A stretch of 64,000 nucleotides of DNA. Source: Bacteroidota bacterium. Its GTDB lineage: Bacteria; Bacteroidota; Ignavibacteria; UBA10030; UBA8401. This document shows positions 1 through 64,000 of this stretch, in pieces. Location of the stretch: contig DATJPT010000006.1 in assembly GCA_035506275.1 (NCBI GenBank), forward strand, positions 284,635 through 348,634, given 5' to 3'. The position numbers and the translations under genes were made by a program. The first letter of the stretch is position 1. Each line of letters starts with the position of its first letter. The notes beneath the pieces are model-generated. The model saw only the letters and a list, made by a program, of their open reading frames with translations. It did not search any database and was not told the DNA's origin.

Positions 1-434
1 ATTGTGATCTCTCGCTTCAAGTCGGGCTCCCGCTGAGCGATGTTCGCGAGAACGGTCATCGCGAACACTTTGACGGCGATCGGCTCCTTCGCCGATCCCA
101 GCAGGTCAAAACAGATCGTCGCAATTTTTCCCGCCAGCCGCGTCGGGATCTCGACATCCTGAAGGATCCTAAGAACGTTCCTTTTGACGGCATCGTGAAC
201 CCCCGGCTGAAGCATGCGGTCGATCATCCGGTTGAAGTAAGGGGGAGCAAGTTCTTTGTCACTATCGGCACAGTGCATCACGATCCACGCGGCGCGTTGC
301 GTCGTCCGATATTCTCCCCTCAAAAATAGCTCCATCAATTCTTTGAACCGTTTTTTGTCGCTGCCAACCCACCGCGCAATTCTGCGGCATTGATATTTTG
401 AATGCTCTCGCCGTATCTCGGTTTCAAGGTCCAT
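1..434 (-). CDS. DNA alkylation repair enzyme (AlkD/AlkC-like HEAT-repeat glycosylase), 3' end truncated by the window edge
   Basis: Reverse-strand translation from the ATG at 432-434 is open to position 1 (MDLETEIRREHSKYQCRRIARWVGSDKKRFKELMELFLRGEYRTTQRAAWIVMHCADSDKELAPPYFNRMIDRMLQPGVHDAVKRNVLRILQDVEIP...). The helical repeat pattern matches the DNA_alkylation family. The ORF is absent from the track because it runs off the window. Confidence 0.5.
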   Translation of the reverse strand, partial: MDLETEIRREHSKYQCRRIARWVGSDKKRFKELMELFLRGEYRTTQRAAWIVMHCADSDKELAPPYFNRMIDRMLQPGVHDAVKRNVLRILQDVEIPTRLAGKIATICFDLLGSAKEPIAVKVFAMTVLANIAQREPDLKREIT

Positions 435-591
435 TGTATTCACCCGGTCATCGAATAGGAATCCGTGTCAACTTTACTTAAAGAGAATTCGAAAAGCAAA
501 TGGGTAAAAAAGCAGCACTCCTGTTGGAACTAAGGACTTTCGTCCGTACATTACGAAAAGGAGATTCCATCAACATTGCTTCCCGTCCCCT

Positions 592-1680
592 ATGAAACTC
601 ACCAAAAATGTTCTCCGCTCAGTCCCTAAGGTCCTTCTCCATGATCATCTTGACGGCGGCATCCGTCCCCAGACCGTCATCGAATTAGCGCGCGATCAAC
701 GCTATACGAAACTTCCGACAATGGACGCCGGCGAACTCGCGCAATGGTTTCAGCGCGGAGCCCAGCGCGGGAGCCTTCCCCTCTTCCTCGAAGGGTTCGA
801 ACATACCTGCGGCGTCATGCAAACCGAAGAAGGGCTCGAGCGTGTTGCGTACGAGACTCTTGAGGATATGAAACGCGACGGCATCGTCTATCTGGAGACC
901 CGCTTCGCTCCGGTCTTTCACCGCCAGAAGGGGCTGCACAACGAGACGATCGTCAAAGCCGTTCTTCGCGGACTGGAACGAGGCAAGAAAGATTTCGGGG
1001 TGGAGTACGGGCTCATCATCTGCGCGATGAGAAACATGGACCCGAAAATTTCTCAGGAAATTGCCGAGCTCGCGGTCGATTTTCGGAGCCAGGGAGTCGT
1101 CGGGTTCGACCTTGCCGGAGAAGAAGGGGGCTATCCGCCGAAGAAACATATCGACGCCTTCCATTACATCCAGCGCGAAAATTTCAACATCACGGTTCAC
1201 GCGGGGGAAGCCTTCGGCAAGGAATCGATCTGGCAGGCGATCCAATGGTGCGGCGCGCACCGCATCGGCCATGCGACCCGCCTGATCGAAGACATGAGGG
1301 TGAAGGACGGGCAAGTTCTGAGCATGGGGACGCTGGCGCAGTATGTGCTCGATAAGCGCATCCCCCTCGAGATCTGCTTGACGAGCAACGTCCACACGGG
1401 CGCAGTCGCGAATATTGACGAGCATCCGTTCGGCATTTTCTACCGCTACAAGTTCCGGGTCACGCTGAATACGGACGACCGCTTGATGAGCGGAATAACG
1501 TTGACCGACGAGTATCATACCGCCGCCGAACACTTCGGATTGACGCTCGACGAACTTGAGAAGATCACCATCAACGCCATGAAGAGCGCGTTCATCCCGT
1601 ACAAACAGCGGATCGCGATCATTTATGACGTGTTGAAACCGGGGTTTGCAAAGGTGAGAGGAGTGCGAAAGAAGAAATAG
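592..1680 (+). CDS. add: adenosine deaminase
   Basis: 362 aa with the HDHLDGG metal-binding start, TVHAGE, ICLTSN and LNTDD motifs of the adenosine/AMP deaminase fold. Confidence 0.9.
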   Translation: MKLTKNVLRSVPKVLLHDHLDGGIRPQTVIELARDQRYTKLPTMDAGELAQWFQRGAQRGSLPLFLEGFEHTCGVMQTEEGLERVAYETLEDMKRDGIVYLETRFAPVFHRQKGLHNETIVKAVLRGLERGKKDFGVEYGLIICAMRNMDPKISQEIAELAVDFRSQGVVGFDLAGEEGGYPPKKHIDAFHYIQRENFNITVHAGEAFGKESIWQAIQWCGAHRIGHATRLIEDMRVKDGQVLSMGTLAQYVLDKRIPLEICLTSNVHTGAVANIDEHPFGIFYRYKFRVTLNTDDRLMSGITLTDEYHTAAEHFGLTLDELEKITINAMKSAFIPYKQRIAIIYDVLKPGFAKVRGVRKKK

Positions 1681-1711
1681 TCTTTGATTTTACAGATGAC
1701 GCTGATGCAGC

Positions 1712-1734
1712 GCAGATTGCAGATTGCGCAGATT
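1712..1734. repeat. (GCAGATT)x3 heptamer tandem repeat, left flank of the GxxExxY gene
   Basis: gcagattgcagattgcgcagattt read directly from the sequence. Its inverted counterpart lies at 2163-2213. Confidence 0.6.
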
Positions 1735-1766
1735 TAAGCACACAAAAATTATCAACGGGGGGAGCT

Positions 1767-2213
1767 ATGAAAGAATATTCGGAAGAGAACTATCCAAAAA
1801 AGGAAATAACCGAAAAGATCATAAAGGCTGCGTTCACCGTACATAATAAATTAGGCTTCGGGTTTGTAGAAAAAGTTTATGAAAATGCGTTGGCAAAGGA
1901 ATTGCGGAACGCGGGGCTTATGGCAGAACAGCAGAAGAAGATGAAAGTTGTCTATGGGGGTGAGCCTGTCGGAGATTTCATCGTCGATATTTTAGTAAGC
2001 AACAGCGTTATCGTTGAGTTGAAAGCGGTCCACATGCTGGAGAGTACATTCGAAGACAAGCTGCTTCACTATTTAAAAGTCTCAAACCTTCCGGCCGGAT
2101 TGCTTCTCAATTTCGGAACCCCCAGCGTTCAAATCAGACGAAAAGTATATTCTGTCCGCAGAGACCAATCTGCGAAATCTGGAATCAGCGTAAAATCTGA
2201 GGAATCTGAGTAA
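1767..2213 (+). CDS. GxxExxY family protein (PD-(D/E)XK nuclease superfamily)
   Basis: 148 aa; VEKVYENALAKELRNAGL ... VDILVSNSVIVELKA matches the GxxExxY family (pfam13366). The gene is a low-GC island flanked by inverted short repeats. Confidence 0.7.
   Translation: MKEYSEENYPKKEITEKIIKAAFTVHNKLGFGFVEKVYENALAKELRNAGLMAEQQKKMKVVYGGEPVGDFIVDILVSNSVIVELKAVHMLESTFEDKLLHYLKVSNLPAGLLLNFGTPSVQIRRKVYSVRRDQSAKSGISVKSEESE
2163..2213. repeat. AATCTGN octamer tandem repeats, reverse complement of GCAGATT, ending in the CTGAGTAATCAC motif
   Basis: caatctgcgaaatctggaatcagcgtaaaatctgaggaatctgagtaatcac. It overlaps the 3' end of the GxxExxY CDS and abuts the sixA ATG. Related AATCTGCG..CATCTGCGTAATCACTT elements occur at 18262-18320, 23195-23262 and 27940-28005. 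Confidence 0.6.
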
Positions 2214-2217
2214 TCAC

Positions 2218-2715
2218 ATGAGATTATTTATTCTCCGCCACGCGGACGCGGAAGCCCAAGGGACCTCGCACGACGCAGACCGAGCGCTGACGCCAGAAGG
2301 AATTGAAGAAGCCAAATGTGTCGCTGGCGCCGTCCATGCCATGAAGTTGGGTCTCACTGCCATCCTCACAAGCCCGACGGCTCGCGCAAAAGCAACGGCA
2401 GAATTAGTCGCTGCACAATTCCCTCCCCTTGAGGTCCGTCCCGTTGAGCAGCTGGGGCCGGCGTCGAGACCCGAGGGGCTGTTTCAAGAACTCCGGTCGT
2501 ATCCGCGCGACAGCCGCATCCTCCTCGTCACGCATAAGCCGCTCATCGTGAGTCTCATCGCAAGTCTCATCGGCATGGCCACCGAATCGAAGGTCGGCGT
2601 CAAGAAGGCGTCGCTCGCCTGCATCGATGTCGGGTCGACCGTTCAGCGGGGCTCCGGCGTTCTCCTGTGGCTCCTGACCAACGAACAAATGCAGTTGATG
2701 AGAAAGAAAGACTGA
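2218..2715 (+). CDS. sixA: phosphohistidine phosphatase SixA (histidine phosphatase superfamily, branch 1)
   Basis: 165 aa; an N-terminal RHADA-like motif (LRHADAE) and the size are typical of SixA. Confidence 0.65.
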   Translation: MRLFILRHADAEAQGTSHDADRALTPEGIEEAKCVAGAVHAMKLGLTAILTSPTARAKATAELVAAQFPPLEVRPVEQLGPASRPEGLFQELRSYPRDSRILLVTHKPLIVSLIASLIGMATESKVGVKKASLACIDVGSTVQRGSGVLLWLLTNEQMQLMRKKD

Positions 2716-2769
2716 CTGTTTTTTCCCTCCCAAAATTTCCCCCCGCTTTGGTATTGTCCTAATTTCACA

Positions 2770-3095
2770 ATGTTCCTTTCTTTCCGAGAAAGAAAGGAAC
2801 CAAAGAAATCCTTCGAAATCGTAACGCGCGCACCCGACGATTTCGATAGATGACCCAAAAGCTGCCGGGTTTTCAAAACGCGGAATCGGCGGACGTGTGT
2901 GTGTGTTGAGGGCGATGCGTGCGTTTAGAAAACGGCAGGCAAGCGGGATGGCATGCGGGGCCGTTTTCTTCGGCTTGTGTGAAGGATAGCATCGCCAGGG
3001 TTCCGATTCCGCGAAGCTCTCTTTGCTTCTTTCTCTGGCTACAGAGAAAGAAGAAAGGGATATGAGAATTCAAATTAGGACACTACCCCCGCTTT
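2770..3095 (+). promoter_or_regulatory. copy 1 of a conserved palindrome-bounded 5' cis-element, upstream of glgP
   Basis: It contains the perfect palindromes CCTTTCTTTC-cgag-AAAGAAAGG (2775-2797) and CTTCTTTCTCTG-gcta-CAGAGAAAGAAG (3026-3053). Conserved blocks (acccgacgatttcga, ggaatcggcgg, ggttccgattccg) are shared with the copies at 46742-47200, 53372-53507 and 11230-11420 (reversed). Confidence 0.5.
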
Positions 3096-3133
3096 CTCTG
3101 GATTCTAACGCTTTTTTTGAGTAGATTAAGTTT

Positions 3134-5287
3134 TTGACTTTTTCCCCGTCCACAATTGTGCAGGCTGAAATGAGCGAACGAACATCCGCACCTGATTCAT
3201 CCCTCTTGTTGACAAAACTTCAATCGCTTTCCGAAAATTTATGGTGGTCCTGGAATTTTGACGCGCAGGCGATCTTCCGCGACCTCTCTCCACAGGTGTG
3301 GGAGAGAACGCATCACAATCCCGTCGCCCTTCTCGCGGAGATGTCGAATGCCGAAGTTCGCGCGCGCCTAGGGGACAGCGAAATGGCGGCGCGCATAGAG
3401 TCCGCGTGGGAGAAATTCGACGCGTACATGAACAGCAAAAAGAAATGGGCGGTATCCGAAGCCAAGACATTGAAGGGGCCCGTCGCATACTTCAGCGCGG
3501 AGTTCGGCTTCCACGAAAGCTTGAGAACCTATTCCGGCGGCCTCGGCATCCTCGCCGGCGACCATACAAAGTCGGCAAGCGACCTCGGAGTGCCGTTCAT
3601 CGGCATTTCGCTCTTTTACCGCCAGGGATATTTCGAGCAGCGCATCGGGGCCGACGGATGGCAAAATGAGATGTACGTTTCCGCGGACCCGTCAAAGCTT
3701 CCGCTGAACATCGTCACGGACAAGAAGGGGGAGCCGATACGCTGCTCGGTCGAGATCGGGTTCAGCACGGTCCGCTTCCTCGCGTGGCAATTGAACGTCG
3801 GCAGGAGCGTCGTCTACCTGCTCGATACGAACGTCCGCGAGAACGAAGAACGCTTCCGCGACCTCACGGCACACGTCTACGGCGGCGACAGCACGACCCG
3901 CATCTCGCAGGAGATCATCCTGGGCGTCGGCGGGGTCCGGCTGCTCCGCGCCCTCAACATCCATCCGTCGACCTTCCACATGAACGAAGGGCATTCGGCG
4001 TTCCTCACGCTTGAGCTTCTGCGGGAGGCTCTCGAGAAGAACGGCTCCGCAAGCGCCGCGGCGGAGAGCGTGAAACGGCAGTGCGTGTTCACAACGCACA
4101 CGCCGGTTCCCGCCGGACACGACCGGTTCTCCATAGATCTGATGGAGCATTCTTTTTCATCGATGAGCAAGGCGATGAAGATCTCGACCGAAGAGCTGAT
4201 GGGATACGGACGGATCGACCCGGCCGACGCGAACGAGACGTTCTGCATGACGGTCCTCGCGCTGAAGATGTCGCGCGCAGCGAACGGCGTGAGCCAGCTG
4301 CACGGCCAGGTGAGCCGCGAAATGTGGAAGACGCTGTACAAGGAGACGCCCGCCGAGAACGTTCCGATCGGTTCGATCACGAACGGCGTCCACATCGGCG
4401 GGTGGCTCAACGAAACGTCCGAGCGGTTCTGGAACAAACATCTTGGCGGCGATTGGCAGGAACATTTTCTCGACCCCGCGTTCTGGACGAAGGCCGCTCA
4501 GGATCCGGCGATCTCGGACGAAGCGCTCTGGTCAATGCGTTATCAGCTGCGGCGGGAGCTTGTCGAATTTGCGCGGCACACGCTCCGCGTGCAGCATTCG
4601 CGCTTCGGCAACGGCACCGCCGTCTACGAGAAGGTCCTCAACCCGGACGTCCTCACGATCGGATTCTCGCGGCGGTTTGCGACCTATAAACGCGCGCCGC
4701 TTCTCTTCACTGACCTCGAGCGGGCGATCCAGCTGTTCGGCGACGAAGCCCGGCCGGTGCAACTGATCTTTGCGGGCAAAGCGCATCCCCGCGACGATGA
4801 GGGAAAAAAATTCATCAAACAGGTCATCGACCTGACGAATAATCCCCGCCTCTTCGGAAAAGTCGTCTTCCTTGAAAACTACGACATCAACGTCGCGCGG
4901 CATCTCGTGGCGGGAGCCGACGTCTGGCTCAACAACCCGCGCCGTCCCCTCGAGGCAAGCGGAACCAGCGGACAGAAGGTCGCGATCCACGGAGGATTGA
5001 ACTGCAGCATCATGGACGGGTGGTGGCGCGAAGCGTGCGACAACACGAACGGCTGGGCGATCGGAAAGGACGAACCGCCGGCTCACGCAGAACAGCAGGA
5101 CATCGTCGATGCGGAGAATCTTTTTACGGTGATGAAGGAAAGCATCATCCCGGAATTTTATCACCGCGACGAACGGAATATCCCCCGCCGCTGGCTGCAG
5201 CGCGTGCGCCGGTCGATCGCAACGCTGGTGCCGCGCTACAACACGCACCGCATGGTCGCGGAGTACGTCAAGAAATACTACGTGTGA
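3134..5287 (+). CDS. glgP: alpha-glucan (glycogen/maltodextrin) phosphorylase, GT35 'alpha-glucan phosphorylase' subfamily
   Basis: 717 aa with the NLWWSWN N-terminal signature of the alpha-glucan phosphorylase subfamily and the pyridoxal-phosphate-region motifs. Position 3134 is a TTG; the ATG at 3170 is an alternative start. Confidence 0.9.
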   Translation: MTFSPSTIVQAEMSERTSAPDSSLLLTKLQSLSENLWWSWNFDAQAIFRDLSPQVWERTHHNPVALLAEMSNAEVRARLGDSEMAARIESAWEKFDAYMNSKKKWAVSEAKTLKGPVAYFSAEFGFHESLRTYSGGLGILAGDHTKSASDLGVPFIGISLFYRQGYFEQRIGADGWQNEMYVSADPSKLPLNIVTDKKGEPIRCSVEIGFSTVRFLAWQLNVGRSVVYLLDTNVRENEERFRDLTAHVYGGDSTTRISQEIILGVGGVRLLRALNIHPSTFHMNEGHSAFLTLELLREALEKNGSASAAAESVKRQCVFTTHTPVPAGHDRFSIDLMEHSFSSMSKAMKISTEELMGYGRIDPADANETFCMTVLALKMSRAANGVSQLHGQVSREMWKTLYKETPAENVPIGSITNGVHIGGWLNETSERFWNKHLGGDWQEHFLDPAFWTKAAQDPAISDEALWSMRYQLRRELVEFARHTLRVQHSRFGNGTAVYEKVLNPDVLTIGFSRRFATYKRAPLLFTDLERAIQLFGDEARPVQLIFAGKAHPRDDEGKKFIKQVIDLTNNPRLFGKVVFLENYDINVARHLVAGADVWLNNPRRPLEASGTSGQKVAIHGGLNCSIMDGWWREACDNTNGWAIGKDEPPAHAEQQDIVDAENLFTVMKESIIPEFYHRDERNIPRRWLQRVRRSIATLVPRYNTHRMVAEYVKKYYV

Positions 5288-5384
5288 GACCTTACCGTGC
5301 CGCACGGATGAAAATATTTGACAAGGGGCACAACTTTTTCTCCGGTTCTTCGTTATCTAAGAGAGAAGAAAGGAGGAAAAGAGT

Positions 5385-5534
5385 ATGGAAACGTCATTCG
5401 GTTTTGAGAACCTTTCGCAGGAAGAACGCCGGGCTATTGAAGAACTTCTGCTCGACGAGATGGAAAAACAACAGTGGGATGCGATCACATACTCTGTCAT
5501 CTTGGGCGAAGAGGTGGTCCTCCCCATTCAATAA
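5385..5534 (+). CDS. small hypothetical protein (49 aa), possibly co-transcribed with glgP
   Basis: ATG preceded by AGGAGG 8 nt upstream; METSFGFENLSQEERRAIEELLLDEMEKQQWDAITYSVILGEEVVLPIQ. Below the ORF-track size cutoff. Confidence 0.25.
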   Translation: METSFGFENLSQEERRAIEELLLDEMEKQQWDAITYSVILGEEVVLPIQ

Positions 5535-5546
5535 CAGATGAGAACC

Positions 5547-5693
5547 ATGCTTAAAGTCATTACGTGGACGGCGGTGATCGCGGGAATCGTGGCGCTCCCC
5601 TTCTTGATCAGGCGGCGCTATGAGAACACGCATTACCGTTCGCTCAATGTCCGATACGACATTGACGATTACATTTCGGAGAGCAGCCTGTAA
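5547..5693 (+). CDS. small hypothetical membrane peptide (48 aa)
   Basis: MLKVITWTAVIAGIVALPFLIRRRYENTHYRSLNVRYDIDDYISESSL has one predicted TM helix and fills the gap before pyk. Confidence 0.25.
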   Translation: MLKVITWTAVIAGIVALPFLIRRRYENTHYRSLNVRYDIDDYISESSL

Positions 5694-5719
5694 GCGCACC
5701 CGAACGGGGGACGTTTCAG

Positions 5720-7162
5720 CTACGAAATTTTTTCGACCTTCACCATATTCGTCGTGCCGCGCGCCAGGAGAGGAATACCTGCGGTCGTCACGATGAAATC
5801 CCCTTTCTTGACGTACCCCGATCTCAGAAGCTCCTGCTGAATGGCGGCGAGCGTGGAATCGGTGTCCCCGATGCTCGGCACGAGAACCGACCGGACCCCC
5901 CAGACCAAATTCAGCCTCCGCCTGATGCGCTCGCGGTCCGTTGCGGCGATGATCTTGCCGTACGGCCGGTACTTTGCGATCGTCTTTGCCGTCTCCCCCG
6001 AATGCGTGATCGGCACGATGGCTGCGGCGCCGATGCGCTTCGCCAGCACACACGCCGCGCGCCCGAGCGCCTTGAAGATCTCCGCCTGCTGCTCCCCCGT
6101 TTCGTCCGGAAGGTCGAGCTGGTCCCGGTATTCTTCTTCCGCCCGGCGGATGATCGAATCCATGGTCTGCACCACTTCGACGACGTATTTTCCGACCGAG
6201 GTCTCTCCGCTCAGCATCACCGCATCGGCGCCGTCGAGGACGGCGTTCGCGACGTCGTTCGCCTCCGCACGGGTCGGACGCGGGTTCTCGATCATCGACT
6301 CGAGCATCTGGGTCGCGATGATCACCGGTTTGCCGGCGGCGTTGGCCTTCTTGCAGATCATCTTCTGCGCGATCGGCACGTCCTCGGTCGCGCATTCCAC
6401 GCCGAGGTCGCCGCGCGCCACCATCACCGCATCGGCCTCGCGAATGATGTCGTCGATGTTCTCCAGCGCTTCCCTTTTTTCGATCTTGGCGATGATGGGA
6501 AGCTTCTTCCTCTTGTCGATCTTCGCGATGATGAACTCCCTCAGCCTGCGGATGTCGTCGCCGGTGCGGACGAACGAAAGCGCGACATAGTCGATGTCGT
6601 TCGCGATGCCGAAGTCAAGGTCTTCCATGTCCTTCGCCGTCATCGACGGCTCGCTGACCGTCACCCCCGGAAGGTTGATCCCTTTGTGCTCCTTGAGAAT
6701 GCCGCCGTGCACCACCTCGGTCACAACATCGGTCGCCGTCGAACTCAGTACTGTGAGCTGCAGCAGACCGTCGTCCATCAGGATCGTGTCGCCGGGCTTC
6801 ACATCCTTCGGCAGGTTTTGATAGGTGGTCGATACCCGCGTTTCATCGCCGGCAACCTCGTTGATCGTGATCGTGAACTTCTGCCCGTCGGCGAGATGCA
6901 CTTGCGGTGACGCCAATTTCCCCGTCCGAATTTTCGGCCCCTGCAGGTCCTGCAGGATCGTGATCGGCTCGCCGACCCGTCCGGCCGCCTCTCGAACGGC
7001 CTTCATGGCAGCGAGATGCTCCTCGTGCGTGCCGTGAGAAAAATTGAGGCGCACGACATCCATCCCCGCGCGCATCATTTTTTCCAGGACGTCTGCGGAC
7101 GACGAAGCCGGTCCGAGCGTGCAGACGATCTTTGTTTTTCCGTAGAGTTCATGTGCTTCCAT
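5720..7162 (-). CDS. pyk: pyruvate kinase
   Basis: 480 aa; N-terminal KIVCTLGPAS and the MVARGDLG motif, with full length matching pyruvate kinases. Confidence 0.95.
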   Translation of the reverse strand: MEAHELYGKTKIVCTLGPASSSADVLEKMMRAGMDVVRLNFSHGTHEEHLAAMKAVREAAGRVGEPITILQDLQGPKIRTGKLASPQVHLADGQKFTITINEVAGDETRVSTTYQNLPKDVKPGDTILMDDGLLQLTVLSSTATDVVTEVVHGGILKEHKGINLPGVTVSEPSMTAKDMEDLDFGIANDIDYVALSFVRTGDDIRRLREFIIAKIDKRKKLPIIAKIEKREALENIDDIIREADAVMVARGDLGVECATEDVPIAQKMICKKANAAGKPVIIATQMLESMIENPRPTRAEANDVANAVLDGADAVMLSGETSVGKYVVEVVQTMDSIIRRAEEEYRDQLDLPDETGEQQAEIFKALGRAACVLAKRIGAAAIVPITHSGETAKTIAKYRPYGKIIAATDRERIRRRLNLVWGVRSVLVPSIGDTDSTLAAIQQELLRSGYVKKGDFIVTTAGIPLLARGTTNMVKVEKIS

Positions 7163-7180
7163 TGCTACGGTGTCCTCTCG

Positions 7181-9592
7181 TTAGTGTGCAGGAAGAAGAG
7201 TGAGGGTATGCTTCGCCGCCTCCGCCACGCGGGCGCTGTCGAGCGGCATCGGATGGTATTCCCCGCTCAGCCACAACGGCGTCTGGTCGGAGTAATGCTC
7301 GTGCATCGGCTGCCCCGATTCGCCCGTCGGGATGATCGAAAGCGCCCCGTTGATATCCGCAAAATCGACGATCTGCCGCATGGACGGACCGAGCGTGACC
7401 TGGTACGGCGCGGCCAGATAATATTCCCCGTTGTTGAGCGTCGTCCCCGATCCTCCGATCGGAAACGGGCCGATGTTGAAAACGGAGCCGAGCGGCGGCT
7501 GCGACCCGAACGGGTGGCGCAGCGTAATGGTGTGGATCATCCCCCACTGCCATGTCTTCATCTCCCCCCCGAGCGTGGCCTTCAATTCCCGGATCGCATC
7601 CGCCAGACTTTTCCTGATGACGTCGTCGCGCGTTTCGACCCGGGGGGTGGAAGGATCGTCGAACCACCATGACGTCGGATTTTTCAGCAGTGCGGGGACT
7701 GTGCGGTACGGAATGTTCGCGATAAAAATATATTTTTGGAAAAGCTCATCCCCCATTTTATTCTGGAAGATATTCTTCATGAGATGGGTGAAGAAGACGT
7801 GGAACAGCGTCGTGGGCACGTCGTCCTTCGTGAGCTGAAAATGCCAGTTCCTGAAATAGCTCAGCGCCGTCTGAACATCCGGGTCGGCGACGGACGCCGA
7901 ATCGAACGCGTGGAGAATATACGGCGTCGTCTCCTTCGCAAAAAACGAATAATAATCCCCCTGGATCCTCTGAAAATCTTCCACCGAAAATTTCTCCTGC
8001 TTGCGCAGAAGCTCGTCCAGCCGCTGGATCCGCGACGGCGGCTCCCACAGGTTCGAAATGTGATACGGAAACGAGCTGTTCGTCGTCTTGTTGTTGGCGG
8101 TGGCGATAAAATGCTGCGGCGGGTTGAACAGCGACGGAAGGCGCTCGAACGGAACGAACCCGTTCCAATCGTATTCCCCCGTCCATCCCGGCATCGGCAG
8201 CGTCGGATTCTGCGCCGACCGGATCGGCAGACGGACGCCGGCAAGGTACCCGATGTTCCCGTCCGCATCGGCATACACGAAATTCTGCCCCGGAACCGTA
8301 AATTCCTTCACCCCGCTTTTGAATTCGCTCCAATTTTTGGCCTTGTTGATGAGCAGCAGCGAATACAACTCGTCGCTCACGTCCTGCCCGGTCCACCTCA
8401 TCGCGACCAGAACATCCTTCGTGATCGAGCCGACGCCGTTCACATCGTTGATGACCGGTCCGTGGTTCGTCGATTTCACCGTGAGCGCGACCATCGAGGA
8501 GTCTTTCACGAGAATGGTATCCAGCGTCACCGGCATCGGACTCCAGACGCCGCGGTAGAGATACTCGCCGCCGGCGTTCGTCATTTCAAGATAGAAATCG
8601 GCGTCGTCCGCCATCACGTTCGTCATTCCCCATGCGACGTGCTGATTGTGACCGATGACGACGGTCGGTGCCCCCGGCAGCGAAACGCCGGCGACGTCGT
8701 AATCGCCGCCGTGGAGATGGAGTTCGTACCATTTCGACGGCGCGGAAAAACCGAGATGCGGGTCGTTGGCGATCATCGCCCTGCCGGACAGAGACTTCTG
8801 AGGCCCGACCGCCCAGGCGTTGCTCCCGATGTGAATGCCGGTGGTGCCGTAGAATTTTCTGAAATCCTGGTCGATGTCGATCAGCTTAAGGAGCCCGTCG
8901 GGCATTGCATCGGCGCGAAGCTCTTTGGGGACGATGACCGGCATGTTCTCGGGATAGGTCGGAAAGATCTCGTTCGCCTTTTCTTCGCCGAACGTCTTGA
9001 ACAGGTCTCCGAGGACGAGGTCGACGTACCAGGAAATGTTCAGCTCCCATGCCATCATCCGCGCGACGATGAGGGAATGAAGGGGCTTCCACTCTTCCGG
9101 GGTGTAGTTCAGCATGTCGAATTCGATGGGATATTTCCCCCGGTGCGAGGCAATGAAGGCGTTCACCCCGTCGCTGTATTCCTGGAGAACGCGGCGGGAT
9201 TCGGGATGCAGGTTCTGTTCGATCTTTTCGGCGATCCGTTTGATGCCGACCGTTCTGAACATCTTGTCGAACCTGAGCGTCGAAGCCCCGAAGACCTCCG
9301 ATAACCGTCCTTCGCCGGCTCTCCGCGAGACGTCCATCTGCCAGAGCCGGTCCTGCGCATGGACGTAGCCTTCGGCGAAGAAGAGGTCGTGTTCGTTGCC
9401 CGCAAAAATATGGGGGATGCCGAACTCGTCGCGCTGGACCGTCACCGGCTGCTGCAGCCCTGCGACGGTGATCGTTCCGTCCACCACCGGAAACGATTTC
9501 GTGACAAGATAGCGGAGGATGAGAAGCGTGACGAGCGTAATGACAAGGAGAGAACCGACGATGCCGATGAAGATTTTAAGTTTTGACTTCAT
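7181..9592 (-). CDS. penicillin acylase family protein (Ntn-hydrolase, penicillin amidase / acyl-homoserine-lactone acylase type)
   Basis: 803 aa with a signal/TM N-terminus. GSNAWAV marks the autoproteolytic N-terminal Ser of the beta subunit. Confidence 0.85.
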   Translation of the reverse strand: MKSKLKIFIGIVGSLLVITLVTLLILRYLVTKSFPVVDGTITVAGLQQPVTVQRDEFGIPHIFAGNEHDLFFAEGYVHAQDRLWQMDVSRRAGEGRLSEVFGASTLRFDKMFRTVGIKRIAEKIEQNLHPESRRVLQEYSDGVNAFIASHRGKYPIEFDMLNYTPEEWKPLHSLIVARMMAWELNISWYVDLVLGDLFKTFGEEKANEIFPTYPENMPVIVPKELRADAMPDGLLKLIDIDQDFRKFYGTTGIHIGSNAWAVGPQKSLSGRAMIANDPHLGFSAPSKWYELHLHGGDYDVAGVSLPGAPTVVIGHNQHVAWGMTNVMADDADFYLEMTNAGGEYLYRGVWSPMPVTLDTILVKDSSMVALTVKSTNHGPVINDVNGVGSITKDVLVAMRWTGQDVSDELYSLLLINKAKNWSEFKSGVKEFTVPGQNFVYADADGNIGYLAGVRLPIRSAQNPTLPMPGWTGEYDWNGFVPFERLPSLFNPPQHFIATANNKTTNSSFPYHISNLWEPPSRIQRLDELLRKQEKFSVEDFQRIQGDYYSFFAKETTPYILHAFDSASVADPDVQTALSYFRNWHFQLTKDDVPTTLFHVFFTHLMKNIFQNKMGDELFQKYIFIANIPYRTVPALLKNPTSWWFDDPSTPRVETRDDVIRKSLADAIRELKATLGGEMKTWQWGMIHTITLRHPFGSQPPLGSVFNIGPFPIGGSGTTLNNGEYYLAAPYQVTLGPSMRQIVDFADINGALSIIPTGESGQPMHEHYSDQTPLWLSGEYHPMPLDSARVAEAAKHTLTLLPAH

Positions 9593-9622
9593 AGATTTTT
9601 GAGGAGGGAATTTCGTCCGCCG

Positions 9623-10396
9623 CTAATTTTTCAGGAGGAGAGGGAGATTCCACTCGAGCAAATATTCCCGAAAGGCCGACGCCGGAAGCTGCACGAGCAA
9701 AGGATGATCATCCGGGTCGAGCCATTGCATGAGAAAAAGAAGATTTTCTTCGCGCATCGCCGTGCAGCCAGACGTTGTTGAGCTGTCGGAGCCTGTCACA
9801 TGGAGGAAAATACAGCTCCCTTTACCCGGGATTGAACGCGGGTTGTGCCTGACCACAATTCCCAATTTATAGTAATTCGAATCCATTTTCATCACTTCCG
9901 ATGACCTCCACGGAAGCCTTCCCGCCGAGTCTCTTTTGACTTCATTTTCGGAGATAAGCGAGTTATAAAAGACGGAGCCGGTGTCGTCGACGCAATGGAG
10001 CGCTTTCGTGGCTTGTTGGTACGGAAACCTGATCCCCGGCGGCGGGAGCGAATCGTATCCGAAAAAATCCCCCAGTTCAAAAATACCCGCGGGAGAACGG
10101 CGGTCCCCTTCCGTTTTCATCCGCTCGCCGGCGGGGATCTTGTGGAGGCCTATTCCCCATGCCAGGCCCGAGTCGCCGACGACCACCTTCCACGGGATAT
10201 TGTATTGCAGCCACCCGTCGCCGGTCCGGTTGAACAAGTACATCAAGCCGGTGGTGGAATTCCAATCGGGGGTGATCACGAAGACAAGCTGATTTGCATT
10301 TTCGATTTGTGCAGAAGAGCGAAGCGGCAGCGCAAAGAGGACAAATGCACAAAGCGGAAACAAGATCTTGAAACTTCTTTTGACATTCGAGGACAT
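9623..10396 (-). CDS. L,D-transpeptidase (YkuD catalytic domain) with signal peptide
   Basis: 257 aa; signal peptide, then HVTGSDSSTTSGCTAM, which matches the His..Ser-x-Gly-Cys active site of YkuD-fold L,D-transpeptidases. Confidence 0.6.
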   Translation of the reverse strand: MSSNVKRSFKILFPLCAFVLFALPLRSSAQIENANQLVFVITPDWNSTTGLMYLFNRTGDGWLQYNIPWKVVVGDSGLAWGIGLHKIPAGERMKTEGDRRSPAGIFELGDFFGYDSLPPPGIRFPYQQATKALHCVDDTGSVFYNSLISENEVKRDSAGRLPWRSSEVMKMDSNYYKLGIVVRHNPRSIPGKGSCIFLHVTGSDSSTTSGCTAMREENLLFLMQWLDPDDHPLLVQLPASAFREYLLEWNLPLLLKN

Positions 10397-10434
10397 AATT
10401 AGTACATTGGCGTCGTAATAGTTTCACTCTGGCA

Positions 10435-10509
10435 CGGAACGTAGCGCAGCCCGGCTAGCGCACTACCTTGGGGTGGTAGGGGTCGCGGGTTCGAATCCCG
10501 CCGTTCCGA
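10435..10509 (+). tRNA. tRNA-Pro (anticodon GGG)
   Basis: Manual cloverleaf: acceptor CGGAACG/CGTTCCG, D-arm GCGC/GCGC, anticodon stem CTACC/GGTAG with loop TTGGGGT, T-arm GCGGG-TTCGAAT-CCCGC; 75 nt. Confidence 0.85.
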
Positions 10510-10565
10510 CATTTTTCGAAAGAACACCGTTGGGGGATTCACGGTGATCGTATTCAGCGTTCGTA

Positions 10566-10624
10566 GGTCGGGCATTCCTGTCCGACCTTTACTTTTTACG
10601 GGGACAGGCAAGAATGCCTGTCCT
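10566..10624. repeat. pair of CATTCTTG-centred palindromic hairpins downstream of tRNA-Pro
   Basis: AGGTCGGGCATTCCTGTCCGACCT (10566-10589) and the perfect palindrome GGACAGGCAAGAATGCCTGTCC (10603-10624). The same family recurs at 31167-31190 and 40647-40668. Confidence 0.6.
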
Positions 10625-10757
10625 ACGACGGCAAACCTCTTTTGATTCAGTCGATGCCGAATTCCGCTGTTCCGACCTTGCATAAGTCAAGACAAAAAAA
10701 GTCTTTGCCGCTCGGCAAAGACTTTTTCGTTTCTGCAGACGCAAAGACCCGCCTTGT

Positions 10758-11174
10758 TCAATTTAATTTCACCAACAGCTCTTCGAGCAGCGATTTCACT
10801 TCCAGCAGATCCTCGCGTAAATTCCGCTCCGAACCGGCGTGAACTGCCGCAGCTTCCAGCGCGGGAGCATGTGCGGGCTGTGCGTCGGCCGGCAAGAGCT
10901 GCAATTGCTCGCCGCTCTCCACCTCCGGTGTCCAGGATTTTAAGACCTGCTTTGCCCCTTCGATCGTGTACCGTTCTTCCCGCAACAGCTGGCGGATGTA
11001 GAGGATGAGCTTGATATCCTTGTTCGTATAAATCCGGTTCCCCGCCCTGTTCTTGGCCGGCTTCAACTGCTCGAACTCCGATTCCCAGTACCGCAGCACA
11101 TACTGCTCAAGGTCGGTTATCTTGCTTACTTCGCTAATGGAATAATACAATTTTTTTATTCCAGTGGATTTCAT
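10758..11174 (-). CDS. MerR family transcriptional regulator
   Basis: 138 aa; N-terminal HTH_MerR signature (YSISEVSKITDLEQYVLRYWESEF...L.P..N..G.R.Y) and a C-terminal coiled coil. Confidence 0.75.
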   Translation of the reverse strand: MKSTGIKKLYYSISEVSKITDLEQYVLRYWESEFEQLKPAKNRAGNRIYTNKDIKLILYIRQLLREERYTIEGAKQVLKSWTPEVESGEQLQLLPADAQPAHAPALEAAAVHAGSERNLREDLLEVKSLLEELLVKLN

Positions 11175-11229
11175 CGCTTCCTCGCTGTTGTGATAAAAGG
11201 AACCAGTGCAATAGTATAAAAAAGTGATG

Positions 11230-11420
11230 ATAATTGCAACACAGGATACCTAAAGGCAGCGCCTTGGCCTAAATTCCGATAACCACTCTTCTTTCCCTGT
11301 AGGCAGGGAAGGAAGCAAACTCCCGCATTACGGGATCCGCCTTTCACAGTTTTGGAAAGCGGGAAGAGCTTCTTGGAATCGGAACCCTCTGGGATTGGGA
11401 AAGAGGCGCGGTTTATGAAA
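11230..11420 (-). promoter_or_regulatory. copy 4 (reverse orientation) of the conserved palindrome-bounded 5' cis-element, upstream of the MerR-family gene
   Basis: The reverse complement matches copies 2 and 3 (tcccgctttccaaaactgtgaaaggcgg...; gaatcggaacc). A P2-type palindrome cttctttccctg-tagg-cagggaaggaag lies at 11287-11314 with partly compensatory arm changes. Confidence 0.45.
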
Positions 11421-11689
11421 TCGCGACACCACCATAAAGCGGCTCTCACCCCTTTAAATTACTACTTTTGTGTGATTGAATTGTCCCGATCCAGAAATGT
11501 ATATTGATCATCATTGTGCCCGGAGACACGGCGGCGCCGCTCTTAAAAAAAATATTTTGCGTTTAGACGATTTTAACGTATATTTGACAAAGAATTATTC
11601 GAAACCATTCATTGCCTGATGGGATCTTGATTCTTCCCCCTTTCCGCTATCGTAGCTAATTTCACACACTAACATCGAGGAGTCAAACA

Positions 11690-12766
11690 ATGAAAAACCT
11701 CTTGCTCTTGTCGCTCTGCTGCTTGCTGATTGTTTCGGGTTCCGCATCAGGCGGTTCACTGGATGAGACCTTGCAGAAGATGGCGGGAAGTGCGGTGCAG
11801 GGATACGTCAGTCCGATCGTCACGGCATTCGGGACAGACCTCAACGGAGGCTGGTTCCACAGAGCTCCGGCGGCCGAGATGTATGGATTCGACCTTGAAT
11901 TTGGTCTTGTGGCGATGGGAGCTTCAATGAAGAATGCAAACACAACGATACCGGGAGGCGTGGGAGGACAATTCACGTTCGACGACCAGCAAAGCGCGCA
12001 AATTGCCCAGAGTATCCCGAATTGGAATCTAATTCCGGGAGCCCAGCAGCAGGCAATCATCAATAAGATCGCCACGACGCCGTTCAACGTCCAACTTACC
12101 GGGCCGACGATTGTCGGATCCAAGGATGATTTCGTACAAGTAAAATTTCCGGGACAAACCATCACGGTGAATGGACAATCATTCACAATTCCCGACAATG
12201 TCATCAACACTTCGGTCACCGGTTACCTCGGAACGATCTCCACGATTCCTCTTGCCGCTCCTCAATTGAGCATCGGCACACTCGTCGGCACACAGCTCAC
12301 ATTCCGATGGCTGCCGAGCTATAATAACGCCGATTATGGCAAGCTGAAATATTTCGGTTTCGGCATTCAACACAACCCTGGTATCTGGTTCCCGCAGCCT
12401 CTTCCGGTCAACCTCTGCCTCAGTTTCTTTACGCAGTCGCTGGATGCAGGAAGTATCTTCACCACAAAAACAACGGCATTCGGCATCAACGCCAGCAAGA
12501 CATTCGGTCCCGGCGCCCTCAATATTACTCCGTACGCGGGCTTTATGCTGGAGAGTTCCAAGATGACATTCAGCTATACGTCGACGCTTACGCTGCCTAA
12601 CAATGCCGGCACGCAGCTGATCAACGTCAACTTGCCGCTGACTGGGGACGACAAATCGCGGCTCACAGTAGGCCTGAGCATCAAGATCCTCTTTCTCGAC
12701 ATCAATGCGGATTACAACATCGGAAAATATAATTCGGAAACCGCAGGGCTGATGTTCATCATTTAA
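11690..12766 (+). CDS. hypothetical secreted beta-rich protein (possible outer-membrane protein)
   Basis: 358 aa; cleavable signal peptide (MKNLLLLSLCCLLIVSGSASG), Gly/Thr/Asn-rich alternating pattern, and no recognisable catalytic motif. Confidence 0.55.
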   Translation: MKNLLLLSLCCLLIVSGSASGGSLDETLQKMAGSAVQGYVSPIVTAFGTDLNGGWFHRAPAAEMYGFDLEFGLVAMGASMKNANTTIPGGVGGQFTFDDQQSAQIAQSIPNWNLIPGAQQQAIINKIATTPFNVQLTGPTIVGSKDDFVQVKFPGQTITVNGQSFTIPDNVINTSVTGYLGTISTIPLAAPQLSIGTLVGTQLTFRWLPSYNNADYGKLKYFGFGIQHNPGIWFPQPLPVNLCLSFFTQSLDAGSIFTTKTTAFGINASKTFGPGALNITPYAGFMLESSKMTFSYTSTLTLPNNAGTQLINVNLPLTGDDKSRLTVGLSIKILFLDINADYNIGKYNSETAGLMFII

Positions 12767-12786
12767 CTCTCTTCGAACATTGACAC

Positions 12787-12826
12787 CGAAAGGCCGAATC
12801 CTCCGGGTTCGGCCTTTTCTTTTTTC
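12787..12826 (+). terminator. Rho-independent terminator
   Basis: GAAAGGCCGAA-tcctccgg-GTTCGGCCTTTT followed by CTTTTTTC. Confidence 0.55.
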
Positions 12827-12948
12827 GCCGCGGGTTAGTATATTGTGTGCGGCCCGGTAAAGCATCCGGTTGCCGTCACATTCGTAACACCCATCCTCAC
12901 AGTGACATTCAGTTGAAAACGTACTCCGCTCTGCGAATTGCTACGCTG

Positions 12949-15606
12949 ATGATTCCCGCCGCCGCGCTGATGCTTGGCGGCTGCAACATCGGAGAGGATA
13001 ATGAAGATCCTGTCGTGCGATCGCAGGAGCTCCGCTCGAAAGCCGCAGAAGAGGCGGGAGCGCATGACTTCCTTCATGCGGAAGAACATCTCACGCAGCT
13101 CTTCCCGATCGACCAGCAGATGCAGCAGTGGGAACGGCTCGCCGAGGACCGCGCCGCCGCCGCCAAAGTTGAAACCTCACTCGGCCACTTTTCCGCCGCC
13201 ACGGAAAATTACAGCGAGGCGTGGAAGTACTACCGCGAGTCCGGAAACCATGCGGCCGAGGTCCGGATGATGAACGCCGTCGGAATTCTATCCGTGGAAC
13301 TGGGGGACTTCGAACAGGGGATCGGCATGCTCGCCAACGCGCTCGACGTCAGCAAGCTCGCATCCAACAACGAGCCAGACCCCGAAACGAGCATGAACCT
13401 CGGCAACGCGTATTGCTGGTCGGGGCAATACGAAAACGCGCTCGCTCAGTTCACTTCCGCGCTGGCGGTGTTCAATAAACGGCGGTCTTCCCCTTCGGTC
13501 GTCCGGGCTCTTTCGGGTGTCGGCTATGCCGATGCCAGGCTTGGAAAAAGGGACGAGGCCCTGACCGCGTTTGCAACGGTCGAGAACATTGTCAGCACCG
13601 TCCCGAACGTGATCGTGAAGGGGGAATTCAATTACGATAAAGGAAGGGGGCTCGAAGCGCTCGGAGAATGGAGCGATGCGGCGCAATCGTTCCACGACGG
13701 CATCGGCATCCTTGAAGATCTCCCGAACAGTCAAAAGAACGAACAGACGAACGACCTGCTGATTCTCCTCTACACGGCCCTCGGCAAGGTCTACGCCCAC
13801 AATTTTGCCTACCAGCTCGCAAAGCAAAGCTTCATCGAAGGGTACTCGCTCGCCAAAGACGCCGGCAGAAAAATCGCCATCGGCTATTTATTGACCGCGA
13901 TCGCCGACTGCGAACGGAAAATCACAGCGGTGAACCCGGACCAGCAGGCCACGATCGCCGCCGGAACATACTACGAGCAGGCGATGAACCTCTTTTCGCG
14001 GAACGGCAACATCTCCGGCGAAGCGTACGCCAACTACAAGCTGGGAATGATGAAAGAGGAAGAGGGGAACACGGACGGCGCTCTCGCATTCTACCGGCGC
14101 GCGTTCGAACTGCGCAGCGGACAGTCCGGCGAGTTCAACAACTGGGGGGAGGACGAAGAATTTTTCGGGATGCGGCGTGGGGAGGCGGCTGAAGGGATCT
14201 CCTTCTCCGATGAGACGTACTGGTACGAGCCGCTGGTCATTCTGCTTGCACGCCAGGGGCGCGCGGAAGAGGCGCTCGACATCTTCGAACAGGGAAAGAC
14301 AGGATCTCTCGCGGCCCGGCTCCGTTCATTCCCCTTCCAATACCGGGACAAGAGCACGCAGCAGAGCGTCGAGGCGGTCCGTCGTCAAATGCATGCGCTC
14401 AGCGTGAAAGAGGCAGAACTCGCTTATCAGAAGGGGTTGAATGCGAATCAACGCGACGGTGCTGGGATCGCATCGCTTGCCACAGACATCGCATCCGCAC
14501 GCACAGCGCTGTCGGCCAATGCATCGGCGCTTGCACAAAAGGATCCCCAGCTCGAAATTCTCTTCCGCACGCCGGCATTCCAGGAAACGGAGTTCCGTTC
14601 AGCGCTGACCTACGGCACGGTCGTGCTCGATTATCTCATCGCCGAGGACCGCATCGTTATTTTTGTGGTTTCCTTCGACGGCATGGGACGGCAGATGCCG
14701 GTCAGCGTCGTGGAAGTGCCGATCTACAAGGATATCGTGCTTGAGAAGGTCCGCCAGTACGACCTGATGCTCAACGAGCACATCCACAGCATCGGGACGG
14801 GATATTTTCAGACGACCGACATCGAACGGCTGTCGCAGGAGCTGTACAATTATTTTCTGCGCCCCGTGGAGCGGCTGTTCGTGCAGCGCGTGGTCATCAT
14901 ACCGCCGCGCGAGATGGAGAATATTCCGTTCCATGCGTTCACCCGCTCGACCAACGAAGGGGTGAAGCCGATGGTGGAGATCGCCGATGTCTCTTACCTG
15001 CCGTACCTCGCCGCGGCGAAAAGCATTCCGCCTCCCCCCCGGTTCATCAACTCCGTCGTCGCCATGGGAAATTCGCGGGGGAACAACTGGCCGCTCGACT
15101 TTGAATTGCGCGACATCCGGAGTTTCTTCCGCGAGACGGCCGTCTATGTCTCGCAGAACGCCGGCGAGAAACAGCTGTTCGGATCGTCGGGGGACGTGCT
15201 TCAGCTTTCGACCGACTTCGCGACCGACACGCTTTTCCCCGGCCGCTCATCGTTCGTCCTGGCGAGCGGAAGCATCACGGACCCGGATGCCGAAATTCCG
15301 GTTGCGAATTTCCTGAGCCTGCATCCGTACCCCGTCGTCTATCTTTCCGACGAGCAGCCCGGCGTCTCGGGACTGACGCCGCTCTATGCCGCGGTGCTGA
15401 TGATGAACGGCTCGTCCAACATCATCCTCACCATGCGGCCGTCCGACGTGAAGCCGAATAAATTCTTCAGCGAAAAATTTTATACCGCGCTGGCCCGGGG
15501 GAGCAGCGTGAACGACGCCTACCGCTCCGCCGTCATCGCCATGAGCAAGTCTGCCGCGTTCAGCGCCCCCTACCAGTGGTCGCAGTACTTTAAGTTTGGG
15601 AAGTGA
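12949..15606 (+). CDS. TPR-repeat lipoprotein with C-terminal CHAT (caspase-like) domain, catalytic dyad apparently substituted
   Basis: Lipobox LMLGGC at the ATG 12949. N-terminal TPR repeats (LGNAYCWSGQYENALAQF...). The C-terminus aligns by eye to the CHAT domain (IPFHAF; PVVYLSDEQPGVSG where LVVLSACETG is expected; FYTALARGSSVNDAYRSAV; PYQWSQYFKFG). The track ORF starts upstream at 12847. Confidence 0.55.
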   Translation: MIPAAALMLGGCNIGEDNEDPVVRSQELRSKAAEEAGAHDFLHAEEHLTQLFPIDQQMQQWERLAEDRAAAAKVETSLGHFSAATENYSEAWKYYRESGNHAAEVRMMNAVGILSVELGDFEQGIGMLANALDVSKLASNNEPDPETSMNLGNAYCWSGQYENALAQFTSALAVFNKRRSSPSVVRALSGVGYADARLGKRDEALTAFATVENIVSTVPNVIVKGEFNYDKGRGLEALGEWSDAAQSFHDGIGILEDLPNSQKNEQTNDLLILLYTALGKVYAHNFAYQLAKQSFIEGYSLAKDAGRKIAIGYLLTAIADCERKITAVNPDQQATIAAGTYYEQAMNLFSRNGNISGEAYANYKLGMMKEEEGNTDGALAFYRRAFELRSGQSGEFNNWGEDEEFFGMRRGEAAEGISFSDETYWYEPLVILLARQGRAEEALDIFEQGKTGSLAARLRSFPFQYRDKSTQQSVEAVRRQMHALSVKEAELAYQKGLNANQRDGAGIASLATDIASARTALSANASALAQKDPQLEILFRTPAFQETEFRSALTYGTVVLDYLIAEDRIVIFVVSFDGMGRQMPVSVVEVPIYKDIVLEKVRQYDLMLNEHIHSIGTGYFQTTDIERLSQELYNYFLRPVERLFVQRVVIIPPREMENIPFHAFTRSTNEGVKPMVEIADVSYLPYLAAAKSIPPPPRFINSVVAMGNSRGNNWPLDFELRDIRSFFRETAVYVSQNAGEKQLFGSSGDVLQLSTDFATDTLFPGRSSFVLASGSITDPDAEIPVANFLSLHPYPVVYLSDEQPGVSGLTPLYAAVLMMNGSSNIILTMRPSDVKPNKFFSEKFYTALARGSSVNDAYRSAVIAMSKSAAFSAPYQWSQYFKFGK

Positions 15607-15617
15607 GATGTCAGAAA

Positions 15618-15660
15618 GCAGAAGACAGGAGACAGTAAGCAGTTAGCAGTGAGCAGGCAG
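15618..15660. repeat. heptamer tandem repeat (RCAGNRA)x6
   Basis: gcagaag acaggag acagtaa gcagtta gcagtga gcaggca, immediately after the CHAT gene stop. Confidence 0.6.
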
Positions 15661-15661
15661 A

Positions 15662-16095
15662 TACTATCGCTGTCCATGTCATTCTGAGGAGGAGCGTTCT
15701 TTGCGACGACGAAGAATCTTTCTTGCCGTATAGATTCCTCGCTGCGCTCGGAATGACATGTAGTCGTTGGTGGCTCCGATATTCTCAAGGTTACTGGGCC
15801 TCTGTCATTCTGAGGAGGAGCGCTCTTTGCGACGACGAAGAATCTTTCTTACGGCGAAAGAGTGAAGGAACCGAGGTCAGTATAGATTCCTCGCTACGCT
15901 CGGAATGACATGTAGTTGTTGCTGGCTCCAATATTCTCAAGGATGCTGAGTCTCTGTCATTCTGAGGAGGAGCGCTCTTTGCGACGACGAAGAATCTTTC
16001 TTACGGCGAAAGAGTGAAGGAACCGAATTCAGTATAGATTCCTCGCTGCGCTCGGAATGACATGTAGTTGTTGGTGGCTCCAATATTCTCAGGGA
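15662..16095 (-). repeat. family-A tandem hairpin array (about 3.3 units, reverse orientation)
   Basis: Units of about 128 bp: GTCATTCTGAGGAGGAGCG...GAAGAATCTTTCTT...TATAGATTCCTCGCTGCGCTCGGAATGAC plus a linker. It is the reverse complement of the arrays at 22076-23200, 26440-27000 and 27355-27935. Confidence 0.7.
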
Positions 16096-16172
16096 ACCCG
16101 AGTCCATGCCGTCAAAAAAAATCCCCGATGCCAGCAGCATGCGGGGATAAAAATTTTATCGCGAAAATTCTC

Positions 16173-17075
16173 TTATTCCTCCAGCTTCACCTTCACGCTC
16201 CCCAGGCCGGACTCGACATAAATATTCAGCCTCCCTTCGGCCGAGGAATAATTCGAGGTCACATACACTCCCTTGCGTTCTTCGTCGAAATCATGGTCGA
16301 TCGAGAAATTGGAGAACCAGTTCTCCTGGTAATGGATCTTGGCGCCGTAGTCCCTCGGGATCAGGATCGTCACCGCCCCCAGCCCGATCTTGATCCTGAC
16401 CTCAACTTCGCGGTGGAGCTCGCCGTCGAAGTTCAGATGGTACGAGCCGACGCCCCCTTCGAACGTCATCCGTCTGAAGTTGGCGTTGCATAGTTTTTCC
16501 CCCTCGAACTTGCTGACCCCGGACTTGATCTCAAAATCCTCGATCTCGCTCTTGTTCGGCTCGCCGAACAGCAGGGTGGTCGAGCTTGCCCCCGCCGACA
16601 TCGTGAAATCTTTGATGTCGAGTCCCGTCATGTCGAAATCCCCGCGGCCGGCGCCGAGCGACGCATCGATCGACAGCGGGACGGCATCGGTGAACCGCAT
16701 GTACCATTTCCCGCTCTGGAAATTCCCGTCGTTCTTTTCTTCGTCGTCATCGTTCATGTTGAGCGATACGGAATTCTCTCCGTCCGACTCATGCGAAATG
16801 TCGAGATACCCGACATCCTTGTTGATGCGGTAGTCGATGTCGACGTTCGGCTTGCGCCCCTCCTCCGTCTTCAGGTCGAAGATCATCACTTTCTCGGGAT
16901 CCCCTTTGGAACAGATCACGGTGCCGAAGGACGATTCGAGCTTGATGTGGACCTCTTTCTCCGATGTCCGTTTGATCTCTTTGTGGAGTCCCCCCGCGAC
17001 TGCCTGCACGGCAACCGCAGCGCTGAAGATGAACGGCGCAGCTTTATGTACGATAGGTAATATTCTCATGTCCAT
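16173..17075 (-). CDS. hypothetical protein downstream of the ECF sigma factor (DUF4097 / putative-adhesin-like beta-rich protein)
   Basis: 300 aa; N-terminal hydrophobic segment, acidic Asp/Glu-rich stretch and repetitive beta-strand pattern. It sits directly 3' of the ECF sigma gene. The family assignment is from memory and weak. Confidence 0.35.
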   Translation of the reverse strand: MDMRILPIVHKAAPFIFSAAVAVQAVAGGLHKEIKRTSEKEVHIKLESSFGTVICSKGDPEKVMIFDLKTEEGRKPNVDIDYRINKDVGYLDISHESDGENSVSLNMNDDDEEKNDGNFQSGKWYMRFTDAVPLSIDASLGAGRGDFDMTGLDIKDFTMSAGASSTTLLFGEPNKSEIEDFEIKSGVSKFEGEKLCNANFRRMTFEGGVGSYHLNFDGELHREVEVRIKIGLGAVTILIPRDYGAKIHYQENWFSNFSIDHDFDEERKGVYVTSNYSSAEGRLNIYVESGLGSVKVKLEE

Positions 17076-17238
17076 GGTGGCTCTCCATTCTGCTCAACGT
17101 CCAGCGTGACCTCCTGGACCTCACGGAGCTGAATACTTTCGAGCACCGGCGACTCGGTGACAGCGAATGCCGCACTCAACTTGTGCGGATTTCCTCTCTT
17201 CGTACTACGAAAAAAAGGGGGGAGAGTTACGCATTCTT

Positions 17239-17904
17239 TCAATAGAGCTGGATCTTTTTTCGGAGGTTTTTATAGAGCATTTCACGGGCGCGGAAAATAT
17301 GGGCCTTGACGGTGCCGATGGGAAGCTTCAATTGCCGCGCAATTTCGGCATAATCCTTCTCCTCCGTATGGCGCATCAGGATCACGGTCCGGTATTTCGG
17401 GGGGAGTGATTTGATGGCCTGCTCAAGCAGCCGGGTCCGCTGCCGGGCGATCATCTCCCGGTCGGGCTCGTAGGTCGAATCGGGTATTTCAAAAGAGAAA
17501 TCGCCGTCGGATGATTCGATCGGTTTGTCGATCGAAAAGGTCTGCAGCTTCTTTTTCCGGATGTAATCGATGCAGTTGTTCGTGGCGATCTTGAAAAGCC
17601 ATGTCGAGAAAGCGAATTCCTCGTTGAAGCTGGAGAGGGACTGGAATGCCTTGATGAACGCCTCCTGGGTGAGGTCCTCCACTTCGTCTTTGTCGTGGAT
17701 CATCCGGAAGAGGAGGTTGCAGATCGGGTCGTGATATTTTTTCATGAGGGCGCGGTAGGCCGGCTGGCTGCCGTCGATCGCGGCGGCGATCAGCCGCGAG
17801 TCCTCTGCACGGGAGTCGAGTTTGCGCTGGCTGAGAGCATCGCCTTTTGGCGGAAGGGTTTTCGGAGTTTTACGTGAGGATGAAGCTGCTTTTGCTCTCG
17901 TCAT
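17239..17904 (-). CDS. RNA polymerase sigma-70 factor, ECF subfamily
   Basis: 221 aa; region 2 ([18 protein letters not shown]...[20 protein letters not shown]) and region 4 ([26 protein letters not shown]). The roughly 35-aa N-terminal extension may reflect a later true start. Confidence 0.85.
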
Positions 17905-17970
17905 TGAAGATGGGTTTGAAATGATGATGTTCCTGTGATGAAAGTAGGCAAAAAATTCAGGAAGTGCAAG

Positions 17971-18088
17971 GAGAGGAGACAGGAGTCAGTAGACAGTAAG
18001 CAGTAAGCAGTGAGCAGTAAGCAGTGAGCAGTAAGCAGTGAGCAGTGAGCAGTAGGAAGTAAACAGTGAGCAGTAAGCAGTAAGGAGT
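17971..18088. repeat. long heptamer tandem repeat (GCAGTRA)x~15, upstream of the ECF sigma gene
   Basis: ...cagtaagcagtgagcagtaagcagtgagcagtaagcagtgagcagtgagcagtaggaagtaaacagtgagcagtaagcagtaagg... read directly from the sequence. Confidence 0.85.
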
Positions 18089-18401
18089 CGGGTACTCCCC
18101 CAGTCCATGTCATCCTGAGCGAGTCCGTTTTTCAGGACGAGTCGAAGGATCCACGACACTGCACCGCCGTCACGGCAGAATCTGCCGTTGCAGAGAGCGA
18201 CGGGGCACCACGCCGTATGGACGTACATGAGGAAGACGGAGATAACCAATGCTTATGCACTGCCTCATCTGCGAAATCAGTCATCTGCGCAAAATCTGCG
18301 TCATCTGCGTAATCACTTCCGCCTTGAGATTCCATCCTTTTTTTTGTACTATGGACAGTCACATTGTTTAGCAGTTTTTCATCACAACAACGACCACCGT
18401 T

Positions 18402-19670
18402 ATGCCAGTAACAATCATCGTGGGGGCGCAGTGGGGGGATGAAGGAAAAGGAAAGATCGTCGACCTGCTCAGCGACGACATCGACATCGTCGCTCGTTAT
18501 CAGGGGGGCGCCAACGCGGGACACACGGTCGTTATCGGCGAAAAAGAATACGTCCTGCACCTCATCCCGTCCGGGATCTTCCACAAGCACGTCACCTGCG
18601 TCATCGGCAACGGCGTCGTCATCGACCCGATGGCCCTCATGGAAGAGATCGCCATGATCAAATCCTTCAACATCAAGATCGAAGGAAGGCTCTTCATCAG
18701 CCACAACGCCCACTTGATCATGCCGTACCACAAACTGCTCGACAGCATCCGCGAGCAGGGGGCGAACAAGATCGGCACGACGGGACGGGGCATCGGACCG
18801 GCGTACATCGACAAGTACATGCGCACCGGCATCCGCGTGGTCGACCTCCTCGACCGGAAGGTCCTCTGCGATAAATTGAAATCGAACATCGAGGAAAAGA
18901 ACCAGCTTCTCAGCAAGGTGTACGGCTCCGCCGTGCTCGATGTCGACAAGATGATCAGCGAGTACGAGGAGTTCGACAAGAAGATCGACCCGTACGTGAC
19001 TGACACTTCCGCATACCTGATCGCCGCCCTGAAGAAGAAAAAAAATATTCTCGCCGAGGGAGCGCAGGGTGCGCTGCTCGACGTCGACCACGGTACGTAT
19101 CCGTTCGTTACCTCCTCCAACCCGACCAGCGGCGGCGCCTGCACGGGACTCGGCATCCCGCCGACGTCGGTGAAAAACATCATCGGCATCGTGAAGGCGT
19201 ATTCCACGCGCGTCGGCAACGGCCCCTTCCCCACCGAACACACGGACGGCATCGGCGAAAAGCTCCGCACTGTGGGACACGAGTTCGGCGCGACGACGGG
19301 ACGCCCGCGGCGGTGTGGATGGCTCGACATGGTCAGCCTGAAATACTCGCTCGAGATCAACGGCGTGAAAGAGATCGCCCTCACCAAGCTCGACGTCCTC
19401 GACGAATTCGACGAGATCAGGATCTGCACCGGATATTCGATCGACAGGCGTCCGCTCAAATCGTTCCCCTCCGCCCTCCAGACGCTCGAACGCGTCGAGC
19501 CGGTCTACCGCTCCTATAAAGGATGGAAGGAAACAATTTCGACGGCAAAAAAATACAAGCAGCTTCCGGCCAGGGCACGGCAATACATCGAAGCGATCGA
19601 GAAGCTGTCGGGAGTCCCCGTGTCGATCGTTTCGGTCGGAGCGCGGCGCGACCAGACCGTCGAGCGGTGA
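18402..19670 (+). CDS. purA: adenylosuccinate synthetase
   Basis: 422 aa; the P-loop-like QWGDEGKGK, GTTGRGIGP and full-length collinearity with PurA. Confidence 0.95.
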   Translation: MPVTIIVGAQWGDEGKGKIVDLLSDDIDIVARYQGGANAGHTVVIGEKEYVLHLIPSGIFHKHVTCVIGNGVVIDPMALMEEIAMIKSFNIKIEGRLFISHNAHLIMPYHKLLDSIREQGANKIGTTGRGIGPAYIDKYMRTGIRVVDLLDRKVLCDKLKSNIEEKNQLLSKVYGSAVLDVDKMISEYEEFDKKIDPYVTDTSAYLIAALKKKKNILAEGAQGALLDVDHGTYPFVTSSNPTSGGACTGLGIPPTSVKNIIGIVKAYSTRVGNGPFPTEHTDGIGEKLRTVGHEFGATTGRPRRCGWLDMVSLKYSLEINGVKEIALTKLDVLDEFDEIRICTGYSIDRRPLKSFPSALQTLERVEPVYRSYKGWKETISTAKKYKQLPARARQYIEAIEKLSGVPVSIVSVGARRDQTVER

Positions 19671-19784
19671 GGGGAATACAGCAACTCGATTAGAAAACTG
19701 TTTTTGCAGGACAGGCAATCCTCGAAGGGATGCTCCGAAGGAGCGAATGTCTGACCTGCGAATGCCGAAGAAGCCAATCCTCTT

Positions 19785-20981
19785 ATGAACCTCAGCGACC
19801 GCAGTCCAAAATCCGGAAATATCAAAGCTGCGCTGCTGATCGCGGCGTTCGTCATCATCATCCCCATTCTCATCTACACGCACAACCTGGTCGACCGGCT
19901 GCAGCAAAAAGAGCGCGAGGTGGCCGCCCTGTATGCCAAATCGGTCGAGTACCTCGCCAACAGCCCTTTTTCAGGCGCAGAATATAATTTTATTTTCGAC
20001 GAGCTGATCCGGGCGATCGACTTCCCCATCATCGAATCGGACGCCGGGAACTTCGAGATCAAGGCCTCGCGCAACATCGACGTCGATACGACGCTTCCAA
20101 AAGCGGAGCGCGATGCGTACGTCCGGTCGCTTATCCCGGAAATGGACCGGATCAACCGCCCCATCGTCGTCTCGTACCAGGACACGATCATCCTCAGCCG
20201 TGTCCATTACGGCGAGTCGCCTCTCGTGACGCGCCTCCGGTGGCTGCCCTACATCGAGATCGTCATCGCCTCTCTCTTTATCTTTGTCGGCTACATCGGC
20301 TTCAGCTACATCAAGCGGAGCGAACAGAGCAACATCTGGGTCGGCATGGCGCGGGAGACGGCCCACCAGCTCGGCACTCCGCTGTCGAGCATGATGGGAT
20401 GGACCGAAATTCTGAAGCTCCGCCCCGAAGCCGACGCCAAGACCGCCGAAACGATCGCGGAGATGGAGAACGACCTGCACCGGCTGAACAAGATCGCCGA
20501 CCGCTTCTCCAAGATCGGCTCGCGCCCTGACCTGCGCGAGGAGGATCTCGGCGAGGTCGTGAAAAGCGTGATCAGCTACTTCCAGAAGAGAATACCGCAG
20601 ATGGGGAAACGGGTCGACATCGTCGTGGAGCCGTCCGAGCCGGTAGAGGCGAAGATCAACCGCGAATTGTTCGAATGGGTGCTTGAGAACCTCGTGAAGA
20701 ACGGGCTGGATGCGATGGAGGACGGGAAGGGAAAGATCTCGTTCAGGATCTCGCGCGCCGGGAACGCGCCGGTCATCGACGTGACCGACACCGGGAAAGG
20801 GATCGATGCGGCGTACCGGAAAGACGTCTTCCGCCCCGGCTTCAGCACGAAAAAACGGGGATGGGGACTCGGGCTCAGCCTTTCAAAAAGGATCGTCGAA
20901 ACCTACCATAAAGGAAAACTCTCCATCAAAGAGAGCAAGCTCGGCGTCGGAACGACCTTCCGCATCAAGCTCCGCGGATGA
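19785..20981 (+). CDS. sensor histidine kinase (two TM helices, HisKA + HATPase_c)
   Basis: 398 aa; H-box HQLGTPLSSMMGWTEIL, N-box NLVKNGLDAM, G-boxes DTGKGID and GWGLGLSLSKRIVE. Confidence 0.85.
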   Translation: MNLSDRSPKSGNIKAALLIAAFVIIIPILIYTHNLVDRLQQKEREVAALYAKSVEYLANSPFSGAEYNFIFDELIRAIDFPIIESDAGNFEIKASRNIDVDTTLPKAERDAYVRSLIPEMDRINRPIVVSYQDTIILSRVHYGESPLVTRLRWLPYIEIVIASLFIFVGYIGFSYIKRSEQSNIWVGMARETAHQLGTPLSSMMGWTEILKLRPEADAKTAETIAEMENDLHRLNKIADRFSKIGSRPDLREEDLGEVVKSVISYFQKRIPQMGKRVDIVVEPSEPVEAKINRELFEWVLENLVKNGLDAMEDGKGKISFRISRAGNAPVIDVTDTGKGIDAAYRKDVFRPGFSTKKRGWGLGLSLSKRIVETYHKGKLSIKESKLGVGTTFRIKLRG

Positions 20982-21488
20982 TCAGGGGATCTGCTGCGGG
21001 AACTGCTGCTTCGGCTTGAACACCGACCATCCGATCAGACTTCCGAGGATCGCAAACGGCACGTCGATAATCATCGTAAAGAAGAGCGACGCGATCATCC
21101 CGATGACCGAAGGCCTCTCCTCCGACGCCTGGTCGATCATCTGCTCGATGTTCGGCGGCAGGTCGACGTTCATCCGGTGCACGATGTTCATCATCATCTC
21201 GATGGCGATGTTGCCGAAGACGAGCGCAACGACGAACGAGATCACGGCTCCGGCCGCGGCGGCGATCACTCCGGTCAGCGCGCCGAGCCGCACGCAGTCG
21301 TTCGACGTCAGCGGGTCCATCTCCGGCGTCAGCTCCTGCCTGTAAAAAAGAACTGCAAGGAATCCCCCCAGCAGAATCCCCGCACAGCAGCAGACGTTGA
21401 TGAGGTTCAGTCCGGGAATTGCGGAAATTCCCGCGATGATCAGTCCGCCGTAGAGCGCGGGCATCAGTCTATCCGGCTTTGGTCGCAT
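20982..21488 (-). CDS. hypothetical integral membrane protein
   Basis: Four predicted TM helices. The track ORF begins at a TTG (21536) inside the upstream gene; the first ATG (21488) is used here, and an ATG at 21464 is an alternative. Confidence 0.4.
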   Translation of the reverse strand: MRPKPDRLMPALYGGLIIAGISAIPGLNLINVCCCAGILLGGFLAVLFYRQELTPEMDPLTSNDCVRLGALTGVIAAAAGAVISFVVALVFGNIAIEMMMNIVHRMNVDLPPNIEQMIDQASEERPSVIGMIASLFFTMIIDVPFAILGSLIGWSVFKPKQQFPQQIP

Positions 21489-21984
21489 ACGGTATCCGTA
21501 GAATATTCTTCGATCGTGATAGGATTTTTTGCACAAGTTCTTCGAGCGGCTCGGCGAGCGGAACGCTCAGTCCGAAACCAAAGAGGGCGCCGCTGCACAT
21601 TCGTGTGACGGCGGTGCTCTCGTGAATGCCGAACGCCGACAGGGCGACGTCGGCAGCCATCGGAAGCGCGGAGAGAAGGATCAACGACCGGGATGAAAGC
21701 CGGCGGCCGATGGTTCTGGAAGCGAAAGGGGCGAAAAGGACGCCGAGGAAAAAGGCGCCGTAGATGGACGTGCAGCGGATGCACACGCCGAATTTGTATC
21801 CGGCGATATGGAACGACCGGCCGTCGATCTGATGGCAGACGCGGGAAAACAACTGGTAGAGGAATGCGCCCGACGCTGCGAGCGGACCGCCGAGCGAGCT
21901 CAATAGCGGCGCAGCGGCGATTGCCGCACACCAGAGGAACAGCATCACGATAAGAACGCGGCGCGGGGTCATGATGGAAAACAT
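21469..21984 (-). CDS. DUF2085 family membrane protein
   Basis: Conserved Cys pattern ...RVCHQIDGRSFHIAGYKFGVCIRCTSIYGAFF... typical of DUF2085. The start is set at ATG 21984; the track start at 22011 is a TTG. Confidence 0.5.
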   Translation of the reverse strand: MFSIMTPRRVLIVMLFLWCAAIAAAPLLSSLGGPLAASGAFLYQLFSRVCHQIDGRSFHIAGYKFGVCIRCTSIYGAFFLGVLFAPFASRTIGRRLSSRSLILLSALPMAADVALSAFGIHESTAVTRMCSGALFGFGLSVPLAEPLEELVQKILSRSKNILRIPYATKAG

Positions 21985-22020
21985 TATAGCAGAATCACGA
22001 GAGAGAAGCAAGAAGGAACG

Positions 22021-22068
22021 GCAACAGGTAGCAGCTAACAGTTAACAGTTAGCAGTTAGCAGTTTATA
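22021..22068. repeat. heptamer tandem repeat (AACAGTT/AGCAGTT)x6
   Basis: aacaggt agcagct aacagtt aacagtt agcagtt agcagtt, directly upstream of the DUF2085 gene. Confidence 0.7.
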
Positions 22069-22075
22069 GCCATGA

Positions 22076-23200
22076 GTGAAAAGGGGATGCTTCGGAAGGA
22101 GCATCCGTCGCCGCGCTCCCCAGAATGACAGAGACTCAGCTTCCTTGAGAATATCGGAGTCACCAACAACTACATGTCATTCCGAGCGAAGCGAGGAATC
22201 TATACGGGAAGAAAGATTCTTCTTCGTCGCAAAGAACGCTCCTCCTCAGAATGACAGAGGCCCAGCTTCCTTGAGAATATTGGAGCCATCAACAACTACA
22301 TGTCATTCCGAGCGCAGCGAGGAATCTATACTGACCTCGGTCCCTTCACTCTATCGCCGCAAGAAAGATTCTTCGTCGTCGCAAAGAACGCTCCTCCTCA
22401 GAATGACAAGGACCCGGTTTCCTTGAGAATATTGGAGCCTCCAACAACAACATGTCATTCCGAGCGAAGCGAGGAATCTATACTGACCTCGGTTCCTTCA
22501 CTGTATCGCCGTAAGAAAGATTCTTCGTCGTCGCAAAAAAACGCTCCTCCTCAGAATGACATAGACTCAGCCTCCTTGAGAATATTGGAGCCACCAACAA
22601 CTACATGTCATTCCGAGCGAAGCGAGGAATCTATACTGACCTCGGTTCCTTCACTCTTTCGCCGTAAGAAAGATTCTTCGTCGTCGCAAAGAACGCTCCA
22701 CCTCAGAATGACACAGACCCAGCTTCCTTGGGAATATTGGAGCCACCAACAACTGCATGTCATTCCGAGCGCAGCGAGGAATCTATACTGACCTCGGTTC
22801 CTTCACTCTATCGCCGTAAGAAAGATTCTTCGTCGTCGCAAAGAACGCTCCTCCTCAGAATGACAGGGATCCAGCTTCCTTGAGAATATTGAAGCGACTA
22901 ACAACCATATGTCATTCCGAGCGTAGCGAGGAATCTATACTGACTTCGGTTCCTTCACTCTTTCGTCGTGCGAAAGATTCTTCGTCGTCGCAAAAAACGC
23001 TCCTCCTCAGAATGACAGAGGCCCAGCTTCCTTGAGAATATTGGAGCCACCAACAACTACATGTCATTCCGAGCGCAGCGAGGAATCTATGCTGTCGTCG
23101 TTTCCTTCACTCTTTCGTCGTGCGAAAGATTCTTCGTCGTCGCAAAAAACGCTCCTCCTCAGAATGACAGAGACGGAACTAGATTCCGCTACTTAATTAT
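22076..23200 (+). repeat. family-A tandem hairpin array (about 8.5 units of ~128 bp)
   Basis: It begins with the hairpin GGATGCTTCGGAAGGAGCATCC. Units run CAACAACTACATGTCATTCCGAGCG(A/C)AGCGAGGAATCTATAC[...]AAGAAAGATTCTTCGTCGTCGCAAAGAACGCTCCTCCTCAGAATGACAGAG-linker. Each unit is a long imperfect hairpin, and units differ by indels in the loop. The ORF-track 'proteins' containing CHSERSEESI are translations of these repeats. Confidence 0.8.
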
Positions 23201-23256
23201 CCAGACCCCAATCTGCGTAATCTGCAATCAGCGCAAAATCAGCGCCATCTGCGTAA

Positions 23257-26061
23257 TCACTTTAGCAGAAGCATCTTTCTCGTCTCTATAAACCTTCCAG
23301 ACCTGAGGGTGTAAAAATATGCGCCGCCGGCAAAGCTGGCTCCGTTGAACGCCGCACGGTTCAACACTCCCGCCTCAACGCTGCCGTTCACGAGAGTCGC
23401 AACCTCTTCCCCAAGCGTGTTGTACACTTTCAGCGTCGCGATGCCCGACGTCGGCACCGCAAATTCGATGCTGGTTTCCGGGTTGAACGGGTTCGGGTAA
23501 TTCTGTCCGAGCAGTATCGTATTCGGCGCCAACGTCATCGTTGCTTCCACTTCATCGCTGTACTCAAAGTTTCCGTTGCGGTCAATCTGCTTCAGACGGT
23601 AATTGTAGCTCCCAACCACCGCGGATGCATCCTTGAAAGAATAACGATGCACGCTGCTGCTCGTTCCATACCCGTGAACAAACCCTATTGTTTCCCAACT
23701 GTTCATTGTTGATTGTTCATTGTTCATTGTACTCCGCTCCACCTCAAACCCGTAATTCTCCGTCTCCGTCGCCGTCGTCCAGCGAAGCTCGACCCCATCC
23801 TCCGCCGCACGAGCCGTGAACGAACTCAGCTCGACGGGAAGATTGGTCGCGACAAAACTTGACTCGGCAGCGTCGTTCGCTGAACCCTCTGTTCCAGCCC
23901 CTCCTGCCGATGTTTTTGAATCGAGCCCGAAGTCGCTTACCGACCCGATATTCACGAATTGAACCACGTGGCCCGAAGCCGGAGCCGTCGTTGAATTTGC
24001 GGTCGGCGCCGCAAGCGAGGCGATGCTCCCCGGTTTACTGCCATGACTGAGGGAATGAATATGGCCGCCGCCGGAAGTCAGGATCTCAAGCGCATCGGCG
24101 GTGCCGGAAATATCGAAGCCGCTTGCACCGCCGGTAAAGTACGTCGCGTTGGTGTCGCTGACGACGAGTTTCTTATCCGAAATATCAAAGTCCTGCGCTT
24201 GCGCGTTTCCCTTTCCAAGAAGAACAATGAACGTTCCTTTTGGTACTGATGACCAGAGTGCTGCATTCGAAAACACGACCGGCGTCTGCGCATTGCCGGC
24301 GGAGCTGTAGTCGCGAAGCTGCATCCCGCGCATATCCAGGTTGTTCTGGATGACCAGAAGCTCGACCCATTCCCCGCTTTGCGCCGATGCATTAAAATAC
24401 TCGTTCACTACGACGGTTGGCGACGACGAAGCGGCTCCGGTGGTGTAGGTGACCTGGTCTTTCGACGAAGGGAAATTGTCCGTCTTATAGTTGCGCTGAC
24501 AACCGCTTCCGTTGTAGGGATAAATCCTGAACGAGTAGCTGGTCAGACTCAGGAGGCCGGTACACTGCAGCGAATCTCCGCTGCCGTACGGGACATTGAC
24601 AACCGCCGAACCGTCGCCGAGGTTGGTATCGTTCGAATACGTTACACCGTCCACAGGGTCGCTGAACGCGTTCGTGGTATTCGCGAGGATAAGATAGCCG
24701 GAGGGAACGGTACCTCCGGCCGAGTCGATCCACCGGATCGTGATTGAGGAGTTCGTGATCGTCGGTGTCGTAAGGTTGAACCCTCCCGGATACTTTGATG
24801 GCTCGGCGGCAAGCGTTGCCGACCCTGTCGTTGCACTGCAGGAAGGGACCGTCCCGTCGATTTTGTAGTTGATCTGCGACGACGAGCCGTTATAAGAATA
24901 CATATGCACATAGTATGTCGTTCCGCACGAGAGGCCGGTGAACTGGTGCGACGTCCCCCCGCTGTTGGCCACATTCACTACCGCACGGTTGTCGGTCAGG
25001 TCCGTGTCGTCGGCATAGACCGAACCGTCTTCGGGCGTGAAATAATCGTCCGATGCGTAGAGCTCGATCAGGTACCCGGAGGGCTGCTGACTCCCTGCCG
25101 CGGCGTTCGTCCAGCTGACCGTCAGACTGGACGAAGTGACGTTCCCTATCGCAAGGTTCGTCACATGGTTGGAAGGTTCAACGGCATACGTCGGAGTCAG
25201 TTTCGAGAGGTCGTTGAAGTTGATATAGTTCGCCCACTCGGGATGATCGACAAACGGATTGCGGTTGTTCTGGATCGATTGGATATAGTTGTTCCGCGAT
25301 ACTTCCCACGCGTCGGGAGGGTCGTCTTTATTCCACTGCAAAAGAAGGTTCACATCCTGTGCTGCTTCGCTCAGCGAATCGAGTATAACATTGTTGAGAT
25401 GATTGAATGTCCAGTCGTAGCCATTCACGCCGTTATAGCAAACGGCCATGTAGAAAAGAGCGCGTGCGAAATCCCCCTTGTGCGACTGACGAGGCTCGAA
25501 GACGGTATGCCCGCTCGCATCCGTTCCGACCTTGCACGCCAAAAAAGTGTATGTTGGAGAAACAACGACTCCCTCAGGATGATTGCTCCTCGGGTCGTTT
25601 GCGTGTACCTGATTCACGGGAAAAAGGTGATGCTGGTCGGAATACTCAGGCAAGCTTGTAAAATTGGATGCGTGCGCGCTCGGCATCCAACTCTGGCACC
25701 AGGAGTGCTCGCGGCTGAATCCCGAGTCATTGTTCACTCCGGCGTTTCCCCACCATTTAAAGGGCGGCGTGTAAACGTAGTTAAGCCCGGAATACACACA
25801 CGTCACAACTTTCTGCCCGTTCGTCGTATCGCGCGAGGCGAAGTTGGCAATGTTCGTCTCATCGTAATTGTCGTAGGTGATGCGGGTGTGAGGATTGATC
25901 AGGTTCTGGAGGTCAGTGACAAAGGTCGCGCTTGATGTGGAAATACCGTCGAAGTAAGTTCCGGGCTGCGCCCAGAGGGATAATGATTGAAGAACGATCA
26001 GAGAGACAAGAACGCCGAGGCTCTTCCTCGATGTTCTCAAAGATTTCAAACCAGCGCCCAT
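23257..26061 (-). CDS. secreted T9SS cargo protein: endonuclease I family nuclease + FN3 repeats + lamin-tail domain + T9SS C-terminal sorting domain
   Basis: 934 aa; signal peptide. The N-terminal domain shows the Endonuclease_1 pattern (HLFPVNQ...SHKGDFARALFYMAVCY...NNRNPFVDHP). An LTD-like segment reads VVVNEYFNASAQSGEWVELLVIQNNLDMRGMQL. The CTD reads GQNYPNPFNPETSIEF...LKVYNTLGEEV...KMLLLK. Confidence 0.7.
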   Translation of the reverse strand: MGAGLKSLRTSRKSLGVLVSLIVLQSLSLWAQPGTYFDGISTSSATFVTDLQNLINPHTRITYDNYDETNIANFASRDTTNGQKVVTCVYSGLNYVYTPPFKWWGNAGVNNDSGFSREHSWCQSWMPSAHASNFTSLPEYSDQHHLFPVNQVHANDPRSNHPEGVVVSPTYTFLACKVGTDASGHTVFEPRQSHKGDFARALFYMAVCYNGVNGYDWTFNHLNNVILDSLSEAAQDVNLLLQWNKDDPPDAWEVSRNNYIQSIQNNRNPFVDHPEWANYINFNDLSKLTPTYAVEPSNHVTNLAIGNVTSSSLTVSWTNAAAGSQQPSGYLIELYASDDYFTPEDGSVYADDTDLTDNRAVVNVANSGGTSHQFTGLSCGTTYYVHMYSYNGSSSQINYKIDGTVPSCSATTGSATLAAEPSKYPGGFNLTTPTITNSSITIRWIDSAGGTVPSGYLILANTTNAFSDPVDGVTYSNDTNLGDGSAVVNVPYGSGDSLQCTGLLSLTSYSFRIYPYNGSGCQRNYKTDNFPSSKDQVTYTTGAASSSPTVVVNEYFNASAQSGEWVELLVIQNNLDMRGMQLRDYSSAGNAQTPVVFSNAALWSSVPKGTFIVLLGKGNAQAQDFDISDKKLVVSDTNATYFTGGASGFDISGTADALEILTSGGGHIHSLSHGSKPGSIASLAAPTANSTTAPASGHVVQFVNIGSVSDFGLDSKTSAGGAGTEGSANDAAESSFVATNLPVELSSFTARAAEDGVELRWTTATETENYGFEVERSTMNNEQSTMNSWETIGFVHGYGTSSSVHRYSFKDASAVVGSYNYRLKQIDRNGNFEYSDEVEATMTLAPNTILLGQNYPNPFNPETSIEFAVPTSGIATLKVYNTLGEEVATLVNGSVEAGVLNRAAFNGASFAGGAYFYTLRSGRFIETRKMLLLK

Positions 26062-26439
26062 TCAGCAACAGCACCATTCTCCCCCCCGCGATGAATTAAT
26101 AATGTGAATTATGAATTACGAATCTCTTCGTACGTAAGATCCCATCGTTCGGCGCCGGCCCATTCCGACCATTCCACAATGTACCCGGCGTAGCGTTGAT
26201 TTAATGTACATACGGCAACCCGGCGGGACGATGACCAACAGCACGCATAATGAAAAAATAAACAAACGGCGGAAGAAATACCAGCGGCAACCCCGTTTTA
26301 TTCCCCGTTACCCCCTCCGCCCGAAGGTTCGAGGGGATGGCTTTGCAAGACCTCCGCGGAGGATCCATGACGCTGCATTTCCGTTACACTGGAATGTACC
26401 ATCAGAAACGCCTGCGGTCACCAATTCGTAGTGTCATGG

Positions 26440-27000
26440 ATTCTCCCAAAGGGATGCTTCGGAAGGAGCATCCGTCGCTGCGCTCCTCAGAATGACACAG
26501 ACTCAGCATCCTTGAGAATATTGAAGCCACCAACAACTATATGTCATTCCGAGCGCAGCGAGGAATCTATGCCGTTAGAAAGATTCTTCGTCGTCGCAAA
26601 GAACAGTCCTCCTCAGAATGACAGAGATTCAGCTTCCTTGAGAATATTGAAACCACCAACGACTACATGTCATTCCGAGCGAAGCGAGGAATCTATGCTG
26701 TCGTCGGTTCCTTCACTCTTTCGCCGTAAGAAAGATTCTTCGTCGTCGCATAGAACGCTCCTCCTCAGAATGACAAGGACCCGGTTTCCTTGAGAATATT
26801 GGAGCCACCAACAACTACATGTCATTCCGAGCGTAGCGAGGAATCTATGCTGTCGTCGGTTCCTTCACTTTTTCACCGTGTGAAAGATTCTTCGTCGTCG
26901 CAAAAAACGCTCCTCCTCGGAATGACATAGACTCAGTAACCTTAAGAATATCTGAGCCACCAACAACTACATGTCATTCCGAGCGTAGCGAGGAATCTAT
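26440..27000 (+). repeat. family-A tandem hairpin array (about 4.5 units)
   Basis: Same unit as 22076-23200. It starts with the GGATGCTTCGGAAGGAGCATCC hairpin and ends abutting the GIY-YIG gene. Confidence 0.8.
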
Positions 27001-27001
27001 C

Positions 27002-27277
27002 TTAAAATCTGACCTCTTCAAAATTAGGGTTTATCGATGAGATGAGATCAATTTTTTTCTGCCTCCCCCACCCCTTAATTTGCTTTTCTCTCGAAATTGC
27101 GTCGCGCACGTCAGAGTACTCTTCAAAATACACTAACTTCGAAATTTTATAGCGAGATGTGAATCCGGGATTCGAATGCATGCAGTGCTCGGCTACCCGG
27201 CGTTCTAAGTTATTTGTCAACCCTGTGTACAACGTCATCTTTCTATTTGTCATTATATAGATGTAGTATTTGCGCAT
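27002..27277 (-). CDS. GIY-YIG nuclease family protein (UPF0213-type, standalone)
   Basis: 91 aa; YIYIMTNRKMTLYTGLTNNLERRVAEHC is the GIY-YIG core. The gene is a low-GC insert sandwiched between two family-A arrays. Confidence 0.75.
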   Translation of the reverse strand: MRKYYIYIMTNRKMTLYTGLTNNLERRVAEHCMHSNPGFTSRYKISKLVYFEEYSDVRDAISREKQIKGWGRQKKIDLISSINPNFEEVRF

Positions 27278-27354
27278 GTTTCTCCCCTAAAGAATGGCTT
27301 TCATGAGGCCTGAGTGCCTGAGAACAAAAGGCGGACCGAGACTATTTGTCACCC

Positions 27355-27935
27355 CGAGCCAGCGAGGGGTCCCTGCGGTAAGAAAGATTCTTCGTCGTCG
27401 CAAAAAACGCTCCTCCTCAGAATGACACAGACTCAGCTTCCTTGAGAATATTAAATCCACCAACAACCACATGTCATTCCGATCGCAGCGAGGAATCTAC
27501 ACAGGAAGAAGAACGCTCTTCCTCAGAATGACATAGACTCAGCTTCCATGAGAATATTGGAACCACCAACAACTGCATGTCATTCCGAGCGCAGCGAGGA
27601 ATCTATACCGCAAGAAAGATTCTTCGTCGTCGCAAAGAACACTCCTCCTCAGAATGACAGAGACCCAGCTTCTTTGAGAATATTGGAGCCACCAACAACT
27701 ACATGTCATTCCGAGCGAAGCGAGGAATCTATGCGGCAAGAAAGATTCTTCGTCGTCGCAAAGAACGCTCCTCCTCAGAATGACAGAGACTCAGCTTCTT
27801 TGAGAATATCGGAGCCACCAACAACTACATGTCATTCCGAGCGCAGCGAGGAATCTATGGCGTTAGAAAGATTCTTCGTCGTCGCAAAGAACGCTCCTCC
27901 TCAGAATGAAAGAGACGGAACTAGACTCCGCTACT
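27355..27935 (+). repeat. family-A tandem hairpin array (about 4.5 units)
   Basis: Same unit as above. The terminal ~100 bp (27908-28005), including the AATCTGCG..CATCTGCGTAATCAC element, are near-identical to 23163-23262. Confidence 0.8.
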
Positions 27936-27998
27936 TAATTATCCAGACCCCAATCTGCGCAATCTGCAATCAGCGCAAAATCAGCGCCATCTGCGTAA

Positions 27999-30900
27999 TC
28001 ACTTCAGCAGAAGCATCTTCTTCACGTCCCGTTTCCCTCCCGACTGCAGTACATAAAAGTATATCCCCGAGCTCAAGCATCCCGCATTCATCCGAACACG
28101 ATATCGCAGGTTCGCGTCCGCATCTCCATCGAACAGCGACATCACTTCCTCACCGAGCGTGTTGTACACTTTCAGCGTCGCGATGCCCGCCGTCGGCACC
28201 GCAAATTCGATGCTGGTTTCCGGGTTGAACGGGTTCGGGTAATTCTGTCCGAGCAGCATCGTATTCGGCGCCAACGTTATCGTTGCTTCCACTTCATCGC
28301 TGTACTCGAAGTTTCCGTTGCGGTCGATCTGCTTCAGACGGTAATTGTAGCTCCCAACCACCGCGGATACATCCTTGAAAGAATAACGATGTATGCTGCT
28401 GCTCGTCCCCTGTCCCGCCACAAACCCAAGCTTCACCCAACCGTTCATTGTTGATTGTTCATTGTTCATTGTACTCCGCTCCACCTCAAACCCGTAATTC
28501 TCCGTCTCCGTCGCCGTCGTCCAGCGAAGCTCGACCCCATCCTCCGCTGTGCGAGCCGTGAACGAACTCAGCTCGACGGGAAGCGGGACATTCCCCCACG
28601 AGGTTGCGACACGAATGCCGTCAATTCTCAGCGTCGGTGCCGTCCCCGCTCCTCCTTGCCGCAGCGCAATGGCTCCGATGCTCTGGGCGTCGTTCTCCCC
28701 GGCGGGAGCGCTTGCCGAGGGGGTATGTTCCGGCGCGTTCAACGGCGGATCGACAAAAAGATCGGCCGTGTCGTCGGTGTCAGATTTATTTTTGAACGTG
28801 TATTTCAAAACGAGAAGATACGTCGTGTTGTACGAATAGACAGCGCGCGTATAGTTCGGCTCCGTGCTGCTCTTGCTTACGCCGAAGGCAAGCTTGCCGG
28901 CGCTGTCTTTCACAAAGACGCGCCCCGTGAACGTTCCGAGGGAACTGGTGCTGAAATGGAAGAAGAAATCTCCGCCGCTTTGGGCTGCGCTCACATTGAC
29001 AAGCATCGACGCGTACACCGACCCGCTGGCGATCGTGAAAAACGTGACATGGTCGTCTTCCCCGCTGGACGACAGCTGCGCGGCATTGCCGATGCCGGAC
29101 GAATGATATCCCGCGTAGGTCAATCCGGGAGAAACGACGCAGATCGGGTTCGTCCCTTCCGCGCCGTGAGCGCTCCAGCCGTCGCCGGTGATCGGCCCGG
29201 AAACGGCGTACGGAAAATTCTCGACAACGATCGCGTTCGTCGTCTCGAATACGCCGGAGGTCGGGTTGATCAAACCTCCGGTGTTCGAGGCGGTCAGGCT
29301 GACGCCTAACTCCCCTTTCGTGAATCTGATATCATCCCATGAAACTGACCCCGACGACAGAACTTTCGTTAACCCGGATGCCGAACCCGGCGCGTCCGTC
29401 CCGGACGCAAGAAGTATTGTGACATTCCCGTGAGCTTCCGTGTCTTTATTGTTGTTCGCGTCGCGCGCTTCAAGCGAAACGCTGATGTTCGTGTTCAGGT
29501 TCGCGAACTGGACCGGAGCAGCGATAAACACGAGCTGCGTCGCTATGACTCCGATCGCATTTTTCGCGGAGTCCGAGACCGCGGCCGGGAACAAACTCAT
29601 CTGAGAGCTTGTCACGTCGTTCTGCGTGATGGTGTTGGCCGGTGTCAGCTTGAACTGGAAGACCTGTCCGTCGTGGAGTCCCGACGTCTTCAGCGAGATC
29701 CTGAGCGAGAGTGTTTTTGTCCCCTTGCTTGGCGCGGTCGCGGTAAAATTACCGAACACGAGCGAAGCCGCTCCGATCGTCCCGCTTGCGAGATGCGTCG
29801 ATCCGTCGAACAGGTCGGCCGCAAGAATTGCGCTCGACCAATCGGCGACCTTGTTGGCCGGGCCTTGCGTGAATGTCAGCCCTGTGACAATGGTCGGCTT
29901 CCCGTCGCCGTCCGACAATGCCGCTCCCCCGTCCCGGATCTTGACCTGCCACACCTGGGTCCCGGTCGTCGATGTGAGCGGCGAAGGATGATTTGAGATG
30001 GAAGAGATCGCAGCCGTTTCTGAACCCGCGATAGCGACGATGTCGCTCAGCGATGCGGCGGCAGTTGCTCCGGTTGTCTTGCTTCCGGTCAGCGGGGCCG
30101 CAGTCAGATAATTTGTGCCGTATCCTTTTCCGTTGAAGGCGAAGACCTCGTAACCGTACGTGGTTGATGCGGTCAATCCTTCTTCCGTGAATGATGTTCC
30201 GCTGCCGGCATATTCCACAACGCCGTCTCCGATGGTTTGACCGGCAATATAGGAATTGCCGTCGGCGGGAATCCCCGTCGGCAATGCGCTGGTGCGGCGG
30301 AGAACGAGGTAGCTTTCCGCGGTTGCGGACGGGGTGAACGATACCTGCATCGACGTCGAGCCGACGTTCGAAAAAACGAGCGCGGTCGGCTGCGACTTCG
30401 GCTCGGACTCGGGACCTGCGGTGATCGTGATGTCGTCGATGCTGATCTTCGGACGGCTCCCCGTCGTTCCGCCGGTGCCGTTATAACAATAGAACCGGAT
30501 TCTCGCCGCCGAGCAGTTCTTAAGATTTTGAGGAAGCGGAATCCCGGAGAGAGTCCCGAACGACAACGCGCCGTTGACGAGATTCAGCACCGCGGCCGCG
30601 GTCAGTTCGGTGAAGGCGGCGCCGTCCCCGCTCGTATAAACGCGGAGCGATGCGCAGCGCGGGCTGGCGCCGACGGTGCCGTTGGTGCTGTCCCCCCATC
30701 GAAAGCTGAGCATCCCCGGCGCAACGCCGGTGAAGTCCACAAAAAGATCGATCGCGGCCGAAGCGGAATTATCCGCCGTGCCGGTGGCGAGGAGAAGAAT
30801 ATTTCCGGTCCCCCGCTGGACGCCGGCGGAGGTACCGGTGGAAAATTTTTGGGTCGGGACGGTGATCCTGATGCCGTCCGGGATCGTGCCGCGCGAATTC

Positions 30901-31082
30901 GTATCCACGGCGCCGAAGCGTTCCGCCCCGGTGCCGGAGGCGAAGCCGTTCGTCCAGTCTGCAATGTCAGAGAAATTTTCGGTGTACATCATGCCGGCAG
31001 TCGAGGACATCGGAAGCGGCGTTTGCGCGAACAATGGAGAGAGAAGAAAAAATGCGGAGAAAAAAAGATAGAATGGTTTCAT
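27999..31082 (-). CDS. large secreted T9SS cargo protein (cell-surface protein, function unknown)
   Basis: 1027 aa; signal peptide MKPFYLFFSAFFLLSPLFAQ. The C-terminal ~150 aa, including the CTD, are near-identical to the 934-aa protein. No catalytic motif recognised. Confidence 0.65.
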   Translation of the reverse strand: MKPFYLFFSAFFLLSPLFAQTPLPMSSTAGMMYTENFSDIADWTNGFASGTGAERFGAVDTNSRGTIPDGIRITVPTQKFSTGTSAGVQRGTGNILLLATGTADNSASAAIDLFVDFTGVAPGMLSFRWGDSTNGTVGASPRCASLRVYTSGDGAAFTELTAAAVLNLVNGALSFGTLSGIPLPQNLKNCSAARIRFYCYNGTGGTTGSRPKISIDDITITAGPESEPKSQPTALVFSNVGSTSMQVSFTPSATAESYLVLRRTSALPTGIPADGNSYIAGQTIGDGVVEYAGSGTSFTEEGLTASTTYGYEVFAFNGKGYGTNYLTAAPLTGSKTTGATAAASLSDIVAIAGSETAAISSISNHPSPLTSTTGTQVWQVKIRDGGAALSDGDGKPTIVTGLTFTQGPANKVADWSSAILAADLFDGSTHLASGTIGAASLVFGNFTATAPSKGTKTLSLRISLKTSGLHDGQVFQFKLTPANTITQNDVTSSQMSLFPAAVSDSAKNAIGVIATQLVFIAAPVQFANLNTNISVSLEARDANNNKDTEAHGNVTILLASGTDAPGSASGLTKVLSSGSVSWDDIRFTKGELGVSLTASNTGGLINPTSGVFETTNAIVVENFPYAVSGPITGDGWSAHGAEGTNPICVVSPGLTYAGYHSSGIGNAAQLSSSGEDDHVTFFTIASGSVYASMLVNVSAAQSGGDFFFHFSTSSLGTFTGRVFVKDSAGKLAFGVSKSSTEPNYTRAVYSYNTTYLLVLKYTFKNKSDTDDTADLFVDPPLNAPEHTPSASAPAGENDAQSIGAIALRQGGAGTAPTLRIDGIRVATSWGNVPLPVELSSFTARTAEDGVELRWTTATETENYGFEVERSTMNNEQSTMNGWVKLGFVAGQGTSSSIHRYSFKDVSAVVGSYNYRLKQIDRNGNFEYSDEVEATITLAPNTMLLGQNYPNPFNPETSIEFAVPTAGIATLKVYNTLGEEVMSLFDGDADANLRYRVRMNAGCLSSGIYFYVLQSGGKRDVKKMLLLK

Positions 31083-31099
31083 GGAGCCCCCTTTTTTTT

Positions 31100-31160
31100 C
31101 AGTTAACAGTTAGCAGCTATCAGTTATCAGCTAACAATCAACAATGAACAATTAACAAGC
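31100..31160. repeat. heptamer tandem repeat (CAGTTAA-like)x8 in the upstream region of the 1027-aa gene
   Basis: cagttaa cagttag cagctat cagttat cagctaa caatcaa caatgaa caattaa. It is followed by the perfect palindrome AGGTCAGACATTCTTGTCTGACCT at 31167-31190. Confidence 0.7.
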
Positions 31161-31315
31161 GTGCGTAGGTCAGACATTCTTGTCTGACCTAACAATTAAC
31201 AAAAATGGGGAGATGGTTTTGGGGAGAAAAAAGATGGGAGAGTAACTGGACCAATATTGGAATTGGTGGGATAAGATGCAAGTGGATTTGGGTACTTGGC
31301 TGCTTTGAGAAGTCA

Positions 31316-31925
31316 ACCCTTCGACGCGCTCCCCCGACTTCGTCGGGGTCGCTTGCTCAGGGTGAACAAGCATTTATTATAATTAAAGAATCTGCTCATC
31401 CTGAGCGAGCCTCGCGAAGCGAGGCGAGCCGAAGGACATCCTGAGCGAGCCTCGCATAGCGAGGCGAGACGAAGGACATCCTGAGCGAGTGGCGCGGCTT
31501 TATCGTGCCACGAGACGAATGACAAGTTGCGCCCTTCGACGCGCTCCCCCGACTTCGTCGGGATCGCTTGCTCCCCGAAGGGGTCCCTTAGGGGACAGGG
31601 TGAACAAGCATTTATTATAATTAAAAAATCTGCTCATCCTGAGCGAGCCTCGCGAAGCGAGGCGAGACGAAGGACATCCTGAGCGAGTGCTGCAGCTTTA
31701 TCGCGGCACGAGACGAAGGACATCCTGAGCGAGTGCTGCAGCCTTATCGCGGCACGAGACGAAGGACATCCTGAGCGAGTGGCGCGGCTTTATCGCGGCA
31801 CGAGACGAAGGACATCTTGAGCGAGTGGCGCGGCTTTATCGCGGCACGAGACGAAGGACATCTTGAGCCCTTCGACTCCCCTGTTCCGCTTTCAGCGGAA
31901 CAGGTTCGCTCAGGGTGAACAAGCT
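31316..31925. repeat. family-B tandem repeat array (two ~216-bp super-units containing ~46-bp GACGAAGGACATCCTGAGCGAG-N24 subrepeats; hairpin-rich)
   Basis: Subrepeat gacgaaggacatcctgagcgagtggcgcggctttatcgcggcacga x~8. Embedded hairpins CCTCGC-gaa-GCGAGG, CCCGAC-ttc-GTCGGG and CCTGTTCCGC-tttca-GCGGAACAGG. Confidence 0.75.
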
Positions 31926-31940
31926 TTTTCGATCCCCTTT

Positions 31941-31990
31941 ATAAAACGAAAAGCCAGTCGGCGTTTCAACCGGCTGGCTTTTCAAAAAAA
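31941..31990 (-). terminator. Rho-independent terminator (bidirectional-looking) after the 483-aa T9SS gene
   Basis: AAAAGCCAGYCGG-ttgaaacg-CCGRCTGGCTTTT flanked by T/A runs on both strands. Confidence 0.5.
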
Positions 31991-32009
31991 CTACAGCTCT
32001 TCTACAACA

Positions 32010-33461
32010 TTACTTCAGCAGGATCATCTTCTTGATCTGACGGGTCTCTCCCGTTTGCAGAACGTAAAAGTATGTTCCGGAGCTGAGCGAGCTTGCGTTC
32101 ATGTTCACATGAATCAGCTGGTTCGCCTGCGCCGTGCCGTCGAACAGCGTCATCACTTCCTGCCCGAGCATGTTGTACACTTTCATAGTCGCCTTCTGAT
32201 CCGTTGGCACGGCAAAGGTGATCATGGTCGTCGGGTTGAAAGGATTCGGATAGTTCTGGCTCAGTTCGTAGTCAGCCGGCGTGAGGCCGATCGTCGCATT
32301 CACGGCCGCGCTGTACACGAACGCACCGTTATGGTCGATCTGCTTCAGACGGTAGGTATACGTACCGGCGGCAACCTGGTCTGTGTAGCTGTAATGATGA
32401 CCAACGTTGCTCGTTCCGTTTCCTGCCACAAACCCGACCTGCTGATAGGAGCTGGTCGAGGTCTTCCGTTCGATCGCAAAGCCGGAGTTGTTCACTTCGG
32501 TCGCGGTCGACCAGGCAAGTTCCACCGACTTCCCGTTGGGCGTCGCAGTGAAGCTCTTCAACTCAACCGGCAAGTTCAAACTTGTCCAATCCTGGCTGAC
32601 ATGGATTCCGTCGATGACAAGGTAAGGTGCGGTCGTGGCTGATCCCTGACGCAATGCAATAAATGAAATTTCATGGGCGACACTTAAACCTGTCCCAAAC
32701 TGCGAAGCCGCGCCATCGCCATACGCTTGAGCGTTGGGCGATCCCGGTTCGGAAGTCCAGTCATCGCCCGATTGGAAGACGTAAAGACTGGCATTCCCGG
32801 CTCCACTGAGGGAAGTGTCGAGAGGAGCTCCGCCAAAGTCGTACTTTACTACTAGAAGGTAGGTGGTGTTACGCTGATAAATCGAGTCAGTAAACACGGG
32901 AAGCCCAGTTCCTGACACGAGGGCACCCCTGGCAATCCCAAACGTTAAAGAGCTGTCAGGCTTTGTAGATTTCCGGACGTACACACGAGCCCAAAAATCA
33001 GAGGTGTTCATAGTAGTACCGACTGCCTGCGCTCCGCCGCCGTAATCTCCAAAGTGAAAGAAATAATCACCGACAGCATTTAACTTATTATTTGGAGTGG
33101 TTCCGACAGTATCGATATTGACCAGGAATGATGCATATACTACGCCAGATCCAGTCGAGCACGTGATACTATCCGACTCCGATGCCACGAATCTGTAGTT
33201 GACGTCTTGTCCAGTCCTTTTGAGCACGAGGGCTTTCCCGCCGGATGGATATGTTGTAACTCCAGACAAAGTCAAATTTGAGTCGGATATTTGCTCGGGA
33301 TTTGTGCCAGCGCTGCTATGTGCGAGCCATCCCGTGTTATCGACTGTCAGTAGCGTTTGAAGTGGATAATTGAAATCCTCCGTGAAGATCTGCGCGAACG
33401 TCGACTGTGCGCCGAGTCCGAGCAGGAAGAGGATGCATAATACAGTAAACAGTTTTTTCAT
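32010..33461 (-). CDS. secreted T9SS cargo protein (function unknown)
   Basis: 483 aa; signal peptide MKKLFTVLCILFLLGLGAQSTFAQ. CTD QNYPNPFNPTTMITFAVPTDQKATMKVYNMLGQEV...KMILLK. Confidence 0.65.
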   Translation of the reverse strand: MKKLFTVLCILFLLGLGAQSTFAQIFTEDFNYPLQTLLTVDNTGWLAHSSAGTNPEQISDSNLTLSGVTTYPSGGKALVLKRTGQDVNYRFVASESDSITCSTGSGVVYASFLVNIDTVGTTPNNKLNAVGDYFFHFGDYGGGAQAVGTTMNTSDFWARVYVRKSTKPDSSLTFGIARGALVSGTGLPVFTDSIYQRNTTYLLVVKYDFGGAPLDTSLSGAGNASLYVFQSGDDWTSEPGSPNAQAYGDGAASQFGTGLSVAHEISFIALRQGSATTAPYLVIDGIHVSQDWTSLNLPVELKSFTATPNGKSVELAWSTATEVNNSGFAIERKTSTSSYQQVGFVAGNGTSNVGHHYSYTDQVAAGTYTYRLKQIDHNGAFVYSAAVNATIGLTPADYELSQNYPNPFNPTTMITFAVPTDQKATMKVYNMLGQEVMTLFDGTAQANQLIHVNMNASSLSSGTYFYVLQTGETRQIKKMILLK

Positions 33462-33618
33462 AAGTGGATCCTTTCTGAGATTGATGAGGTGTGGGTTAAT
33501 AAGAATTACGATTTACGAATTTCAATTTACGATCTTGGGAAAGGAGTTCTTGGTCCTCAGTGTCCGGTGTCTGGTATTGCCTTCCGCCAGTCACTCCTTA
33601 CTCCTTACTGCCTACTGT

Positions 33619-34338
33619 TTAGTCCTGCGTGCCAAGTCTTAACGTCAGCGCCCGTGCTTCTGTGCTCTTCATTCTCACATCTGAATTCTCCCTTCTGTCT
33701 CCCGCTTTCCCCACGATCGCATCGGAGCGGAGGGCGAAGAGGATGGTCGGGATCGTTTTCAACACGAGCGCGAGGTCGAGCGCGAGCGAACGGGTCTGCT
33801 CGTACAACAGATCGAGGCGTACGAGGTTCTCGACTCCTTCTTCCCTGCTGCCGTACAGCTGCCAGAGTCCCGAGAGTCCCGCCGGCGCGGTGACCGCCGC
33901 GCGCATATCATAGAACGAAGGGGATTCGCGTTTCATCGTTTCGAGGTCGGCGAGCGCCAGCGGGCGCGGGCCGATGAAGCTCATGTCCCCGACCAGAATA
34001 TTCCACAACTGCGGAAGCTCGTCGAGTCCGGTCAGTCGGAACCATCTGCAGATACGGGGAACGTCGCCGGCGTATTCGGGCCTGAAGAAGATCTGTGCCG
34101 CGCCGGGAATGTGCGCGCGGGAATCCCGTTCGCGCATCGTCCGGAGTTTATAGATGCGGAACCGCTCCCGTTCGAGCGAGACACCCCGGTCCTGAACATA
34201 GAGGGGGAATGCCCGAGTCTCCCATGCTGCGACGAGGAGGAGCAGAACCATTGCCGGAAAAAGCGCGGCCATGAGCGTCAGCGCGAGAACGACGTCGAAA
34301 ATTCTTTTCCAGAGAAAATAGGATTTGCGCAAGGGCAT
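33619..34338 (-). CDS. sugar transferase (polyprenyl-phosphate glycosyl-1-phosphate transferase, Bac_transf family)
   Basis: 239 aa; KRIFDVVLALTLM TM helix, FRIYKLRTM, and DELPQLWNILVGDMSFIGPRP, the signature of WbaP/WcaJ-type initiating transferases. Confidence 0.85.
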   Translation of the reverse strand: MPLRKSYFLWKRIFDVVLALTLMAALFPAMVLLLLVAAWETRAFPLYVQDRGVSLERERFRIYKLRTMRERDSRAHIPGAAQIFFRPEYAGDVPRICRWFRLTGLDELPQLWNILVGDMSFIGPRPLALADLETMKRESPSFYDMRAAVTAPAGLSGLWQLYGSREEGVENLVRLDLLYEQTRSLALDLALVLKTIPTILFALRSDAIVGKAGDRRENSDVRMKSTEARALTLRLGTQD

Positions 34339-34635
34339 TAGGGAGTATGCCTGAGTATCGAATTGATGACGAACAGAAAATCAGCTGAAGCACATGCGGT
34401 AGTTCGGGGAAAATATCCGCATTGGGGGGACAAAATGCAAGTTAATTTTGTGTTACGAATCAGGATTTTTTTGGAAAAGAACGCACCGCACAGGACCCGA
34501 GGGGATGGTTTCGTCAGCCGCCCGAGTGCAGAGGAACTGCCGTAGGGGCGTCGTGTTTTTGTGGAAGCCGTTCTTTGGAAGTCGCAAAAATTTTTGGAAA
34601 TGCGTTTGCGAAAAGGGGAATGATTATGTATCATG

Positions 34636-34745
34636 GGGCGGTGGAAATGGGGGATGGGGGAAGGATGGAGTGGTGGAAGGGTGGAATGGGGGAAGGGTGG
34701 AATATTGGAAACATGGAATGGTGGAGGGATGGAATCAGGGGGGCG
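34636..34745. repeat. G-rich satellite-like tandem repeat (GGAATGG / GGTGGAAGG units)
   Basis: ggaaatgggggatgggggaaggatggagtggtggaagggtggaatgggggaagggtggaatattggaaacatggaatggtggagggatggaatcagggggg. It lies in the divergent region between the sugar-transferase and TPR genes. Confidence 0.7.
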
Positions 34746-34922
34746 TTTGGAGAACGGCAACTCTTTTAATGGTGGATAGTTATCTGTGGACAAGGTTTTT
34801 TGGGGGGATGCAAATTTGCCCCAGTCATCCTCGGAAGAGGGGGATATGCGGCCATTTCCCGTCCCTTTCATTCCGACGATGACATCGCTATAGAACCAAT
34901 TCACGTTAAGGAGACAATCGTT

Positions 34923-35699
34923 ATGCACCGACTCATACTCATTGCCGCGCTGGCGGTATCGACGGCCGGATTTGCTGCACAGCCCCTTCAACCGGCCGGC
35001 GTCGATTCGCTCATCGCGGCGAGCGATGCCTATTCCCTCCAGACGTTCGAGAACCAGAAGTCGCTCGACGTGCTGATGAAGGCGTATGCCGCCGATTCGA
35101 CCAACTACGAGGTCCTCTGGCGCATCAGCCGGGCGTACAGCGACATCGGCGAGATCCTTCCGACGGTAACGCAGGAGCAGAAGACGAAACAGCTGGACAT
35201 GTATGAAAAATCGCTCGATTTTGCCGAGCGCGCGGTGAAGGCAAACCCGAACGGGACGATGGGCTACACCCGGCGGGCGATCGCGACGGGACGGGTGGCG
35301 CTTTTTAAGGGAGTATGGGATTCCATCGACCTGGTGAAGGAAGTGAGGGCCGACTGCGAGAAGGCGATCGATCTGGACAAGAGCAATCCCGCGGCGTATT
35401 ACGTGCTCGGCCGGACGCACGCGAAGCTGTGCGAGAAGCCGAAGATCATCCGCTGGCCGCTCGGGCTGAGCTGGGCGAATTACGACGATGCGAAGGCGAA
35501 TTACGAGAAGGCGATCGCGCTCCGGCCGACGTTCATCATGTATCGTCTCGACGCGGCGCGGGCGTATGTTGAAGTGGACGAGTACGACAAAGCGAAGACG
35601 GAGCTGACGCGCATTGCGACGCTTCCGACCGAGAACCAGAAGGACAACGATTTCCGCAAAGAGGCGAAGGAACTGCTGGAGGAGATAAAAGACAAGTAA
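34923..35699 (+). CDS. secreted TPR-like repeat protein
   Basis: Signal peptide MHRLILIAALAVSTAGFAAQ, then helical TPR-like repeats (YEVLWRISRAYSDIG, AAYYVLGRTHAKL, ARAYVEVDEYDKAKTEL). The track start at 34800 lies upstream; ATG 34923 begins the signal peptide. Confidence 0.6.
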   Translation: MHRLILIAALAVSTAGFAAQPLQPAGVDSLIAASDAYSLQTFENQKSLDVLMKAYAADSTNYEVLWRISRAYSDIGEILPTVTQEQKTKQLDMYEKSLDFAERAVKANPNGTMGYTRRAIATGRVALFKGVWDSIDLVKEVRADCEKAIDLDKSNPAAYYVLGRTHAKLCEKPKIIRWPLGLSWANYDDAKANYEKAIALRPTFIMYRLDAARAYVEVDEYDKAKTELTRIATLPTENQKDNDFRKEAKELLEEIKDK

Positions 35700-35779
35700 C
35701 AGTGATCAGGGAACAGCGATCAGTGATCAAGGTTTTCGGGGGACGGGCGTTCTGACAAAGACGGCAACAATTTTTCCCA

Positions 35780-35965
35780 TTGAGAATATTGGAGCCATCA
35801 ACAACCACATGTCATTCCGAGCGCAGCGAGGAATCTATACGGTAAGAAAGATTCTTCGTCGTCGCAAAGAGCGCTCCTCCTCAGAATGACAGAGACTCAG
35901 CTTCCTTGAGAATATCGGAGCCACCATCAACCACATGTCACCTCGAGAACAACGAAGGGTCTATC
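35780..35965 (+). repeat. family-A hairpin repeat, about 1.5 units
   Basis: ttgagaatattggagccatcaacaaccacatgtcattccgagcgcagcgaggaatctatacggtaagaaagattcttcgtcgtcgcaaagagcgctcctcctcagaatgacagag... Confidence 0.65.
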
Positions 35966-36025
35966 CTGCTTCAACTTAAATGAAATTGAATTTCGTCCGC
36001 CAAATCCTTATTTTTAATTCTCTCA

Positions 36026-36108
36026 GCCGAGATGGTGGAATTGGCAGACACACTAGCCTTAGGAGCTAGCGCCGTAAGGCATTGGGGGTTCGAATCCCCC
36101 TCTCGGCA
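36026..36108 (+). tRNA. tRNA-Leu (anticodon TAG), long variable arm
   Basis: Acceptor GCCGAGA/TCTCGGC, anticodon stem CTAGC/GCTAG with loop CTTAGGA, long extra arm, T-loop GGTTCGAATCC; 83 nt. Confidence 0.85.
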
Positions 36109-36387
36109 CAACGTCATCCCCCCTTTGAACTTCTTCCATCGCCGCCACGAAGGATCAGCGTGCGCACCGTCAAATCCCCCTTATTTGCCTTGATTTTATT
36201 TTAAGGAAAAAGTAATTTCATCATTAGTCCCCCCTTTCTGCAGAGCCGACTTACTTTTTTAACGATATCAGCGCCACCCCAAGGCGGTCTCTTGGGAAAA
36301 ATCGCTGAACGCAAATGGACAGGTTTTCCGGCATGCCCCGCATTCGGGGCGTTTGGGTAGTGGTTCTCTCCAGCTATTAAAAAAGAT

Positions 36388-36445
36388 GCTGACGGTAAAA
36401 TAGTAAATAGTGAAAAGTAAAGGGTGAAGAGTGAATAGTGAAGAG
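36388..36445. repeat. heptamer tandem repeat (NAGTRAA)x6 immediately upstream of the GLUG-protein gene
   Basis: tagtaaa tagtgaa aagtaaa gggtgaa gagtgaa tagtgaa. Confidence 0.65.
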
Positions 36446-36458
36446 AAAGGAGCAGGGT

Positions 36459-38114
36459 ATGCGGTGTGATTGGAGCAAGCTTTTAGGGAAGCTAATTTCC
36501 GTTTCTTTTGCGGCAACGCTCTCCTTTGCGCAGACGGCAACGACTCCCTCCGGGAGCGGCACGGCCGGCGATCCCTACCTGATCGATTCACTCAGCAATC
36601 TCTATTGGGTGACGCAAAACTCAACGTCGTGGAGTTCGTTCTTCCGGCAAACTGCGGACATCGATGCGTCGGCGAGTTCCGGATGGAATTCCGGCAGCGG
36701 CTTCGCGCCGATCGGGGGGCAGTCGACCAGTTTCGACGGCACCTATGACGGTAATGGGCACACGATCGACAGCCTCTATATCTCCAACAGCAATAACGAC
36801 TATATCGGCATGTTCGGGCTCGTCTCGGACGGCACGATCCGGAATCTCCGGCTCACCAATGAGAACATCACAGGGGGGAGCGAAGTGGGAGGGCTCGTCG
36901 GGATGTCAACCGGAAGCGGATCCTCGCTGATCGACAGTTGCTCGACCGGCGGGGTCATTACCGGGAGCGACTCACAGGAAACCGGCGGTCTCGTCGGCAT
37001 GGCGACGGCTGCCTCGACGATAAGAAACTGTTACAGCTCCGCGCTCGTGAACGGCGCGAACTTGGTCGGGGGACTTGTCGGCCACAATGACCAGGGGACC
37101 GTGATTAGTAACTGCTACAGTACCGGGAGCGTCAACGGAAGCGGCAGCGGGATTGGAGGCCTCGTCGGTTACAACACCTACACGTCCCCTGCCAACGCGC
37201 AGATCGTAAATAGTTACGCTATCGGCAAACTCATCGGGAGCGGCGTCTCGCAGGTCGGCGGACTTGTCGGCGGGAACGGCGCGACGATCAGCAACAGTTT
37301 CTGGAATACCGATTCCTCCGGGTCGACGGGCGTCGGGGCGGGTTCCGGCTCCGGTGCAACAGGAGCAACTTCGGGCCAGATGCAAACTCTCTCGACGTTC
37401 ACCGGCGCCGGATGGGATTTTGTTCTCGAGACTGCCAACGGAACGAATGACTATTGGGATATGGATACCACTCACAAGGCCATCAACCATGGATATCCGT
37501 TCCTCTCGTGGGAGGACCACGATACCATCGCCCTTCCGGTCGAGCTGACGGCGTTCGCCGGAACCTCGACGGGGGCTGATGCGGTACTCAGCTGGAAGAC
37601 GGCAACGGAGGTGCAGAATGCAGGGTTCGAAATTGAGAGAATGACCGACAAGCAACCAACGGCGGCGAACAGCTGGAAACGTGTAGGGTTTGTCGGAGGG
37701 GCGGGAACGTCGAACGCCCCGCACAATTACTCCTTCACCGATAACGTCGGATCGTCGGGAAGCTATTCATACCGGCTGATGCAGATCGACAGGAACGGCG
37801 CGTTCACCTATTCTCAGACTGTCACCGTCAACGTTGCCGCCGGACCGAGAATCTTCTCGCTCGGTCAGAATTATCCGAATCCGTTCAACCCCTCGACGAC
37901 GATCCAATTCACGGTGCCGGAAGACGGAAGGGCGAGCTTGAAGATCTACGACGCGATCGGGCAGGAAGTCGCGACGCTTTTCAATAGCGGGGCGAAGGCG
38001 GGAGAATACCACCAGGCGACGTTCGACGCATCCCGGCTCGCGAGCGGGATATATTTTGCTCGGCTGGAATTCGGCGGGACAATGCTGACGAAAAAAATGA
38101 TGCTGTTAAAATAG
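36459..38114 (+). CDS. secreted T9SS cargo protein with GLUG-motif repeats
   Basis: About 550 aa; RBS AAAGGAG before ATG 36459. Signal peptide, then many GGLVG(M/H/Y) repeats (GLUG motif, pfam07581). CTD GQNYPNPFNPSTTIQFTVPEDGRASLKIYDAIGQEV...KMMLLK. Confidence 0.7.
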   Translation: MRCDWSKLLGKLISVSFAATLSFAQTATTPSGSGTAGDPYLIDSLSNLYWVTQNSTSWSSFFRQTADIDASASSGWNSGSGFAPIGGQSTSFDGTYDGNGHTIDSLYISNSNNDYIGMFGLVSDGTIRNLRLTNENITGGSEVGGLVGMSTGSGSSLIDSCSTGGVITGSDSQETGGLVGMATAASTIRNCYSSALVNGANLVGGLVGHNDQGTVISNCYSTGSVNGSGSGIGGLVGYNTYTSPANAQIVNSYAIGKLIGSGVSQVGGLVGGNGATISNSFWNTDSSGSTGVGAGSGSGATGATSGQMQTLSTFTGAGWDFVLETANGTNDYWDMDTTHKAINHGYPFLSWEDHDTIALPVELTAFAGTSTGADAVLSWKTATEVQNAGFEIERMTDKQPTAANSWKRVGFVGGAGTSNAPHNYSFTDNVGSSGSYSYRLMQIDRNGAFTYSQTVTVNVAAGPRIFSLGQNYPNPFNPSTTIQFTVPEDGRASLKIYDAIGQEVATLFNSGAKAGEYHQATFDASRLASGIYFARLEFGGTMLTKKMMLLK

Positions 38115-38130
38115 CGCCAGTTCTTGTTCG

Positions 38131-38176
38131 GCAAAACAGGCGAGCCCGGATGATGAGTCCGGGCTTGCTGTTTTAA
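38131..38176 (+). terminator. Rho-independent terminator after the GLUG gene
   Basis: AACAGGCGAGCCCGGA-tgatgag-TCCGGGCTTGCTGTTTT. Confidence 0.6.
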
Positions 38177-38282
38177 GGGCTACACAGAATGATGATATGG
38201 ATGATGGTCAAACGATATAGGTTCTTTGAAGGGATCGATGTGCCCCTTACTCCATTGCATAGTAGGAGAGTCTCCACTCTCA

Positions 38283-38303
38283 TTCCCAACGTCTCGTTGG
38301 GAA
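38283..38303. repeat. solitary REP hairpin of the RAYT-associated family
   Basis: TTCCCAACGTCTCGTTGGGAA, identical core to the REPs flanking the RAYT gene at 60.7-61.6 kb. Confidence 0.6.
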
Positions 38304-38772
38304 TGCCAATTTCTGACACTCCCTTTCAGCGGGCTGGGTTACGTTCCCGATCGAAGATCGGAAGCGAGGGAACTCCTCTCCCAACAAGCTCGGAGGCGGG
38401 GCTGCAACACTTCTATCCTCTTCATAAATGTCTTGACAATAGCCCTGAAAAGGAAGTATCTTAACCCGAACATAACGCTATAAGAACAACCGACTTCCTG
38501 GGGAAGACGACGGGGCGGTTGAGCTGAGGATATCAAAAGACCTCCGGATTTCCGGTTCACGGAATGAAGGAGGTCTTCGTTTTTTTGGGGGATGCAAAAG
38601 GCCTTTTCTGTGCCCAGGATCGGCGGAGAAGTTCTCAACGGACAAGCAGACAGCCGGCGTGCGTCATCACGCCAATGTCCTGCCGATCCATGCTCATGCG
38701 GCGAACAAATTATTCAACTTCAATCCCCGCTGGCTCACACGTCAACACTCATCAACTCGAAGGAGAAGAATA

Positions 38773-39789
38773 ATGCTCTCATTATACCGCGGTTCAACTC
38801 TCATTGTGATCGTCGCCTGCTTCCTTGCAGCGTTCGGCGGATGCAAGAAGAACGACTCGACCACGAATCCAGTAAACGCTCCCCTCTATAACGTCACCGC
38901 CACGGTCGTCAATCCGCAAGGACAACCGCAGGGGGGCGCCACGCTCGCGCTGCAAAACCCCCCGGCCGAAAGCGGTACTTTCTCCGCGATAACCGACAGC
39001 ACCGGAAAAGCGACCATCGAATCGCCTTCCGGACAGCATACGATCATCGCGTCGATAGGGACGGTCTTTCAGGCGACCCTGACCGTGAACGTCAGCGCGA
39101 GCGCCTCGGGCACAGTGGTCACCACACCGCTCCACTTGCAGCAGAACACGACCCTCGGGAGAGTTCTCGTCGTAACGGCGGATGCGGAGCAGTTGGAGGA
39201 CGTTCTGCGCGTGATCGGATACACGGCCTTCGATTCTGTTTACATTGACACTCTGGAAGAGGAAGCGAACATCGATTCCACGAAAGTCCTAAACTATCTG
39301 AAGCAATACACGCTGGTCTTTTCGGATTGCGACGGAGGTACGGAAGGGGATGATGAATATGCGGCCCTCTCAAGAACGTACGGCAGGTATATCCAGGGGG
39401 GCGGGAAAATGTACGGCGGGCATTACAACTATTACCACCTCGAACGGATCTGGCCGCCGTACTATATGCTGGAGGACAGTCAGGACAACCCTGCAGAGGA
39501 TTCCATCAGGATCGTCAGCCCGCCGCTCGCCGGTTATGTAGGGTTCACCGTCGCAAGCTGGGATTCATCAGGCGATTCCAGGGAGCTCTCCGGGTATGAG
39601 CATTTCACAGACCTGCCTCCGACCTCTGTCGTTTATGCGACGATCTCCTGGACCAACCCGAGGATCGCCGTCATCGTCGAGAACCATCTCGGAAGCGGAA
39701 AGTTTCTCTGGACAGACTACCACAATCAGGACATCAAGGATGTCGCACATCTTGTAAAGATCGTGCAGTACTTCCTTCTGAACCTGTAG
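38773..39789 (+). CDS. hypothetical lipoprotein
   Basis: RBS aggagaag before ATG 38773; lipobox LAAFGGC. An N-terminal beta-sandwich-like region (YNVTATVVNPQGQP...) and no catalytic motif recognised. The track start at 38659 lies upstream. Confidence 0.5.
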   Translation: MLSLYRGSTLIVIVACFLAAFGGCKKNDSTTNPVNAPLYNVTATVVNPQGQPQGGATLALQNPPAESGTFSAITDSTGKATIESPSGQHTIIASIGTVFQATLTVNVSASASGTVVTTPLHLQQNTTLGRVLVVTADAEQLEDVLRVIGYTAFDSVYIDTLEEEANIDSTKVLNYLKQYTLVFSDCDGGTEGDDEYAALSRTYGRYIQGGGKMYGGHYNYYHLERIWPPYYMLEDSQDNPAEDSIRIVSPPLAGYVGFTVASWDSSGDSRELSGYEHFTDLPPTSVVYATISWTNPRIAVIVENHLGSGKFLWTDYHNQDIKDVAHLVKIVQYFLLNL

Positions 39790-39896
39790 CGTGAATTTTG
39801 GTACGGATGCGGGAGGAGCGTGGCAAGAAATGAACCACCCGAACTGCAACCAATTAACAAGCCGCGGGAGAGTCTCGACGATTCTCCCGCGAATTA

Positions 39897-40454
39897 TTAT
39901 CCGTTCGTCTTTGGCAGTGAATGGATGAACGCTTCTCCTGCCTGCACGCCGAGACCGACCCCTGTGCCGATCAGAACGCCGTCGATAAAATTATCCCTGA
40001 ACACCGACGGCGGAATGGCGGAGACGTTCTGGAGTACGCCGACGATCATCGTCAGCAGAACGAACATCGTCCCGTAGACCAGCCCGATCACGATGAATTT
40101 TCCCCAGCTGAATGCCGCAAGCCGGCGCTCGAAGACGAACGCCAGCCACACCACCGGCAAGTTCACTCCGAACGACCAGAACCCCGAATAGAGCACCGGC
40201 ATCGACGCCGTTGCGACGATGAACTGCACCGCGCTCGTGCACACCGCCGCCGTGATCGCTTCCGACAACCCGCGAATGTGGTAGAAGGCGAAGATGAACG
40301 CCCCGGTCAGGCCGAACGCGATATAGGCGAAATAAATGTCCCTGTAATTGAAGACTTCGGTGCCGTGCATGATCAGCCCGACTGTCATGCTGCCGAGAGC
40401 ACCGGTGACGGTAATAAGGCCAAGCTTCCACAATTGTCTGAAAATGTCCTTCAT
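39897..40454 (-). CDS. hypothetical integral membrane protein (5-6 TM, small-transporter-like)
   Basis: 185 aa; strong SD (AGGAGG) before the ATG; hydrophobic throughout. The family is not confidently recognised. Confidence 0.45.
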   Translation of the reverse strand: MKDIFRQLWKLGLITVTGALGSMTVGLIMHGTEVFNYRDIYFAYIAFGLTGAFIFAFYHIRGLSEAITAAVCTSAVQFIVATASMPVLYSGFWSFGVNLPVVWLAFVFERRLAAFSWGKFIVIGLVYGTMFVLLTMIVGVLQNVSAIPPSVFRDNFIDGVLIGTGVGLGVQAGEAFIHSLPKTNG

Positions 40455-40646
40455 GAATTCCTCCTTCTCCGATGTAGAGATCGGTTGTTCAATGCCGCGA
40501 TGTCTCCCCGGCCGCAGGGGGAAAATCAGGCGGCGCTTGCGGCGGGAATATGTGATTATTTTAGAGTATTGTCAATTAATTCTGTGCGATGGAGTGTCCC
40601 ATTTTCGGCATGCATAGCTCAGACATTCTTCTCCGACTAGTTCTGT

Positions 40647-40668
40647 GGACAGGCAAGAATGCCTGTCC
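40647..40668. repeat. perfect 22-bp palindrome GGACAGGCAAGAATGCCTGTCC in a divergent intergenic region
   Basis: Identical to the copy at 10603-10624. A degenerate partner, ctcagacattcttctccgac, lies at 40619-40638. Confidence 0.6.
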
Positions 40669-40829
40669 TGCGGACACAAATTCCTCAATGAACCACTCCC
40701 CGCGCAGCCCAAACCAATGCAACCCCCGCAGTTGATAAATCAAACGGCAATCACGATATTGCATGGAACGGAGCATTGAAACGTATTTTTCGGGAGCCGG
40801 CGAGACCGCTCCTCTGAGCAACGGCACTG

Positions 40830-43031
40830 ATGACCTTCCTCAATCCTTTTGTCCTTTTCGGCCTGGCGGCGGCAGGAATCCCCATTCTTCTCCATCTGCT
40901 GAATATCCGGAAGCTCAGGAAAATTGAATTCAGCACGCTGACTTTTCTCAAGGAATTGCAGAAGAACACGATGCGGAGAGTGAAGATTCGCCAATGGCTC
41001 CTCCTGCTTCTGCGGACGCTGATCATCATCTTTGTCGTCATCGCATTTTCGCGCCCCGCCCTCCGCGGAACGCTCGCCGGCCTCGGAACGCATGCCCGCA
41101 CCACGGTCGCCGTTATCCTCGACGATTCGTACAGCATGACCCTCCGCGGCGAGCACGGCCCCTTTTTGAAGCAGGCGCAATCGTCAGCCCTTGCGATTGC
41201 CGATCTGTTGAAAGAGGGGGACGATGCGCTCTTCATCCGGCTTTCAGACCTTCCGGCTGCGACGATCGCCGAGCCGACCCACGATATCCGCCAGCTCCGG
41301 CGGGAGATCGAGCAGACGCAAGCGAGCTATAAACACCGGACGGTCGAGGAGGGGCTCCAATGCGCTCTGCGGTACCTCGGCATGTCAAAGAATTTTAACA
41401 AGGAAATTTACATCTTCACCGACAACCAGAAAACCAGCGTTCTCGGCAAGTCCTCCGCCGGGAACGGAATGCAGCCAAATTTTCCCCTCGACCCGAACAT
41501 CAGGATTTTTTTCGTCCCACTCACGGACCGCCCGTTTGAGAATATCGGCGTCGTAAAAATAGAGATTCCGCCGACCCTTTTTCAAAAGGGGAAGCCCTTC
41601 ATAGTGAAGGCCGATGTCCGTAATTTCGGGACTGCCCCGGCGCAGAATCGTCTCGTCAATCTGTACCTCGACGGAGTGCGGGTGATGCAAAAGAGCGTGA
41701 CTGTCGACGGGGGAAGAGAAACCGCTGTCGAGTTTACCGCTGTCCCCCGGCGTACCGGATATGTTTCCGGAAGGATCGAGCTTGAGGACGATGCGTTCGA
41801 CGAGGACAACTCCCGCTCGTTCACCGTCGACGTCCCGAAGCGTATCGCCGTCCTTCTTTCGTCGTCCGACCCGAAAAGCTCGACCTACCTCCGACTCGCA
41901 TTGACCGCTCACAACGAAGACGAGGCTTCAACGCCGGTGGCGCTGACGGAGGTCTCGCCGCAGCAAATAACGTACTCCGCCCTCGCCCAAGCGGATGTCG
42001 TCGTTCTTTCCAATGTCGCGTCGCTCTCGCCGCTGCAGGCAGACCAGCTGAGTGAATTCGCCGCCGGCGGAGGGGGGATCATACTTCTTCCGGGAAATCT
42101 GCTCAACGTCGATCAGTATAACTCCTCCCTCCTGCCGAAGCTCGGCCTTCCGCAGCTCATGCCGTTCGACAGCAAAAGGGGGCCGGGGACCTACCGATCC
42201 TTCGAGAAAATAGACTTCAATCATCCTGTTTTCCAGGGAATGTTCGAAACTGCCTCCGGCGGGCAAATGGAAAAAAAGGGGGTAGAGTCGCCGCGGGTCA
42301 TGACGTCGGTCCGGTTCGCTTCCGAAAAAGAACTCCGCTCGATCATTGCGCTTTCGGACGGCACGCCGTTTCTTTGGGAAAAAATTTCGGCCGGGAGGGC
42401 AGCGGCACGGATGCTCGGATTTTCAACGGCGGCGAATGCCGAATGGTCAGATTTTCCCCTCAAGGGAATTTTTGTACCGCTGTTGTATCAGACGATCCTG
42501 TACGCAGCGTCCGGAGGTAGCTCGATCATCGCCCAGCCGTCGCTGAACGCCGGAGACAGGGTCGACGTGCCTCTTTCAACATTAACCAGGAGAAACGGGG
42601 GGACGTCCGAAGGCCAGTCACCGGTATTTCGCATGCTGGATCCCGAAGGGAAAGAAACACTGCTCCCCCCGACCGCGGTCCGGCCGCAGAGAAATTCTCC
42701 GCGGGTAATTTCATTCGACGGCACGGAGCAGCCGGGAATTTATACTCTTCTTCGGGAAAAAGATACTGTGCAGCAGATCGCCGTGAACGTCGACCCGGCC
42801 GAATCGGCTCCCGAGAGGGCGACCTCGGCCGAGGTGATGACGATGCTCGGGCAAATCGGCTTCGAGCGGAAAGCAGTCTCGGTCGTCGGCGATCCGGGAA
42901 CGCTCGGCGCTGTCGTCCTCCAAAGCAGGTTCGGCGTGGAATTGTGGAGTTATTTCCTCGCCGCCGCGCTTATCACAGCCCTTATTGAAATGATCGTTGC
43001 GCGCGAACCGCAGCAGGAAGGAACCGCATGA
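40830..43031 (+). CDS. BatA-like membrane protein (aerotolerance-regulator N-terminal domain + vWA domain + long extracytoplasmic region + C-terminal TM)
   Basis: 733 aa; the N-terminus MTFLNPFVLFGLAAAGIPILLHLLNIRKLRKIEFSTLTFL matches the BatA_N domain. VAVILDDSYSM is a vWA MIDAS-like motif. C-terminal TM helix LWSYFLAAALITALIEMIV. Confidence 0.6.
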   Translation: MTFLNPFVLFGLAAAGIPILLHLLNIRKLRKIEFSTLTFLKELQKNTMRRVKIRQWLLLLLRTLIIIFVVIAFSRPALRGTLAGLGTHARTTVAVILDDSYSMTLRGEHGPFLKQAQSSALAIADLLKEGDDALFIRLSDLPAATIAEPTHDIRQLRREIEQTQASYKHRTVEEGLQCALRYLGMSKNFNKEIYIFTDNQKTSVLGKSSAGNGMQPNFPLDPNIRIFFVPLTDRPFENIGVVKIEIPPTLFQKGKPFIVKADVRNFGTAPAQNRLVNLYLDGVRVMQKSVTVDGGRETAVEFTAVPRRTGYVSGRIELEDDAFDEDNSRSFTVDVPKRIAVLLSSSDPKSSTYLRLALTAHNEDEASTPVALTEVSPQQITYSALAQADVVVLSNVASLSPLQADQLSEFAAGGGGIILLPGNLLNVDQYNSSLLPKLGLPQLMPFDSKRGPGTYRSFEKIDFNHPVFQGMFETASGGQMEKKGVESPRVMTSVRFASEKELRSIIALSDGTPFLWEKISAGRAAARMLGFSTAANAEWSDFPLKGIFVPLLYQTILYAASGGSSIIAQPSLNAGDRVDVPLSTLTRRNGGTSEGQSPVFRMLDPEGKETLLPPTAVRPQRNSPRVISFDGTEQPGIYTLLREKDTVQQIAVNVDPAESAPERATSAEVMTMLGQIGFERKAVSVVGDPGTLGAVVLQSRFGVELWSYFLAAALITALIEMIVAREPQQEGTA

Positions 43032-44362
43032 TCGATCTCGTCCGGGATCAAAAAGAGCGTGCCATCGTCGTCGGGCTGGTCAGCAGAAGCGTTCCCAAGC
43101 TTCAGGCTGCGGAATATCTCGACGAGCTGTCGCTCCTCGCCGATACCGCAGGCGCGGTGGTGGTCCACCGGATCATGCAGGAGCGGAACAAGGTCGATCC
43201 GGCATTCTACATCGGGAAAGGAAAGGTCGAGCAGCTCGCGCAGCTCGTGGAAGACGACGACATCGCCAGCGTCATCTTCGACGACGACCTTTCTCCCGCC
43301 CAGGTCAGGAACCTGGAGACGAACATCAACAGGAAAATTCTCGACCGGAGCGGGCTGATCCTCGATATTTTTGCCAGCCGCGCGAAGACCAACGAGGCGC
43401 GCACGCAGGTGGAGCTGGCCCAGCTGCAGTACCTCCTCCCCCGCCTGACGCGCGCGTGGACGCATCTCTCGAAACAATTCGGCGGCATCGGGACCAAGGG
43501 TCCCGGCGAGACCCAGATAGAAACCGACCGCCGGATGATCAGGCAGCGAATTTCGCACCTCGAGGAAAAACTCGAAAAGATCGGACGGCAGCGCGAAACC
43601 CGGCGGAGCGGGCGAAAGGATTTCGTGAACGTCTCGCTTGTCGGCTACACGAATGCCGGCAAATCGACGCTGCTCAATGCGCTCACCGATTCGGATGTCT
43701 TCGTCGAGAACCGTCTCTTTGCCACGCTCGATACCACAACGCGCACGGCGGTGCTTTCGCCTTCCACCAAGATCCTCCTTTCCGACACGGTCGGTTTCAT
43801 CCGGAAGCTTCCCCATCATCTTGTCGCATCGTTCAAAGGGACGCTTGAAGAAGTTATCGAGGCCGACATTCTCCTCCATGTGATCGACGTTTGTCACCCG
43901 AAATTCGACGAGCAAATTCGCGTCGTCATTTCCACGCTGGAGGAACTTGGCGCAGCGGGGAAGCCGACCCTTTACGTCTTCAACAAGATCGACGCCCTGC
44001 AAGACCGTGAACATTTGCAGGAACTGCAGCGTCAGTTTATTCCTTCGGTGTTCATATCAGCCGAGCGGGGAATAAACCTCCTCGGGCTGAAGGAAATGAT
44101 CCTGAGGACGATCCATCATTCCCGCATCGACCTGACGTTTTCCATCGCGCACACCGAACATAAATTGCTTTCCGCGCTGCACGACCTTGCGGAGATCGAA
44201 GAGAGAGTCTATGAAGACGGCAGCGTGATCGTGAAGGCGAAAGTGAGCAGCCGCAATATCAACCATGTGCGGGAGGTCTTGAAACAGGCGCACGCGACGA
44301 TCATCTCTTTCCAGGCCCCGCATGAACAGCGCGAACCTTCAAAGTCGGGCGATGATGAGTGA
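43028..44362 (+). CDS. hflX: GTPase HflX
   Basis: 444 aa; HflX N-terminal domain, G1 VGYTNAGKSTLLNALT, G3 DTVGF, G4 NKID. The start overlaps the upstream stop (ATGA). Confidence 0.9.
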   Translation: MIDLVRDQKERAIVVGLVSRSVPKLQAAEYLDELSLLADTAGAVVVHRIMQERNKVDPAFYIGKGKVEQLAQLVEDDDIASVIFDDDLSPAQVRNLETNINRKILDRSGLILDIFASRAKTNEARTQVELAQLQYLLPRLTRAWTHLSKQFGGIGTKGPGETQIETDRRMIRQRISHLEEKLEKIGRQRETRRSGRKDFVNVSLVGYTNAGKSTLLNALTDSDVFVENRLFATLDTTTRTAVLSPSTKILLSDTVGFIRKLPHHLVASFKGTLEEVIEADILLHVIDVCHPKFDEQIRVVISTLEELGAAGKPTLYVFNKIDALQDREHLQELQRQFIPSVFISAERGINLLGLKEMILRTIHHSRIDLTFSIAHTEHKLLSALHDLAEIEERVYEDGSVIVKAKVSSRNINHVREVLKQAHATIISFQAPHEQREPSKSGDDE

Positions 44363-44587
44363 TGAGATAACTGGCGCCATTTCAAAAACCCAGATCTTGT
44401 CATTCCGAGGAGCGCAGCGGCGAAGAATCCACCTCACGGCAGCAGCACAGAAAGATGAAGGTTCGCTGTCGTAGACCCTTCGCTCCGCTCAGGGTGACAT
44501 GCCGTACTGGTGCACTCGGCTCGATCTTTGTCAGAATAACAATACAAAGGATTTTTGAGATAGCTTCTAGGAAGTCACGGCATCGCT

Positions 44588-44622
44588 TGTAAGGAATAAA
44601 AAAAGTCCGACGCGAAGCACGC
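44588..44622 (-). terminator. Rho-independent terminator after the 519-aa T9SS gene
   Basis: On the minus strand: AAGTCCGGCGCGTGCTTCGCGTCGGACTTTTTTTATT. Confidence 0.55.
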
Positions 44623-44651
44623 GCCGGACTTAGACAATCCGTAAAACAAAG

Positions 44652-46211
44652 CTACTTCAACAGCAGCATCTTCTTGATCTGCACCTTCCCTCCAAACTCC
44701 AGCTGCGAAAAATAGATCCCGCTTGCGAGGTTCGATGCGTTGAACTGAACCTGATGATAGCTCCCGGCTGCAGCGTTGCCGTTGAACAGCGTCGCCACTT
44801 CCTGACCGAGGATGTTGTATACTTTGAGAACCGCCCGACCGTTCGACGGTACGGTGAATTGAATGATCGTCGACGGGTTGAAAGGATTCGGGTAGTTCTG
44901 CGACAGGGCGAACTGCAAGGGGATGCCGGCGGCACCCGAGGCTACACCGGTTGCCGTATTTGCGTAGATGGTGTAGATCGTGCAGGCGTTGTAATAGCTG
45001 TAGTCTCCGACTCCGTCGGAAAAATAGAGGTTTCCGTCAGCCGGAACCCAAAGGGAATCCTGCCATACTTCAAAGCTGGCGCTCGTCTCAAGTCCGTCGG
45101 AATCGTACAAGTATGAGGTCCGGTCGACATTCATCCATCGGCCGTTCGTCCATTGTTCATCCAGCTGTGTCAACGAGTTTCCGTTCGCATCATACGAGTA
45201 CGCAGTACTATCGAAGTTCACCCATTGGCTGTTCGTCCACTGTTTCTCCGATTGCGACAACGTTTGTCCAAATGCATTGTAGGTGTATACGGAGCTATCG
45301 ACGTTCGCCCATTCGCTGTTCCCCCATTGTTGGTTCACTTCCTCGAAAACCTCTCCGGTCGTGTAGTACTTGTAGGTCGTTCTCTCGACGTTAACCCATT
45401 GGCTGTTCGTCCACTGTTCAGTCAGCCCCGACAGGATTCTTCCGTTCGAACCGGCGGTATTGGTGTAGCGAAGGTCGTTGACCCATTGGCCGTTCGTCCA
45501 GACCTCTTTCAATACCGAGGACGTATTCCCGTACTCATCATATTCGTACGTATCGCGCCAGTCGCTCACCCACTGGCCGTTCGTCCAAAGATTCTCCCAG
45601 ACAGAGAAGAGGTTCCCGAATACATCGTAGGAATACGCCACGCTGTCAACGCTGACCCAATCTCCGTTTGTCCATTGTTCATGTACCCGCGCGATCTCAT
45701 CCCCGGAAAAATCGAACGTATATGTCACGCTGTCGACATTGACCCATTGGCCGAGCGCCCAATCCTCAAGCACTTCTGTCAACTCATATCCGGCCTCAGC
45801 ATAGAAGTAGCGGCAAGAGTCAACCCACTCGCCGTCGATCCATTTCTTCACAGAAATGGAGACCACCGATCCAAATGCATCGTGCGCAAACGTATATCTT
45901 GTCGTATCATATGTGCTGACGGCAGTGACGGTGTCGATGACATAAAATGCGGCCCCGGACGATCGGGAAGGGTTCAATACGCCGGTCCGGATCTTTTTGG
46001 CGAATGCGGAAACGGCAGGCATTTCCCGCACGTTGAGGGGTCCTCCTCGAGCGCCGGAAAAAAATGGGAGCGGCGGTACCCTCGCCCCGCCTCCGGGGTG
46101 ATTCGATTCACGCGGATCGCTTTTCGGCTCCTGCGAATAAGCCTCGCATGTGGACAATACCGTCAACAGAACGAAACCAAGAATGCTGACGACGGTGATC
46201 ATTTTTCCCAA
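44652..46211 (-). CDS. secreted T9SS cargo protein with ~23-aa Trp-rich tandem repeats (E.WTNGQWVNVDS..Y.YD..GN)
   Basis: 519 aa; signal peptide, at least 8 tandem repeats (QWTNGQWVS/N...), CTD ...QNYPNPFNPSTIIQFTVPSNGRAVLKVYNILGQEV...KMLLLK. Confidence 0.65.
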   Translation of the reverse strand: MGKMITVVSILGFVLLTVLSTCEAYSQEPKSDPRESNHPGGGARVPPLPFFSGARGGPLNVREMPAVSAFAKKIRTGVLNPSRSSGAAFYVIDTVTAVSTYDTTRYTFAHDAFGSVVSISVKKWIDGEWVDSCRYFYAEAGYELTEVLEDWALGQWVNVDSVTYTFDFSGDEIARVHEQWTNGDWVSVDSVAYSYDVFGNLFSVWENLWTNGQWVSDWRDTYEYDEYGNTSSVLKEVWTNGQWVNDLRYTNTAGSNGRILSGLTEQWTNSQWVNVERTTYKYYTTGEVFEEVNQQWGNSEWANVDSSVYTYNAFGQTLSQSEKQWTNSQWVNFDSTAYSYDANGNSLTQLDEQWTNGRWMNVDRTSYLYDSDGLETSASFEVWQDSLWVPADGNLYFSDGVGDYSYYNACTIYTIYANTATGVASGAAGIPLQFALSQNYPNPFNPSTIIQFTVPSNGRAVLKVYNILGQEVATLFNGNAAAGSYHQVQFNASNLASGIYFSQLEFGGKVQIKKMLLLK

Positions 46212-46260
46212 ATGGCATCTCCTTCTCCTGTTGAAATCGCCCGCCGGAACCTGCGGAACA

Positions 46261-46372
46261 TTATTTCAACAGCATCATTTTTTTGATCTGGACCTTGCCG
46301 CCAAACGCCAGCTCCGAAAAATAGATCCCGCTGGACAGATTCGATGCGTTGAACTGGACCTGAACACCCCAC
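46261..46372 (-). pseudogene. remnant of a T9SS C-terminal sorting domain (last ~35 codons only)
   Basis: The reverse strand encodes ...VQVQFNASNLSSGIYFSELAFGGKVQIKKMMLLK*, near-identical to the C-terminus of the gene at 44652-46211. Upstream homology ends abruptly. Confidence 0.55.
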
Positions 46373-46741
46373 CGATTTACAGAAAAACGGAGCGTTGCCA
46401 GTATGCGACGAACGGATTGCTTATAGTGCTTACGAAATCTTGGAGCTTATCTTTGAAAAGGCATATTCAGAGGAGGGGTGTCACTGGGAATGAAAGTTAG
46501 GGGTTACTGCGAGAATGTCAAGCCCGCCACGGCTGTTGTGCGAAGCAGCAGTTGGGCCGGCTCGCTCCGGGGCGGTGAAGTTTGAGAATTTCCCCTCGCG
46601 CTCCGGTTATTTGTCATTCGGCTGAAAATATCGAGAACGAGATCCATTCCGTTCGCGATCGGAGATTGAGAACGAGTGAATCCGTCCCCTAAAAGCCGCG
46701 ATTGCGGGCCTGGAACGGTCCCCCTTGCGCTGGGTGTCTCA

Positions 46742-47200
46742 ATTTGATAGGATCCTTTCTTTCCGAGAAAGAAAGGATCCAAAGAAATCCTTCGAAATCG
46801 TAACGCTCAGATTCAATCCCAACCGCACTTCCGCCAATTTCGGTGCCAACAAGTTTTTTGAACATCATCATATGGGAATTTTTGCACCGAAATTGGAACC
46901 CTTCGATTGAATCCTTCCCCCTGCTCGTACCCGACGATTTCGAATAGCGATCAAATAGCGGCTGAAATTTTAAGCAAGGAATCGGCGGGTATGTGCGTTG
47001 GGCGCGATGCGCGCCTAAGGAAAACGGCAAGCTTGTGAGTCGGCATGAGGGTTCCGATTCCGAAGGGCTCTTCCCGCTTTCCAAAGCTATGAATGGCGGG
47101 ATCCCATAAAGCGGGACTTTGCTTCTTTCCCTGGCTAAAGAGAAAGAAGTGAGGTCTGGCAAAATTCGTGCTGAGACTCCCCTTTCGCCCCTCACCTTGA
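46742..47200 (+). promoter_or_regulatory. copy 2 (most complete) of the conserved palindrome-bounded 5' cis-element, upstream of the cNMP/GAF histidine kinase
   Basis: P1 CCTTTCTTTCcgagAAAGAAAGG (46754-46776); P2 CTTCTTTCCCTGgctaaAGAGAAAGAAG (47122-47149). It carries an extra ~110-bp insert with its own inverted repeat CCAATTTCGGTGC...GCACCGAAATTGG. Shared blocks with the copies at 2770, 53372 and 11230. Confidence 0.5.
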
Positions 47201-47227
47201 CTCTCGAAACGCTTATATGTAAATTTC
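47197..47227 (+). promoter_or_regulatory. putative Bacteroidetes-type promoter (-33 TTGACTC, 20-bp spacer, -7 TAAATTTC)
   Basis: ccTTGACTCtcgaaacgcttatatgTAAATTTC. The same geometry is seen at 52227-52257 and 53508-53538. Confidence 0.4.
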
Positions 47228-47285
47228 TGCTGATGTAAAAAAATTTGCTTGAAAATTTCTTCACGCCGAAACACTCAGGCCGCGC

Positions 47286-48917
47286 ATGGAAAATACGAAT
47301 CTCACGATCGAGAACCTTCGCGTCAATTCTCTCTTCAAGTACATCAGCGACAACGATCTGCAAAAGATCTCCAAGACTCTGAAAGAGGAAACCTTCAGCG
47401 CAGGAACGGTTATTTTCAACGAAAGGACCCGCGGCGAACGCCTCTACCTGATCCTCGACGGAAGAGTGAAGATCTCCAAGATCACGAAATTCGGCATGGA
47501 AACTCCGCTTGCCATCCTCGGCAAGGGTGAATTTTTCGGCGAGATGGAGCTTATCGAGGACCTCGATCGCTCTGCCCGGACCACCGCGCTGGAAAATACC
47601 GTCGTCGCCGGCATCTCCAATCACGATTTTGACAGTCTCATCAAGACCAATCATATCGTGACGCTGAATCTGCTGAAGGCGATCAGCAAACGGCTTCGTT
47701 CGACGGACGAGATCGTGGTGGCGGAACTGGAAAAGAACCTTGAAGCCTCCAACCGGCAGGTAGAAAAACTGAATTTGCTCATCGACGCGGCGAAGACGGT
47801 CAACTCCACCCTCGACCTTGATAAACTCCTCGACGTCATCCTTGAGACCTCGATCAAATCTATTTCTGCGGACCGCGGGACGCTCTATCTCATCGATGAG
47901 CTGAAATCGGAAATCTGGTCGAAGGCGCTGCGGGGAACCGAGGTCATCGAGATCCGCCTCCCCATCGGCAAAGGATTGTCCGGCTACGTCGCGAAGACCG
48001 GGGAGACGATCAACATTCCCGATGCATACAACGATTCGCGCTTCAACCCGGAGGTCGACAGGAAATCCGGCTTCCGGACGAACAACATGCTTTGCATGCC
48101 GATGCGCAACAGGGACGGAAAAATTATCGGCGTCTTTCAGATGCTGAACAAAAAAGGGGGACCGTTCACCAGCCAGGACGAAGAGTTCATCAACGCTCTG
48201 TCGATCCACGCGTCGATCGCGATCGAGAACGCCCGTCTTGCACAGGAGATGGTGAACAGCGAACGTCTCTCCGCCGTCGGAAGAATGGCCAGCACCATCA
48301 TCCACGACATCAAGAACCCGATGGGGACGCTGCGGGTCTATGCGCAGGTGATGAAGAAAAAATCGGGGAACGAGGAAGCGGGAAAGCTCGCCGACGAAAT
48401 GATCCATCAGGTCGACCGGTTCGTCAACATGACGCAGGAGATCCTCGATTTCAGCCGCGGCGTCAGCGCCACCAACATCCAGACGGCGGAATTCGGCGAA
48501 GTGATGGAAGGGGTCCTCGCCTTCATCGAGAAAGACCTGACGAAGCGGAACATCAAGCTGGAAAAGAACCTCAATTTTCAGGGGAAGGTACGGATCGACC
48601 AGGATAAGGTCGTACGGGTTTTCTATAATATCGCAAGCAACGCGGCGGACGCAATGCCGACGGGGGGAACGCTCCTGGTCACGACGGAAAGCGCCGGCGA
48701 CATGGTGAAGGTCGACTTCAAGGACACCGGAACCGGGATGCCCGAAGAAGTGAAGCGGAGGATCTTTGAGCCGTTCGTGACGTACGGCAAGAAGCACGGC
48801 ACCGGCCTCGGCATGGCGATCGTGAAGAAAGTGATGGACGACCACAAAGGGAAGATCGAGATCGAAACGGAAATGGGAAAAGGTACGACCATCCGCCTCC
48901 TCTTTCCGCTGACGTAG
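47286..48917 (+). CDS. sensor histidine kinase with cyclic-nucleotide-binding (cNMP) and GAF domains (cytoplasmic)
   Basis: 543 aa; cNMP-binding GEFFGEMELI...RSARTTAL, GAF (DRGTLYLID...GLSGYVAKTGETINIPDAY), H-box STIIHDIKNPMGT, G-box GTGLGMAIVKKVMDDHKGKIE. The 808-aa reverse ORF in the track is its antisense shadow. Confidence 0.85.
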   Translation: MENTNLTIENLRVNSLFKYISDNDLQKISKTLKEETFSAGTVIFNERTRGERLYLILDGRVKISKITKFGMETPLAILGKGEFFGEMELIEDLDRSARTTALENTVVAGISNHDFDSLIKTNHIVTLNLLKAISKRLRSTDEIVVAELEKNLEASNRQVEKLNLLIDAAKTVNSTLDLDKLLDVILETSIKSISADRGTLYLIDELKSEIWSKALRGTEVIEIRLPIGKGLSGYVAKTGETINIPDAYNDSRFNPEVDRKSGFRTNNMLCMPMRNRDGKIIGVFQMLNKKGGPFTSQDEEFINALSIHASIAIENARLAQEMVNSERLSAVGRMASTIIHDIKNPMGTLRVYAQVMKKKSGNEEAGKLADEMIHQVDRFVNMTQEILDFSRGVSATNIQTAEFGEVMEGVLAFIEKDLTKRNIKLEKNLNFQGKVRIDQDKVVRVFYNIASNAADAMPTGGTLLVTTESAGDMVKVDFKDTGTGMPEEVKRRIFEPFVTYGKKHGTGLGMAIVKKVMDDHKGKIEIETEMGKGTTIRLLFPLT

Positions 48918-48936
48918 CTTTTCACCGGGGGGAAGA

Positions 48937-50325
48937 TTACCGCGCGCTATCTCCTGATGCGCCTTCAAGGAATTTCCGCACCAGCGCCCCGCATCGGTAT
49001 CCGCTTTGTGCCGCTCCCTCGATCGTTGCCGGCAGTTTCGTGTCGGTCCAATCCCCCGCCAAAAATAAATTCCTGACCGATGTTGCGTGCGATGGACGAA
49101 CGCTTTCCGTTCCAACCCGCGGCGAGAAGGTCGCCCGTTTTTCCTTCACGACAAGAGAGTGAACAAGGGAAGCCCGGCCGCACGCCGGATAAAACCGCCG
49201 AAGCTCCGACAACGCCAGCGCAAGAAGTTCCTCTTTCTCTTTTGCAATGAAATCCCCCGCGCCGCTGATGACGAGCGAAAGATAATCGCCGCCGCTCTCC
49301 TTTTCAAAAATTCTGGATTTGTTGAACACCCAATGGATCGGCGAATCGAGAAGCGCCGTAAAATCCTCATCCACAAAGCTCCTGTCGAACCAGAGATGGA
49401 TCGTGACGATTGGCGAGGAGATGAAACTGCCGGCGGACGACGTCTCCGGCAAAACGGCGGACGTCCCCCCGCCGAACACTCTCGGCAAATCGAAGTATGG
49501 AACGGCCGAAACGACGGCCCGCGGAGAGACGGCAGCTCCGGAATTCAACTCAAGTTTTGAGATCTGCATCCCATCCAGTTCGGCCCTTTCAACCGTCGTC
49601 TCCGTTAGGACCCGGCCGCCGTTCCGCTCCAGAAATTCGACCGCGTTATCCACCAAAACAACGCTCAGGCCCCTCTTTGGTATGACCATGGAAGAATCGC
49701 GCTTCTTCCCCAAAAACGCCGACTGAAGAACCTTGATGAAGAGCGCCGCAGAGACGACATCCGGCGAGTCGTTCAGCGTTCCGATGGCAAGAATATCCCA
49801 CAGATACTCCTTGTTCTCTTTTGATTGACCGAGAGTATCGAGCCATTGGGTAACCGTCTGCGCCCGGAGATTCTCGTCGGAATCGGGCTTGGCGGAGAGA
49901 AGCGCCGTTCCGACACGGAGCAGCGACAACCGCTGGCTGAAGGAAAGGCTTTTCAGCCGAAGCAAACCGGCCAAGATGTTGAGAGGAGGGGGGAGAGCAG
50001 CCGAACGCAACCGGAAAAGGCCGCGATCTGCGTGGCGGAAGGAGACGGAAAGTCGCTCCTGAACCGAAACGAGAGGCATCGCGCCGATGGCGGCGAGATA
50101 GTTCAGCGTGGAATGATAGCAGCCCATCATCAGATGCTGGCCGTTGTCGACCTCGTCGCCGGTCGCTCTTTCGACAAATGAATACGTCCTGCCGCCGCAA
50201 TGCTGCTTCTGTTCGATGAGACAAACTGAATAACCGGACCCGGCAAGGCTGACCGCCGCCGTCAGTCCGCTGACGCCGCCGCCGATCACAACGACATCGG
50301 GAGCACTACGTGCGGGAAGCTGCAT
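48937..50325 (-). CDS. hpnE: FAD-dependent amine-oxidase-family desaturase, HpnE-like (hydroxysqualene dehydroxylase) by context
   Basis: 462 aa; N-terminal dinucleotide-binding VVVIGGGVSGLTAA...EQKQHCGGR. Last gene of a three-gene cluster with two squalene/phytoene-synthase paralogues. Confidence 0.6.
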   Translation of the reverse strand: MQLPARSAPDVVVIGGGVSGLTAAVSLAGSGYSVCLIEQKQHCGGRTYSFVERATGDEVDNGQHLMMGCYHSTLNYLAAIGAMPLVSVQERLSVSFRHADRGLFRLRSAALPPPLNILAGLLRLKSLSFSQRLSLLRVGTALLSAKPDSDENLRAQTVTQWLDTLGQSKENKEYLWDILAIGTLNDSPDVVSAALFIKVLQSAFLGKKRDSSMVIPKRGLSVVLVDNAVEFLERNGGRVLTETTVERAELDGMQISKLELNSGAAVSPRAVVSAVPYFDLPRVFGGGTSAVLPETSSAGSFISSPIVTIHLWFDRSFVDEDFTALLDSPIHWVFNKSRIFEKESGGDYLSLVISGAGDFIAKEKEELLALALSELRRFYPACGRASLVHSLVVKEKRATFSPRVGTESVRPSHATSVRNLFLAGDWTDTKLPATIEGAAQSGYRCGALVRKFLEGASGDSAR

Positions 50326-51172
50326 GCGTGAAGAGCCTTCTGTTCTTCCACCATACTTCGATGGTGATCAGAAGCTTCGTAAAATTGGAGAGCTTGATGC
50401 GTTTGGAAAAAACGTTGTACTCCGCCCGGCCGATATCCTGGAGAAGCCGGAAATAGATGGCTTCCATGATCTGCGCCGCGAGGAAAAGCGGCTTGTCTTC
50501 TTCCGAAAGATTCTCGAGAGCGCTCTTGAAGAATGAGCGGGCCCGCTCGCATTCGAATTTCATCAGACGGATGAACTGAGCGTTGTATGTTCCGGCCAGT
50601 AATTCTTCCTCGGTGTACCCGAATTCGGCCAGGTCTTCGAGCGGAAGATAAATTCTCCCCTTCGCCGCGTCGGCCTTGATGTCCCGCAAAATATTGGTGA
50701 GCTGAAGAGCGATGCCGAGGTTGACGGCGTATTCCTTCGCCCCTTCGTTCTTATAGCCGAAAATTTCCGTGCAGATCAGTCCGACGGTCGACGCCGCGCG
50801 GTAGCAATACTCCCGCAGCTCGCCGAAGGTGGCATACCTCGTTTTCAACAGGTCCATTTCCATTCCCTTGATCAGGTCGTGAAAATGGTTCAGCGGAATG
50901 TTGAACCGCTGGATGATCTGGCTCAGCTTGTTCAGCAGCGGGTAGCGCGACGTCCCCGCGATCGCCTGCTCGAACTCCCGCGACCACTGGCGCAGCCGGA
51001 CATACTTCCGCTTGACGTTCTCGTCCTCGTCGACGATGTCGTCCGTCGTGCGGCACCAGGCGTACACGACGTTGATGGCGTCGCGCTTGGGCTTCGGAAG
51101 AAGAAAGAACGAGTAATAGAAATTACTCCGTTTATTCTTTTCTATAATGTCGGCTACAAGAAGTGATTCCAT
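50306..51172 (-). CDS. hpnD: squalene/phytoene synthase family protein, HpnD-like (presqualene diphosphate synthase)
   Basis: 288 aa; SNFYYSFFLLPKPKRDAINVVYAWCRTTDDIVDE (first Asp-rich motif) and a second DxxxD region. Confidence 0.6.
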   Translation of the reverse strand: MESLLVADIIEKNKRSNFYYSFFLLPKPKRDAINVVYAWCRTTDDIVDEDENVKRKYVRLRQWSREFEQAIAGTSRYPLLNKLSQIIQRFNIPLNHFHDLIKGMEMDLLKTRYATFGELREYCYRAASTVGLICTEIFGYKNEGAKEYAVNLGIALQLTNILRDIKADAAKGRIYLPLEDLAEFGYTEEELLAGTYNAQFIRLMKFECERARSFFKSALENLSEEDKPLFLAAQIMEAIYFRLLQDIGRAEYNVFSKRIKLSNFTKLLITIEVWWKNRRLFTHAASRT

Positions 51173-51173
51173 G

Positions 51174-52001
51174 TCAGCGTGTGAGTAGCGTTCGAAATCC
51201 GATCAGGGGCCAGTCGGCGATCGAGAGGGCCGGCCGGCGGCGCGTTGTATCATACCCGAGCTGTTCGATCTTTTCCAGGATCCTCATTCCCCCGTGGAAC
51301 GTCGCCCGGAGTTCAAACGAAAAACGGGCATCGACCAGATGAAACAGCGGCTTGCCGTCAAGAAAAAATCTCTTCGTCCGCTCAACCTGAAATTTCAACA
51401 ACGGGGCAATGGCGTCGGTTCCGCCGTTTCGGAGTGCGTCCGGAGTTACGCCGAACCGCTCAAGATCCTCACGGGGAATATAAAGACGATTTCGCTTTAT
51501 ATCAATACTCAAATCCTGCCAGAAGTTCGTCAGCTGCAGCGCAGTGCAGATGGAATCCGAGAACCTGTACGTTTCGTCGTTCGCATGGCTCACGATGTGA
51601 AGAACGATCCTCCCTACCGGGTTGGCGGAATGGCTGCAGTACGCAAGAACGTCGGCAAAGGTCGGATATTCCCTTCCCTCGGCATCCATTTTGAACGCCG
51701 CCATCAGGTCGATGAAGAGAGACGACGGAATACTATACTCTTTGACAGCCTCTGCAAGTTCGATGAAGAACGGAACATCGCTGAGGCCGGCCAAGGATTC
51801 CCTGAACTCCCCTTCCCAATCGTCAAGTTTTTGCAGCCGGACTGACGACGGGGCATCCCCTTCATCGGCAATATCATCAGCAACACGGGCAAAAGCATAG
51901 ACCAGCCTGATCGGGGACCGGAATTCTTTGGCGACCAATATCGAACCGACCGGAAAATTCTCGTAGTGCGTTTCGGCAAGCGACTGGAGGGATTCTGACA
52001 C
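51174..52001 (-). CDS. hpnC: squalene/phytoene synthase family protein, HpnC-like (hydroxysqualene synthase)
   Basis: 275 aa; YENFPVGSILV...RLVYAFARVADDIADEGD. Stop and start are adjacent to the next gene (operon). Confidence 0.6.
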   Translation of the reverse strand: MSESLQSLAETHYENFPVGSILVAKEFRSPIRLVYAFARVADDIADEGDAPSSVRLQKLDDWEGEFRESLAGLSDVPFFIELAEAVKEYSIPSSLFIDLMAAFKMDAEGREYPTFADVLAYCSHSANPVGRIVLHIVSHANDETYRFSDSICTALQLTNFWQDLSIDIKRNRLYIPREDLERFGVTPDALRNGGTDAIAPLLKFQVERTKRFFLDGKPLFHLVDARFSFELRATFHGGMRILEKIEQLGYDTTRRRPALSIADWPLIGFRTLLTR

Positions 52002-52226
52002 AGGAACTTTCGGAAGAAAACTTATCGATACTTGAATTGATCTCGGTCAAAATATCCTCAATTACCGGCGGAGTTGCAATCCTGATCAGCCTCTAAGCTG
52101 CGAGGGCGAATCGATACCAAATGATTCGCGTGCGCCGTTCGTCCCCCTACTCCCGTCGCAAAGCCTTCGTTTATCAGGATTGTCACCCTTCTAAGTGCAT
52201 ACATTTATGAAAATCTTTTATTTCGC

Positions 52227-52257
52227 CTTGACTCTCTTTACCTATCAACTTACATTT
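52227..52257 (+). promoter_or_regulatory. putative promoter (-33 TTGACTC, 20-bp spacer, -7 TACATTTG) for the response-regulator gene
   Basis: cgccTTGACTCtctttacctatcaactTACATTTGc matches the Bacteroidetes sigma-A consensus TTG/TAnnTTTG. Confidence 0.4.
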
Positions 52258-52370
52258 GCTCATCGCAAACGGGCCTGCCTTCTAAACAATTGCCAGCACC
52301 AAGGTTTCGCGAATAAGTTTACTTCCCTAAATAATTCCATTTTTTTAATACGTTTCAAGAGGAGCGATCG

Positions 52371-53138
52371 ATGGAAAGACCGTTGCACGTTCTTATTACC
52401 GAAGATGAAGAATCATTTGCCGACGTGTTGGCAATGGAATTACAGGAAACGGGCAATTTTCGGGTCACAACGGCTTACAACGGCACCGAAGGCATCGAGC
52501 GCTTGAAAGAAATCAAGGACATTGATATCGTTTTGATGGATTTTAACCTGGGGGATATTTCCGGCCTGCAGGTGCTCCAATGGATCAACGAGCAAAAAAT
52601 GGAAACTCCGGTCATTATGATGACCGCCGCCGGAACAGAAGAAGTCGCCGTCGAAGCGATGAAGCTTGGCGCCTACGACTATGTCCGCAAAGAACATCTC
52701 GAAATTAATCACTTCCCTATTTTGCTCCACGGCGTGTACGAACGATATCTCTTTCGCAAGGATAAACAGGCGCGAGACAAGGAGCAGCTGGAAAAAGAGA
52801 AGATGGAAGCCGCCGTTCAGATGTTCCAGACCACCGTGCGGACGATCGCCCATCACATCAACAACGCCCTCGCAATTTTCAAGCTTCAATCGTCTGTCTG
52901 CGAAAGAAATGTCCAGAAGATGCTCGACCCGACTCTTGCCAACCCTCTCCTCAAGCTGGTCACCGATCTTCGCCGCCAGGCGGATACCGTGGAATCGATC
53001 GTCCGGTCGCTCGTCGGAATTTCGGACATCGTGTACACAAAATATGCCGGCGATCAGGACATCATCGAGATCCGGGCTCAGCTCGAAAGAAATCTGGAAC
53101 GCCTGAAAGAGCAGAAGGTCGAAATGCTCGCGAGATAA
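52371..53138 (+). CDS. response regulator (REC domain) with C-terminal coiled-coil/uncharacterised output region
   Basis: 255 aa; REC motifs LITEDEES, phospho-acceptor in IVLMDFNLGD, and PVIMMTAAG...K. Confidence 0.75.
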   Translation: MERPLHVLITEDEESFADVLAMELQETGNFRVTTAYNGTEGIERLKEIKDIDIVLMDFNLGDISGLQVLQWINEQKMETPVIMMTAAGTEEVAVEAMKLGAYDYVRKEHLEINHFPILLHGVYERYLFRKDKQARDKEQLEKEKMEAAVQMFQTTVRTIAHHINNALAIFKLQSSVCERNVQKMLDPTLANPLLKLVTDLRRQADTVESIVRSLVGISDIVYTKYAGDQDIIEIRAQLERNLERLKEQKVEMLAR

Positions 53139-53328
53139 TATCCCGCGCTGCTGTTTGATATCTCACTCCCCTTTGTTTGATCGCATCCACCATTTGTCTC
53201 CGGTTTCTAAGATTCTGTAAGGATCGTCATCCAGGCCTTCACGGGAGACGACCGATTCCCGCTTTTCTGACCATGTGCTGATTTGTCATGCGGATCTTTA
53301 ATGCATTCTGCGGTGATCCTTCCTGCAC

Positions 53329-53360
53329 TTGAGTCCTGCCATTCAGCGTATAGGACTCAA
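53329..53360 (+). promoter_or_regulatory. perfect 9-bp inverted repeat TTGAGTCCT-N14-AGGACTCAA upstream of hrcA (candidate operator; not a canonical CIRCE)
   Basis: Read directly from the sequence. The canonical CIRCE TTAGCACTC-N9-GAGTGCTAA is not present anywhere upstream of hrcA-grpE-dnaJ in this window. Confidence 0.4.
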
Positions 53361-53371
53361 TTTATCGTGTT

Positions 53372-53507
53372 ATCTCTCTTCCCGCTTTCCAAAACTATGA
53401 AAGGCGGGATCCCATAAAGTGGGACTTTGCTTCTTTCTCTGGCTACAGAGAAAAAAGAGTGGTTTGGCATAATTCAAACTGAGACATCACCATCCCCCCC
53501 TCCTTCC
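53372..53507 (+). promoter_or_regulatory. copy 3 (3' half only) of the conserved cis-element, upstream of hrcA
   Basis: ctcttcccgctttccaaaactatgaaaggcgggatcccataaagtgggactttgCTTCTTTCTCTGgctaCAGAGAAAAAAG (P2 at 53430-53457), followed by the aattcaaactgagac block. Confidence 0.5.
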
Positions 53508-53538
53508 TTGACTCAGCGCCTAAAAATTCGTACTTTTC
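53508..53538 (+). promoter_or_regulatory. putative promoter (-33 TTGACTC, 20-bp spacer, -7 TACTTTTC) for hrcA-grpE-dnaJ
   Basis: ccTTGACTCagcgcctaaaaattcgTACTTTTCatag. Confidence 0.4.
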
Positions 53539-53571
53539 ATAGAATATCGGCGTTTTTTCATACCGGGCAGA

Positions 53572-54609
53572 TTGACAATGACTGAGAGCTTGAACGAACG
53601 GGAAAGAACGATCTTACGGAGCATTATTTACAGCTTCATCCAGACCGCTACGCCTGTCGGCTCCCGTTATATTTCGAAGAGACACGGCCTCGACCTGAGT
53701 CCTGCGACCGTTCGCAACGTCATGTCCGATCTGGAATTTTTGGGATACATCGACCACCCGCACACCTCGGCGGGAAGAATTCCGACGGACAAAGGCTACA
53801 GGTTTTACGTCGATTCGTTGATCGAGCTGGAAACTCTTTCGGAACAGGACCGGACCGCCATTCAATCCCAGATCCACGGGAGCGCCGATCCCGACGAAGT
53901 GCTGAAAGAAACATCAAAAATTTTGGGAACGATCTCGCACCAGCTGGGAATCGTCTCCACGCCCCGTGTGAGCGCCGGAGTCTTCGATAAGCTCGAACTG
54001 GTCTCGGTTTCCGCCTCAAAGGTGATGGTCATAATCTCCATCCGCTCCGGTTTGGTGAAGACGATCATGATGGAAGTTCATTCCGAGATCCCCAAAATAA
54101 AGCTGGAAGAGGTGAGCAGGATTCTCAACGAACGGCTTTCCGGCCTGACCTTGCGGCAGATCAGGCGAACCTTCCGCGACCGCGTCCGGGACATGCAGAA
54201 CGAAGAGACGGGTTTGATACGATTGTTCGTCGAATCGGTCGACAAGGTCTTCGACGAGGCGCGCAACAAGGACAAGGTCCATATCGGGGGGACGCAGAGC
54301 CTGCTGTCGCAGCCGGAGTTCAACAGCGCCGACAATTTCCGCGGCATCATCGAACTGCTGGATAATGAGGACATCATCGTTCATATTCTGGAAAAAAAAG
54401 AATTTGGAGAAGGAAATATTTCGGTCTCGATCGGGTCCGAAAATCAGGAAGAAAAGATGCGGGAACTGAGCGTTGTCACCTCCCAATATGCCGCGGGGGA
54501 TGTCAGCGGCACGGTCGGCATCATTGGCGCAAAGAGGATGGATTATTCGAAGATGATCCCCCTCGTCGACTATATGGCGAAGCTTATCTCGATGGCCCTG
54601 CGGCCGTAA
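53572..54609 (+). CDS. hrcA: heat-inducible transcription repressor HrcA
   Basis: 345 aa; winged-helix N-terminus LNERERTILRSIIYSFIQTATPVGSRYISK and full-length collinearity with HrcA. Confidence 0.9.
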   Translation: MTMTESLNERERTILRSIIYSFIQTATPVGSRYISKRHGLDLSPATVRNVMSDLEFLGYIDHPHTSAGRIPTDKGYRFYVDSLIELETLSEQDRTAIQSQIHGSADPDEVLKETSKILGTISHQLGIVSTPRVSAGVFDKLELVSVSASKVMVIISIRSGLVKTIMMEVHSEIPKIKLEEVSRILNERLSGLTLRQIRRTFRDRVRDMQNEETGLIRLFVESVDKVFDEARNKDKVHIGGTQSLLSQPEFNSADNFRGIIELLDNEDIIVHILEKKEFGEGNISVSIGSENQEEKMRELSVVTSQYAAGDVSGTVGIIGAKRMDYSKMIPLVDYMAKLISMALRP

Positions 54610-54654
54610 GCGATCGCGAACACATACATCCGTATTGATTCAATCCAAGGAAAC

Positions 54655-55254
54655 ATGCCGGAAGAGAATAACGACATCAAGAAAGAACAGACGGTAGACG
54701 GAGCGCCGGAAACGGCGCAGCCGGCCGACAAAAAGCCGGAGAGTGCGGTGCTGAACGAAAAAATAGCCGATTTAGAGAGGCAGGCTGCCCAGTTGAAGGA
54801 CCAGCTCCTTCGCAAAGCGGCGGAATTCGACAATTACAAGCGGCGTACGGAGAACGATTTTTCTTCGCTCACAAGATTCGCCGCCGAGAATATCATTACC
54901 CAGCTCGTCCCGGTCCTCGACGACCTCAACCGCTCGCTGAAGAGCGGCAAGGAAAAATCCGGGAACGATCCTTTCTACAAAGGGGTCGAGCTGATCTATG
55001 CGAAATTTCTCAAGGTCCTCGAAGCCCAGGGGTTGAAGGCGATGGATGTTGTCGGCCAGGAATTTAACGTCGATGTGCACGACGCGCTCATGCAGATGCC
55101 GCGTACCGACGTCCCTCCGCACACGGTGCTCGAGGAGGTGGAAAAAGGGTACCTGCTGTTCGACAAAGTGATACGGCATGCCAAGGTGATCGTCTCCTCG
55201 GCGCCGGCGGAAGCGCCCGTCCAGCAGACAAAGACGGAGAATTTTGAAGACTGA
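54655..55254 (+). CDS. grpE: nucleotide exchange factor GrpE
   Basis: 199 aa; long N-terminal helix, then the GrpE core (FDNYKRRTE...; [12 protein letters not shown]). Confidence 0.9.
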
Positions 55255-55256
55255 GT

Positions 55257-56408
55257 ATGGCAACGAAACGTGATTTTTACGAGGTGCTCGGCGTTCCGCG
55301 GACCGCGTCCCAGGACGAAATAAAAAAAGCGTACCGCAAGCTTGCGCTGCAGTACCATCCGGACCGGAACCCGAACAACAAGGAAGCCGAAGAGAAATTC
55401 AAGGAGGCCGCCGAGGCGTACGAAGCTCTCAGCGACCCGGCCAAGCGCCAGCGCTTTGACCAGTACGGGCACGAAGGAATGCGCGGCACCGACTTCAGGG
55501 GCTCGGCCGACATCAACGACATCTTCTCGAACTTCGGGGATATTTTCGGCGGCTCGATTTTCGACGACGTGTTCACCGGCGGCAGGCAGCAGCGCCGCCG
55601 GACGACCGGCCAGGCCGGCTCCGACCTCAAAGTGCAGCTGAAGCTGACCCTTGAAGAGATCGCGACGGGGGTCGAGAAGAAGATCAAGATCAAAAAATGG
55701 AAGACCTGCCAGACGTGTTCCGGCAGCGGCGCAAAGCCGGGCTCGTCGAAAACGACCTGCCCGCAGTGCAACGGCACCGGAGAACTGCGCCAGGTTTCGC
55801 GTTCGATGTTCGGCCAATTCGTCAATATTACCACATGCCTGAACTGCGACGGCGAAGGACAGATCGTCCGCGACCGCTGCACGGCGTGCGACGGCGAGGG
55901 GCGCGAACAGGGAGAATCGACGATCAAAGTCAACGTTCCGGCCGGCGTGTCCGAGGGAAATTATATTTCGATGCAGGGACAGGGAAATGCCGGAAGGCGC
56001 GGGGGACCGCCGGGAGACGTCATCGTCGAGTTCCATGAGGTGCGCCACGAACACTTTGTACGGAACGGCGACGACATCATTTACAACGCCCTCATCAGCT
56101 TTCCGCACGCGGCGACTGGGGGCGATATCGAGGTGCCGACCCTCACCGGCCGCTCGCGGGTAAAGATCGACCCGGGAACGATGCCCGGCAAGATGCTGCG
56201 GATGAAAGAAAAAGGGATTCCGCACCTTAACAGTTTTGGACGGGGGGACCAATTGATCCGAATTCAAGTCTGGGTTCCTGCAAAGCTGAACGCACGGGAA
56301 AAAGAATTGCTGCGGGAGCTTTCGTCGAGCGAGCATATCGTGCCGACGGAAGATGAGAAGAACGCGAATAAGTCGTTCTTCGAAAAAGTACGGAATACTT
56401 TTTCTTGA
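55257..56408 (+). CDS. dnaJ: molecular chaperone DnaJ
   Basis: 383 aa; J-domain with HPD (YHPDRN), G/F-rich linker, four CxxCxGxG zinc-finger repeats and a C-terminal domain. Confidence 0.95.
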
Positions 56409-56453
56409 CGGAAAAAGAACCCTCTTTTCCGTCCCCCAACAATTGCACAACCC

Positions 56454-56909
56454 ATGAAACTGCTGAAGCGTCTGCAGGAGTTTGCTGCTTTCACAAAGAA
56501 CGAGCAGAGAATCTTTTTTTTTCTGTCGGTCGTCTTTCTTGTCGGAGTCTCGGTCAAGGCGTACAAAGCGTATTTCTCGCCGGAGCCGGTCCGTCAGTTC
56601 GACTATTCCGCTTCCGACAAGGAGTTTGAGGAGCGTTCGCGGTACCTGACGGCCGCGCCTCCGGCCGCAGATTCGGGAACGATCGTCGCCGGCAGGCCGG
56701 ACAGGAAGGGCAAGAAGAAGATCAATCTTAACACCGCGACGAAAGACGAGCTCCGTTCGCTTCCCGGCATCGGCGACGGCATTGCAGAACAGATCTTGAT
56801 CTATCGCGACGAACACGGCGGCTTCTCTTCCGTCGACCAGTTGAGAAAGATCAAAGGCATCGGAGTCAAGAAACTCGAAAAATTGCGCCCACGCGTGGTA
56901 CTCAAATGA
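56454..56909 (+). CDS. comEA: ComEA family DNA-binding protein (helix-hairpin-helix)
   Basis: 151 aa; N-terminal TM helix and a C-terminal HhH pair: NLNTATKDELRSLPGIGDGIAEQILIYRDEHGGFSSVDQLRKIKGIGVKKLEKL. Confidence 0.7.
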   Translation: MKLLKRLQEFAAFTKNEQRIFFFLSVVFLVGVSVKAYKAYFSPEPVRQFDYSASDKEFEERSRYLTAAPPAADSGTIVAGRPDRKGKKKINLNTATKDELRSLPGIGDGIAEQILIYRDEHGGFSSVDQLRKIKGIGVKKLEKLRPRVVLK

Positions 56910-57817
56910 AATCAACCGAACGTCATATCGCCCTCATCCTCGAACAATCGCAGGTCACCGCTGTTGAAATTGCGCAAAGTCCTAAAGGACATACGCTGAC
57001 CGCGGCCGGCTCATTCAATTCATCCTTCAACTTCGACGACCAGGACGCGTTCAGCCAGCCGGGAGCATCGCAGCGCGAGCGCGGCTTTGCCCAGGAACTC
57101 CAGACGTTTTTCAAGACGATCGGCAGCGGTTCGCGCACGCTGACCTTCGGCCTGAACAGCAGGATGGTCGTGGCGGAATCCATTCCGACCGACGCCTCGC
57201 TTTCCGAGTCGGAGCTGGACCAGCATGCCCAATGGGAACTCGGCCAGTACGCGCTGCTCAAGAACACCAACGCGTTCAACCTCGGCGCAATGGTGCTGGA
57301 GACAAACGAGGAGACCCAGGTGAACACGACGGTGCTCGTTGCCGTACGAAAAATTTTCCTCAACTTCCTGGCCAACGTCTGCAGGCAGCTCAGCGGAACG
57401 CTGAACATCGTCGACGTCGACCATTTTGGCGCGGAGAACGCCCTCCTCTTCAACTATCCGGAGGCCGCGGCAAAACGCGTTCTGCTGGCCGGTGTGGACG
57501 AACGTTCATTCGACGCCAGCGTCCTCGCCGGCGGGCAGACAAGAAATTTCGTTTCGATGGAATGGAGCACGGAGAACGACATGGCCCAGCTGGCCGAGTA
57601 CGTGAAGGAGGTCGGCGCAGAATCGGTCTATTTCCACGGCAGGATCGTTTCGCCGGCGCTGGTCTCAAGCCTGAAGGAGCTGGTCTCCATCCCGGTCGAG
57701 ATCATGGACCCGTTCAGGAAGGTCTCGCTCCCGAGGACGTTGAAGAATTACCGGGATATCGAATCGCGCAAACAGGAATACGCGTCGGCGGTCGGCCTTG
57801 CGCTGAGAACGGAATAG
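56906..57817 (+). CDS. hypothetical protein, PilM-like (type IV pilus / competence assembly ATPase-fold) by weak similarity
   Basis: 303 aa; start overlaps the comEA stop. Pattern ...HIALILEQSQVTAVEI... and ...TLNIVDVDHFGAENALLFNY...VLLAGVDERSFDASVLAGG resembles PilM/FtsA-like actin-fold proteins. Assigned from memory only. Confidence 0.35.
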   Translation: MKSTERHIALILEQSQVTAVEIAQSPKGHTLTAAGSFNSSFNFDDQDAFSQPGASQRERGFAQELQTFFKTIGSGSRTLTFGLNSRMVVAESIPTDASLSESELDQHAQWELGQYALLKNTNAFNLGAMVLETNEETQVNTTVLVAVRKIFLNFLANVCRQLSGTLNIVDVDHFGAENALLFNYPEAAAKRVLLAGVDERSFDASVLAGGQTRNFVSMEWSTENDMAQLAEYVKEVGAESVYFHGRIVSPALVSSLKELVSIPVEIMDPFRKVSLPRTLKNYRDIESRKQEYASAVGLALRTE

Positions 57818-57819
57818 CG

Positions 57820-58377
57820 ATGCGTGTCATCGCCGGCAAGCACAAGGGAAGACAGCTCCGGACCGTCGCCGATCTGTCGGTCCGCCCCGCCACCAGCCGG
57901 GTGAAAGGCTCGGTCTTCAACATCCTGCAGAACAGGGTCGACTGGCCGCTCGCGCAGGTGCTCGACCTGTTTGCCGGAAGCGGAAGTTTGGGAATAGAGG
58001 CGCTGAGCCGCGGAGCGCGGCGGGCCGTGTTCGTGGAAAACTCGCGGCGCGCGGTCGAATACCTGAGACAGAACCTCGCGGCGATCGCGGCCTCGGAATG
58101 CGAAGTGATCGCAGCCGACGTGTTCGAGTACCTTGCCCGTCCGCGAGGCCAGTTCGATGTTGTTTTTGCCGACCCCCCTTACGAGTTTGAAGTCCTGCAG
58201 CGGCTGCCGTCGATGATTTTTCGGAGCGGGGTGGTCTCTCAGGATGGGTATCTGATCATCGAACACCCGCAGGAATTGCGTTTTGAAGAAAGTCCGTTAT
58301 GTGCAGCGGCGGACGTGAGGAAATATGGGAGGACCGTGGTCACATTTTTCCAATCACGACTCGAAAGCCGGCCATGA
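57820..58377 (+). CDS. rsmD: 16S rRNA (guanine966-N2)-methyltransferase RsmD
   Basis: 185 aa; MRVIAGKHKGRQL, the SAM motif VLDLFAGSGSLGIEALSRGA, and DPPY (FADPPYEF). The track ORF starts far upstream at 57232; ATG 57820 is in frame and follows the preceding stop. Confidence 0.8.
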   Translation: MRVIAGKHKGRQLRTVADLSVRPATSRVKGSVFNILQNRVDWPLAQVLDLFAGSGSLGIEALSRGARRAVFVENSRRAVEYLRQNLAAIAASECEVIAADVFEYLARPRGQFDVVFADPPYEFEVLQRLPSMIFRSGVVSQDGYLIIEHPQELRFEESPLCAAADVRKYGRTVVTFFQSRLESRP

Positions 58378-58862
58378 AAATTGCATTGTATCCGGGGACG
58401 TTCGACCCGATCACCAACGGTCACATCGACATCCTCGAACGGGGAATGGAATTGTTCGACAAGGTGATCGTCACCGTCGCGAACAATTCCAGCAAATCTC
58501 CGATGTTCGACGAGCGCGAGCGGGTGGAGATGATCGAGGAGGTCATCAGGCGGAACAAATACCGGAACGTCGCCGTCGAAGCCTTCGACGGACTGCTCAT
58601 TGACTTTGCCAGAAAGAAAAAAGCGGTCGCGCTGATCCGCGGCCTGCGGGCAATATCCGATTTCGAGTACGAGTTCCAAATGGCGCTTATCAACCGGAAA
58701 CAGGACAACAAGATCTTCACCGTTTTTTTAATGCCGCACGAACGGTACACGTATCTTAACTCCAGTATCGTGCGGGAACTTGCGCGGCTGAACGGCGACT
58801 ATAAGTCGTTCGTTCCGCCGAATGTCTATGCGCGGTTACAGAAAAAGGTCAAGGGATTCTAG
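58374..58862 (+). CDS. coaD: phosphopantetheine adenylyltransferase
   Basis: 162 aa from MKIALYPGTFDPITNGHIDI (the T/HxGH motif). ATGA overlap with the rsmD stop. Confidence 0.9.
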   Translation: MKIALYPGTFDPITNGHIDILERGMELFDKVIVTVANNSSKSPMFDERERVEMIEEVIRRNKYRNVAVEAFDGLLIDFARKKKAVALIRGLRAISDFEYEFQMALINRKQDNKIFTVFLMPHERYTYLNSSIVRELARLNGDYKSFVPPNVYARLQKKVKGF

Positions 58863-58875
58863 CTGAGAGCAGTGA

Positions 58876-59060
58876 ATAATTAGGAATTAGGAATTATGAA
58901 TTGAGACTTCTGAGAAACCGGTGTCCAAAAGTCATTCTGAACGGAGCGAAGAATCTATTCGCTCATTTTCAAAAGAAAAACTGGATTCTTCGTCGCTACG
59001 CTCCTCAGAATGACATTACTCAGGCATTTCTCAGAAGTCCCGAATTACGAATTATAATCG
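58876..59060. repeat. composite nested inverted repeat (MITE-like) containing a family-A-type hairpin and GAATTAG heptamers
   Basis: Outer arms aattaggaattatgaattGAGACTTCTGAGAAA / TTTCTCAGAAGTCccgaattacgaattat. Inner hairpin GTCATTCTGAACGGAGCGAAGAATC...GATTCTTCGTCGCTACGCTCCTCAGAATGAC. Confidence 0.55.
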
Positions 59061-59117
59061 AACGATGATTGTTCACATCAGAAGTCTAACCTCAGTAAGA
59101 AAGGACATCTCCCTGCA

Positions 59118-60317
59118 TTGAAATCGTTATCGAGACAAGTTGCGAAGGCCGAACCATCTATGACGCTGGCCATGTCGGCGATTGCCAAGAAATTGAAGGC
59201 CGAGGGGGTGGACGTCGTGACGCTGACGGCCGGCGAGCCGGACTTCCCGACCCCCTTCCACATCAAGAGAGCGGCGATCTCCGCCATCGAGAATAATTAC
59301 ACCGGCTACACGATCAACGCCGGCATCGTCGAGCTGCGGAAAGCGATCGCCGATAAGTTCAAGCGCGACAACAATCTCTCGTTCGATCCGTCGCAGATCC
59401 TCGTCTCCAACGGCGCCAAGCACTCCATCTACAACGCCCTGAAAGCGATCTGCAACAAGGGGGATGAGGTGATCATCCCGGCGCCGTACTGGGTGACCTA
59501 TCCTGAAATGGTGAAGCTGGTCGACGCCGTGCCGGTCATCATCAACACAACGGAAGCGAACGATTTTAAGATGACGCCGGTGCAGTTGAAAAGGGCAATC
59601 ACGAAGAAAACGAAAGCGCTTCTTTTCTGTTCCCCCTCGAACCCGACAGGGACAGTGTATTCGCAGGAAGAGATCGAGGCGCTGGCAAAAGTCACGGCAA
59701 AAGCCGACCTCTACGTGATCTCGGACGAGATCTACGAAAAGGTCATATACGACGGAGCGAAACACTTTAGCATCGGGTCGATTCCCGACGTGCGCGACCA
59801 TGTCATCACGGTCAACGGCGTCTCAAAAGCCTTCTCGATGACCGGCTGGAGGATCGGCTACCTTGGAGCGAAGAAAGAGATCGTCGATGCGGCGGAGAAG
59901 GTGCAAAGCCAGGTGACCTCCAACGCTTCGTCGATTTCGCAGCACGCCGCTCTCGCAGCCCTGACGGGGTCGGACGACGAGGTCAATTCGATGGCTTCGG
60001 AATTCCTGCGCCGGCGGAACTTCATCTACGATGCGGTAACGTCGATCGAAGGAATCACCTGCGCCAAGCCGAAAGGGGCGTTCTACATCTTTCCGAACCT
60101 GAGCGGATTCATTGGCAAAAAAGCGAAGGGAAAAACGCTGAGATCGGGAGATGATATCGCACAGTATTTGCTGGATGAAGAGCGCGTGGTGATCGTTCCG
60201 GGAAGCGGGTTCGGCGCAAAGAATTATGCGCGAATATCGTACGCCTGCTCGATGCAGGAATTGGAAAAAGCGGCGGTGCGGATGACGCGCGGGTTCAAAA
60301 GACTTAACGGGAATTGA
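59118..60317 (+). CDS. aspartate/aromatic aminotransferase (PLP-dependent, class I)
   Basis: 399 aa (TTG start at 59118; ATG at 59160 is an alternative). GVSKAFSMTGWRIGY holds the PLP lysine, and the fold is collinear with AspAT. Confidence 0.85.
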   Translation: MKSLSRQVAKAEPSMTLAMSAIAKKLKAEGVDVVTLTAGEPDFPTPFHIKRAAISAIENNYTGYTINAGIVELRKAIADKFKRDNNLSFDPSQILVSNGAKHSIYNALKAICNKGDEVIIPAPYWVTYPEMVKLVDAVPVIINTTEANDFKMTPVQLKRAITKKTKALLFCSPSNPTGTVYSQEEIEALAKVTAKADLYVISDEIYEKVIYDGAKHFSIGSIPDVRDHVITVNGVSKAFSMTGWRIGYLGAKKEIVDAAEKVQSQVTSNASSISQHAALAALTGSDDEVNSMASEFLRRRNFIYDAVTSIEGITCAKPKGAFYIFPNLSGFIGKKAKGKTLRSGDDIAQYLLDEERVVIVPGSGFGAKNYARISYACSMQELEKAAVRMTRGFKRLNGN

Positions 60318-60326
60318 AGAGAGAAT

Positions 60327-60665
60327 ATGCCGACATACGAATATCGATGCAAGAAATGCAAGCACGAATTTGAGGAATATGAGTCGATAACGGCCCCTCC
60401 GCTGACCATATGCCCCTCGTGTAAAACGCCGAACTTGGAGCGCATCATCGGTTCCGGTGCAGGTATGATCTTCAAGGGGAGCGGGTTCTATCAAACGGAT
60501 TACAAAGGCTCGAGTCCGGAGACGAAAGGGTCAACAAACTCAAAAAAGAACTCGAAGGCTGCTTCGACGCCATCCTCCGACGAGAAGTCTTCTCCTTCCA
60601 CAAAACCGCCCGATCCCCCTTCGGCCCCGCCGAAACCAGAGCCGCCGTCAAAGCCTAAACAGTAG
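60327..60665 (+). CDS. FmdB family zinc-ribbon protein with Pro/Ser-rich C-terminal tail
   Basis: MPTYEYRCKKCKHEFE...CPSCK gives the CxxC...CxxC of the FmdB/CxxC_CxxC_SSSS family. Confidence 0.7.
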   Translation: MPTYEYRCKKCKHEFEEYESITAPPLTICPSCKTPNLERIIGSGAGMIFKGSGFYQTDYKGSSPETKGSTNSKKNSKAASTPSSDEKSSPSTKPPDPPSAPPKPEPPSKPKQ

Positions 60666-60790
60666 CCATCCACGAAGCGCACGAAGAACACCAAGAATAT
60701 TTTTACCTCGTTCCAAACGTTTCGTTGGAAACGCAAAAGCCTGTGTCATCTCGTTCCCAACGTCTCGTTGGGAACGGGAAGTTATGACAC
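60661..60790. repeat. REP-type palindromic repeat cluster (U1-U2) downstream of the RAYT gene
   Basis: Contains TTCCAAACGTTTCGTTGGAAA and TTCCCAACGTCTCGTTGGGAA hairpins. U1 (acagtagccatccacgaagcgcacgaag.acaccaagaatattttt.cctcgtt) is duplicated at 61513-61570. Confidence 0.65.
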
Positions 60791-60795
60791 ACCGC

Positions 60796-61335
60796 TTAAT
60801 TTCTCCAATCCATTGTTACATCCAGCAGACCCTGCATACCTTCATAATTCCTCGCACTGGAATAACGCCAGCATTTCGGCTCATCAACATATCCCCGCCG
60901 CACCGGGTTAGTATGAATATACTCAATCTTTTGTATGAGCATTGCCTCGCTATAAATTTCTTGGGGATGATTTCCCTCTTGCCACAGTTGATACTCGCTT
61001 TTCGCCTTATGGGCTAGTTTTGCCCGATGCAGATCCTCCAATAATGGCAGCAATTTCTTCTCTTCTAAATAATCTATGATCCTTCTCGCCGTGTATGACT
61101 TGGACTCTTTCATTGTCTTCCCCAGTTCTGGCGCCGATGCAATAAGGTGCAAATGGTGCTCCATAATGACATAGGCGTATAAAATGACGTCGCGTTCCTT
61201 TTGCACAAAACGGAGCGATTCAAGCAAAATGGAGGCGATTCCAGGATTTGCAAACAATGGGATCCATCCAACCACCGTCATCGTCAGGAAATGGGGCAGC
61301 TGCTCGTTGTAGATTTTATAGCGGGTGCGGGTCAT
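60796..61335 (-). mobile_element. REP-associated tyrosine transposase (RAYT, IS200/Y1-HUH family) gene
   Basis: 179 aa; N-terminal YNEQLPHFLTMTVVGWIPLF, the HUH motif in IMEHHLHLIA, and the catalytic-Tyr region SKSYTARRI. Low GC, flanked on both sides by cognate REP hairpins. Confidence 0.7.
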
Positions 61336-61377
61336 CTATTTCCCCCTTTGCATTGTGAAGCGGAACTTCATGTGGCG

Positions 61378-61600
61378 TGCCCAATCGGAAATCGGGAACG
61401 CAAAAGCCTATGTCATCTCGTTCCCAACGTCTCGTTCGGAACGGAAAAGCCCCTGAAATTCTGTTCACCTTCGCTCCCAAACAGAGTTTGGGAGCAAGAT
61501 GGGACGAGAAACAGTAGCCATCCACGAAGCGCACGAAGTACACCAAGAATATTTTTGCCTCGTTCCCAACGTCCCGTTGGGATTGGAATGTTTAATTTTA
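61378..61600. repeat. REP-type palindromic repeat cluster (U2-hairpin-U1) upstream of the RAYT gene
   Basis: TTCCCAACGTCTCGTTCGGAA, CTCCCAAACAGAGTTTGGGAG and TTCCCAACGTCCCGTTGGGA hairpins, plus a direct copy of U1. Confidence 0.65.
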
Positions 61601-61602
61601 TC

Positions 61603-61638
61603 TAAAAAAAATCCCCAAGCTTTTGCCCGGGGATTTTG
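61603..61638 (-). terminator. Rho-independent terminator for pckA
   Basis: On the minus strand: AAATCCCC-gggcaaaagctt-GGGGATTTTTTTT. Confidence 0.6.
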
Positions 61639-61659
61639 ACTTTCAACAAGGACAACTGC

Positions 61660-63300
61660 TTAGATCTTCGGTCCGGCGTCGATCACTTCTTTCGGACATC
61701 CATCCTCGAACTTCTTGAAGTTCTCGATGAACCGCGATGCCAGCTGTTTGTACTTCTGCGTGTATTGTTCTTTGCTGGGCCACGAACCGGACGGGTCGAG
61801 CACGTTGGCAGGAACGCCGTCACAGGTCGTCGGGACTTCGAAGCCGAAGATCGGATCTTTGACAAACTTGGCCTTCTGCAGTTCGCCGGACAGGGCCGCG
61901 TTGAGGAGCGCCCGCGTGTGTCCGATGCTGATCCGCTTGCCGATGCCGAACGGTCCGCCGATCCAGCCCGTGTTGACGAGCCAGCAGGTGACGCCGTGCT
62001 TCAGGATCTTCCGCTTCAACAGGTCCGCGTAAAACGACGGATGGTGCACCATGAACGGCGCACCGAAGCAGGTGCTGAACGTCATCTCCGGCTCCTTTCC
62101 GAGGCCGACCTCGGTCCCGGCGATCTTTGACGTGTAACCGGAAATGAACTGGTACATTGCCTGGTTCGCCGTCAGCCGCGCGATCGGCGGCATGACGCCC
62201 GAGGCGTCGCAGGTAAGGAGAATGATGTTCTTCGGATGCCCTCCCATTTTTTCGGGGACGGCGTTGGCAATATATCCGAGGGGGTAGGAGGCGCGGGTGT
62301 TCTCCGTGATCGATTCATCGTCGAGGTCGATCAGCCGCGTCACCGGGTCGTACACAACGTTCTCGAGGATCGTCCCGAACATCTTCGTCGTCGCGTAGAT
62401 CTGCGGTTCGGCAGTTGGCGAGAGCCGGATGACCTTGGCGTAGCATCCCCCTTCGAAGTTGAACACTCCCTCGTCGCTCCATCCATGCTCGTCGTCCCCG
62501 ATCAGGCTTCGTTTCGGGTCGGCGGAGAGCGTCGTTTTCCCCGTTCCGGAAAGACCGAAGAAGATCGCCGCATCGCCGTCCTTGCCGATGTTCGCCGAGC
62601 TGTGCATTGCCATCACCCCCTGCAGCGGCAGGAGATAATTGAGGATGGTGAAGATCGACTTCTTGATCTCGCCGGCGTACGCCGTGTTGCCGATAATGCA
62701 TAAGCGCTGCGCGAAGTTCAGCACGATAAAGGTGTTCGTCGCCGTGCCGTCGATCTGCGGAATGCCCTTAAAGGAAGGGACTGCGATAACGGTGAAATCG
62801 GGAACGTGTCTCCGGTATTCTTCGTTCGTCTCGGGGAGAATGAACATATTCCGCGCGAAGAGGGCATGCCATGCATGCTCGCTGATGATGCGGATCGGCA
62901 TCCGGTAGTTCGGGTCGGCGCCGCCGTAACAATCCTGCACGAACACGTCTCTTCCCTGTAAAAATCCCTGCAGCCGGTTATACAGATCGTTGAATTTATC
63001 AGTGCTGAACGGACGGTTGTATTGTCCCCACCAGATCTGATTCTCCGTCGTCGGCTCTTTGACGATAAATTTATCGTTGGCGGAACGGGCAGTATGTTTT
63101 CCGGTGTTGGCAATGATCGGCCCGAGATGAGAAATTCTCGCCTCACGCCGGAAGGTGATCTCCTCATACAACGCCTCGGACGGCAGATTCCAGTATGCCA
63201 TCCGTAAATTTGCGAGGCCGTGGTTGTCAAGCCCAAAGTCGCTCTTTAAGGCGGCGGCTTCGCCTTGCGCTGGTGTTTTGATGTCTAAGATGTTGTTCAT
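61660..63300 (-). CDS. pckA: phosphoenolpyruvate carboxykinase (ATP)
   Basis: 546 aa; the kinase-1a GLSGTGKTTLS motif and full-length collinearity with ATP-dependent PEPCK. Confidence 0.95.
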   Translation of the reverse strand: MNNILDIKTPAQGEAAALKSDFGLDNHGLANLRMAYWNLPSEALYEEITFRREARISHLGPIIANTGKHTARSANDKFIVKEPTTENQIWWGQYNRPFSTDKFNDLYNRLQGFLQGRDVFVQDCYGGADPNYRMPIRIISEHAWHALFARNMFILPETNEEYRRHVPDFTVIAVPSFKGIPQIDGTATNTFIVLNFAQRLCIIGNTAYAGEIKKSIFTILNYLLPLQGVMAMHSSANIGKDGDAAIFFGLSGTGKTTLSADPKRSLIGDDEHGWSDEGVFNFEGGCYAKVIRLSPTAEPQIYATTKMFGTILENVVYDPVTRLIDLDDESITENTRASYPLGYIANAVPEKMGGHPKNIILLTCDASGVMPPIARLTANQAMYQFISGYTSKIAGTEVGLGKEPEMTFSTCFGAPFMVHHPSFYADLLKRKILKHGVTCWLVNTGWIGGPFGIGKRISIGHTRALLNAALSGELQKAKFVKDPIFGFEVPTTCDGVPANVLDPSGSWPSKEQYTQKYKQLASRFIENFKKFEDGCPKEVIDAGPKI

Positions 63301-64000
63301 AGCCAGTCCCTCACAAGTTTTCTGTCGCCGATGTAAATTTCATTGGGTGACGATGGGTCGAGCGCCCATTTTATGCGTGTGACGCCATCGGTGATCTCTT
63401 TGATCGTGCCTGCATAGCTGAGGCGAAGATGTCCCTCCATGCCGAATTCTTTTCCGGGCACCGTGACGACGAGCGCTTTCTTCAGCAAAAGCTGCGACAG
63501 GTCGACCGATTTATTGGAGTACGCGCGGAAATCCGGCAGGCAGTAATACGTCCCGTTCGGTTTCGTACATTTCACTCCCTTGAAGGAACTCAGCTCCTGC
63601 ATCATGACATTGCGGTTGTTCTCCAGCGTCATGCGGAGGCTCTCGGTGGCGCTCTGGAGACCGGTCAATGCCCCCTCGGCCGCTGCCTGCAGCAGCACCG
63701 AAGTGCACGATGTGATCTGGCTTTGAACGTTCGACATGATCCCGACGAGTTCTTTGTTCGCAACGGCCCAGCCGATCCTGAAGCCGGTCATGCCGTAGAG
63801 TTTCGACACGCCGTTGATGACAATGATGTGAGTCGATTCCGTGTCTTTCTTCGTGTACTTGAAACAAACGGGGACCGTCTTGCCGTCGAACACCAGCTTG
63901 TGATAGATGTCGTCCATGATCACATAAATTCCCTTTGTCTCGCAGAATTCGACGATCTGCGCGATGAATTCTTCCGGATAGACGACCCCGGACGGGTTGT
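63297..64000 (-). CDS. class I/II PLP-dependent aminotransferase, 5' end outside the window
   Basis: The reverse-strand ORF stays open to the window edge. NGVSKLYGMTGFRIGW holds the PLP lysine. Its stop overlaps the pckA start (ATGA), suggesting co-transcription. Confidence 0.75.
   Translation of the reverse strand, partial: NPSGVVYPEEFIAQIVEFCETKGIYVIMDDIYHKLVFDGKTVPVCFKYTKKDTESTHIIVINGVSKLYGMTGFRIGWAVANKELVGIMSNVQSQITSCTSVLLQAAAEGALTGLQSATESLRMTLENNRNVMMQELSSFKGVKCTKPNGTYYCLPDFRAYSNKSVDLSQLLLKKALVVTVPGKEFGMEGHLRLSYAGTIKEITDGVTRIKWALDPSSPNEIYIGDRKLVRDWL

Follow-up and report, generated by a model that had tools for sequence, protein, structure and literature searches.

The question raised by the divergent spacer between an ECF sigma gene (start 17904, minus strand) and purA (start 18402) is why a bacterial chromosome should hold tandem heptanucleotides at so many gene boundaries. 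The spacer lies in a stretch of 64,000 nucleotides from an uncultured Bacteroidota metagenome-assembled genome, hereafter the window, and carries the main array (17974–18088, plus strand), composed of 17 units of the form (G/A)CAGT(A/G)(A/G), which the sequence-only reading had given as about 15 GCAGTRA units at 17971–18088. That reading held that heptamer tandem repeats crowd the intergenic DNA, and explained them either as contingency loci or as the footprint of templated repeat synthesis. The main array is present in five independent metagenome assemblies, and the heptamer arrays are not assembly artefacts.

Arrays were detected in the 64-kb window with Tandem Repeats Finder and with a separate period scan at one fixed score threshold, and the two agreed on the heptamer arrays, bearing out the crowding of intergenic DNA. 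The period scan returned 11 strict period-7 tracts totalling 403 nt, compared with a mean of 0.05 in 20 dinucleotide-preserving shuffles of the window. At the equal threshold, two tracts were found at period 6, one at period 12 and five at period 14 (multiples of 7), and none at periods 2–5, 8–11, 13 and 15 in the window; seven is thus privileged over six and eight in the window (11 tracts vs. two and zero), a comparison that had been proposed as a genome-wide check. Non-coding DNA makes up 19.6% of the window and holds nine of the 11 strict tracts (binomial p ~2e-5). The autocorrelation of bulk intergenic DNA was slightly higher at lag 7 (0.2605) than at lags 6 (0.2560) and 8 (0.2548), and heptamer arrays account for about 4% of intergenic bases. 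The arrays are 19–118 nt long with 71–94% matches according to Tandem Repeats Finder (82% in the main array). At least three unit families (CAGTRAG, GAATTAG and CAATGAA) coexist in the window, and array interiors are mosaics of variants.

An honest count of the heptamer loci is about 12–14 rather than 15 or more, and three of the loci originally listed are not heptamers. Period 7 was confirmed at the main array and at those of 15612–15656, 22025–22064, 31100–31158, 33593–33617, 36398–36442 and 58878–58902, and the loci at 26105–26123, 33503–33533 and 35700–35735 are weaker yet real. Two arrays (23700–23730 and 28443–28472) had been missed because they are inside reading frames. The locus at 2163–2213 has a period of 8–9 nt: at 2167–2215 (minus strand), it reads AATCTGCGN on the plus strand and is CAGATT-type on the minus strand, supplies the C-terminal codons of a PDDEXK_3 ORF and ends 2 nt before the start of the His_Phos_1 gene, and this non-heptamer array has a GCAG core and a polarity like those of the heptamer arrays. 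The supposed G-rich heptamers at 34636–34745 have a period of 8/16/32 (34633–34735, plus strand). At 1712–1734, three GCAGATT units do occur (1710–1734, plus strand) but are broken by a 2-nt interruption; this array lies 29 nt past the adenosine deaminase stop and upstream of a GxxExxY/PDDEXK_3 gene. Arrays with a 9-nt period were found on the minus strand at 18252–18314 (GCAGAT-type, on the purA side of the sigma–purA spacer and pointing toward the main array), at 23224–23259 (GCAGAT/GCTGATT-type, overlapping the stop codon of the T9SS endonuclease gene) and at 27951–28000 (GCAGATT-type, overlapping the stop codon of the 1027-aa T9SS gene).

The placement claimed earlier, nearly always 5' of genes for surface or regulatory proteins, holds for six arrays located 16–69 nt upstream of the starts of the ECF sigma gene, the DUF2085 gene and four T9SS cargo genes, but four arrays lie 0–15 nt past stops (TPR-CHAT, sugar transferase, TPR and cytidylyltransferase) and two are in frame inside T9SS cargo genes. 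Among the upstream arrays, the main array is 69 nt from the sigma start and adjoins the conserved motif CAGGAAGTGCAAGGA. The array at 22025–22064 (plus strand; six units of CAGTTAG/CAGTTAA) is 40 nt upstream of the DUF2085 start (21984, minus strand) and reads TAACTGC/TAACTGT in the gene sense, and that at 31100–31158 (plus strand; about eight units, CAGTTAA shading to CAATGAA) is 17 nt upstream of the start of the 1027-aa T9SS cargo gene (31082, minus strand), with TAACTG in the gene sense. Two plus-strand arrays of unit family 2 (GAATTAN) precede further T9SS genes, 2.7 weak units of TGAATTA at 26105–26123 being 43 nt upstream of the endonuclease start (26061, minus strand) and four degenerate units of GAATTAC/GATTTAC at 33503–33533 being 41 nt upstream of another start (33461, minus strand). 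The array at 36398–36442 (plus strand; 6.3 units of AGT(G/A)AAN) lies 16 nt upstream of the GLUG/T9SS ATG (36459) and downstream of a tRNA (36026–36108).

Among the arrays past stops, that at 15612–15656 (plus strand; six units, CAGAAAG to CAGTGAG) starts 5 nt past the TPR-CHAT stop (12847–15606, plus strand), with CAGT in the gene sense. The 3.5 units at 33593–33617, which read CAGTAGG CAGTAAG GAGTAAG GAGT on the minus strand, are 1 nt past the stop of the sugar-transferase gene (33619–34338, minus strand). About five degenerate CAGTGAT units (35700–35735, plus strand) begin immediately past position 35699, where the TPR gene closes with a TAA stop, and 3.6 GAATTAG units of family 2 (58878–58902, plus strand) are 15 nt past the stop of the cytidylyltransferase gene (58299–58862), for whose protein an exact look-up gave no match. 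The two in-frame arrays are on the minus strand. The 4.4 CAATGAA units at 23700–23730 encode STMNNEQSTMN, which immediately precedes the C-terminal sorting domain of the T9SS endonuclease, and a related species retains SMNNEQSTINN in frame at this array; a paralogous CAATGAA copy at 28443–28472 in the 1027-aa T9SS gene belongs to a duplication of 440 nt with 93% identity. In L393, an apparent heptamer in a T9SS gene (8202–8221) proved to be ordinary coding for VISYQLP. A search of the window with Rfam gave two tRNAs only and no known RNA family at the arrays. On neither strand is the main array more stably folded than its shuffles (z = −0.5 and −1.3), and the short arrays at 22025 and 31100 fold with z = −2.3 to −2.9, from TTAAC/GCTAGC self-complementarity.

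CAG reads outward from the nearest coding edge in 11 of the 12 CAG-core arrays of the window (binomial p ~0.003), and the sole CAG-type array against this rule is 36398–36442. Upstream of starts, the arrays at 31100, 22025 and 17974 read (T)AACTG/YACTG in the gene sense. The polarity of unit family 2 is inconsistent. Outside the window, the outward strand reads (G)CAG in about 90% of arrays in over 100 species genomes from many phyla and in phage contigs. With the qualification that these statistics come from a crude ORF caller and from loci chosen by repeat pattern, arrays within 30 nt of a stop at 120 loci of GTDB species genomes were in the CAGT sense in 52 cases vs. 3 (23 vs. 3 after removal of array-supplied stops), and single, unpaired GTDB arrays followed the polarity 60 vs. 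7 (65 vs. 6 per locus, p = 1e-13). Viral GCAGTRA loci, on contigs that are possibly redundant, followed it 132 vs. 6 near stops and 82 vs. 12 near starts. Where the same genomes carry arrays of unrelated units, G outnumbers C on the outward strand 38 times vs. 9. Simple G1–G2 codon-position scores failed to separate sense from antisense ORFs, and a composite score separated them and matched the curated gene map. Arrays lie 0–25 nt from start and stop codons. These counts show statistically that the arrays are not orientation-neutral: they are flush with coding edges, and their outward strand reads (G)CAG(T)..., rich in G and poor in C. This general outward-CAG rule was derived in the present analysis and is absent from PMC4679880.

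A role of the heptamers in placing stop codons in all three frames, every 21 nt, was considered and rejected. The T-R-R position of the main array holds TAA, TGA and TAG only. Among 180 CAGT-phased arrays of other genomes, TGG-type units are undepleted (GG, 50 observed vs. 46.6 expected), and TAACTGA arrays after stops number 46 vs. 2 in the stop-free TCAGTTA sense. The notion that GCAGTRA is uniquely favoured was also rejected: counted as three exact tandem units in IMG/VR, TAACTGA gave 107 stretches, GCAGTRA 67, GCTGARA 65, CGGATRA 14 and GACGTRA 2, all five far above chance with uneven usage.

Comparison of related strains bore on the proposed slippage of unit number. Only two alleles of the main array occur among the five assemblies, 17 units in the window and L001 and 20 units in L003, L004 and L005. 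The step from 17 to 20 units consists of one 14-nt and one 7-nt insertion plus unit substitutions, with five substitutions in the 118-nt array between the window and L004, L003 and L005. The main array thus diverged by 5.9 events per 100 nt vs. 0.6–1.9 in flanking genes and spacers, and all indels in the 6.6 kb compared fall in repeat arrays. The 58878 array of L393 is one unit shorter by a deletion of exactly 7 nt. Unit counts therefore differ between strains and metagenome assemblies in 7-nt steps at the main and 58878 arrays, and slipped-strand changes in unit number, as the sequence-only reading had supposed, are seen as 7-, 14- and 21-nt indels inside the arrays of related strains. The order of variants inside the arrays is common to the strains. 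The 22025 array is identical in L001 and L004, the 33503 array in L129, L130 and L131, and the 33593 array in three strain contigs, and the 35700 array in L129 has two substitutions and no indel; the constancy of short arrays is as expected if the slippage rate rises with array length. The G-rich array at 34633–34735 is hypervariable, holding 26 of the 48 differences from L129 over 2.5 kb. An exact flank scan of metagenome contigs for further main-array alleles gave no hits, and a rescan with the conserved purA-side motif gave five orthologous loci.

The sigma–purA spacer runs between two conserved motifs, CAGGAAGTGCAAGGA and CGCCTTGAGATTCC-N4-T8-GTACTATG, and four related species hold heptamer arrays with differing units in this one orthologous spacer. 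The window species has (GCAGTRA)17–20; L006/L007 have about six units of (ACGTNNN) as a palindromic pair; L133/L134 have a remnant of 3–4 units; and L135/L136 have about seven units of (AAGTTCT) followed, after 55 nt, by about five inverted units of (AGAACTT). The main array ends where a promoter-like conserved motif of the sigma gene begins, and its apparent position upstream of this motif fits a role at the DNA level better than one at the RNA level. Over 21 kb, arrays are few or lacking in the relatives L008 and L006 and are thus dispensable. Beyond these relatives, the GCAGTRA-type unit recurs across more than 10 phyla and on phage contigs, in some of which arrays of like kind occupy most spacers; cultured Bacteroidota rich in heptamers include Algivirga pacifica and Hymenobacter arizonensis. 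Adjacent inverted heptamer pairs, which account for 82 of 276 tracts elsewhere, were not found in the 64-kb window, where the arrays are single.

The density of heptamers had been called unusual for a bacterium, which overstates the case, since an excess of heptamers is on record for several phyla (PMC4679880; PMC4692102). STRR heptanucleotides were described in cyanobacteria (Mazel et al., 1990, as cited in PMC4692102; also PMC2670836), where 7-bp STRR hairpins sit between genes and have been suggested to act in transcript stability or translational coupling (PMC2670836). Heptamer repeats have previously been described in cyanobacteria, Beggiatoaceae and a few Bacteroidetes (PMC4679880) and in Xanthomonas (PMC4692102). 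The arrays of the window resemble the cyanobacterial STRR in their tandem 7-nt units, many intergenic loci per genome and several unit families, and differ in their host, an uncultured Bacteroidota rather than a heterocystous cyanobacterium, in their units (GCAGTRA, CAGTTAG and GAATTAG) and in being single, whereas the cyanobacterial repeats often form hairpin-capable inverted pairs. Two of the three classical STRR units (CCCCAGT and CAACAGT) share the CAGT core with the window arrays.

TAACTGA direct repeats occur in marine Beggiatoaceae, cyanobacteria and five Bacteroidetes, some of which have long TAACTGA arrays mixed with other heptamers; these repeats lie forward upstream of starts and, in Flexibacter litoralis, reverse past a stop, and show 7-nt strain indels (MacGregor, 2015, PMC4679880). 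Like them, the 22025 and 31100 arrays read TAACTGC/TAACTGT/TAACTGA at a few to tens of nt before the downstream start; unlike them, the dominant unit in the window is GCAGTRA and one third of the arrays follow stop codons. The G-rich heptamers GGGAATC of Xanthomonas and GGGGA(C/T)T of Nostoc mostly comprise 2–26 units, many of them in inverted pairs (Rehm et al., 2015, PMC4692102). The window shares with these genomes the intergenic over-representation of heptamers and the extensive differences in length and sequence that close relatives show at matching gene pairs. However, their G-tract units can form G-quadruplexes, and GCAGTRA, CAGTTAG and GAATTAG hold no G-tract, let alone one of three or more per unit, which sets the window arrays outside the G-quadruplex heptamer class; the only G-rich array in the window is the separate 8/16/32-nt array at 34633–34735. 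With the STRR/TAACTGA type, the window arrays have in common the head-to-tail 7-nt units with a privileged period, the many dispersed and mainly intergenic loci, the strain length differences in multiples of 7 nt and, with the exception of 36398, the forward TAACTG-type sense shortly before starts; the hairpin-capable inverted pairs that are lacking here are frequent but not universal in the class. Judged by their sequence features, the window arrays are STRR/TAACTGA-type heptanucleotide repeats in a new lineage.

Considering these results, we propose that the arrays are slippage-born repeats of the STRR/TAACTGA type whose orientation is filtered by selection through the neighbouring genes, a reading to which we give a probability of roughly 55%. 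Slipped-strand mispairing in the 7-nt register is shown to create, extend and shorten arrays, and long arrays are hot spots of indels and substitutions between strains. One spacer may keep an array over the long term while its unit drifts by concerted evolution. Given the outward (G)CAG polarity, a transcript entering a gene would carry the C-rich, G-poor and start-codon-free (U)YACUGC/UAACUG, and one leaving a gene would carry GCAGURA; where both arms are present, the two can form a hairpin. On the simplest reading, slippage would supply arrays, and selection through the transcript or translation of the neighbour would filter the place and orientation of those that survive. The arrays would then belong to UTRs or gene boundaries and exert at most graded tuning, rather than act as ON/OFF switches or be templated products. 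Against this proposal stand the presence of only two main-array alleles in five assemblies, the apparent location of that array upstream of the promoter-like motif of the sigma gene, a better fit to a DNA-level role, the inconsistent polarity of unit family 2, and the recurrence of GCAGTRA in more than 10 phyla and in phage, which with the very strong polarity could indicate a dedicated recognition system.

Such a system, in which the arrays are strand-specific platforms for a trans factor and act as translational landing pads or transcriptional insulators, is a rather unlikely alternative. Conceivable candidates for the factor would be ribosomal protein S1 or a cold-shock protein on a pyrimidine-rich leader, or Rho on C-rich, G-poor RNA, and MacGregor proposed S1/Csp/CsrA binding for the TAACTGA repeats (PMC4679880). 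The strong polarity to coding edges across phyla, the distance of 0–25 nt from start and stop codons and the persistence of an array in the sigma–purA spacer across four species are consistent with this alternative, as is the inward-reading strand of the main array, which is 36% C and 12% G and unstructured. However, the units differ between close relatives at one site and at least three unit families coexist per genome, so a sequence-specific binder is unlikely, and the scarcity of arrays in L008 and L006 again shows them to be dispensable. In a broader form of this reading, also rather unlikely, the 7–9-nt (G)CAG-core arrays might be a cross-phylum, phage-borne and polar punctuation of gene boundaries, pointing inward from the coding edges in every spacer, so that polymerases entering a gene would produce unstructured repeat RNA rich in C and poor in G and those leaving it would produce the G-rich complement. 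The arrays would then be kept because a conserved part of the expression machinery (Rho, S1 or another single-strand binder) reads this asymmetry, and would serve as insulators or landing pads with slippage-tuned length.

Contingency, in which unit number would alter promoter geometry or 5'-UTR structure and so switch or grade the expression of the ECF sigma and T9SS genes, appears less probable still. True heptamer contingency loci exist, namely the 7-bp promoter repeats of Haemophilus influenzae hmw1A/hmw2A (PMC8262952; PMC12721329) and neuO of Escherichia coli K1 (PMC13001214). The window arrays resemble them in their 7-nt units, in the slippage of unit number, seen at the main and 58878 arrays, and in the position of some arrays before surface-protein genes, six arrays lying upstream of sigma, DUF2085 and T9SS cargo genes; the change from 17 to 20 units equals 21 nt, or two helical turns. 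However, hmw1A/hmw2A and neuO are pure repeats at one or two genes with demonstrated switching or grading of expression, whereas the window arrays are impure (82% matches in the main array) and flank many unrelated genes on either side. Apart from the two in-ORF arrays, which are kept in frame across paralogues and species, the arrays are outside reading frames. They also fall outside any −35/−10-type spacer and far exceed the length of one, the main array does not reach into the promoter-like motif conserved at the sigma gene, and four arrays directly follow the stops of housekeeping-type genes. Furthermore, the short arrays are invariant between strains, the main array has but two alleles in five assemblies, and such arrays fill most spacers in some phage contigs, where per-gene phase variation is implausible. 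The slippage foreseen under the contingency hypothesis thus stands, and the anatomy of the arrays does not support the rest of it.

A link with the REP/BIME elements of these spacers, in which the short arrays would arise at the edges of REP clusters as a by-product or landing pad of the hairpins, through a REP-associated tyrosine transposase (RAYT) or repair at the sites it cleaves, is very unlikely. The heptamer arrays resemble REP/BIME/REPIN elements in their gene-boundary intergenic sites, intrinsic polarity and, in other genomes, inverted hairpin pairs, and a RAYT gene and true REP-like elements coexist with them in the window. Five spacers follow the order coding edge, 7/9-mer array, ATGTCATYCYGAG hairpin cluster, array and coding edge, and two arrays end 18–19 nt before a ATGTCATYCYGAG-type hairpin. 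However, the RAYT gene (60796–61335; NF047646, 101 bits) has another hairpin, GTTCCCAACG-N3-CGTTGGGAAC, on its flanks and no heptamers, which are tandem, non-palindromic 7-mers changing by slippage. The arrays at 31100, 33503, 33593 and 36398 have no adjacent REP element, and arrays in other genomes and phage contigs occur without REP elements. A link to small nuclease genes (GxxExxY/PDDEXK_3 and GIY-YIG) was likewise rejected, a homologue being found at only 1 of 120 array loci elsewhere. Templated repeat addition, in which a telomerase-like, reverse transcriptase-based or primase-based activity writes one heptamer repeatedly, is scarcely credible even though the 7-nt period is regular and GCAGTRA turns up again at several loci and across many genomes, as unrelated units share one genome (CAGTRAG, GAATTAG and CAATGAA) and sister species hold differing units in the sigma–purA spacer, the interiors are mosaics with a variant order common to strains, the strain differences are small internal 7- and 14-nt indels rather than terminal additions, and a Pfam scan of about 45 window ORFs found no reverse transcriptase; the footprint of templated synthesis suggested earlier thus has no support.

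The slippage-born arrays of the window are therefore a well-supported example of a known repeat class and not a new mechanism. What is new is the addition of an uncultured Bacteroidota lineage to the hosts of heptamer repeats, whose record in cyanobacteria goes back to 1990. Comparison of naturally occurring strain pairs, and of four related species at one orthologous spacer, shows slippage by 7 nt and the long persistence of an array despite change of its unit. If the polarity survives a proper whole-genome analysis, it would turn the repeats from a descriptive curiosity into a testable claim of strand-specific reading.

Tandem Repeats Finder detected period-7 arrays at 15633-56, 17977-18088, 22023-64, 23700-30, 26105-23, 28443-72, 31100-57, 33506-33, 33593-609, 36399-442, and 58878-902. 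A uniform scan of the whole window, in which s[i]=s[i+p] was scored period by period, gave 11 period-7 tracts totalling 403 nt, versus two at period 6, one at period 12, five at period 14, and none at any other period from 2 to 15, including 8, and 20 dinucleotide-preserving shuffles gave 0.05 period-7 tracts, so that 7 is privileged over 6 and 8 in the window. Intergenic lag-7 autocorrelation across the window was raised only marginally, because spacer DNA totals 12.6 kb, of which the arrays occupy only ~4%. The abundance of heptamers noticed in the sequence-only reading was thus confirmed, though three of its loci are not heptamer tandems (2163-2213 has a period of 8-9, 34636-34745 a period of 8/16/32, and the units at 1712-1734 are broken by 2 nt) and two arrays within reading frames had been overlooked. 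A polymerase-footprint effect on slippage is the published suggestion for a favoured 7 (Mrazek et al. 2007, as cited in PMC4692102).

Most arrays in the window share a CAGT core. The main array (17974-18088), in the divergent ECF sigma-purA spacer, consists of GCAGTAA/GCAGTGA/GCAGTAG units, those at 22025 and 31100 of CAGTTAG/CAGTTAA, that at 35700 of CAGTGAT, and that at 31133 and both in-ORF copies of CAATGAA. On the opposite strand this family reads T(T/C/A)ACTG(C/T), which includes TAACTGA. A second family, GAATTA(G/T/C), forms the arrays at 26105, 33503, and 58878.

Pfam and NCBIfam scans of ~45 ORFs indicated an ordinary chromosomal region, with genes for adenosine deaminase, pyruvate kinase, purA, PEPCK, squalene/phytoene synthases, HrcA-GrpE-DnaJ, two-component proteins, an ECF sigma factor, and six T9SS-tailed proteins; in the purA comparison, more distant relatives carry the label Ignavibacteriales. 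The longest ORF at minus-strand 46689-49115 (808 aa, no Pfam match) is probably spurious, and the plus-strand ORF overlapping it, 47286-48917, encodes a cNMP-binding/GAF histidine kinase. The arrays occupy intergenic DNA at the edges of genes. Six are 16-69 nt 5' of a start codon, belonging to the ECF sigma gene, the DUF2085 gene, and four T9SS genes, and four are 0-15 nt past the stop codon of the TPR-CHAT, sugar-transferase, TPR, and cytidylyltransferase genes. A further two lie in frame within genes, the encoded STMNNEQSTMN preceding the T9SS sorting domain, and one related species retains the insert, also in frame, as SMNNEQSTINN. Two T9SS cargo genes share a 440-nt duplication of 93% identity (23402-23841 and 28144-28583), which spans the domain preceding the sorting signal and the in-frame heptamer insert.

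Three exact tandem GCAGTRA units occur in at least 120 stretches in GTDB species-representative genomes, against a chance expectation of ~2 by our own arithmetic. The listed matches include Acidobacteriota, many of them Pyrinomonadaceae, as well as Cyanobacteria, Chloroflexota, Gemmatimonadota, Verrucomicrobiota, Desulfobacterota, Campylobacterota, Planctomycetota, Bacteroidota (including Algivirga, Hymenobacter, Chitinophagales, and Polaribacter), and a few Streptomyces, Pseudomonas, and Psychrobacter. Across 865 kb of these matches, 276 period-7 tracts were found versus 0-32 at other periods; long stop-free stretches hold only 35% of the tracts but 86% of the bases. Adjacent inverted pairs make up ~30% of the tracts, the same hairpin arrangement as in the STRRs of cyanobacteria (PMC2670836) and the heptamers of Xanthomonas (PMC4692102). 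In IMG/VR, 67 stretches carry three exact tandem GCAGTRA units, and some phage contigs have arrays in nearly all spacers. The control units TAACTGA, GCTGARA, CGGATRA, and GACGTRA gave 107, 65, 14, and 2 stretches, respectively; heptamer arrays are therefore common in general, with uneven unit usage. Three predicted viral contigs of 58-64% GC (3300033405_000065, 3300039307_000285, and 3300033402_000062) bear one or two arrays in almost all spacers, usually as (GCAGTGA)n, a gap, and (TNACTGN)n.

The arrays are also polar. In the window, 11 of 12 CAG-core arrays (GCAGAT-type 9-mers included) read (G)CAG on the strand leaving the nearest coding edge, the exception being array 36398; the polarity of the GAATTAN family is inconsistent. 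Genes beyond the window were called with a crude ORF caller, which reproduces the window's curated gene map. At the 120 listed GTDB loci, arrays no more than 30 nt from a stop were in the CAGT sense in 52 cases vs 3, and those near starts in the ACTG sense in 14 vs 7 (Fisher p = 8e-8). With array-supplied stop codons dropped, the count near stops was 23 vs 3; unpaired arrays gave 60 vs 7, and counting by locus gave 65 vs 6 (p = 1e-13). Phage contigs gave 132 vs 6 near stops and 82 vs 12 near starts. Since the rule can be stated without gene strands, each spacer holding (CAGT)n and then (ACTG)n, errors in gene-strand calling cannot create it. Arrays of unrelated units in the same genomes had G>C on the outward strand in 38 cases vs 9. 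TAACTGA has been described as forward before start codons, with one reverse array after a stop (MacGregor, PMC4679880); a general polarity rule was not found stated in the accessible literature on these repeats.

Exact-protein look-ups provided strain contigs from five other assemblies. The main array is unchanged in L001 (99.5% identity to the window), and has 20 units instead of 17 (142 vs 121 nt), with unit substitutions besides, in L003, L004, and L005 (~98% identity). In a 6.6-kb alignment with L004, it differs by five substitutions and two insertions (14 and 7 nt), i.e. 5.9 events/100 nt compared with 0.6-1.9 in genes and other spacers, and all indels of the alignment fall within repeat arrays. 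The 58878 array is shorter by exactly one unit in L393, the 35700 array differs between strains by two substitutions and no indels, and no strain difference occurs at 22025, 33503, or 33593, all of them short. These differences bear the signature of slipped-strand mispairing in heptamer register, at a rate rising with array length. The proposal that the arrays are contingency loci is at most partly supported, as unit number changes between strains but these data do not show rapid switching.

Two conserved motifs flank the sigma-purA spacer across species, CAGGAAGTGCAAGGA on the sigma side and CGCCTTGAGATTCC-N4-TTTTTTTT-GTACTATG on the purA side, the latter matching TTGAGA-17-TACTAT in a sigma-70 scan. 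Both (17955-17969 and 18318-18355) are promoter-like, CCTTG-N11-T6-8-G, and face outward; they are kept in at least four species (including L006, L007, and L133-L136), and all sequence between them is replaced. Where the window species has (GCAGTRA)17-20, L006/L007, from a closed 4.2-Mb genome with purA 90% identical, have ~6 ACGTNNN units as a palindrome, L133/L134 a 3-4-unit remnant of ACGTNNN, and L135/L136 ~7 AAGTTCT units, 55 nt, and ~5 inverted AGAACTT units. The units A(N)AACGT (L007) and A(N)AACTT (L135) differ at one position, which would fit a single array persisting in the spacer while concerted evolution changed its unit. L006 lacks arrays in the other spacers that bear them in the window, and L008, also from a related species, has none in 21 kb; the arrays turn over between species. 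Period and place can persist without the unit, and density differs among close relatives, which argues against both a sequence-specific binding protein and a templated enzyme. The polarity, strong and widespread as it is, leaves room for a more interesting reading, in which conserved machinery would read the arrays strand-specifically, though this seems unlikely. Templated-repeat synthesis, also proposed from the sequence, is not supported, given the different units in the same spacer of related species and no reverse transcriptase among the ~45 ORFs scanned. A role as three-frame stop barriers was rejected, as TGG-type units are not depleted and post-stop TAACTGA arrays favour, 46 vs 2, the orientation free of stop codons.

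None of the arrays in the window overlaps an Rfam family, nothing distinguishes the fold of the main array, and neither GxxExxY nor GIY-YIG nuclease genes are associated with arrays. Within 1710-2215, the GxxExxY/PDDEXK_3 gene (1767-2213, TIGR04256) has GCAGATT x3 upstream and inverted AATCTGNG 8-9-mers downstream, the latter also encoding the last residues of the protein, SAKSGISVKSEESE. A 91-aa GIY-YIG nuclease gene (27002-27277, minus) stands alone between two of the 152-nt-unit tandem arrays, which lie at 15728-16095, 22209-23174, 26571-27000, 27406-27916 (126/106-nt variants), and 35774-35940. Each unit holds two oppositely oriented ATGTCATYCYGAGS hairpin elements (42 copies in the window vs 0.22 expected) in a BIME/REPIN-like layout, and 22209-23174 is longer than in L001 by 609 nt (four units). 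A REP-associated tyrosine transposase (60796-61335, minus; NF047646, 101 bits, cutoff 80) is flanked at 60657-60780 and 61376-61584 by GTTCCCAACG-N3-CGTTGGGAAC palindromic hairpins and a 72-nt direct repeat, with one further such hairpin at 38282; these palindromes are its own, unlike the heptamer arrays. L393 lacks the gene (spacer 327 nt vs 994 nt), indicating presence/absence polymorphism. The G-rich array at 34633-34752 (GGTGGAAG-type, period 8/16/32, G3-G5 runs), in the divergent sugar-transferase/TPR spacer, accounts for 26 of 48 strain differences in 2.5 kb, among them one deletion of 6 nt and one insertion of 7 nt. The spacer 5' of the 1027-aa T9SS gene holds 40- and 46-nt tandem repeats on CATCCTGAGCGAG...CGAAGGA hairpins (31397-31868), and a perfect 9-bp hairpin, GGTCAGACA-AGAA-TGTCTGACC in minus-strand reading, lies at 31168-31189.

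We propose that slippage may generate the arrays, that selection through the transcript or translation of the neighbouring gene may filter their position and orientation, and that any effect on expression would be graded rather than switch-like. The arrays belong to a known class of heptanucleotide repeats, the STRR/TAACTGA type, and are a new member of it in an uncultured Bacteroidota. The finding is of moderate interest, which would be greater if the polarity rule is general and functional.

Follow-up and report, generated by a model that had tools for sequence, protein, structure and literature searches.

Tandem arrays of inverted REP-type hairpins adjoin T9SS cargo genes and a predicted Ssn-family GIY-YIG gene in a Bacteroidota genome

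Introduction

In Neisseria, a hairpin called NTS, CGTCATTCCCGCGMAVGCGGGAATC, is bound by SsnA, a nuclease that cuts single-stranded DNA site-specifically (PMC11893778). The NTS, CGTCATTCCCGCGMAVGCGGGAATCYRG, is bound by SsnA as single-stranded DNA and cut upstream, RNA is not bound, and the NTS copies cluster near membrane-protein genes (PMC11893778). The NIME arrays of this genus, made up of dRS3 and RS elements, have been proposed to promote or delimit recombination and were thought in 2007 to be Neisseria-specific (PMC1797815). The dRS3 element is also family CGTC-1 of the CGTC-tagged REPs, which have been reported in Bacteroidetes and Chlorobi (Di Nocera et al. 2013, PMC3733652). These repeats have an unpaired CGTC tag, "TGTC" in many of them, a continuous stem of 8–9 bp that starts with A-T, a loop of 4–5 nt and a short tail, and they occur mostly as inverted dimers; their clusters are rare outside Neisseria and Wolbachia, and no dedicated protein or transposase was found for them (PMC3733652). 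A further described element is GCGNAGC, an extraordinarily stable DNA mini-hairpin with two G-C pairs and a sheared G-A pair (Tm 70–76 °C), a motif for which nearest-neighbour models fail according to the mini-hairpin literature (PMC13037366). Here we describe a window of 64,000 nucleotides from an uncultured Bacteroidota bacterium, in which hairpin arrays, a GIY-YIG gene and T9SS cargo genes lie together.

Results

Architecture of the arrays

Kilobase tandem arrays had been reported by the initial annotation at several loci of the window, and they are found there by two measures: Tandem Repeats Finder detects them with periods of 152, 126 and 106 bp, and the 25-nt core GTCATTCCGAGCGNAGCGAGGAATC, searched as the 25-mer GTCATTCCGAGCGMAGCGAGGAATC with up to 3 mismatches, has 19 occurrences in the window versus 0 expected (0.00 in 100 shuffles). 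The period, first given as ~128 bp, is in fact 126 bp for the short unit, 152 bp for the long one and 106 bp for one unit, and the optional insert is one of 26 nt, CTGACCTCGGTTCCTTCACTCTTTCG, rather than of ~30 bp. Units of this family, termed family A, contain a linker of 46 nt followed by a + strand core hairpin, then a spacer of 14 or 40 nt and, in inverted orientation, a longer member of the core's hairpin family, termed module c. The module c at 22672–22712, which reads GTCATTCTGAGGTGGAGCGTTCTTTGCGACGACGAAGAATC on the − strand, has three GAG/CGA steps and a 7-nt loop. An origin of the 26-nt insert as a remnant of the 3' end of the GIY-YIG gene, with which it shares CTGACCTC, was considered and rejected (local alignment score 16; null mean 14.6, 95th percentile 18).

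Array 2 (22085–23174, + strand; 22209–23174 in Tandem Repeats Finder, with period 152, 6.3 copies and 91% matches) lies between the start of a DUF2085 gene and the stop of an Endonuclease_1 T9SS gene. It opens with a start hairpin (22085–22106) that has a terminator-like score on the − strand, followed by a truncated inverted hairpin and linker and then by seven cores at 22176, 22302, 22454, 22607, 22759, 22911 and 23063, all on the + strand; the first unit is of 126 bp and the others are of 152 bp. The repeats at 26440–27000 and 27355–27935, previously listed as separate arrays, form a single array 3 that is split by the GIY-YIG gene. Its left part (26452–27001, + strand; 26571–27000 in Tandem Repeats Finder, period 152, 2.8 copies) begins with the same start hairpin as array 2 (26452–26473) and carries cores at 26543, 26669, 26821 and 26973 (+ strand), the last of which abuts the stop codon of the GIY-YIG gene. 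The right part (27372–27916, + strand; 27406–27916 in Tandem Repeats Finder, periods 106 and 126) opens with the inverted hairpin that closes the gene-containing unit, continues with a 106-bp unit, two 126-bp units and a final truncated unit (cores 27473, 27579, 27705 and 27831), and ends at the 3' flank of a 1027-aa T9SS gene. The arrays at 22 kb and 26–28 kb are partly paralogous, with 90.6% identity between 22081–22634 and 26448–27000 and 80% between 22508–23841 and 27375–28583, a second stretch that takes in the 3' ends of both cargo genes.

Array 1 (15672–16108, − strand, cores 16061, 15909 and 15757; 15728–16095 in Tandem Repeats Finder, period 152, 2.4 copies) is located between the stop of a CHAT/TPR gene and the shared terminator of a convergent LiaF-like gene. 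Array 4 (35780–35968, + strand), 60 bp upstream of tRNA-Leu, consists of one full unit, a linker and the variant core GTCACCTCGAGAACAACGAAGGGTC (35937–35961). The start hairpin GGATGCTTCGGAAGGAGCATCC, described as opening the arrays in general, is confined to 22085–22106 and 26452–26473 and is absent from the 15.6-kb and 35.8-kb arrays. Solitary inverted doublets are present at 44399–44498, where the two-step hairpin GTCATTCCGAGGAGCGCAGCGGCGAAGAATC (+ strand) faces the canonical core GTCACCCTGAGCGGAGCGAAGGGTC (− strand) downstream of a T9SS/RHS gene, and at 58931–59014 between housekeeping genes, the latter being the degenerate copy noticed earlier near 58930–59020. In addition, a single related hairpin with a loop insertion, GTCATCCTGAGCGAG...CGAGTCGAAGGATC (18109–18150, + strand), adjoins a (CAGTAAG)n tract, and related hairpin repeats of a family B (31300–31920) lie between two T9SS cargo genes, in tandem units of 40 and 46 bp with the arrangement CATCCTGAGCGAG-[small hairpin]-CGAGACGAAGGA.

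The core is a conserved GA-type hairpin

The core at 22607–22631 (+ strand), GTCATTCCGAGCGAAGCGAGGAATC, is a representative example of this GA-type Ssn-related motif. In the predicted pairing, ATTCC and GGAAT form a stem of 5 bp that continues through a tandem G.A/A.G step and the pairs GC and CG to a G-N-A triloop; this makes nine stem positions counting the two G.A mismatches, with a loop of 3 nt, or of 5 if the last pair is open. The centre of the core is the DNA mini-hairpin motif GCGNAGC, in which N is free, and the flanks carry the tag TGTCA on the 5' side and C on the 3' side. GTCA is preceded by T in every copy of the window and in 71 of the 74 cores taken from other genomes; the first stem pairs are A-T and T-A, and C comes after the stem in 29 of 35 cores. 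A literature search on the core sequence itself returned no relevant paper.

Alignment of cores across phyla indicates that the stem is kept as a hairpin in evolution, with an invariant tandem G.A step: pairing holds in 94% of cells over 36 distinct cores versus 18–52% in slid controls, and four of the five variable stem pairs have changed on both sides, while the loop base is free. With nearest-neighbour DNA folding, the core alone reaches −2.7 kcal/mol (z −0.7), no better than shuffled sequence, and whole units have marginal z values of −1.5 to −3.0. The long imperfect hairpin formerly proposed for each unit is therefore weakly supported by energies, and it is the core hairpin that the cross-phylum covariation backs. 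The presence of the GCGNAGC mini-hairpin at the apex favours a function at the DNA level over one at the RNA level.

Inside the arrays, both hairpins are far more constrained than the linker and spacer. With the loop base left aside, a position that is variable in 8 of 15 units, a single base in 360 is variant in the cores (0.3%), as compared to 97 of 1130 (8–9%) in spacer and linker (Fisher p 3e-11); the variant-base frequency of module c across units is 2.5%. Identity between units amounts to 91.3% for adjacent ones, 91.1% within arrays and 89.9% between arrays, and many nearest neighbours are found in other arrays. These values do not bear out a concerted evolution of the units by recent local homogenisation, and as adjacent units are no more alike than units of different arrays, recent local slippage is not the main process.

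A GIY-YIG gene occupies the spacer position of one unit

In one unit of array 3, the spacer is replaced by a gene for a 91-aa single-domain GIY-YIG protein, ssn (27002–27277, − strand), the sole copy in the window. The ssn-bearing unit and the ssn-less units have identical ends. The gene is flanked on both sides by hairpins, with the core 26973–26997 at its stop codon and, upstream, the variant core GTCACCCCGAGCCAGCGAGGGGTC (27348–27371, + strand) and the inverted hairpin ending at 27426; this variant core also flanks ssn in the loci L106 and L022.

The Pfam GIY-YIG domain covers residues 3–75 of the protein (E 6.5e-17), with no second domain, and 589 homologs at 57–98% identity are distributed across phyla. 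When compared with the 94-aa SsnA ortholog of Neisseria gonorrhoeae, the protein shows 39% identity over 87 aa (pairwise BLASTP, E 5e-22), and tblastn against the gonococcal locus gives E 7e-13 in a 7.3-Gb database, both values lying below the E < 1e-10 used as the homology criterion for SsnA (PMC11893778). The gonococcal ortholog carries Y6, Y17 and E64, as in the mutants of PMC11893778, and the window protein has Y17 and E64 at the same residue numbers. The UPF0213 structure 1ZG2 is matched weakly (E 3.4e-5), which argues that the window protein is no close UPF0213/YhbQ relative. The one NCBIfam match, to the family of group I intron endonucleases, stays below threshold (19 bits versus a cutoff of 56), and PADLOC and PHROGs give no match to the protein. 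Judged by its sequence and position, ssn is predicted to encode the cognate protein of the repeats, a member of the Ssn family (PMC11893778).

ssn and GA-type hairpins are associated across phyla

We surveyed 80 ssn loci from GTDB genomes of many phyla. The density of full GA-type cores is 43 times higher at up to 700 bp from ssn than beyond (84 in 106 kb versus 17 in 928 kb), and the tagged 5' half of the hairpin is present within this distance in 73 of the 80 loci, a 22-fold enrichment. In the main layout (59 of 84), the tags form the outer ends, the core upstream of ssn being on the + strand and the downstream one on the − strand, and the ssn unit of the window has this same layout. Tandem arrays adjoin ssn in ~15 of the 80 loci; thus, a MAG from Anaerolineaceae has a 1.1-kb array of 125-bp inverted doublets at its ssn locus, and a related MAG has a different 123-bp unit around ssn.

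The published SRM pattern, HGTCWYN(0-2)YYVSBRH..., has no match in the window (0.37 expected), occurs near the gene in only 1 of the 80 related ssn loci and has 9 matches in the Neisseria locus. It fails on the window core, TGTCATTCC-GA-GCGNAGC-GA-GGAATCT, because the tandem G.A step violates its S position. A GA-mismatch hairpin that escapes the published search pattern is new here.

Many copies lie far from any ssn gene, as none of the 21 IMG/VR contigs that bear the exact core encodes ssn. Besides the arrays and the solitary copies at 44399 and 58931, inverted doublets make up about half of the IMG/VR matches. Exact scans for module c gave no match in GTDB genomes, whose representatives do not include the source species, and one 3.6-kb contig in JGI metagenomes.

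Arrays vary between relatives and adjoin T9SS cargo genes

In relatives, the flanking genes are 77–81% identical and the intergenic DNA does not align. Gene order is conserved in the relative L114, both cargo genes included, but its array-2 site carries only 1.3 units versus 7.5 in the window, the other two array sites have none, and ssn is missing from its 18.6 kb; the 21 kb of L111 and L112 are free of copies. Array 1 is missing from the orthologous spacers, which measure 56–65 bp in L111 and L112 and 233 bp in L114. Since these close relatives with the same gene order hold either 0 or 1.3 units, the arrays have been gained recently and change fast. In L106, the ssn side of array 3 is joined to the start of array 2 without the intervening 4.1 kb, a junction that could be an assembly collapse, and in L109 a GDSL-lipase/FadL pair is bracketed by family A units. 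The cargo gene in the slot beside the DUF2085 gene differs from relative to relative without exception, and in one contig the stretch missing between two arrays is exactly the nuclease cassette. Inspection by eye revealed no target-site duplication around the solitary doublets.

Within the window, four of the eight repeat-carrying intergenic regions adjoin T9SS cargo genes. Repeats are found in four of eight cargo-flanking intergenic regions versus 4 of ~40 others (p 0.018), a comparison in which two of the loci are paralogous. Such arrays beside T9SS cargo genes are new here. The GC skew is too weak for assigning leading and lagging strands.

Discussion

The arrays are probably tandem clusters of inverted pairs of a REP-type hairpin belonging to the CGTC/TGTC-tagged REP superfamily, whose present name is Ssn-related motifs (SRM), with ssn housed in one unit, and they would serve to delimit single-stranded DNA. 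The system is a Bacteroidota counterpart of the Neisseria NTS/NIME repeats and not a new kind of element. The initial annotation gave an accurate description of the repeats and was right in placing them around the GIY-YIG gene and T9SS cargo genes; its view that they differ in kind from REP/BIME clusters has to be given up, these being REP-type clusters like the NIME arrays of Neisseria. The GIY-YIG protein as the cognate of the repeats, and the core as a TGTC-tagged REP or Ssn-related motif, had gone unnoticed at that stage.

The closest likeness is with Ssn/SRM (Chenal et al. 2025, PMC11893778). In both systems, the gene codes for a small single-domain GIY-YIG protein, the one of the window being an SsnA homolog, and oriented hairpin repeats stand on either side of it; these repeats bear the tag (C/T)GTCA at the 5' end, pair ATTCC...GGAAT in the stem and have C on the 3' side, and many intergenic copies of them cluster beside genes for exported or surface proteins. 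The window differs by the tandem G.A/A.G step and the G-N-A triloop of its stem, by the existence of longer hairpin versions with two or three GAG/CGA steps, and by its host, an uncultured T9SS-bearing Bacteroidota bacterium.

With NIMEs (PMC1797815), the arrays share a kilobase-scale intergenic layout of analogous architecture, short inverted-repeat hairpins taking turns with repeat segments (50–150 bp in NIMEs, 46 nt and 14/40 nt here). They also share a placement beside surface-protein genes and a variation between strains, mirrored here by the T9SS neighbours and by the differing unit counts of the window and L114. The gonococcal ssnA gene likewise sits inside such an array, among 16 NTS copies in 6.2 kb. 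However, NIMEs mix more than 100 RS families, whereas the window has essentially one unit family and its arrays are thus far more regular; moreover, the window hairpin is ATTCC-N15-GGAAT and not ATTCCC-N8-GGGAAT, and so falls outside the sequence definition of a dRS3 element, ATTCCCNNNNNNNNGGGAAT, flanking RS segments of 50–150 bp. As for the CGTC-tagged REPs, the window repeats have the TGTC tag, the A-T stem start, the 3' tail and the inverted doublets, but they form long tandem arrays, one of which contains a dedicated protein gene, and their stem is interrupted by G.A mismatches. The arrangement also recalls REP/BIME and REPIN/RAYT systems, in which a single-stranded DNA hairpin is recognised, inverted doublets are the dispersed unit, clusters are mosaic and a single-copy gene lies between repeats that are its presumed substrate; the gene so flanked codes here for a GIY-YIG nuclease instead of an IS200/IS605-like HUH/Y1 tyrosine transposase, and the tag is TGTC instead of GTAG. 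Finally, every core apex is the exact GCG-N-AGC mini-hairpin motif with N free, which is here placed inside a longer stem and serves as a genomic repeat.

By analogy with SsnA and the NTS of Neisseria, from which Ssn cleavage, the cut position and the recognition of module c are extrapolated to the window, the core would fold when the region becomes single-stranded, be it as incoming transforming or conjugative DNA, as lagging-strand template or in recombination intermediates. With one hairpin per strand in every unit, each unit would receive a single cut, whichever strand is exposed. Arrays that enclose a gene could in this way cut short or delimit the stretch of homologous single-stranded DNA and so govern whether the enclosed genes, here those of T9SS-secreted proteins, are replaced, lost or gained. 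The repeats themselves may have spread as ssn-less derivatives of a hairpin-ssn-hairpin element, and by unequal recombination. The source organism is not known to be naturally transformable.

A more far-reaching version of this scheme, which we put forward tentatively and consider rather unlikely, holds that the doublet and its 46-nt linker derive from the hairpin-ssn-hairpin element as a non-autonomous form, still spreading or being amplified by way of single-strand breaks made by Ssn. This would be a GIY-YIG counterpart of REPIN/RAYT based on a GA-mismatch 'zipper' class of hairpins that escapes present SRM searches, and the arrays would act as ports at which strains exchange T9SS cargo cassettes. 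Two observations have been cited for the cassette ports, namely the varying cargo gene beside the DUF2085 gene and the contig without the nuclease cassette between two arrays. We know of no transposition chemistry for Ssn.

That the arrays are neutral debris, a MITE-like element moved by an unrelated transposase and multiplied by slippage or unequal crossing-over, with the GIY-YIG gene as a passenger or homing endonuclease, is improbable. It would accommodate the differing copy numbers between relatives, the lack of any target-site duplication visible by eye, the 21 exact-core contigs without ssn and the failure of Di Nocera et al. (2013) to find a dedicated transposase for CGTC-tagged REPs (PMC3733652), but it leaves unaccounted for an association of ssn and hairpin that holds in 73 of 80 loci across phyla, and in Neisseria as well, and for cores ~30-fold less variable than the linker and spacer of the same units. 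Neither does slippage fit adjacent units that are no more alike than those from different arrays, nor a homing endonuclease a protein that lacks the extra DNA-binding domain typical of such enzymes and whose group I intron endonuclease match in NCBIfam is far below threshold. In the preferred reading of REP-type clusters delimiting single-stranded DNA, two suggestions of the initial annotation, a recombination scaffold and mobile-element debris, are both near to what the evidence supports.

In enterobacteria, mRNAs can be terminated or stabilised by REP elements, and arrays 1, 2 and 3 (right part) begin just past stop codons, before terminator-like hairpins. It is nonetheless very unlikely that the arrays act mainly on RNA or transcription, as REP-like 3'-UTR elements terminating or stabilising upstream cargo mRNAs: the association with ssn, the strand-specific tag and the need for 3–8 copies would remain unexplained, and array 4 and the solitary doublets occur in other contexts. 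Such a role could be a side effect of the main function, with which it is compatible.

Tandem genes for small or structured RNAs, with the linker as promoter and the hairpin as processed RNA or terminator, had also been suggested, and we regard this as extremely unlikely. The units can be drawn as hairpins and each has a sigma-70-like match (ATGACA-16-GAGAAT, 9/12), but this match is weak, atypical for Bacteroidota and multiplied only by the repetition of the unit. No Rfam family is detected even at E ≤ 1 in 21.9–28.1 kb, and at the gathering threshold the whole window contains two tRNAs only. The conserved parts are instead two short inverted hairpins with a DNA-specific mini-hairpin apex, as expected of a DNA hairpin recognised by a protein; the same hairpin flanks ssn in many phyla and in both orientations, and SsnA does not bind RNA (PMC11893778). 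As for an artefact of assembly, a concern with repeats, which are hard to assemble, in a metagenome-assembled genome, it is almost certainly excluded by the recurrence of the same units in contigs of independent origin, obtained from other samples with other assemblers (L106 in ENA, L109 in JGI), and by unit differences of ~10%, enough to assemble through.

Reading the arrays as REP-type clusters with an Ssn protein has consequences beyond this locus. In annotation, kilobase 'hypothetical protein' ORFs, and likewise gene C-termini in ...DSSLRSE, correspond to read-through into the repeats. In biotechnology, Ssn and its hairpin are a new candidate pair of enzyme and site with which single-stranded DNA might be cut site-specifically. 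For the family, the sampled Ssn clade pairs with a distinct hairpin class, defined by tandem G.A mismatches and the GCGNAGC apex, and as the published pattern misses this class, surveys relying on it may under-count such systems; long regular inverted-doublet arrays beside ssn are recurrent in several phyla. A system of Ssn and hairpin repeats that has been studied experimentally only with Neisseria and Wolbachia proteins would thus extend to an uncultured T9SS-bearing Bacteroidota bacterium.

Hairpin arrays and their unit

The kilobase-scale tandem hairpin arrays described in the initial annotation are real: Tandem Repeats Finder places them at 15728-16095, 22209-23174 (6.3 copies), 26571-27000 and 27406-27916, and their 25-nt core, GTCATTCCGAGCGMAGCGAGGAATC, has 19 matches in the window at up to three mismatches, versus none in 100 shuffles. 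A degenerate copy of the core lies at 58931. The single unit length of ~128 bp proposed for this repeat does not hold, the periods being 152, 126 and 106 bp. Alignment of all units gives a linker of 46 nt, AGAGACTCAGCTTCCTTGAGAATATTGGAGCCACCAACAACTACAT; the plus-strand core and, after it, TATR; a spacer that is 14 nt long, or 40 nt with an insert, which is optional as first described and measures 26 rather than ~30 nt; and module c, a longer hairpin reading GTCATTCTGAGGAGGAGCGTTCTTTGCGACGACGAAGAATC on the minus strand. Each unit therefore consists of two related hairpins in inverted orientation, their GTCA ends facing outward, and a linker. A start hairpin and an end flank are common to the arrays at 22 kb and 26-28 kb, which are partly paralogous, the paralogy taking in the 3' 640 bp of both cargo genes (encoding T9SS-secreted proteins). 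Units are about 90% identical whether taken from the same or different arrays; concerted evolution within arrays is thus not apparent, and recent local slippage cannot be the sole source of the arrays.

A looser scan of the window for the tagged 5' half of the hairpin found 48 copies versus 3.6 expected, three hairpin grades with 1, 2 or 3 GAG/CGA steps, and solitary inverted doublets at 44399-44498 and 58931-59014. A second tandem family (31300-31920, between two T9SS genes) repeats in 40- and 46-bp units, composed of CATCCTGAGCGAG, a small hairpin and CGAGACGAAGGA, and contains a 210-bp duplicated segment (31317-31524 matching 31532-31768); its members resemble hairpins of the same superfamily whose loops have taken up small hairpins. 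Heptamer-periodic tracts (CAGTAAG, AGCAGTT or AACAGTT, up to 13.6 copies) occur at array edges and shortly upstream of several gene starts (17994-18088, 22023-22064, 15625-15660, 31100-31160, 35700-35730 and 36402-36445).

The core is strongly conserved as a hairpin. Pairing reaches 94% over 36 distinct cores, versus at most 52% in slid controls, with changes on both sides of four stem pairs and a free loop base. The apex, GCGNAGC, is a DNA mini-hairpin motif whose stability is missed by standard thermodynamic models (PMC13037366), which explains the unimpressive predicted energy of the core. Over 15 complete units, the core shows 1 variant base in 360, leaving out the loop base (different in 8 of the 15), versus 2.5% in module c, 8.2% in the spacer and 8.8% in the linker (Fisher p 3e-11 for core versus spacer plus linker).

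The ssn gene and its association with the hairpin

The ssn gene, a 91-aa minus-strand ORF at 27002-27277 with a GIY-YIG domain (Pfam E 6.5e-17), sits between a core (26973-26997) and the remainder of the same array unit, and in effect stands in for the spacer of that unit. The Neisseria SsnA, a GIY-YIG protein of 94 aa, binds the NTS hairpin, CGTCATTCCCGCGMAVGCGGGAATCYRG, solely as single-stranded DNA, cuts a few nucleotides upstream and reduces transformation by NTS-containing DNA; clustered NTS copies adjoin membrane-protein genes, and Ssn-related motifs (SRM) flank ssnA homologs in many phyla (PMC11893778, Chenal et al. 2025). In PLSDB, tblastn matched two N. gonorrhoeae chromosomes that are wrongly listed there as plasmids (E 7e-13). 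The gonococcal ORF has 94 aa, carries the residues that were mutated in PMC11893778 (Y6, Y17 and E64), is surrounded by 16 NTS copies within 6.2 kb and shares 39% identity with the window Ssn (BLASTP E 5e-22). The PLSDB "plasmid" record NZ_CP119140.1 is in fact a chromosome of N. gonorrhoeae, 2.17 Mb long, in which ssnA has no entry in the PLSDB gene table and lies inside an NTS array with a super-period of roughly 330 bp.

The window core follows the same plan as NTS (tag, ATTCC stem, GCG...GC apex, GGAATC), and the system agrees with the Ssn/SRM framework. The GA-type cores are not matched by the degenerate SRM pattern as published; they are a hairpin class that it misses. The repeats also agree with an earlier account of CGTC/TGTC-tagged REPs, which occur mainly as inverted dimers, were reported from Bacteroidetes and Chlorobi, and for which no transposase was found (PMC3733652), and their array organisation parallels that of the Neisseria NIMEs (PMC1797815). 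REP/BIME/REPIN elements with RAYT are analogous, with a different protein family.

Homolog alignment yielded 80 ssn loci from GTDB genomes of, among others, Chloroflexota, Ignavibacteria, Acidobacteriota, Planctomycetota, cyanobacteria and deltaproteobacteria. Within 700 bp of ssn, the density of full GA-type cores is 43 times that farther off, the tagged 5' half occurs near ssn in 73 loci, and tags outermost, as at the window ssn, is the commonest layout. About 15 loci have ssn-adjacent tandem arrays, one of them 1.1 kb of 125-bp inverted doublets. The annotated C-termini ...DSSLRSE of several database Ssn homologs are read-through into an antisense core, and the long plus-strand ORFs across the window arrays (22076-22426, 22300-22791, 26431-26793 and 27548-28228, with repeated ...CHSERSEES...) are almost certainly spurious. 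The exact 25-nt core was found on 21 contigs of the viral collection IMG/VR, none of which encodes ssn; roughly half of the cores on them belong to 90-110-bp inverted doublets.

Lability of the arrays and neighboring cargo genes

Family A arrays are labile among relatives of the source, an uncultured Bacteroidota MAG. One locus with identical gene order, both cargo genes included (L114; adenylosuccinate synthase 92% identical), has only 1.3 family-A-like units, between DUF2085 and the Endonuclease_1 gene, and none at the other two array sites, and ssn was not found there. Two others (L111, L112) have spacers of 56-65 bp at the array 1 position and no repeat copies within 21 kb, and in L110 and L022 ssn lies inside arrays built of other units. 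In L106 (Ssn 98% identical), the ssn side of array 3 runs straight into the beginning of array 2, and the 4.1 kb in between, Endonuclease_1 gene included, are missing; this junction reflects either a true loss or gain of DNA between arrays or a collapse in assembly. On a JGI contig, family A units stand at both ends of a GDSL-lipase/FadL pair.

The gene missing from L106 exactly between both arrays corresponds to the 934-aa cargo gene with array 2 on one side and array 3 on the other (23257-26061, minus strand; secreted Endonuclease I domain, fn3 and T9SS sorting domain), so that an extracellular DNase gene adjoins a single-strand DNA nuclease system. The T9SS cargo gene in the slot beside DUF2085 (22011-26061) differs from relative to relative (406, 697, 429, 632 or 932 aa in L110-L114), and the slot appears to be a variable cargo-gene site. 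Five window genes carry a T9SS sorting domain, and repeats occupy 4 of the 8 intergenic regions flanking T9SS genes versus 4 of roughly 40 others (p 0.018); the arrays were rightly placed beside cargo genes, an association that is no more than suggestive, because two of its loci are paralogous. Both paralogous cargo genes contain a (TGTTCAT)n tract (23700-23730 and 28443-28472; encoding ...MNNEQSTMN...) in their shared C-terminal region, duplicated along with the array ends. A short periodic motif, ATCTGCGYAATC..., recurs at 18265-18320, 23207-23265 and 27946-28005, upstream of the adenylosuccinate synthase gene and directly downstream of both paralogous cargo genes.

Possible functions

A 3'-UTR role of the arrays is possible as a side effect. 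That they are tandem small-RNA genes, as once suggested, is very improbable given the lack of Rfam matches, the weak promoter matches and the DNA-type motif. Mobile-element debris was also proposed; in a neutral form, with ssn as a passenger gene, it is contradicted by how strongly the cores are constrained and by a hairpin-ssn association that spans phyla. An assembly artefact is excluded, since units are present on independent contigs too.

By analogy with SsnA, the core would fold in single-stranded DNA, where Ssn would bind the hairpin, tag and 3' C and cut upstream, within the conserved linker end. As every unit offers a hairpin on each strand, flanking arrays would delimit or shorten recombining single strands and in this way influence whether the bracketed genes are replaced, lost or gained. 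The ssn-less doublets look like miniature derivatives of a hairpin-ssn-hairpin element. The arrays are a real feature, well explained by the known Ssn/SRM framework; the hairpin variant and the regularity of the arrays are what is worth recording.

Follow-up and report, generated by a model that had tools for sequence, protein, structure and literature searches.

The locus considered here raises a simple question: why does one non-coding module recur directly upstream of four different genes, namely glgP, a MerR-family gene, a cNMP/GAF histidine kinase gene and hrcA? The copies lie in a stretch of 64,000 nucleotides of a metagenomic contig (the window), and a preliminary description of it had left three answers side by side: (i) the operator or UP module of a shared stress and carbon regulon; (ii) a structured 5′-leader RNA; and (iii) a promoter-donating MITE. 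We conclude that the module is a MITE of an uncultured Bacteroidota lineage that borrows the transposase of an IS1-family element, and we put the probability of this reading at roughly 0.9. Four observations lead us to it: the module is bounded by terminal inverted repeats, 8-bp target-site duplications flank it, relatives show sites that are empty of it, and its ends recur in an IS1-family partner. The four copies in the window are insertions of one family of mobile element, rather than instances of a shared regulatory site or RNA leader.

All four copies are non-coding and are related to one another by blastn (E 1e-21 to 1e-38), and Pfam confirms the identities previously given to the flanking genes (glgP-like, MerR, cNMP/GAF histidine kinase and HrcA). 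Their limits are as follows.

2750..3087 (+): copy c1, 5′ of glgP; 338 bp, terminal repeats intact
11258..11433 (-): copy c2, 5′ of MerR; 176 bp, an internal-deletion derivative, with its 5′ terminal repeat GGTGGTGTCGCGATTTC at 11433-11417
46730..47179 (+): copy c3, the focal copy, 5′ of the kinase gene; about 450 bp, both ends degenerate and, according to the alignments, without the GCCGTTTTC extension hairpin
53351..53491 (+): copy c4, 5′ of hrcA; about 140 bp, an internal-deletion derivative, with its 3′ terminal repeat at 53475-53491 and an approximate 5′ boundary

In blastn comparisons within the window, the focal copy aligns with the hrcA copy at 85% identity over 139 nt (E 1e-38), with the MerR copy, on the opposite strand, at 84% over 109 nt (E 3e-28), and with the glgP copy in three pieces, the best of which is 98% identical over 54 nt. 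Full-length copies from the window and from related metagenome contigs measure 450-540 bp, and copies of all kinds range from 140 to 540 bp. Coding capacity is absent: ORFs within the element have no Pfam match, and subfamilies differ by indels of 20 and 44 nt that interrupt any reading frame through it.

The element is also found well beyond the window. A pattern search with its palindrome P2 (see below) recovered one copy in a GTDB representative MAG (L001) and ten matches on nine metagenome contigs (L002-L010), all of which, by blastn and MAFFT, are 75-95% identical copies of one element in unrelated flanks. There are accordingly eleven further copies at unrelated loci, drawn from four metagenomes and one GTDB MAG, and they adjoin unrelated genes, for example a transketolase-like gene or an adenosine-deaminase neighbour. 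One of these loci, L006, was considered as an ortholog of the glgP locus and rejected by BLASTP. A blastn search of a plasmid collection gave no match to the element, nor did viral contigs scanned with the P1 and P2 patterns.

The terminal inverted repeats are about 17-21 bp long, start with GGTAGTG and have the family consensus GGTAGTGTCTCAATTTG. In the fold of a full copy, the first 17 nt pair with the last 17 nt, GGTAGTGTCTCAATTTG with CAAACTGAGACAC(C/T)ACC, as a closing stem. The repeats begin 12-25 nt outside the palindrome P1 and finish about 30 nt past P2, which corrects the boundaries drawn previously, where the palindromes themselves were taken as the limits and 47180-47230, which is host DNA, was counted with the element. 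The ends of the focal copy are worn.

46730..46746 (+): 5′ terminal inverted repeat of c3, degenerate, CTGGGTGTCTCAATTTG against the consensus GGTAGTGTCTCAATTTG
47163..47179 (+): 3′ terminal inverted repeat of c3, truncated and degenerate (…AATTCGTGCTGAGACTC)

Copy c1 is flanked by 8-bp duplications, CCCGCTTT, at 2742-2749 and 3088-3095; the corresponding duplications are CTCCGTTG for L001 and GAGTCCTG for L004, and the pairs of L005b, L003, L002 and c3 differ by one mismatch. Flanks that match at 7 or more of 8 positions occur in 7 of 11 copies, compared with 5 of 110 mismatched controls, in which the 5′ flank of one copy was paired with the 3′ flank of another. The degenerate ends and imperfect duplications of c2, c3 and c4 count against the MITE reading.

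In the short copies c2, c4 and L008/L010, a 5′ terminal repeat can still be made out and runs on into downstream modules, so that these copies are internal-deletion derivatives rather than 5′-truncated forms; terminal repeats can be recognised at both ends of all short copies, although several are degenerate. Copy c1 has itself suffered an internal deletion of about 140 bp, comprising a hairpin of about 110 nt and a 20-nt stem insert, whereas its ortholog in a 97-98% identical strain (L005a, at L005:2209-2687) is full length, at 479 bp, and retains the ~110-nt segment. That segment had been regarded as an extra insert of a single copy. It is present in eight of nine full-length copies (alignment A3) and in the copy of L033, and is therefore ancestral, having been lost from the glgP copy.

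Related genomes reveal several of these loci without the element. At the MerR locus, two conserved blocks (ATTCAATCACACAAAAGTAGTAATTT and the promoter block GTTGCAATT...TATACTATTGCA) are exactly 31 nt apart in two related lineages, L017-19 and L020-22, whose MerR proteins are at least 90% identical, and the spacer is 215-216 nt in the window and close strains; 215 is the sum of 31, 8 and 176. The MITE is absent from three orthologous kinase loci (L028, L029 and L030, with 93, 90 and 89% protein identity), and the intergenic regions there measure 478, 191 and 265 nt, respectively, versus 1075 nt in the window. At hrcA, a relative with a 94% identical HrcA (L031) has just a remnant of about 33 nt of the element's 3′ end, with the same promoter behind it. 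Presence also differs between two 98% identical strains, because the copy L005b occurs in L005 and is missing from the window; as a clean empty site this case was rejected, since the window is also without about 62 nt of flank, and it is an imprecise polymorphism only. A side observation concerns L030:2381-2395, just 5′ of the kinase promoter in a MITE-free ortholog, where the sequence AAACTGAGTCACTGC resembles the 3′ terminal repeat of the MITE and could be either the remnant of an old insertion or a coincidence.

The element-free loci also settle whose promoters these are. The ccTTGACTC "−33 box" had been assigned to the 3′ end of the module; at the kinase gene, it falls within the following site.

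47197..47225 (+): host kinase promoter, outside the element, TTGACT-17-TAAATT; the sole promoter-like site in a scan of the region

Copies in the window end 16-28 bp 5′ of a native −33 TTG, and a TAnnTTT(G/C) box lies about 20 nt after the TTG, an arrangement that we take to be a promoter of the Bacteroidota type. The motif CCTTGACTCTC...GTAAATTTC upstream of the kinase gene is kept in the MITE-free L028-L030. Because the box is conserved in element-free orthologs, it belongs to the native promoter of the host and is no part of the element. The epithet "promoter-donating" must likewise be dropped: the core promoters of the MerR, kinase and hrcA genes are in host DNA 3′ of the element and are conserved in relatives without it. 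A scan of the interior found neither a promoter nor a terminator.

Searches of the window, of its flanks to about 10 kb and of the loci of the same strain gave no IS1-family partner, and none of the best 120 transposase homologs is recorded on the window's 412,972-bp contig. Two such elements were found in related Bacteroidota MAGs.

L033:2946-5914: autonomous element of 2,969 bp with perfect 21-bp terminal repeats (GGTAGTGTCCTAATTTGAAAT), an 8-bp duplication (TACTACTA) and a 279-aa transposase
L034:1991-4376: second autonomous element, in a related Bacteroidota MAG, with GGTAGTGTCC ends, a perfect 8-bp duplication (GAAGGGAG) and an IS1-family transposase

Both partners, at 2.4-3.0 kb, have ends near-identical to those of the MITE. 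The L033 element is located 5′ of hrcA in a relative with 86% HrcA identity, where it is inserted in the terminal repeat of a divergent MITE copy, and 19 of 20 positions agree between its own terminal repeat and the right end of c1. The transposase of this element matches the Pfam family DDE_Tnp_IS1 (PF03400) with 25.9 bits, above the cut-off of 24.1, and the NCBIfam IS1 model NF033558 with E 1e-16 and 61.5 bits, which lies below the equivalog cut-off of 100, so that the match holds at the level of the family only. The enzyme shares 24% identity with E. coli InsB (E 6e-6). Homologs number in the thousands in Bacteroidota and Ignavibacteriales MAGs, many of them named "IS1 family transposase" by the source databases. 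For the MITE itself, the left end aligns with the end of E. coli IS1A better than do all 2000 of 2000 shuffles. Similarity between IS and MITE is confined to about 22 nt at each end, and the MITE is not a simple deletion derivative of the IS. Like the negative search around the window, this limited overlap counts against the MITE reading.

The partner elements contain additional ORFs of 97-166 aa (L033:2969-3328, 3488-3781 and 4870-5274; L034:2308-2736 and 3752-4252), which may be accessory or passenger genes. The three in L033 have no significant match in Pfam or NCBIfam, and no Pfam match is on record for the two in L034. The region between a response-regulator gene and hrcA, where the L033 element resides, is a hot spot for insertion: it holds the deleted MITE of the window (53351-53491, +), the 33-nt remnant of L031 (~330-400) and, at L033:2446-5914, a reverse-oriented MITE with the 3-kb IS1-family element inside its terminal repeat.

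We suggest the following scenario. An IS1-family insertion sequence with matching ends would supply a DDE transposase that moves the MITE in trans, and staggered cuts of 8 bp by this enzyme would generate the 8-bp target-site duplications. The four window copies are separate insertions into promoter-containing intergenic DNA that left the core promoters intact; the glgP and kinase copies are near full length, and those at MerR and hrcA have decayed through internal deletion. The palindromes P1 and P2 and the long hairpins are the MITE's own interior, which the autonomous IS does not share, with their stems probably under purifying selection. Whether folded as a single strand or bound at dyad sites, they may be of use to the element itself and not to its neighbouring genes, although any precise role is a matter of speculation.

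This interior merits a further look. How strongly its stems are conserved is left unexplained if the element is simply a "junk" MITE. In the focal copy, the interior consists of the following parts.

46750..46780 (+): subterminal palindrome P1, GGATCCTTTCTTTC-CGAG-AAAGAAAGGATCC
46792..46943 (+): long hairpin with outer arms TCGAAATCGT and ACGATTTCGA and, nested within them, GATTCAATCC/GATTGAATCC and CCAATTTCGGTGC/GCACCGAAATTGG
46978..47061 (+): second long-range inverted repeat, GGAATCGG/CCGATTCC, around GCGATGC and GAAAACGGC
47072..47116 (+): optional module D, 45 nt with two hairpins (TCCCGC...GCGGGA), present only in some subfamilies
47122..47149 (+): subterminal palindrome P2, CTTCTTTCCCTG-GCTA-AAGAGAAAGAAG, present in 14 of 14 copies

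Both palindromes and all of the conserved blocks that had been reported are indeed present in the sequence, and the blocks acccgacgatttcga, ggaatcggcgg and ggttccgattccg turn out to be arms of long-range inverted repeats. The partner arms of GCGATGC and GAAAACGGC have been deleted from c3. Mapped on the alignments, the interior comprises about 120 pairs in 15-17 helices, which form the terminal stem, P1, two long composite hairpins, the optional module D and P2. Within P1, 10 of 13 pairs are invariant and two have compensatory changes (alignment A5). A compensated substitution in P2, previously placed in the hrcA copy, does exist, but in the MerR copy; the substitution in the hrcA copy is uncompensated.

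The fold has a z-score of −6.65 against shuffles. Across the alignment, 97.5% of cells are paired and 10 pairs have changes on both sides, compared with 4.2 ± 1.4 in shuffles, 0 of 500 of which reach the observed number; these pairing figures are inflated, in that the structure was derived from the same sequences used for the test. If partners are shifted by 1-3 columns, pairing falls to 38-54%. Differences per site pair amount to 0.05-0.06 in paired columns and 0.22 in unpaired columns, such that conservation is roughly fourfold higher in stems than in loops. The most divergent copy, that of L033, is 65% identical overall, with 88-90% identity in stems versus 55-58% elsewhere, and it keeps 98 of 103 comparable pairs, six of them through compensatory double changes.

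Conserved stems together with some compensatory changes suggest that selection has acted on dyad sites or on a single strand in its folded form. As a test for RNA, wobble pairs were compared between the strands, and no asymmetry was seen (10 column pairs with G-U and 9 with A-C). For this reason, and because the structure comes from the tested sequences, the data fit RNA, single-stranded DNA and dyad-symmetric protein sites alike. We read the combination of invariant stems and free loops as selection for the element's own propagation.

Two further interpretations of the interior can be considered. The first, which we regard as unlikely though worth stating, is that the hairpin-rich interior, some 400 nt long, functions as a structured nucleic acid that is mobile, either an RNA or a single-stranded DNA fold, for which the IS1-type ends are the vehicle. 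Possible roles would then be those of a trans-acting RNA affecting the partner transposase or of a decoy for a host factor, and the stems would be kept by selection on such a role and not by the chemistry of transposition. Whichever applies, the strongly conserved stems are the one feature that could repay follow-up.

The second interpretation, slightly less probable again, is that the element is first of all a non-coding RNA with a functional fold, about 400 nt long and either an sRNA gene or a module that is transcribed, which happens to sit inside terminal inverted repeats, and that this fold is why copies have been kept. The fold score, the paired cells and both-side changes, the slow change of stems relative to loops and the pairs retained in the L033 copy are in favour of such an RNA. 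Yet its stems are mostly invariant in sequence and its loops free, the reverse of what is typical of functional RNAs, the strands show no asymmetry, and the pairing figures carry the inflation noted above. The scan for an internal promoter or terminator was negative, and the copies decay through deletion and are absent from close relatives. Rfam gives nothing at gathering thresholds in the window except two tRNAs, and nothing at E ≤ 10 for a full-length copy.

A different kind of proposal is that the MITEs have been co-opted by the host as promoter-proximal modules, acting as activators or insulators or as sites for a P2-binding protein, and that they coordinate glgP, MerR, kinase and hrcA. 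We consider this improbable, and a little more so than an RNA gene. The uniform placement of the window copies is in its favour, since 4 of 4 end 16-28 bp 5′ of a −33 element, as is the survival of the promoter-side end at hrcA both in the window and in L031. In addition, 0 of 12 independent loci with known flanks (the upstream side of L009 being left out) lie between convergent genes, a mild preference for promoter-containing DNA that could reflect either targeting or survival. Against co-option, relatives have the same genes and core promoters without the element, and other copies adjoin unrelated genes. Orientation offers no help either. The downstream gene is on the same strand as the element at 10 of 12 loci, but agreement is automatic in divergent intergenic regions, and the 4 of 5 tandem regions that agree with gene orientation are not significant, so that an apparent orientation bias dissolves; at the hrcA promoter of L033, moreover, the MITE lies in the opposite orientation to c4. 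Finally, a vertically inherited operator or riboswitch-like 5′ leader of a stress and carbon regulon is very improbable; all that speaks for it is that four genes of a single window have the element upstream. Against it, the element has terminal inverted repeats and target-site duplications, varies in presence between 98% identical strains, is missing at the orthologs of MerR and the kinase gene, survives only as a remnant at that of hrcA, stands beside unrelated genes elsewhere, lies 5′ of the conserved promoter motifs and has no Rfam match.

The IS1-mobilised MITE shares the window with other repeats, one of which abuts the focal copy.

46567..46722 (+): copy of MITE2, another MITE-like family with no relation to the first, directly 5′ of c3 (blastn 69.5% over 105 nt, E 2.6e-8)

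MITE2 is about 145-165 nt long, with ends GGCAGTGTTGCGGTTTG and GGCATGTTACAGTTCC that resemble the IS26 type and a core palindrome CTCGTTCCCAA...TTGGGAACGAG. Other copies are at L004:6036-6200 and L009:~13850-13988, and fragments are found in the window at 38256-38375, 60684-60780, 61394-61499 and 61536-61589. It adjoins the first MITE at three separate loci (window, L004 and L009), with the target duplication common or abutting. The window further contains tandem arrays of a 152-nt repeat (also 126 and 106 nt) at 15728-16095, 22209-23174, 26571-27000, 27406-27916 and 35716-36015, whose units are 88-93% identical, occur in both orientations over 20 kb and have palindromes of the GTCATTCTGAGG...GAAGAATC type. 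Beside these arrays is a heptamer microsatellite, CAGTAAG x 13.6, at 17994-18088 (also at 15612-15650 and 22025-22063). Tandem repeats of 40 and 46 nt, 94-96% identical and built on CATCCTGAGCGAG...CGAAGGA palindromes, are located at 31397-31489 and 31663-31868, and an ORF at 44652-46211 (-) has seven periodic repeats of 87 nt, a T9SS C-terminal sorting domain and a weak RHS-repeat match.

Identification of the module as a MITE removes a false lead, in that the four "co-regulated" stress and carbon genes have in common no more than a transposon scar, which would otherwise pass for a regulatory motif in annotation pipelines and regulon-discovery tools. It also documents a MITE-IS pair of the IS1 family in uncultured soil Bacteroidota, with insertions that cluster just 5′ of core promoters. 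The repeated hits upstream of hrcA and the promoter-adjacent insertions should be useful for studying how such elements rewire the DNA upstream of promoters.

How does the element compare with known systems? Subterminal hairpins with similar arms near both ends, as P1 and P2 provide, are reminiscent of IS200/IS605-derived PATEs, REP sequences and omega-RNA scaffolds, and these hairpins, together with apparent 5′ truncations, had raised the suspicion of a large non-coding RNA, an omega-RNA or an IS200/IS605 end. That idea was dropped because terminal repeats, duplications and the 5′ ends of short copies were found; IS200/IS605-type systems have neither terminal inverted repeats nor a target duplication, whereas the MITE has both. 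No TnpA, TnpB or IscB gene is near the element.

The IS6/IS26 family, with the end consensus GGTTCTGTTGCAAA and a target duplication of 8 bp (PMC6807381), is another point of comparison. The MITE shares with it G1, G2 and G7 as well as the 8-bp duplication, but it lacks the conserved G10 and matches at 9 of 14 positions, and the partner transposase scores as IS1 (E 1e-16) rather than IS6 (E 0.039). For the IS1 family, ISfinder gives ends of GGnnnTG and direct repeats of 8-9 bp (PMC10425158, Table 8; PMC6807381). The ends of the MITE and its partners, GGTAGTG..., fit this pattern, the duplication is 8 bp, the left end of the MITE aligns with the IS1A end GGTAATGACTCCAACTTATTGATAGTG, and the partner transposase matches DDE_Tnp_IS1. 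Unlike IS1, the copies in the window are without any coding, the partner transposase is a single ORF of 279 aa, and the partners have two or three extra ORFs.

Bacterial MITEs that invite comparison include MITEAba12 (PMC6382973) and a MITE of P. gingivalis (PMC4596501), as well as Correia/NEMIS, ERIC/MITEEc1 and RUP. Like these, the present element is short and non-coding, has terminal inverted repeats and target duplications of fixed length, is intergenic, multicopy and strain-variable, and folds into stable hairpins. It differs in being long for its kind, at about 500 bp, in having an interior that is unrelated to the partner IS, and in its roughly 15 helices, with stems far better conserved than loops and with optional hairpin modules of 20, 44 and 45 nt. 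As an IS1-mobilised MITE, it is a further instance of an ordinary type of element; what is unusual is its hairpin-rich interior.
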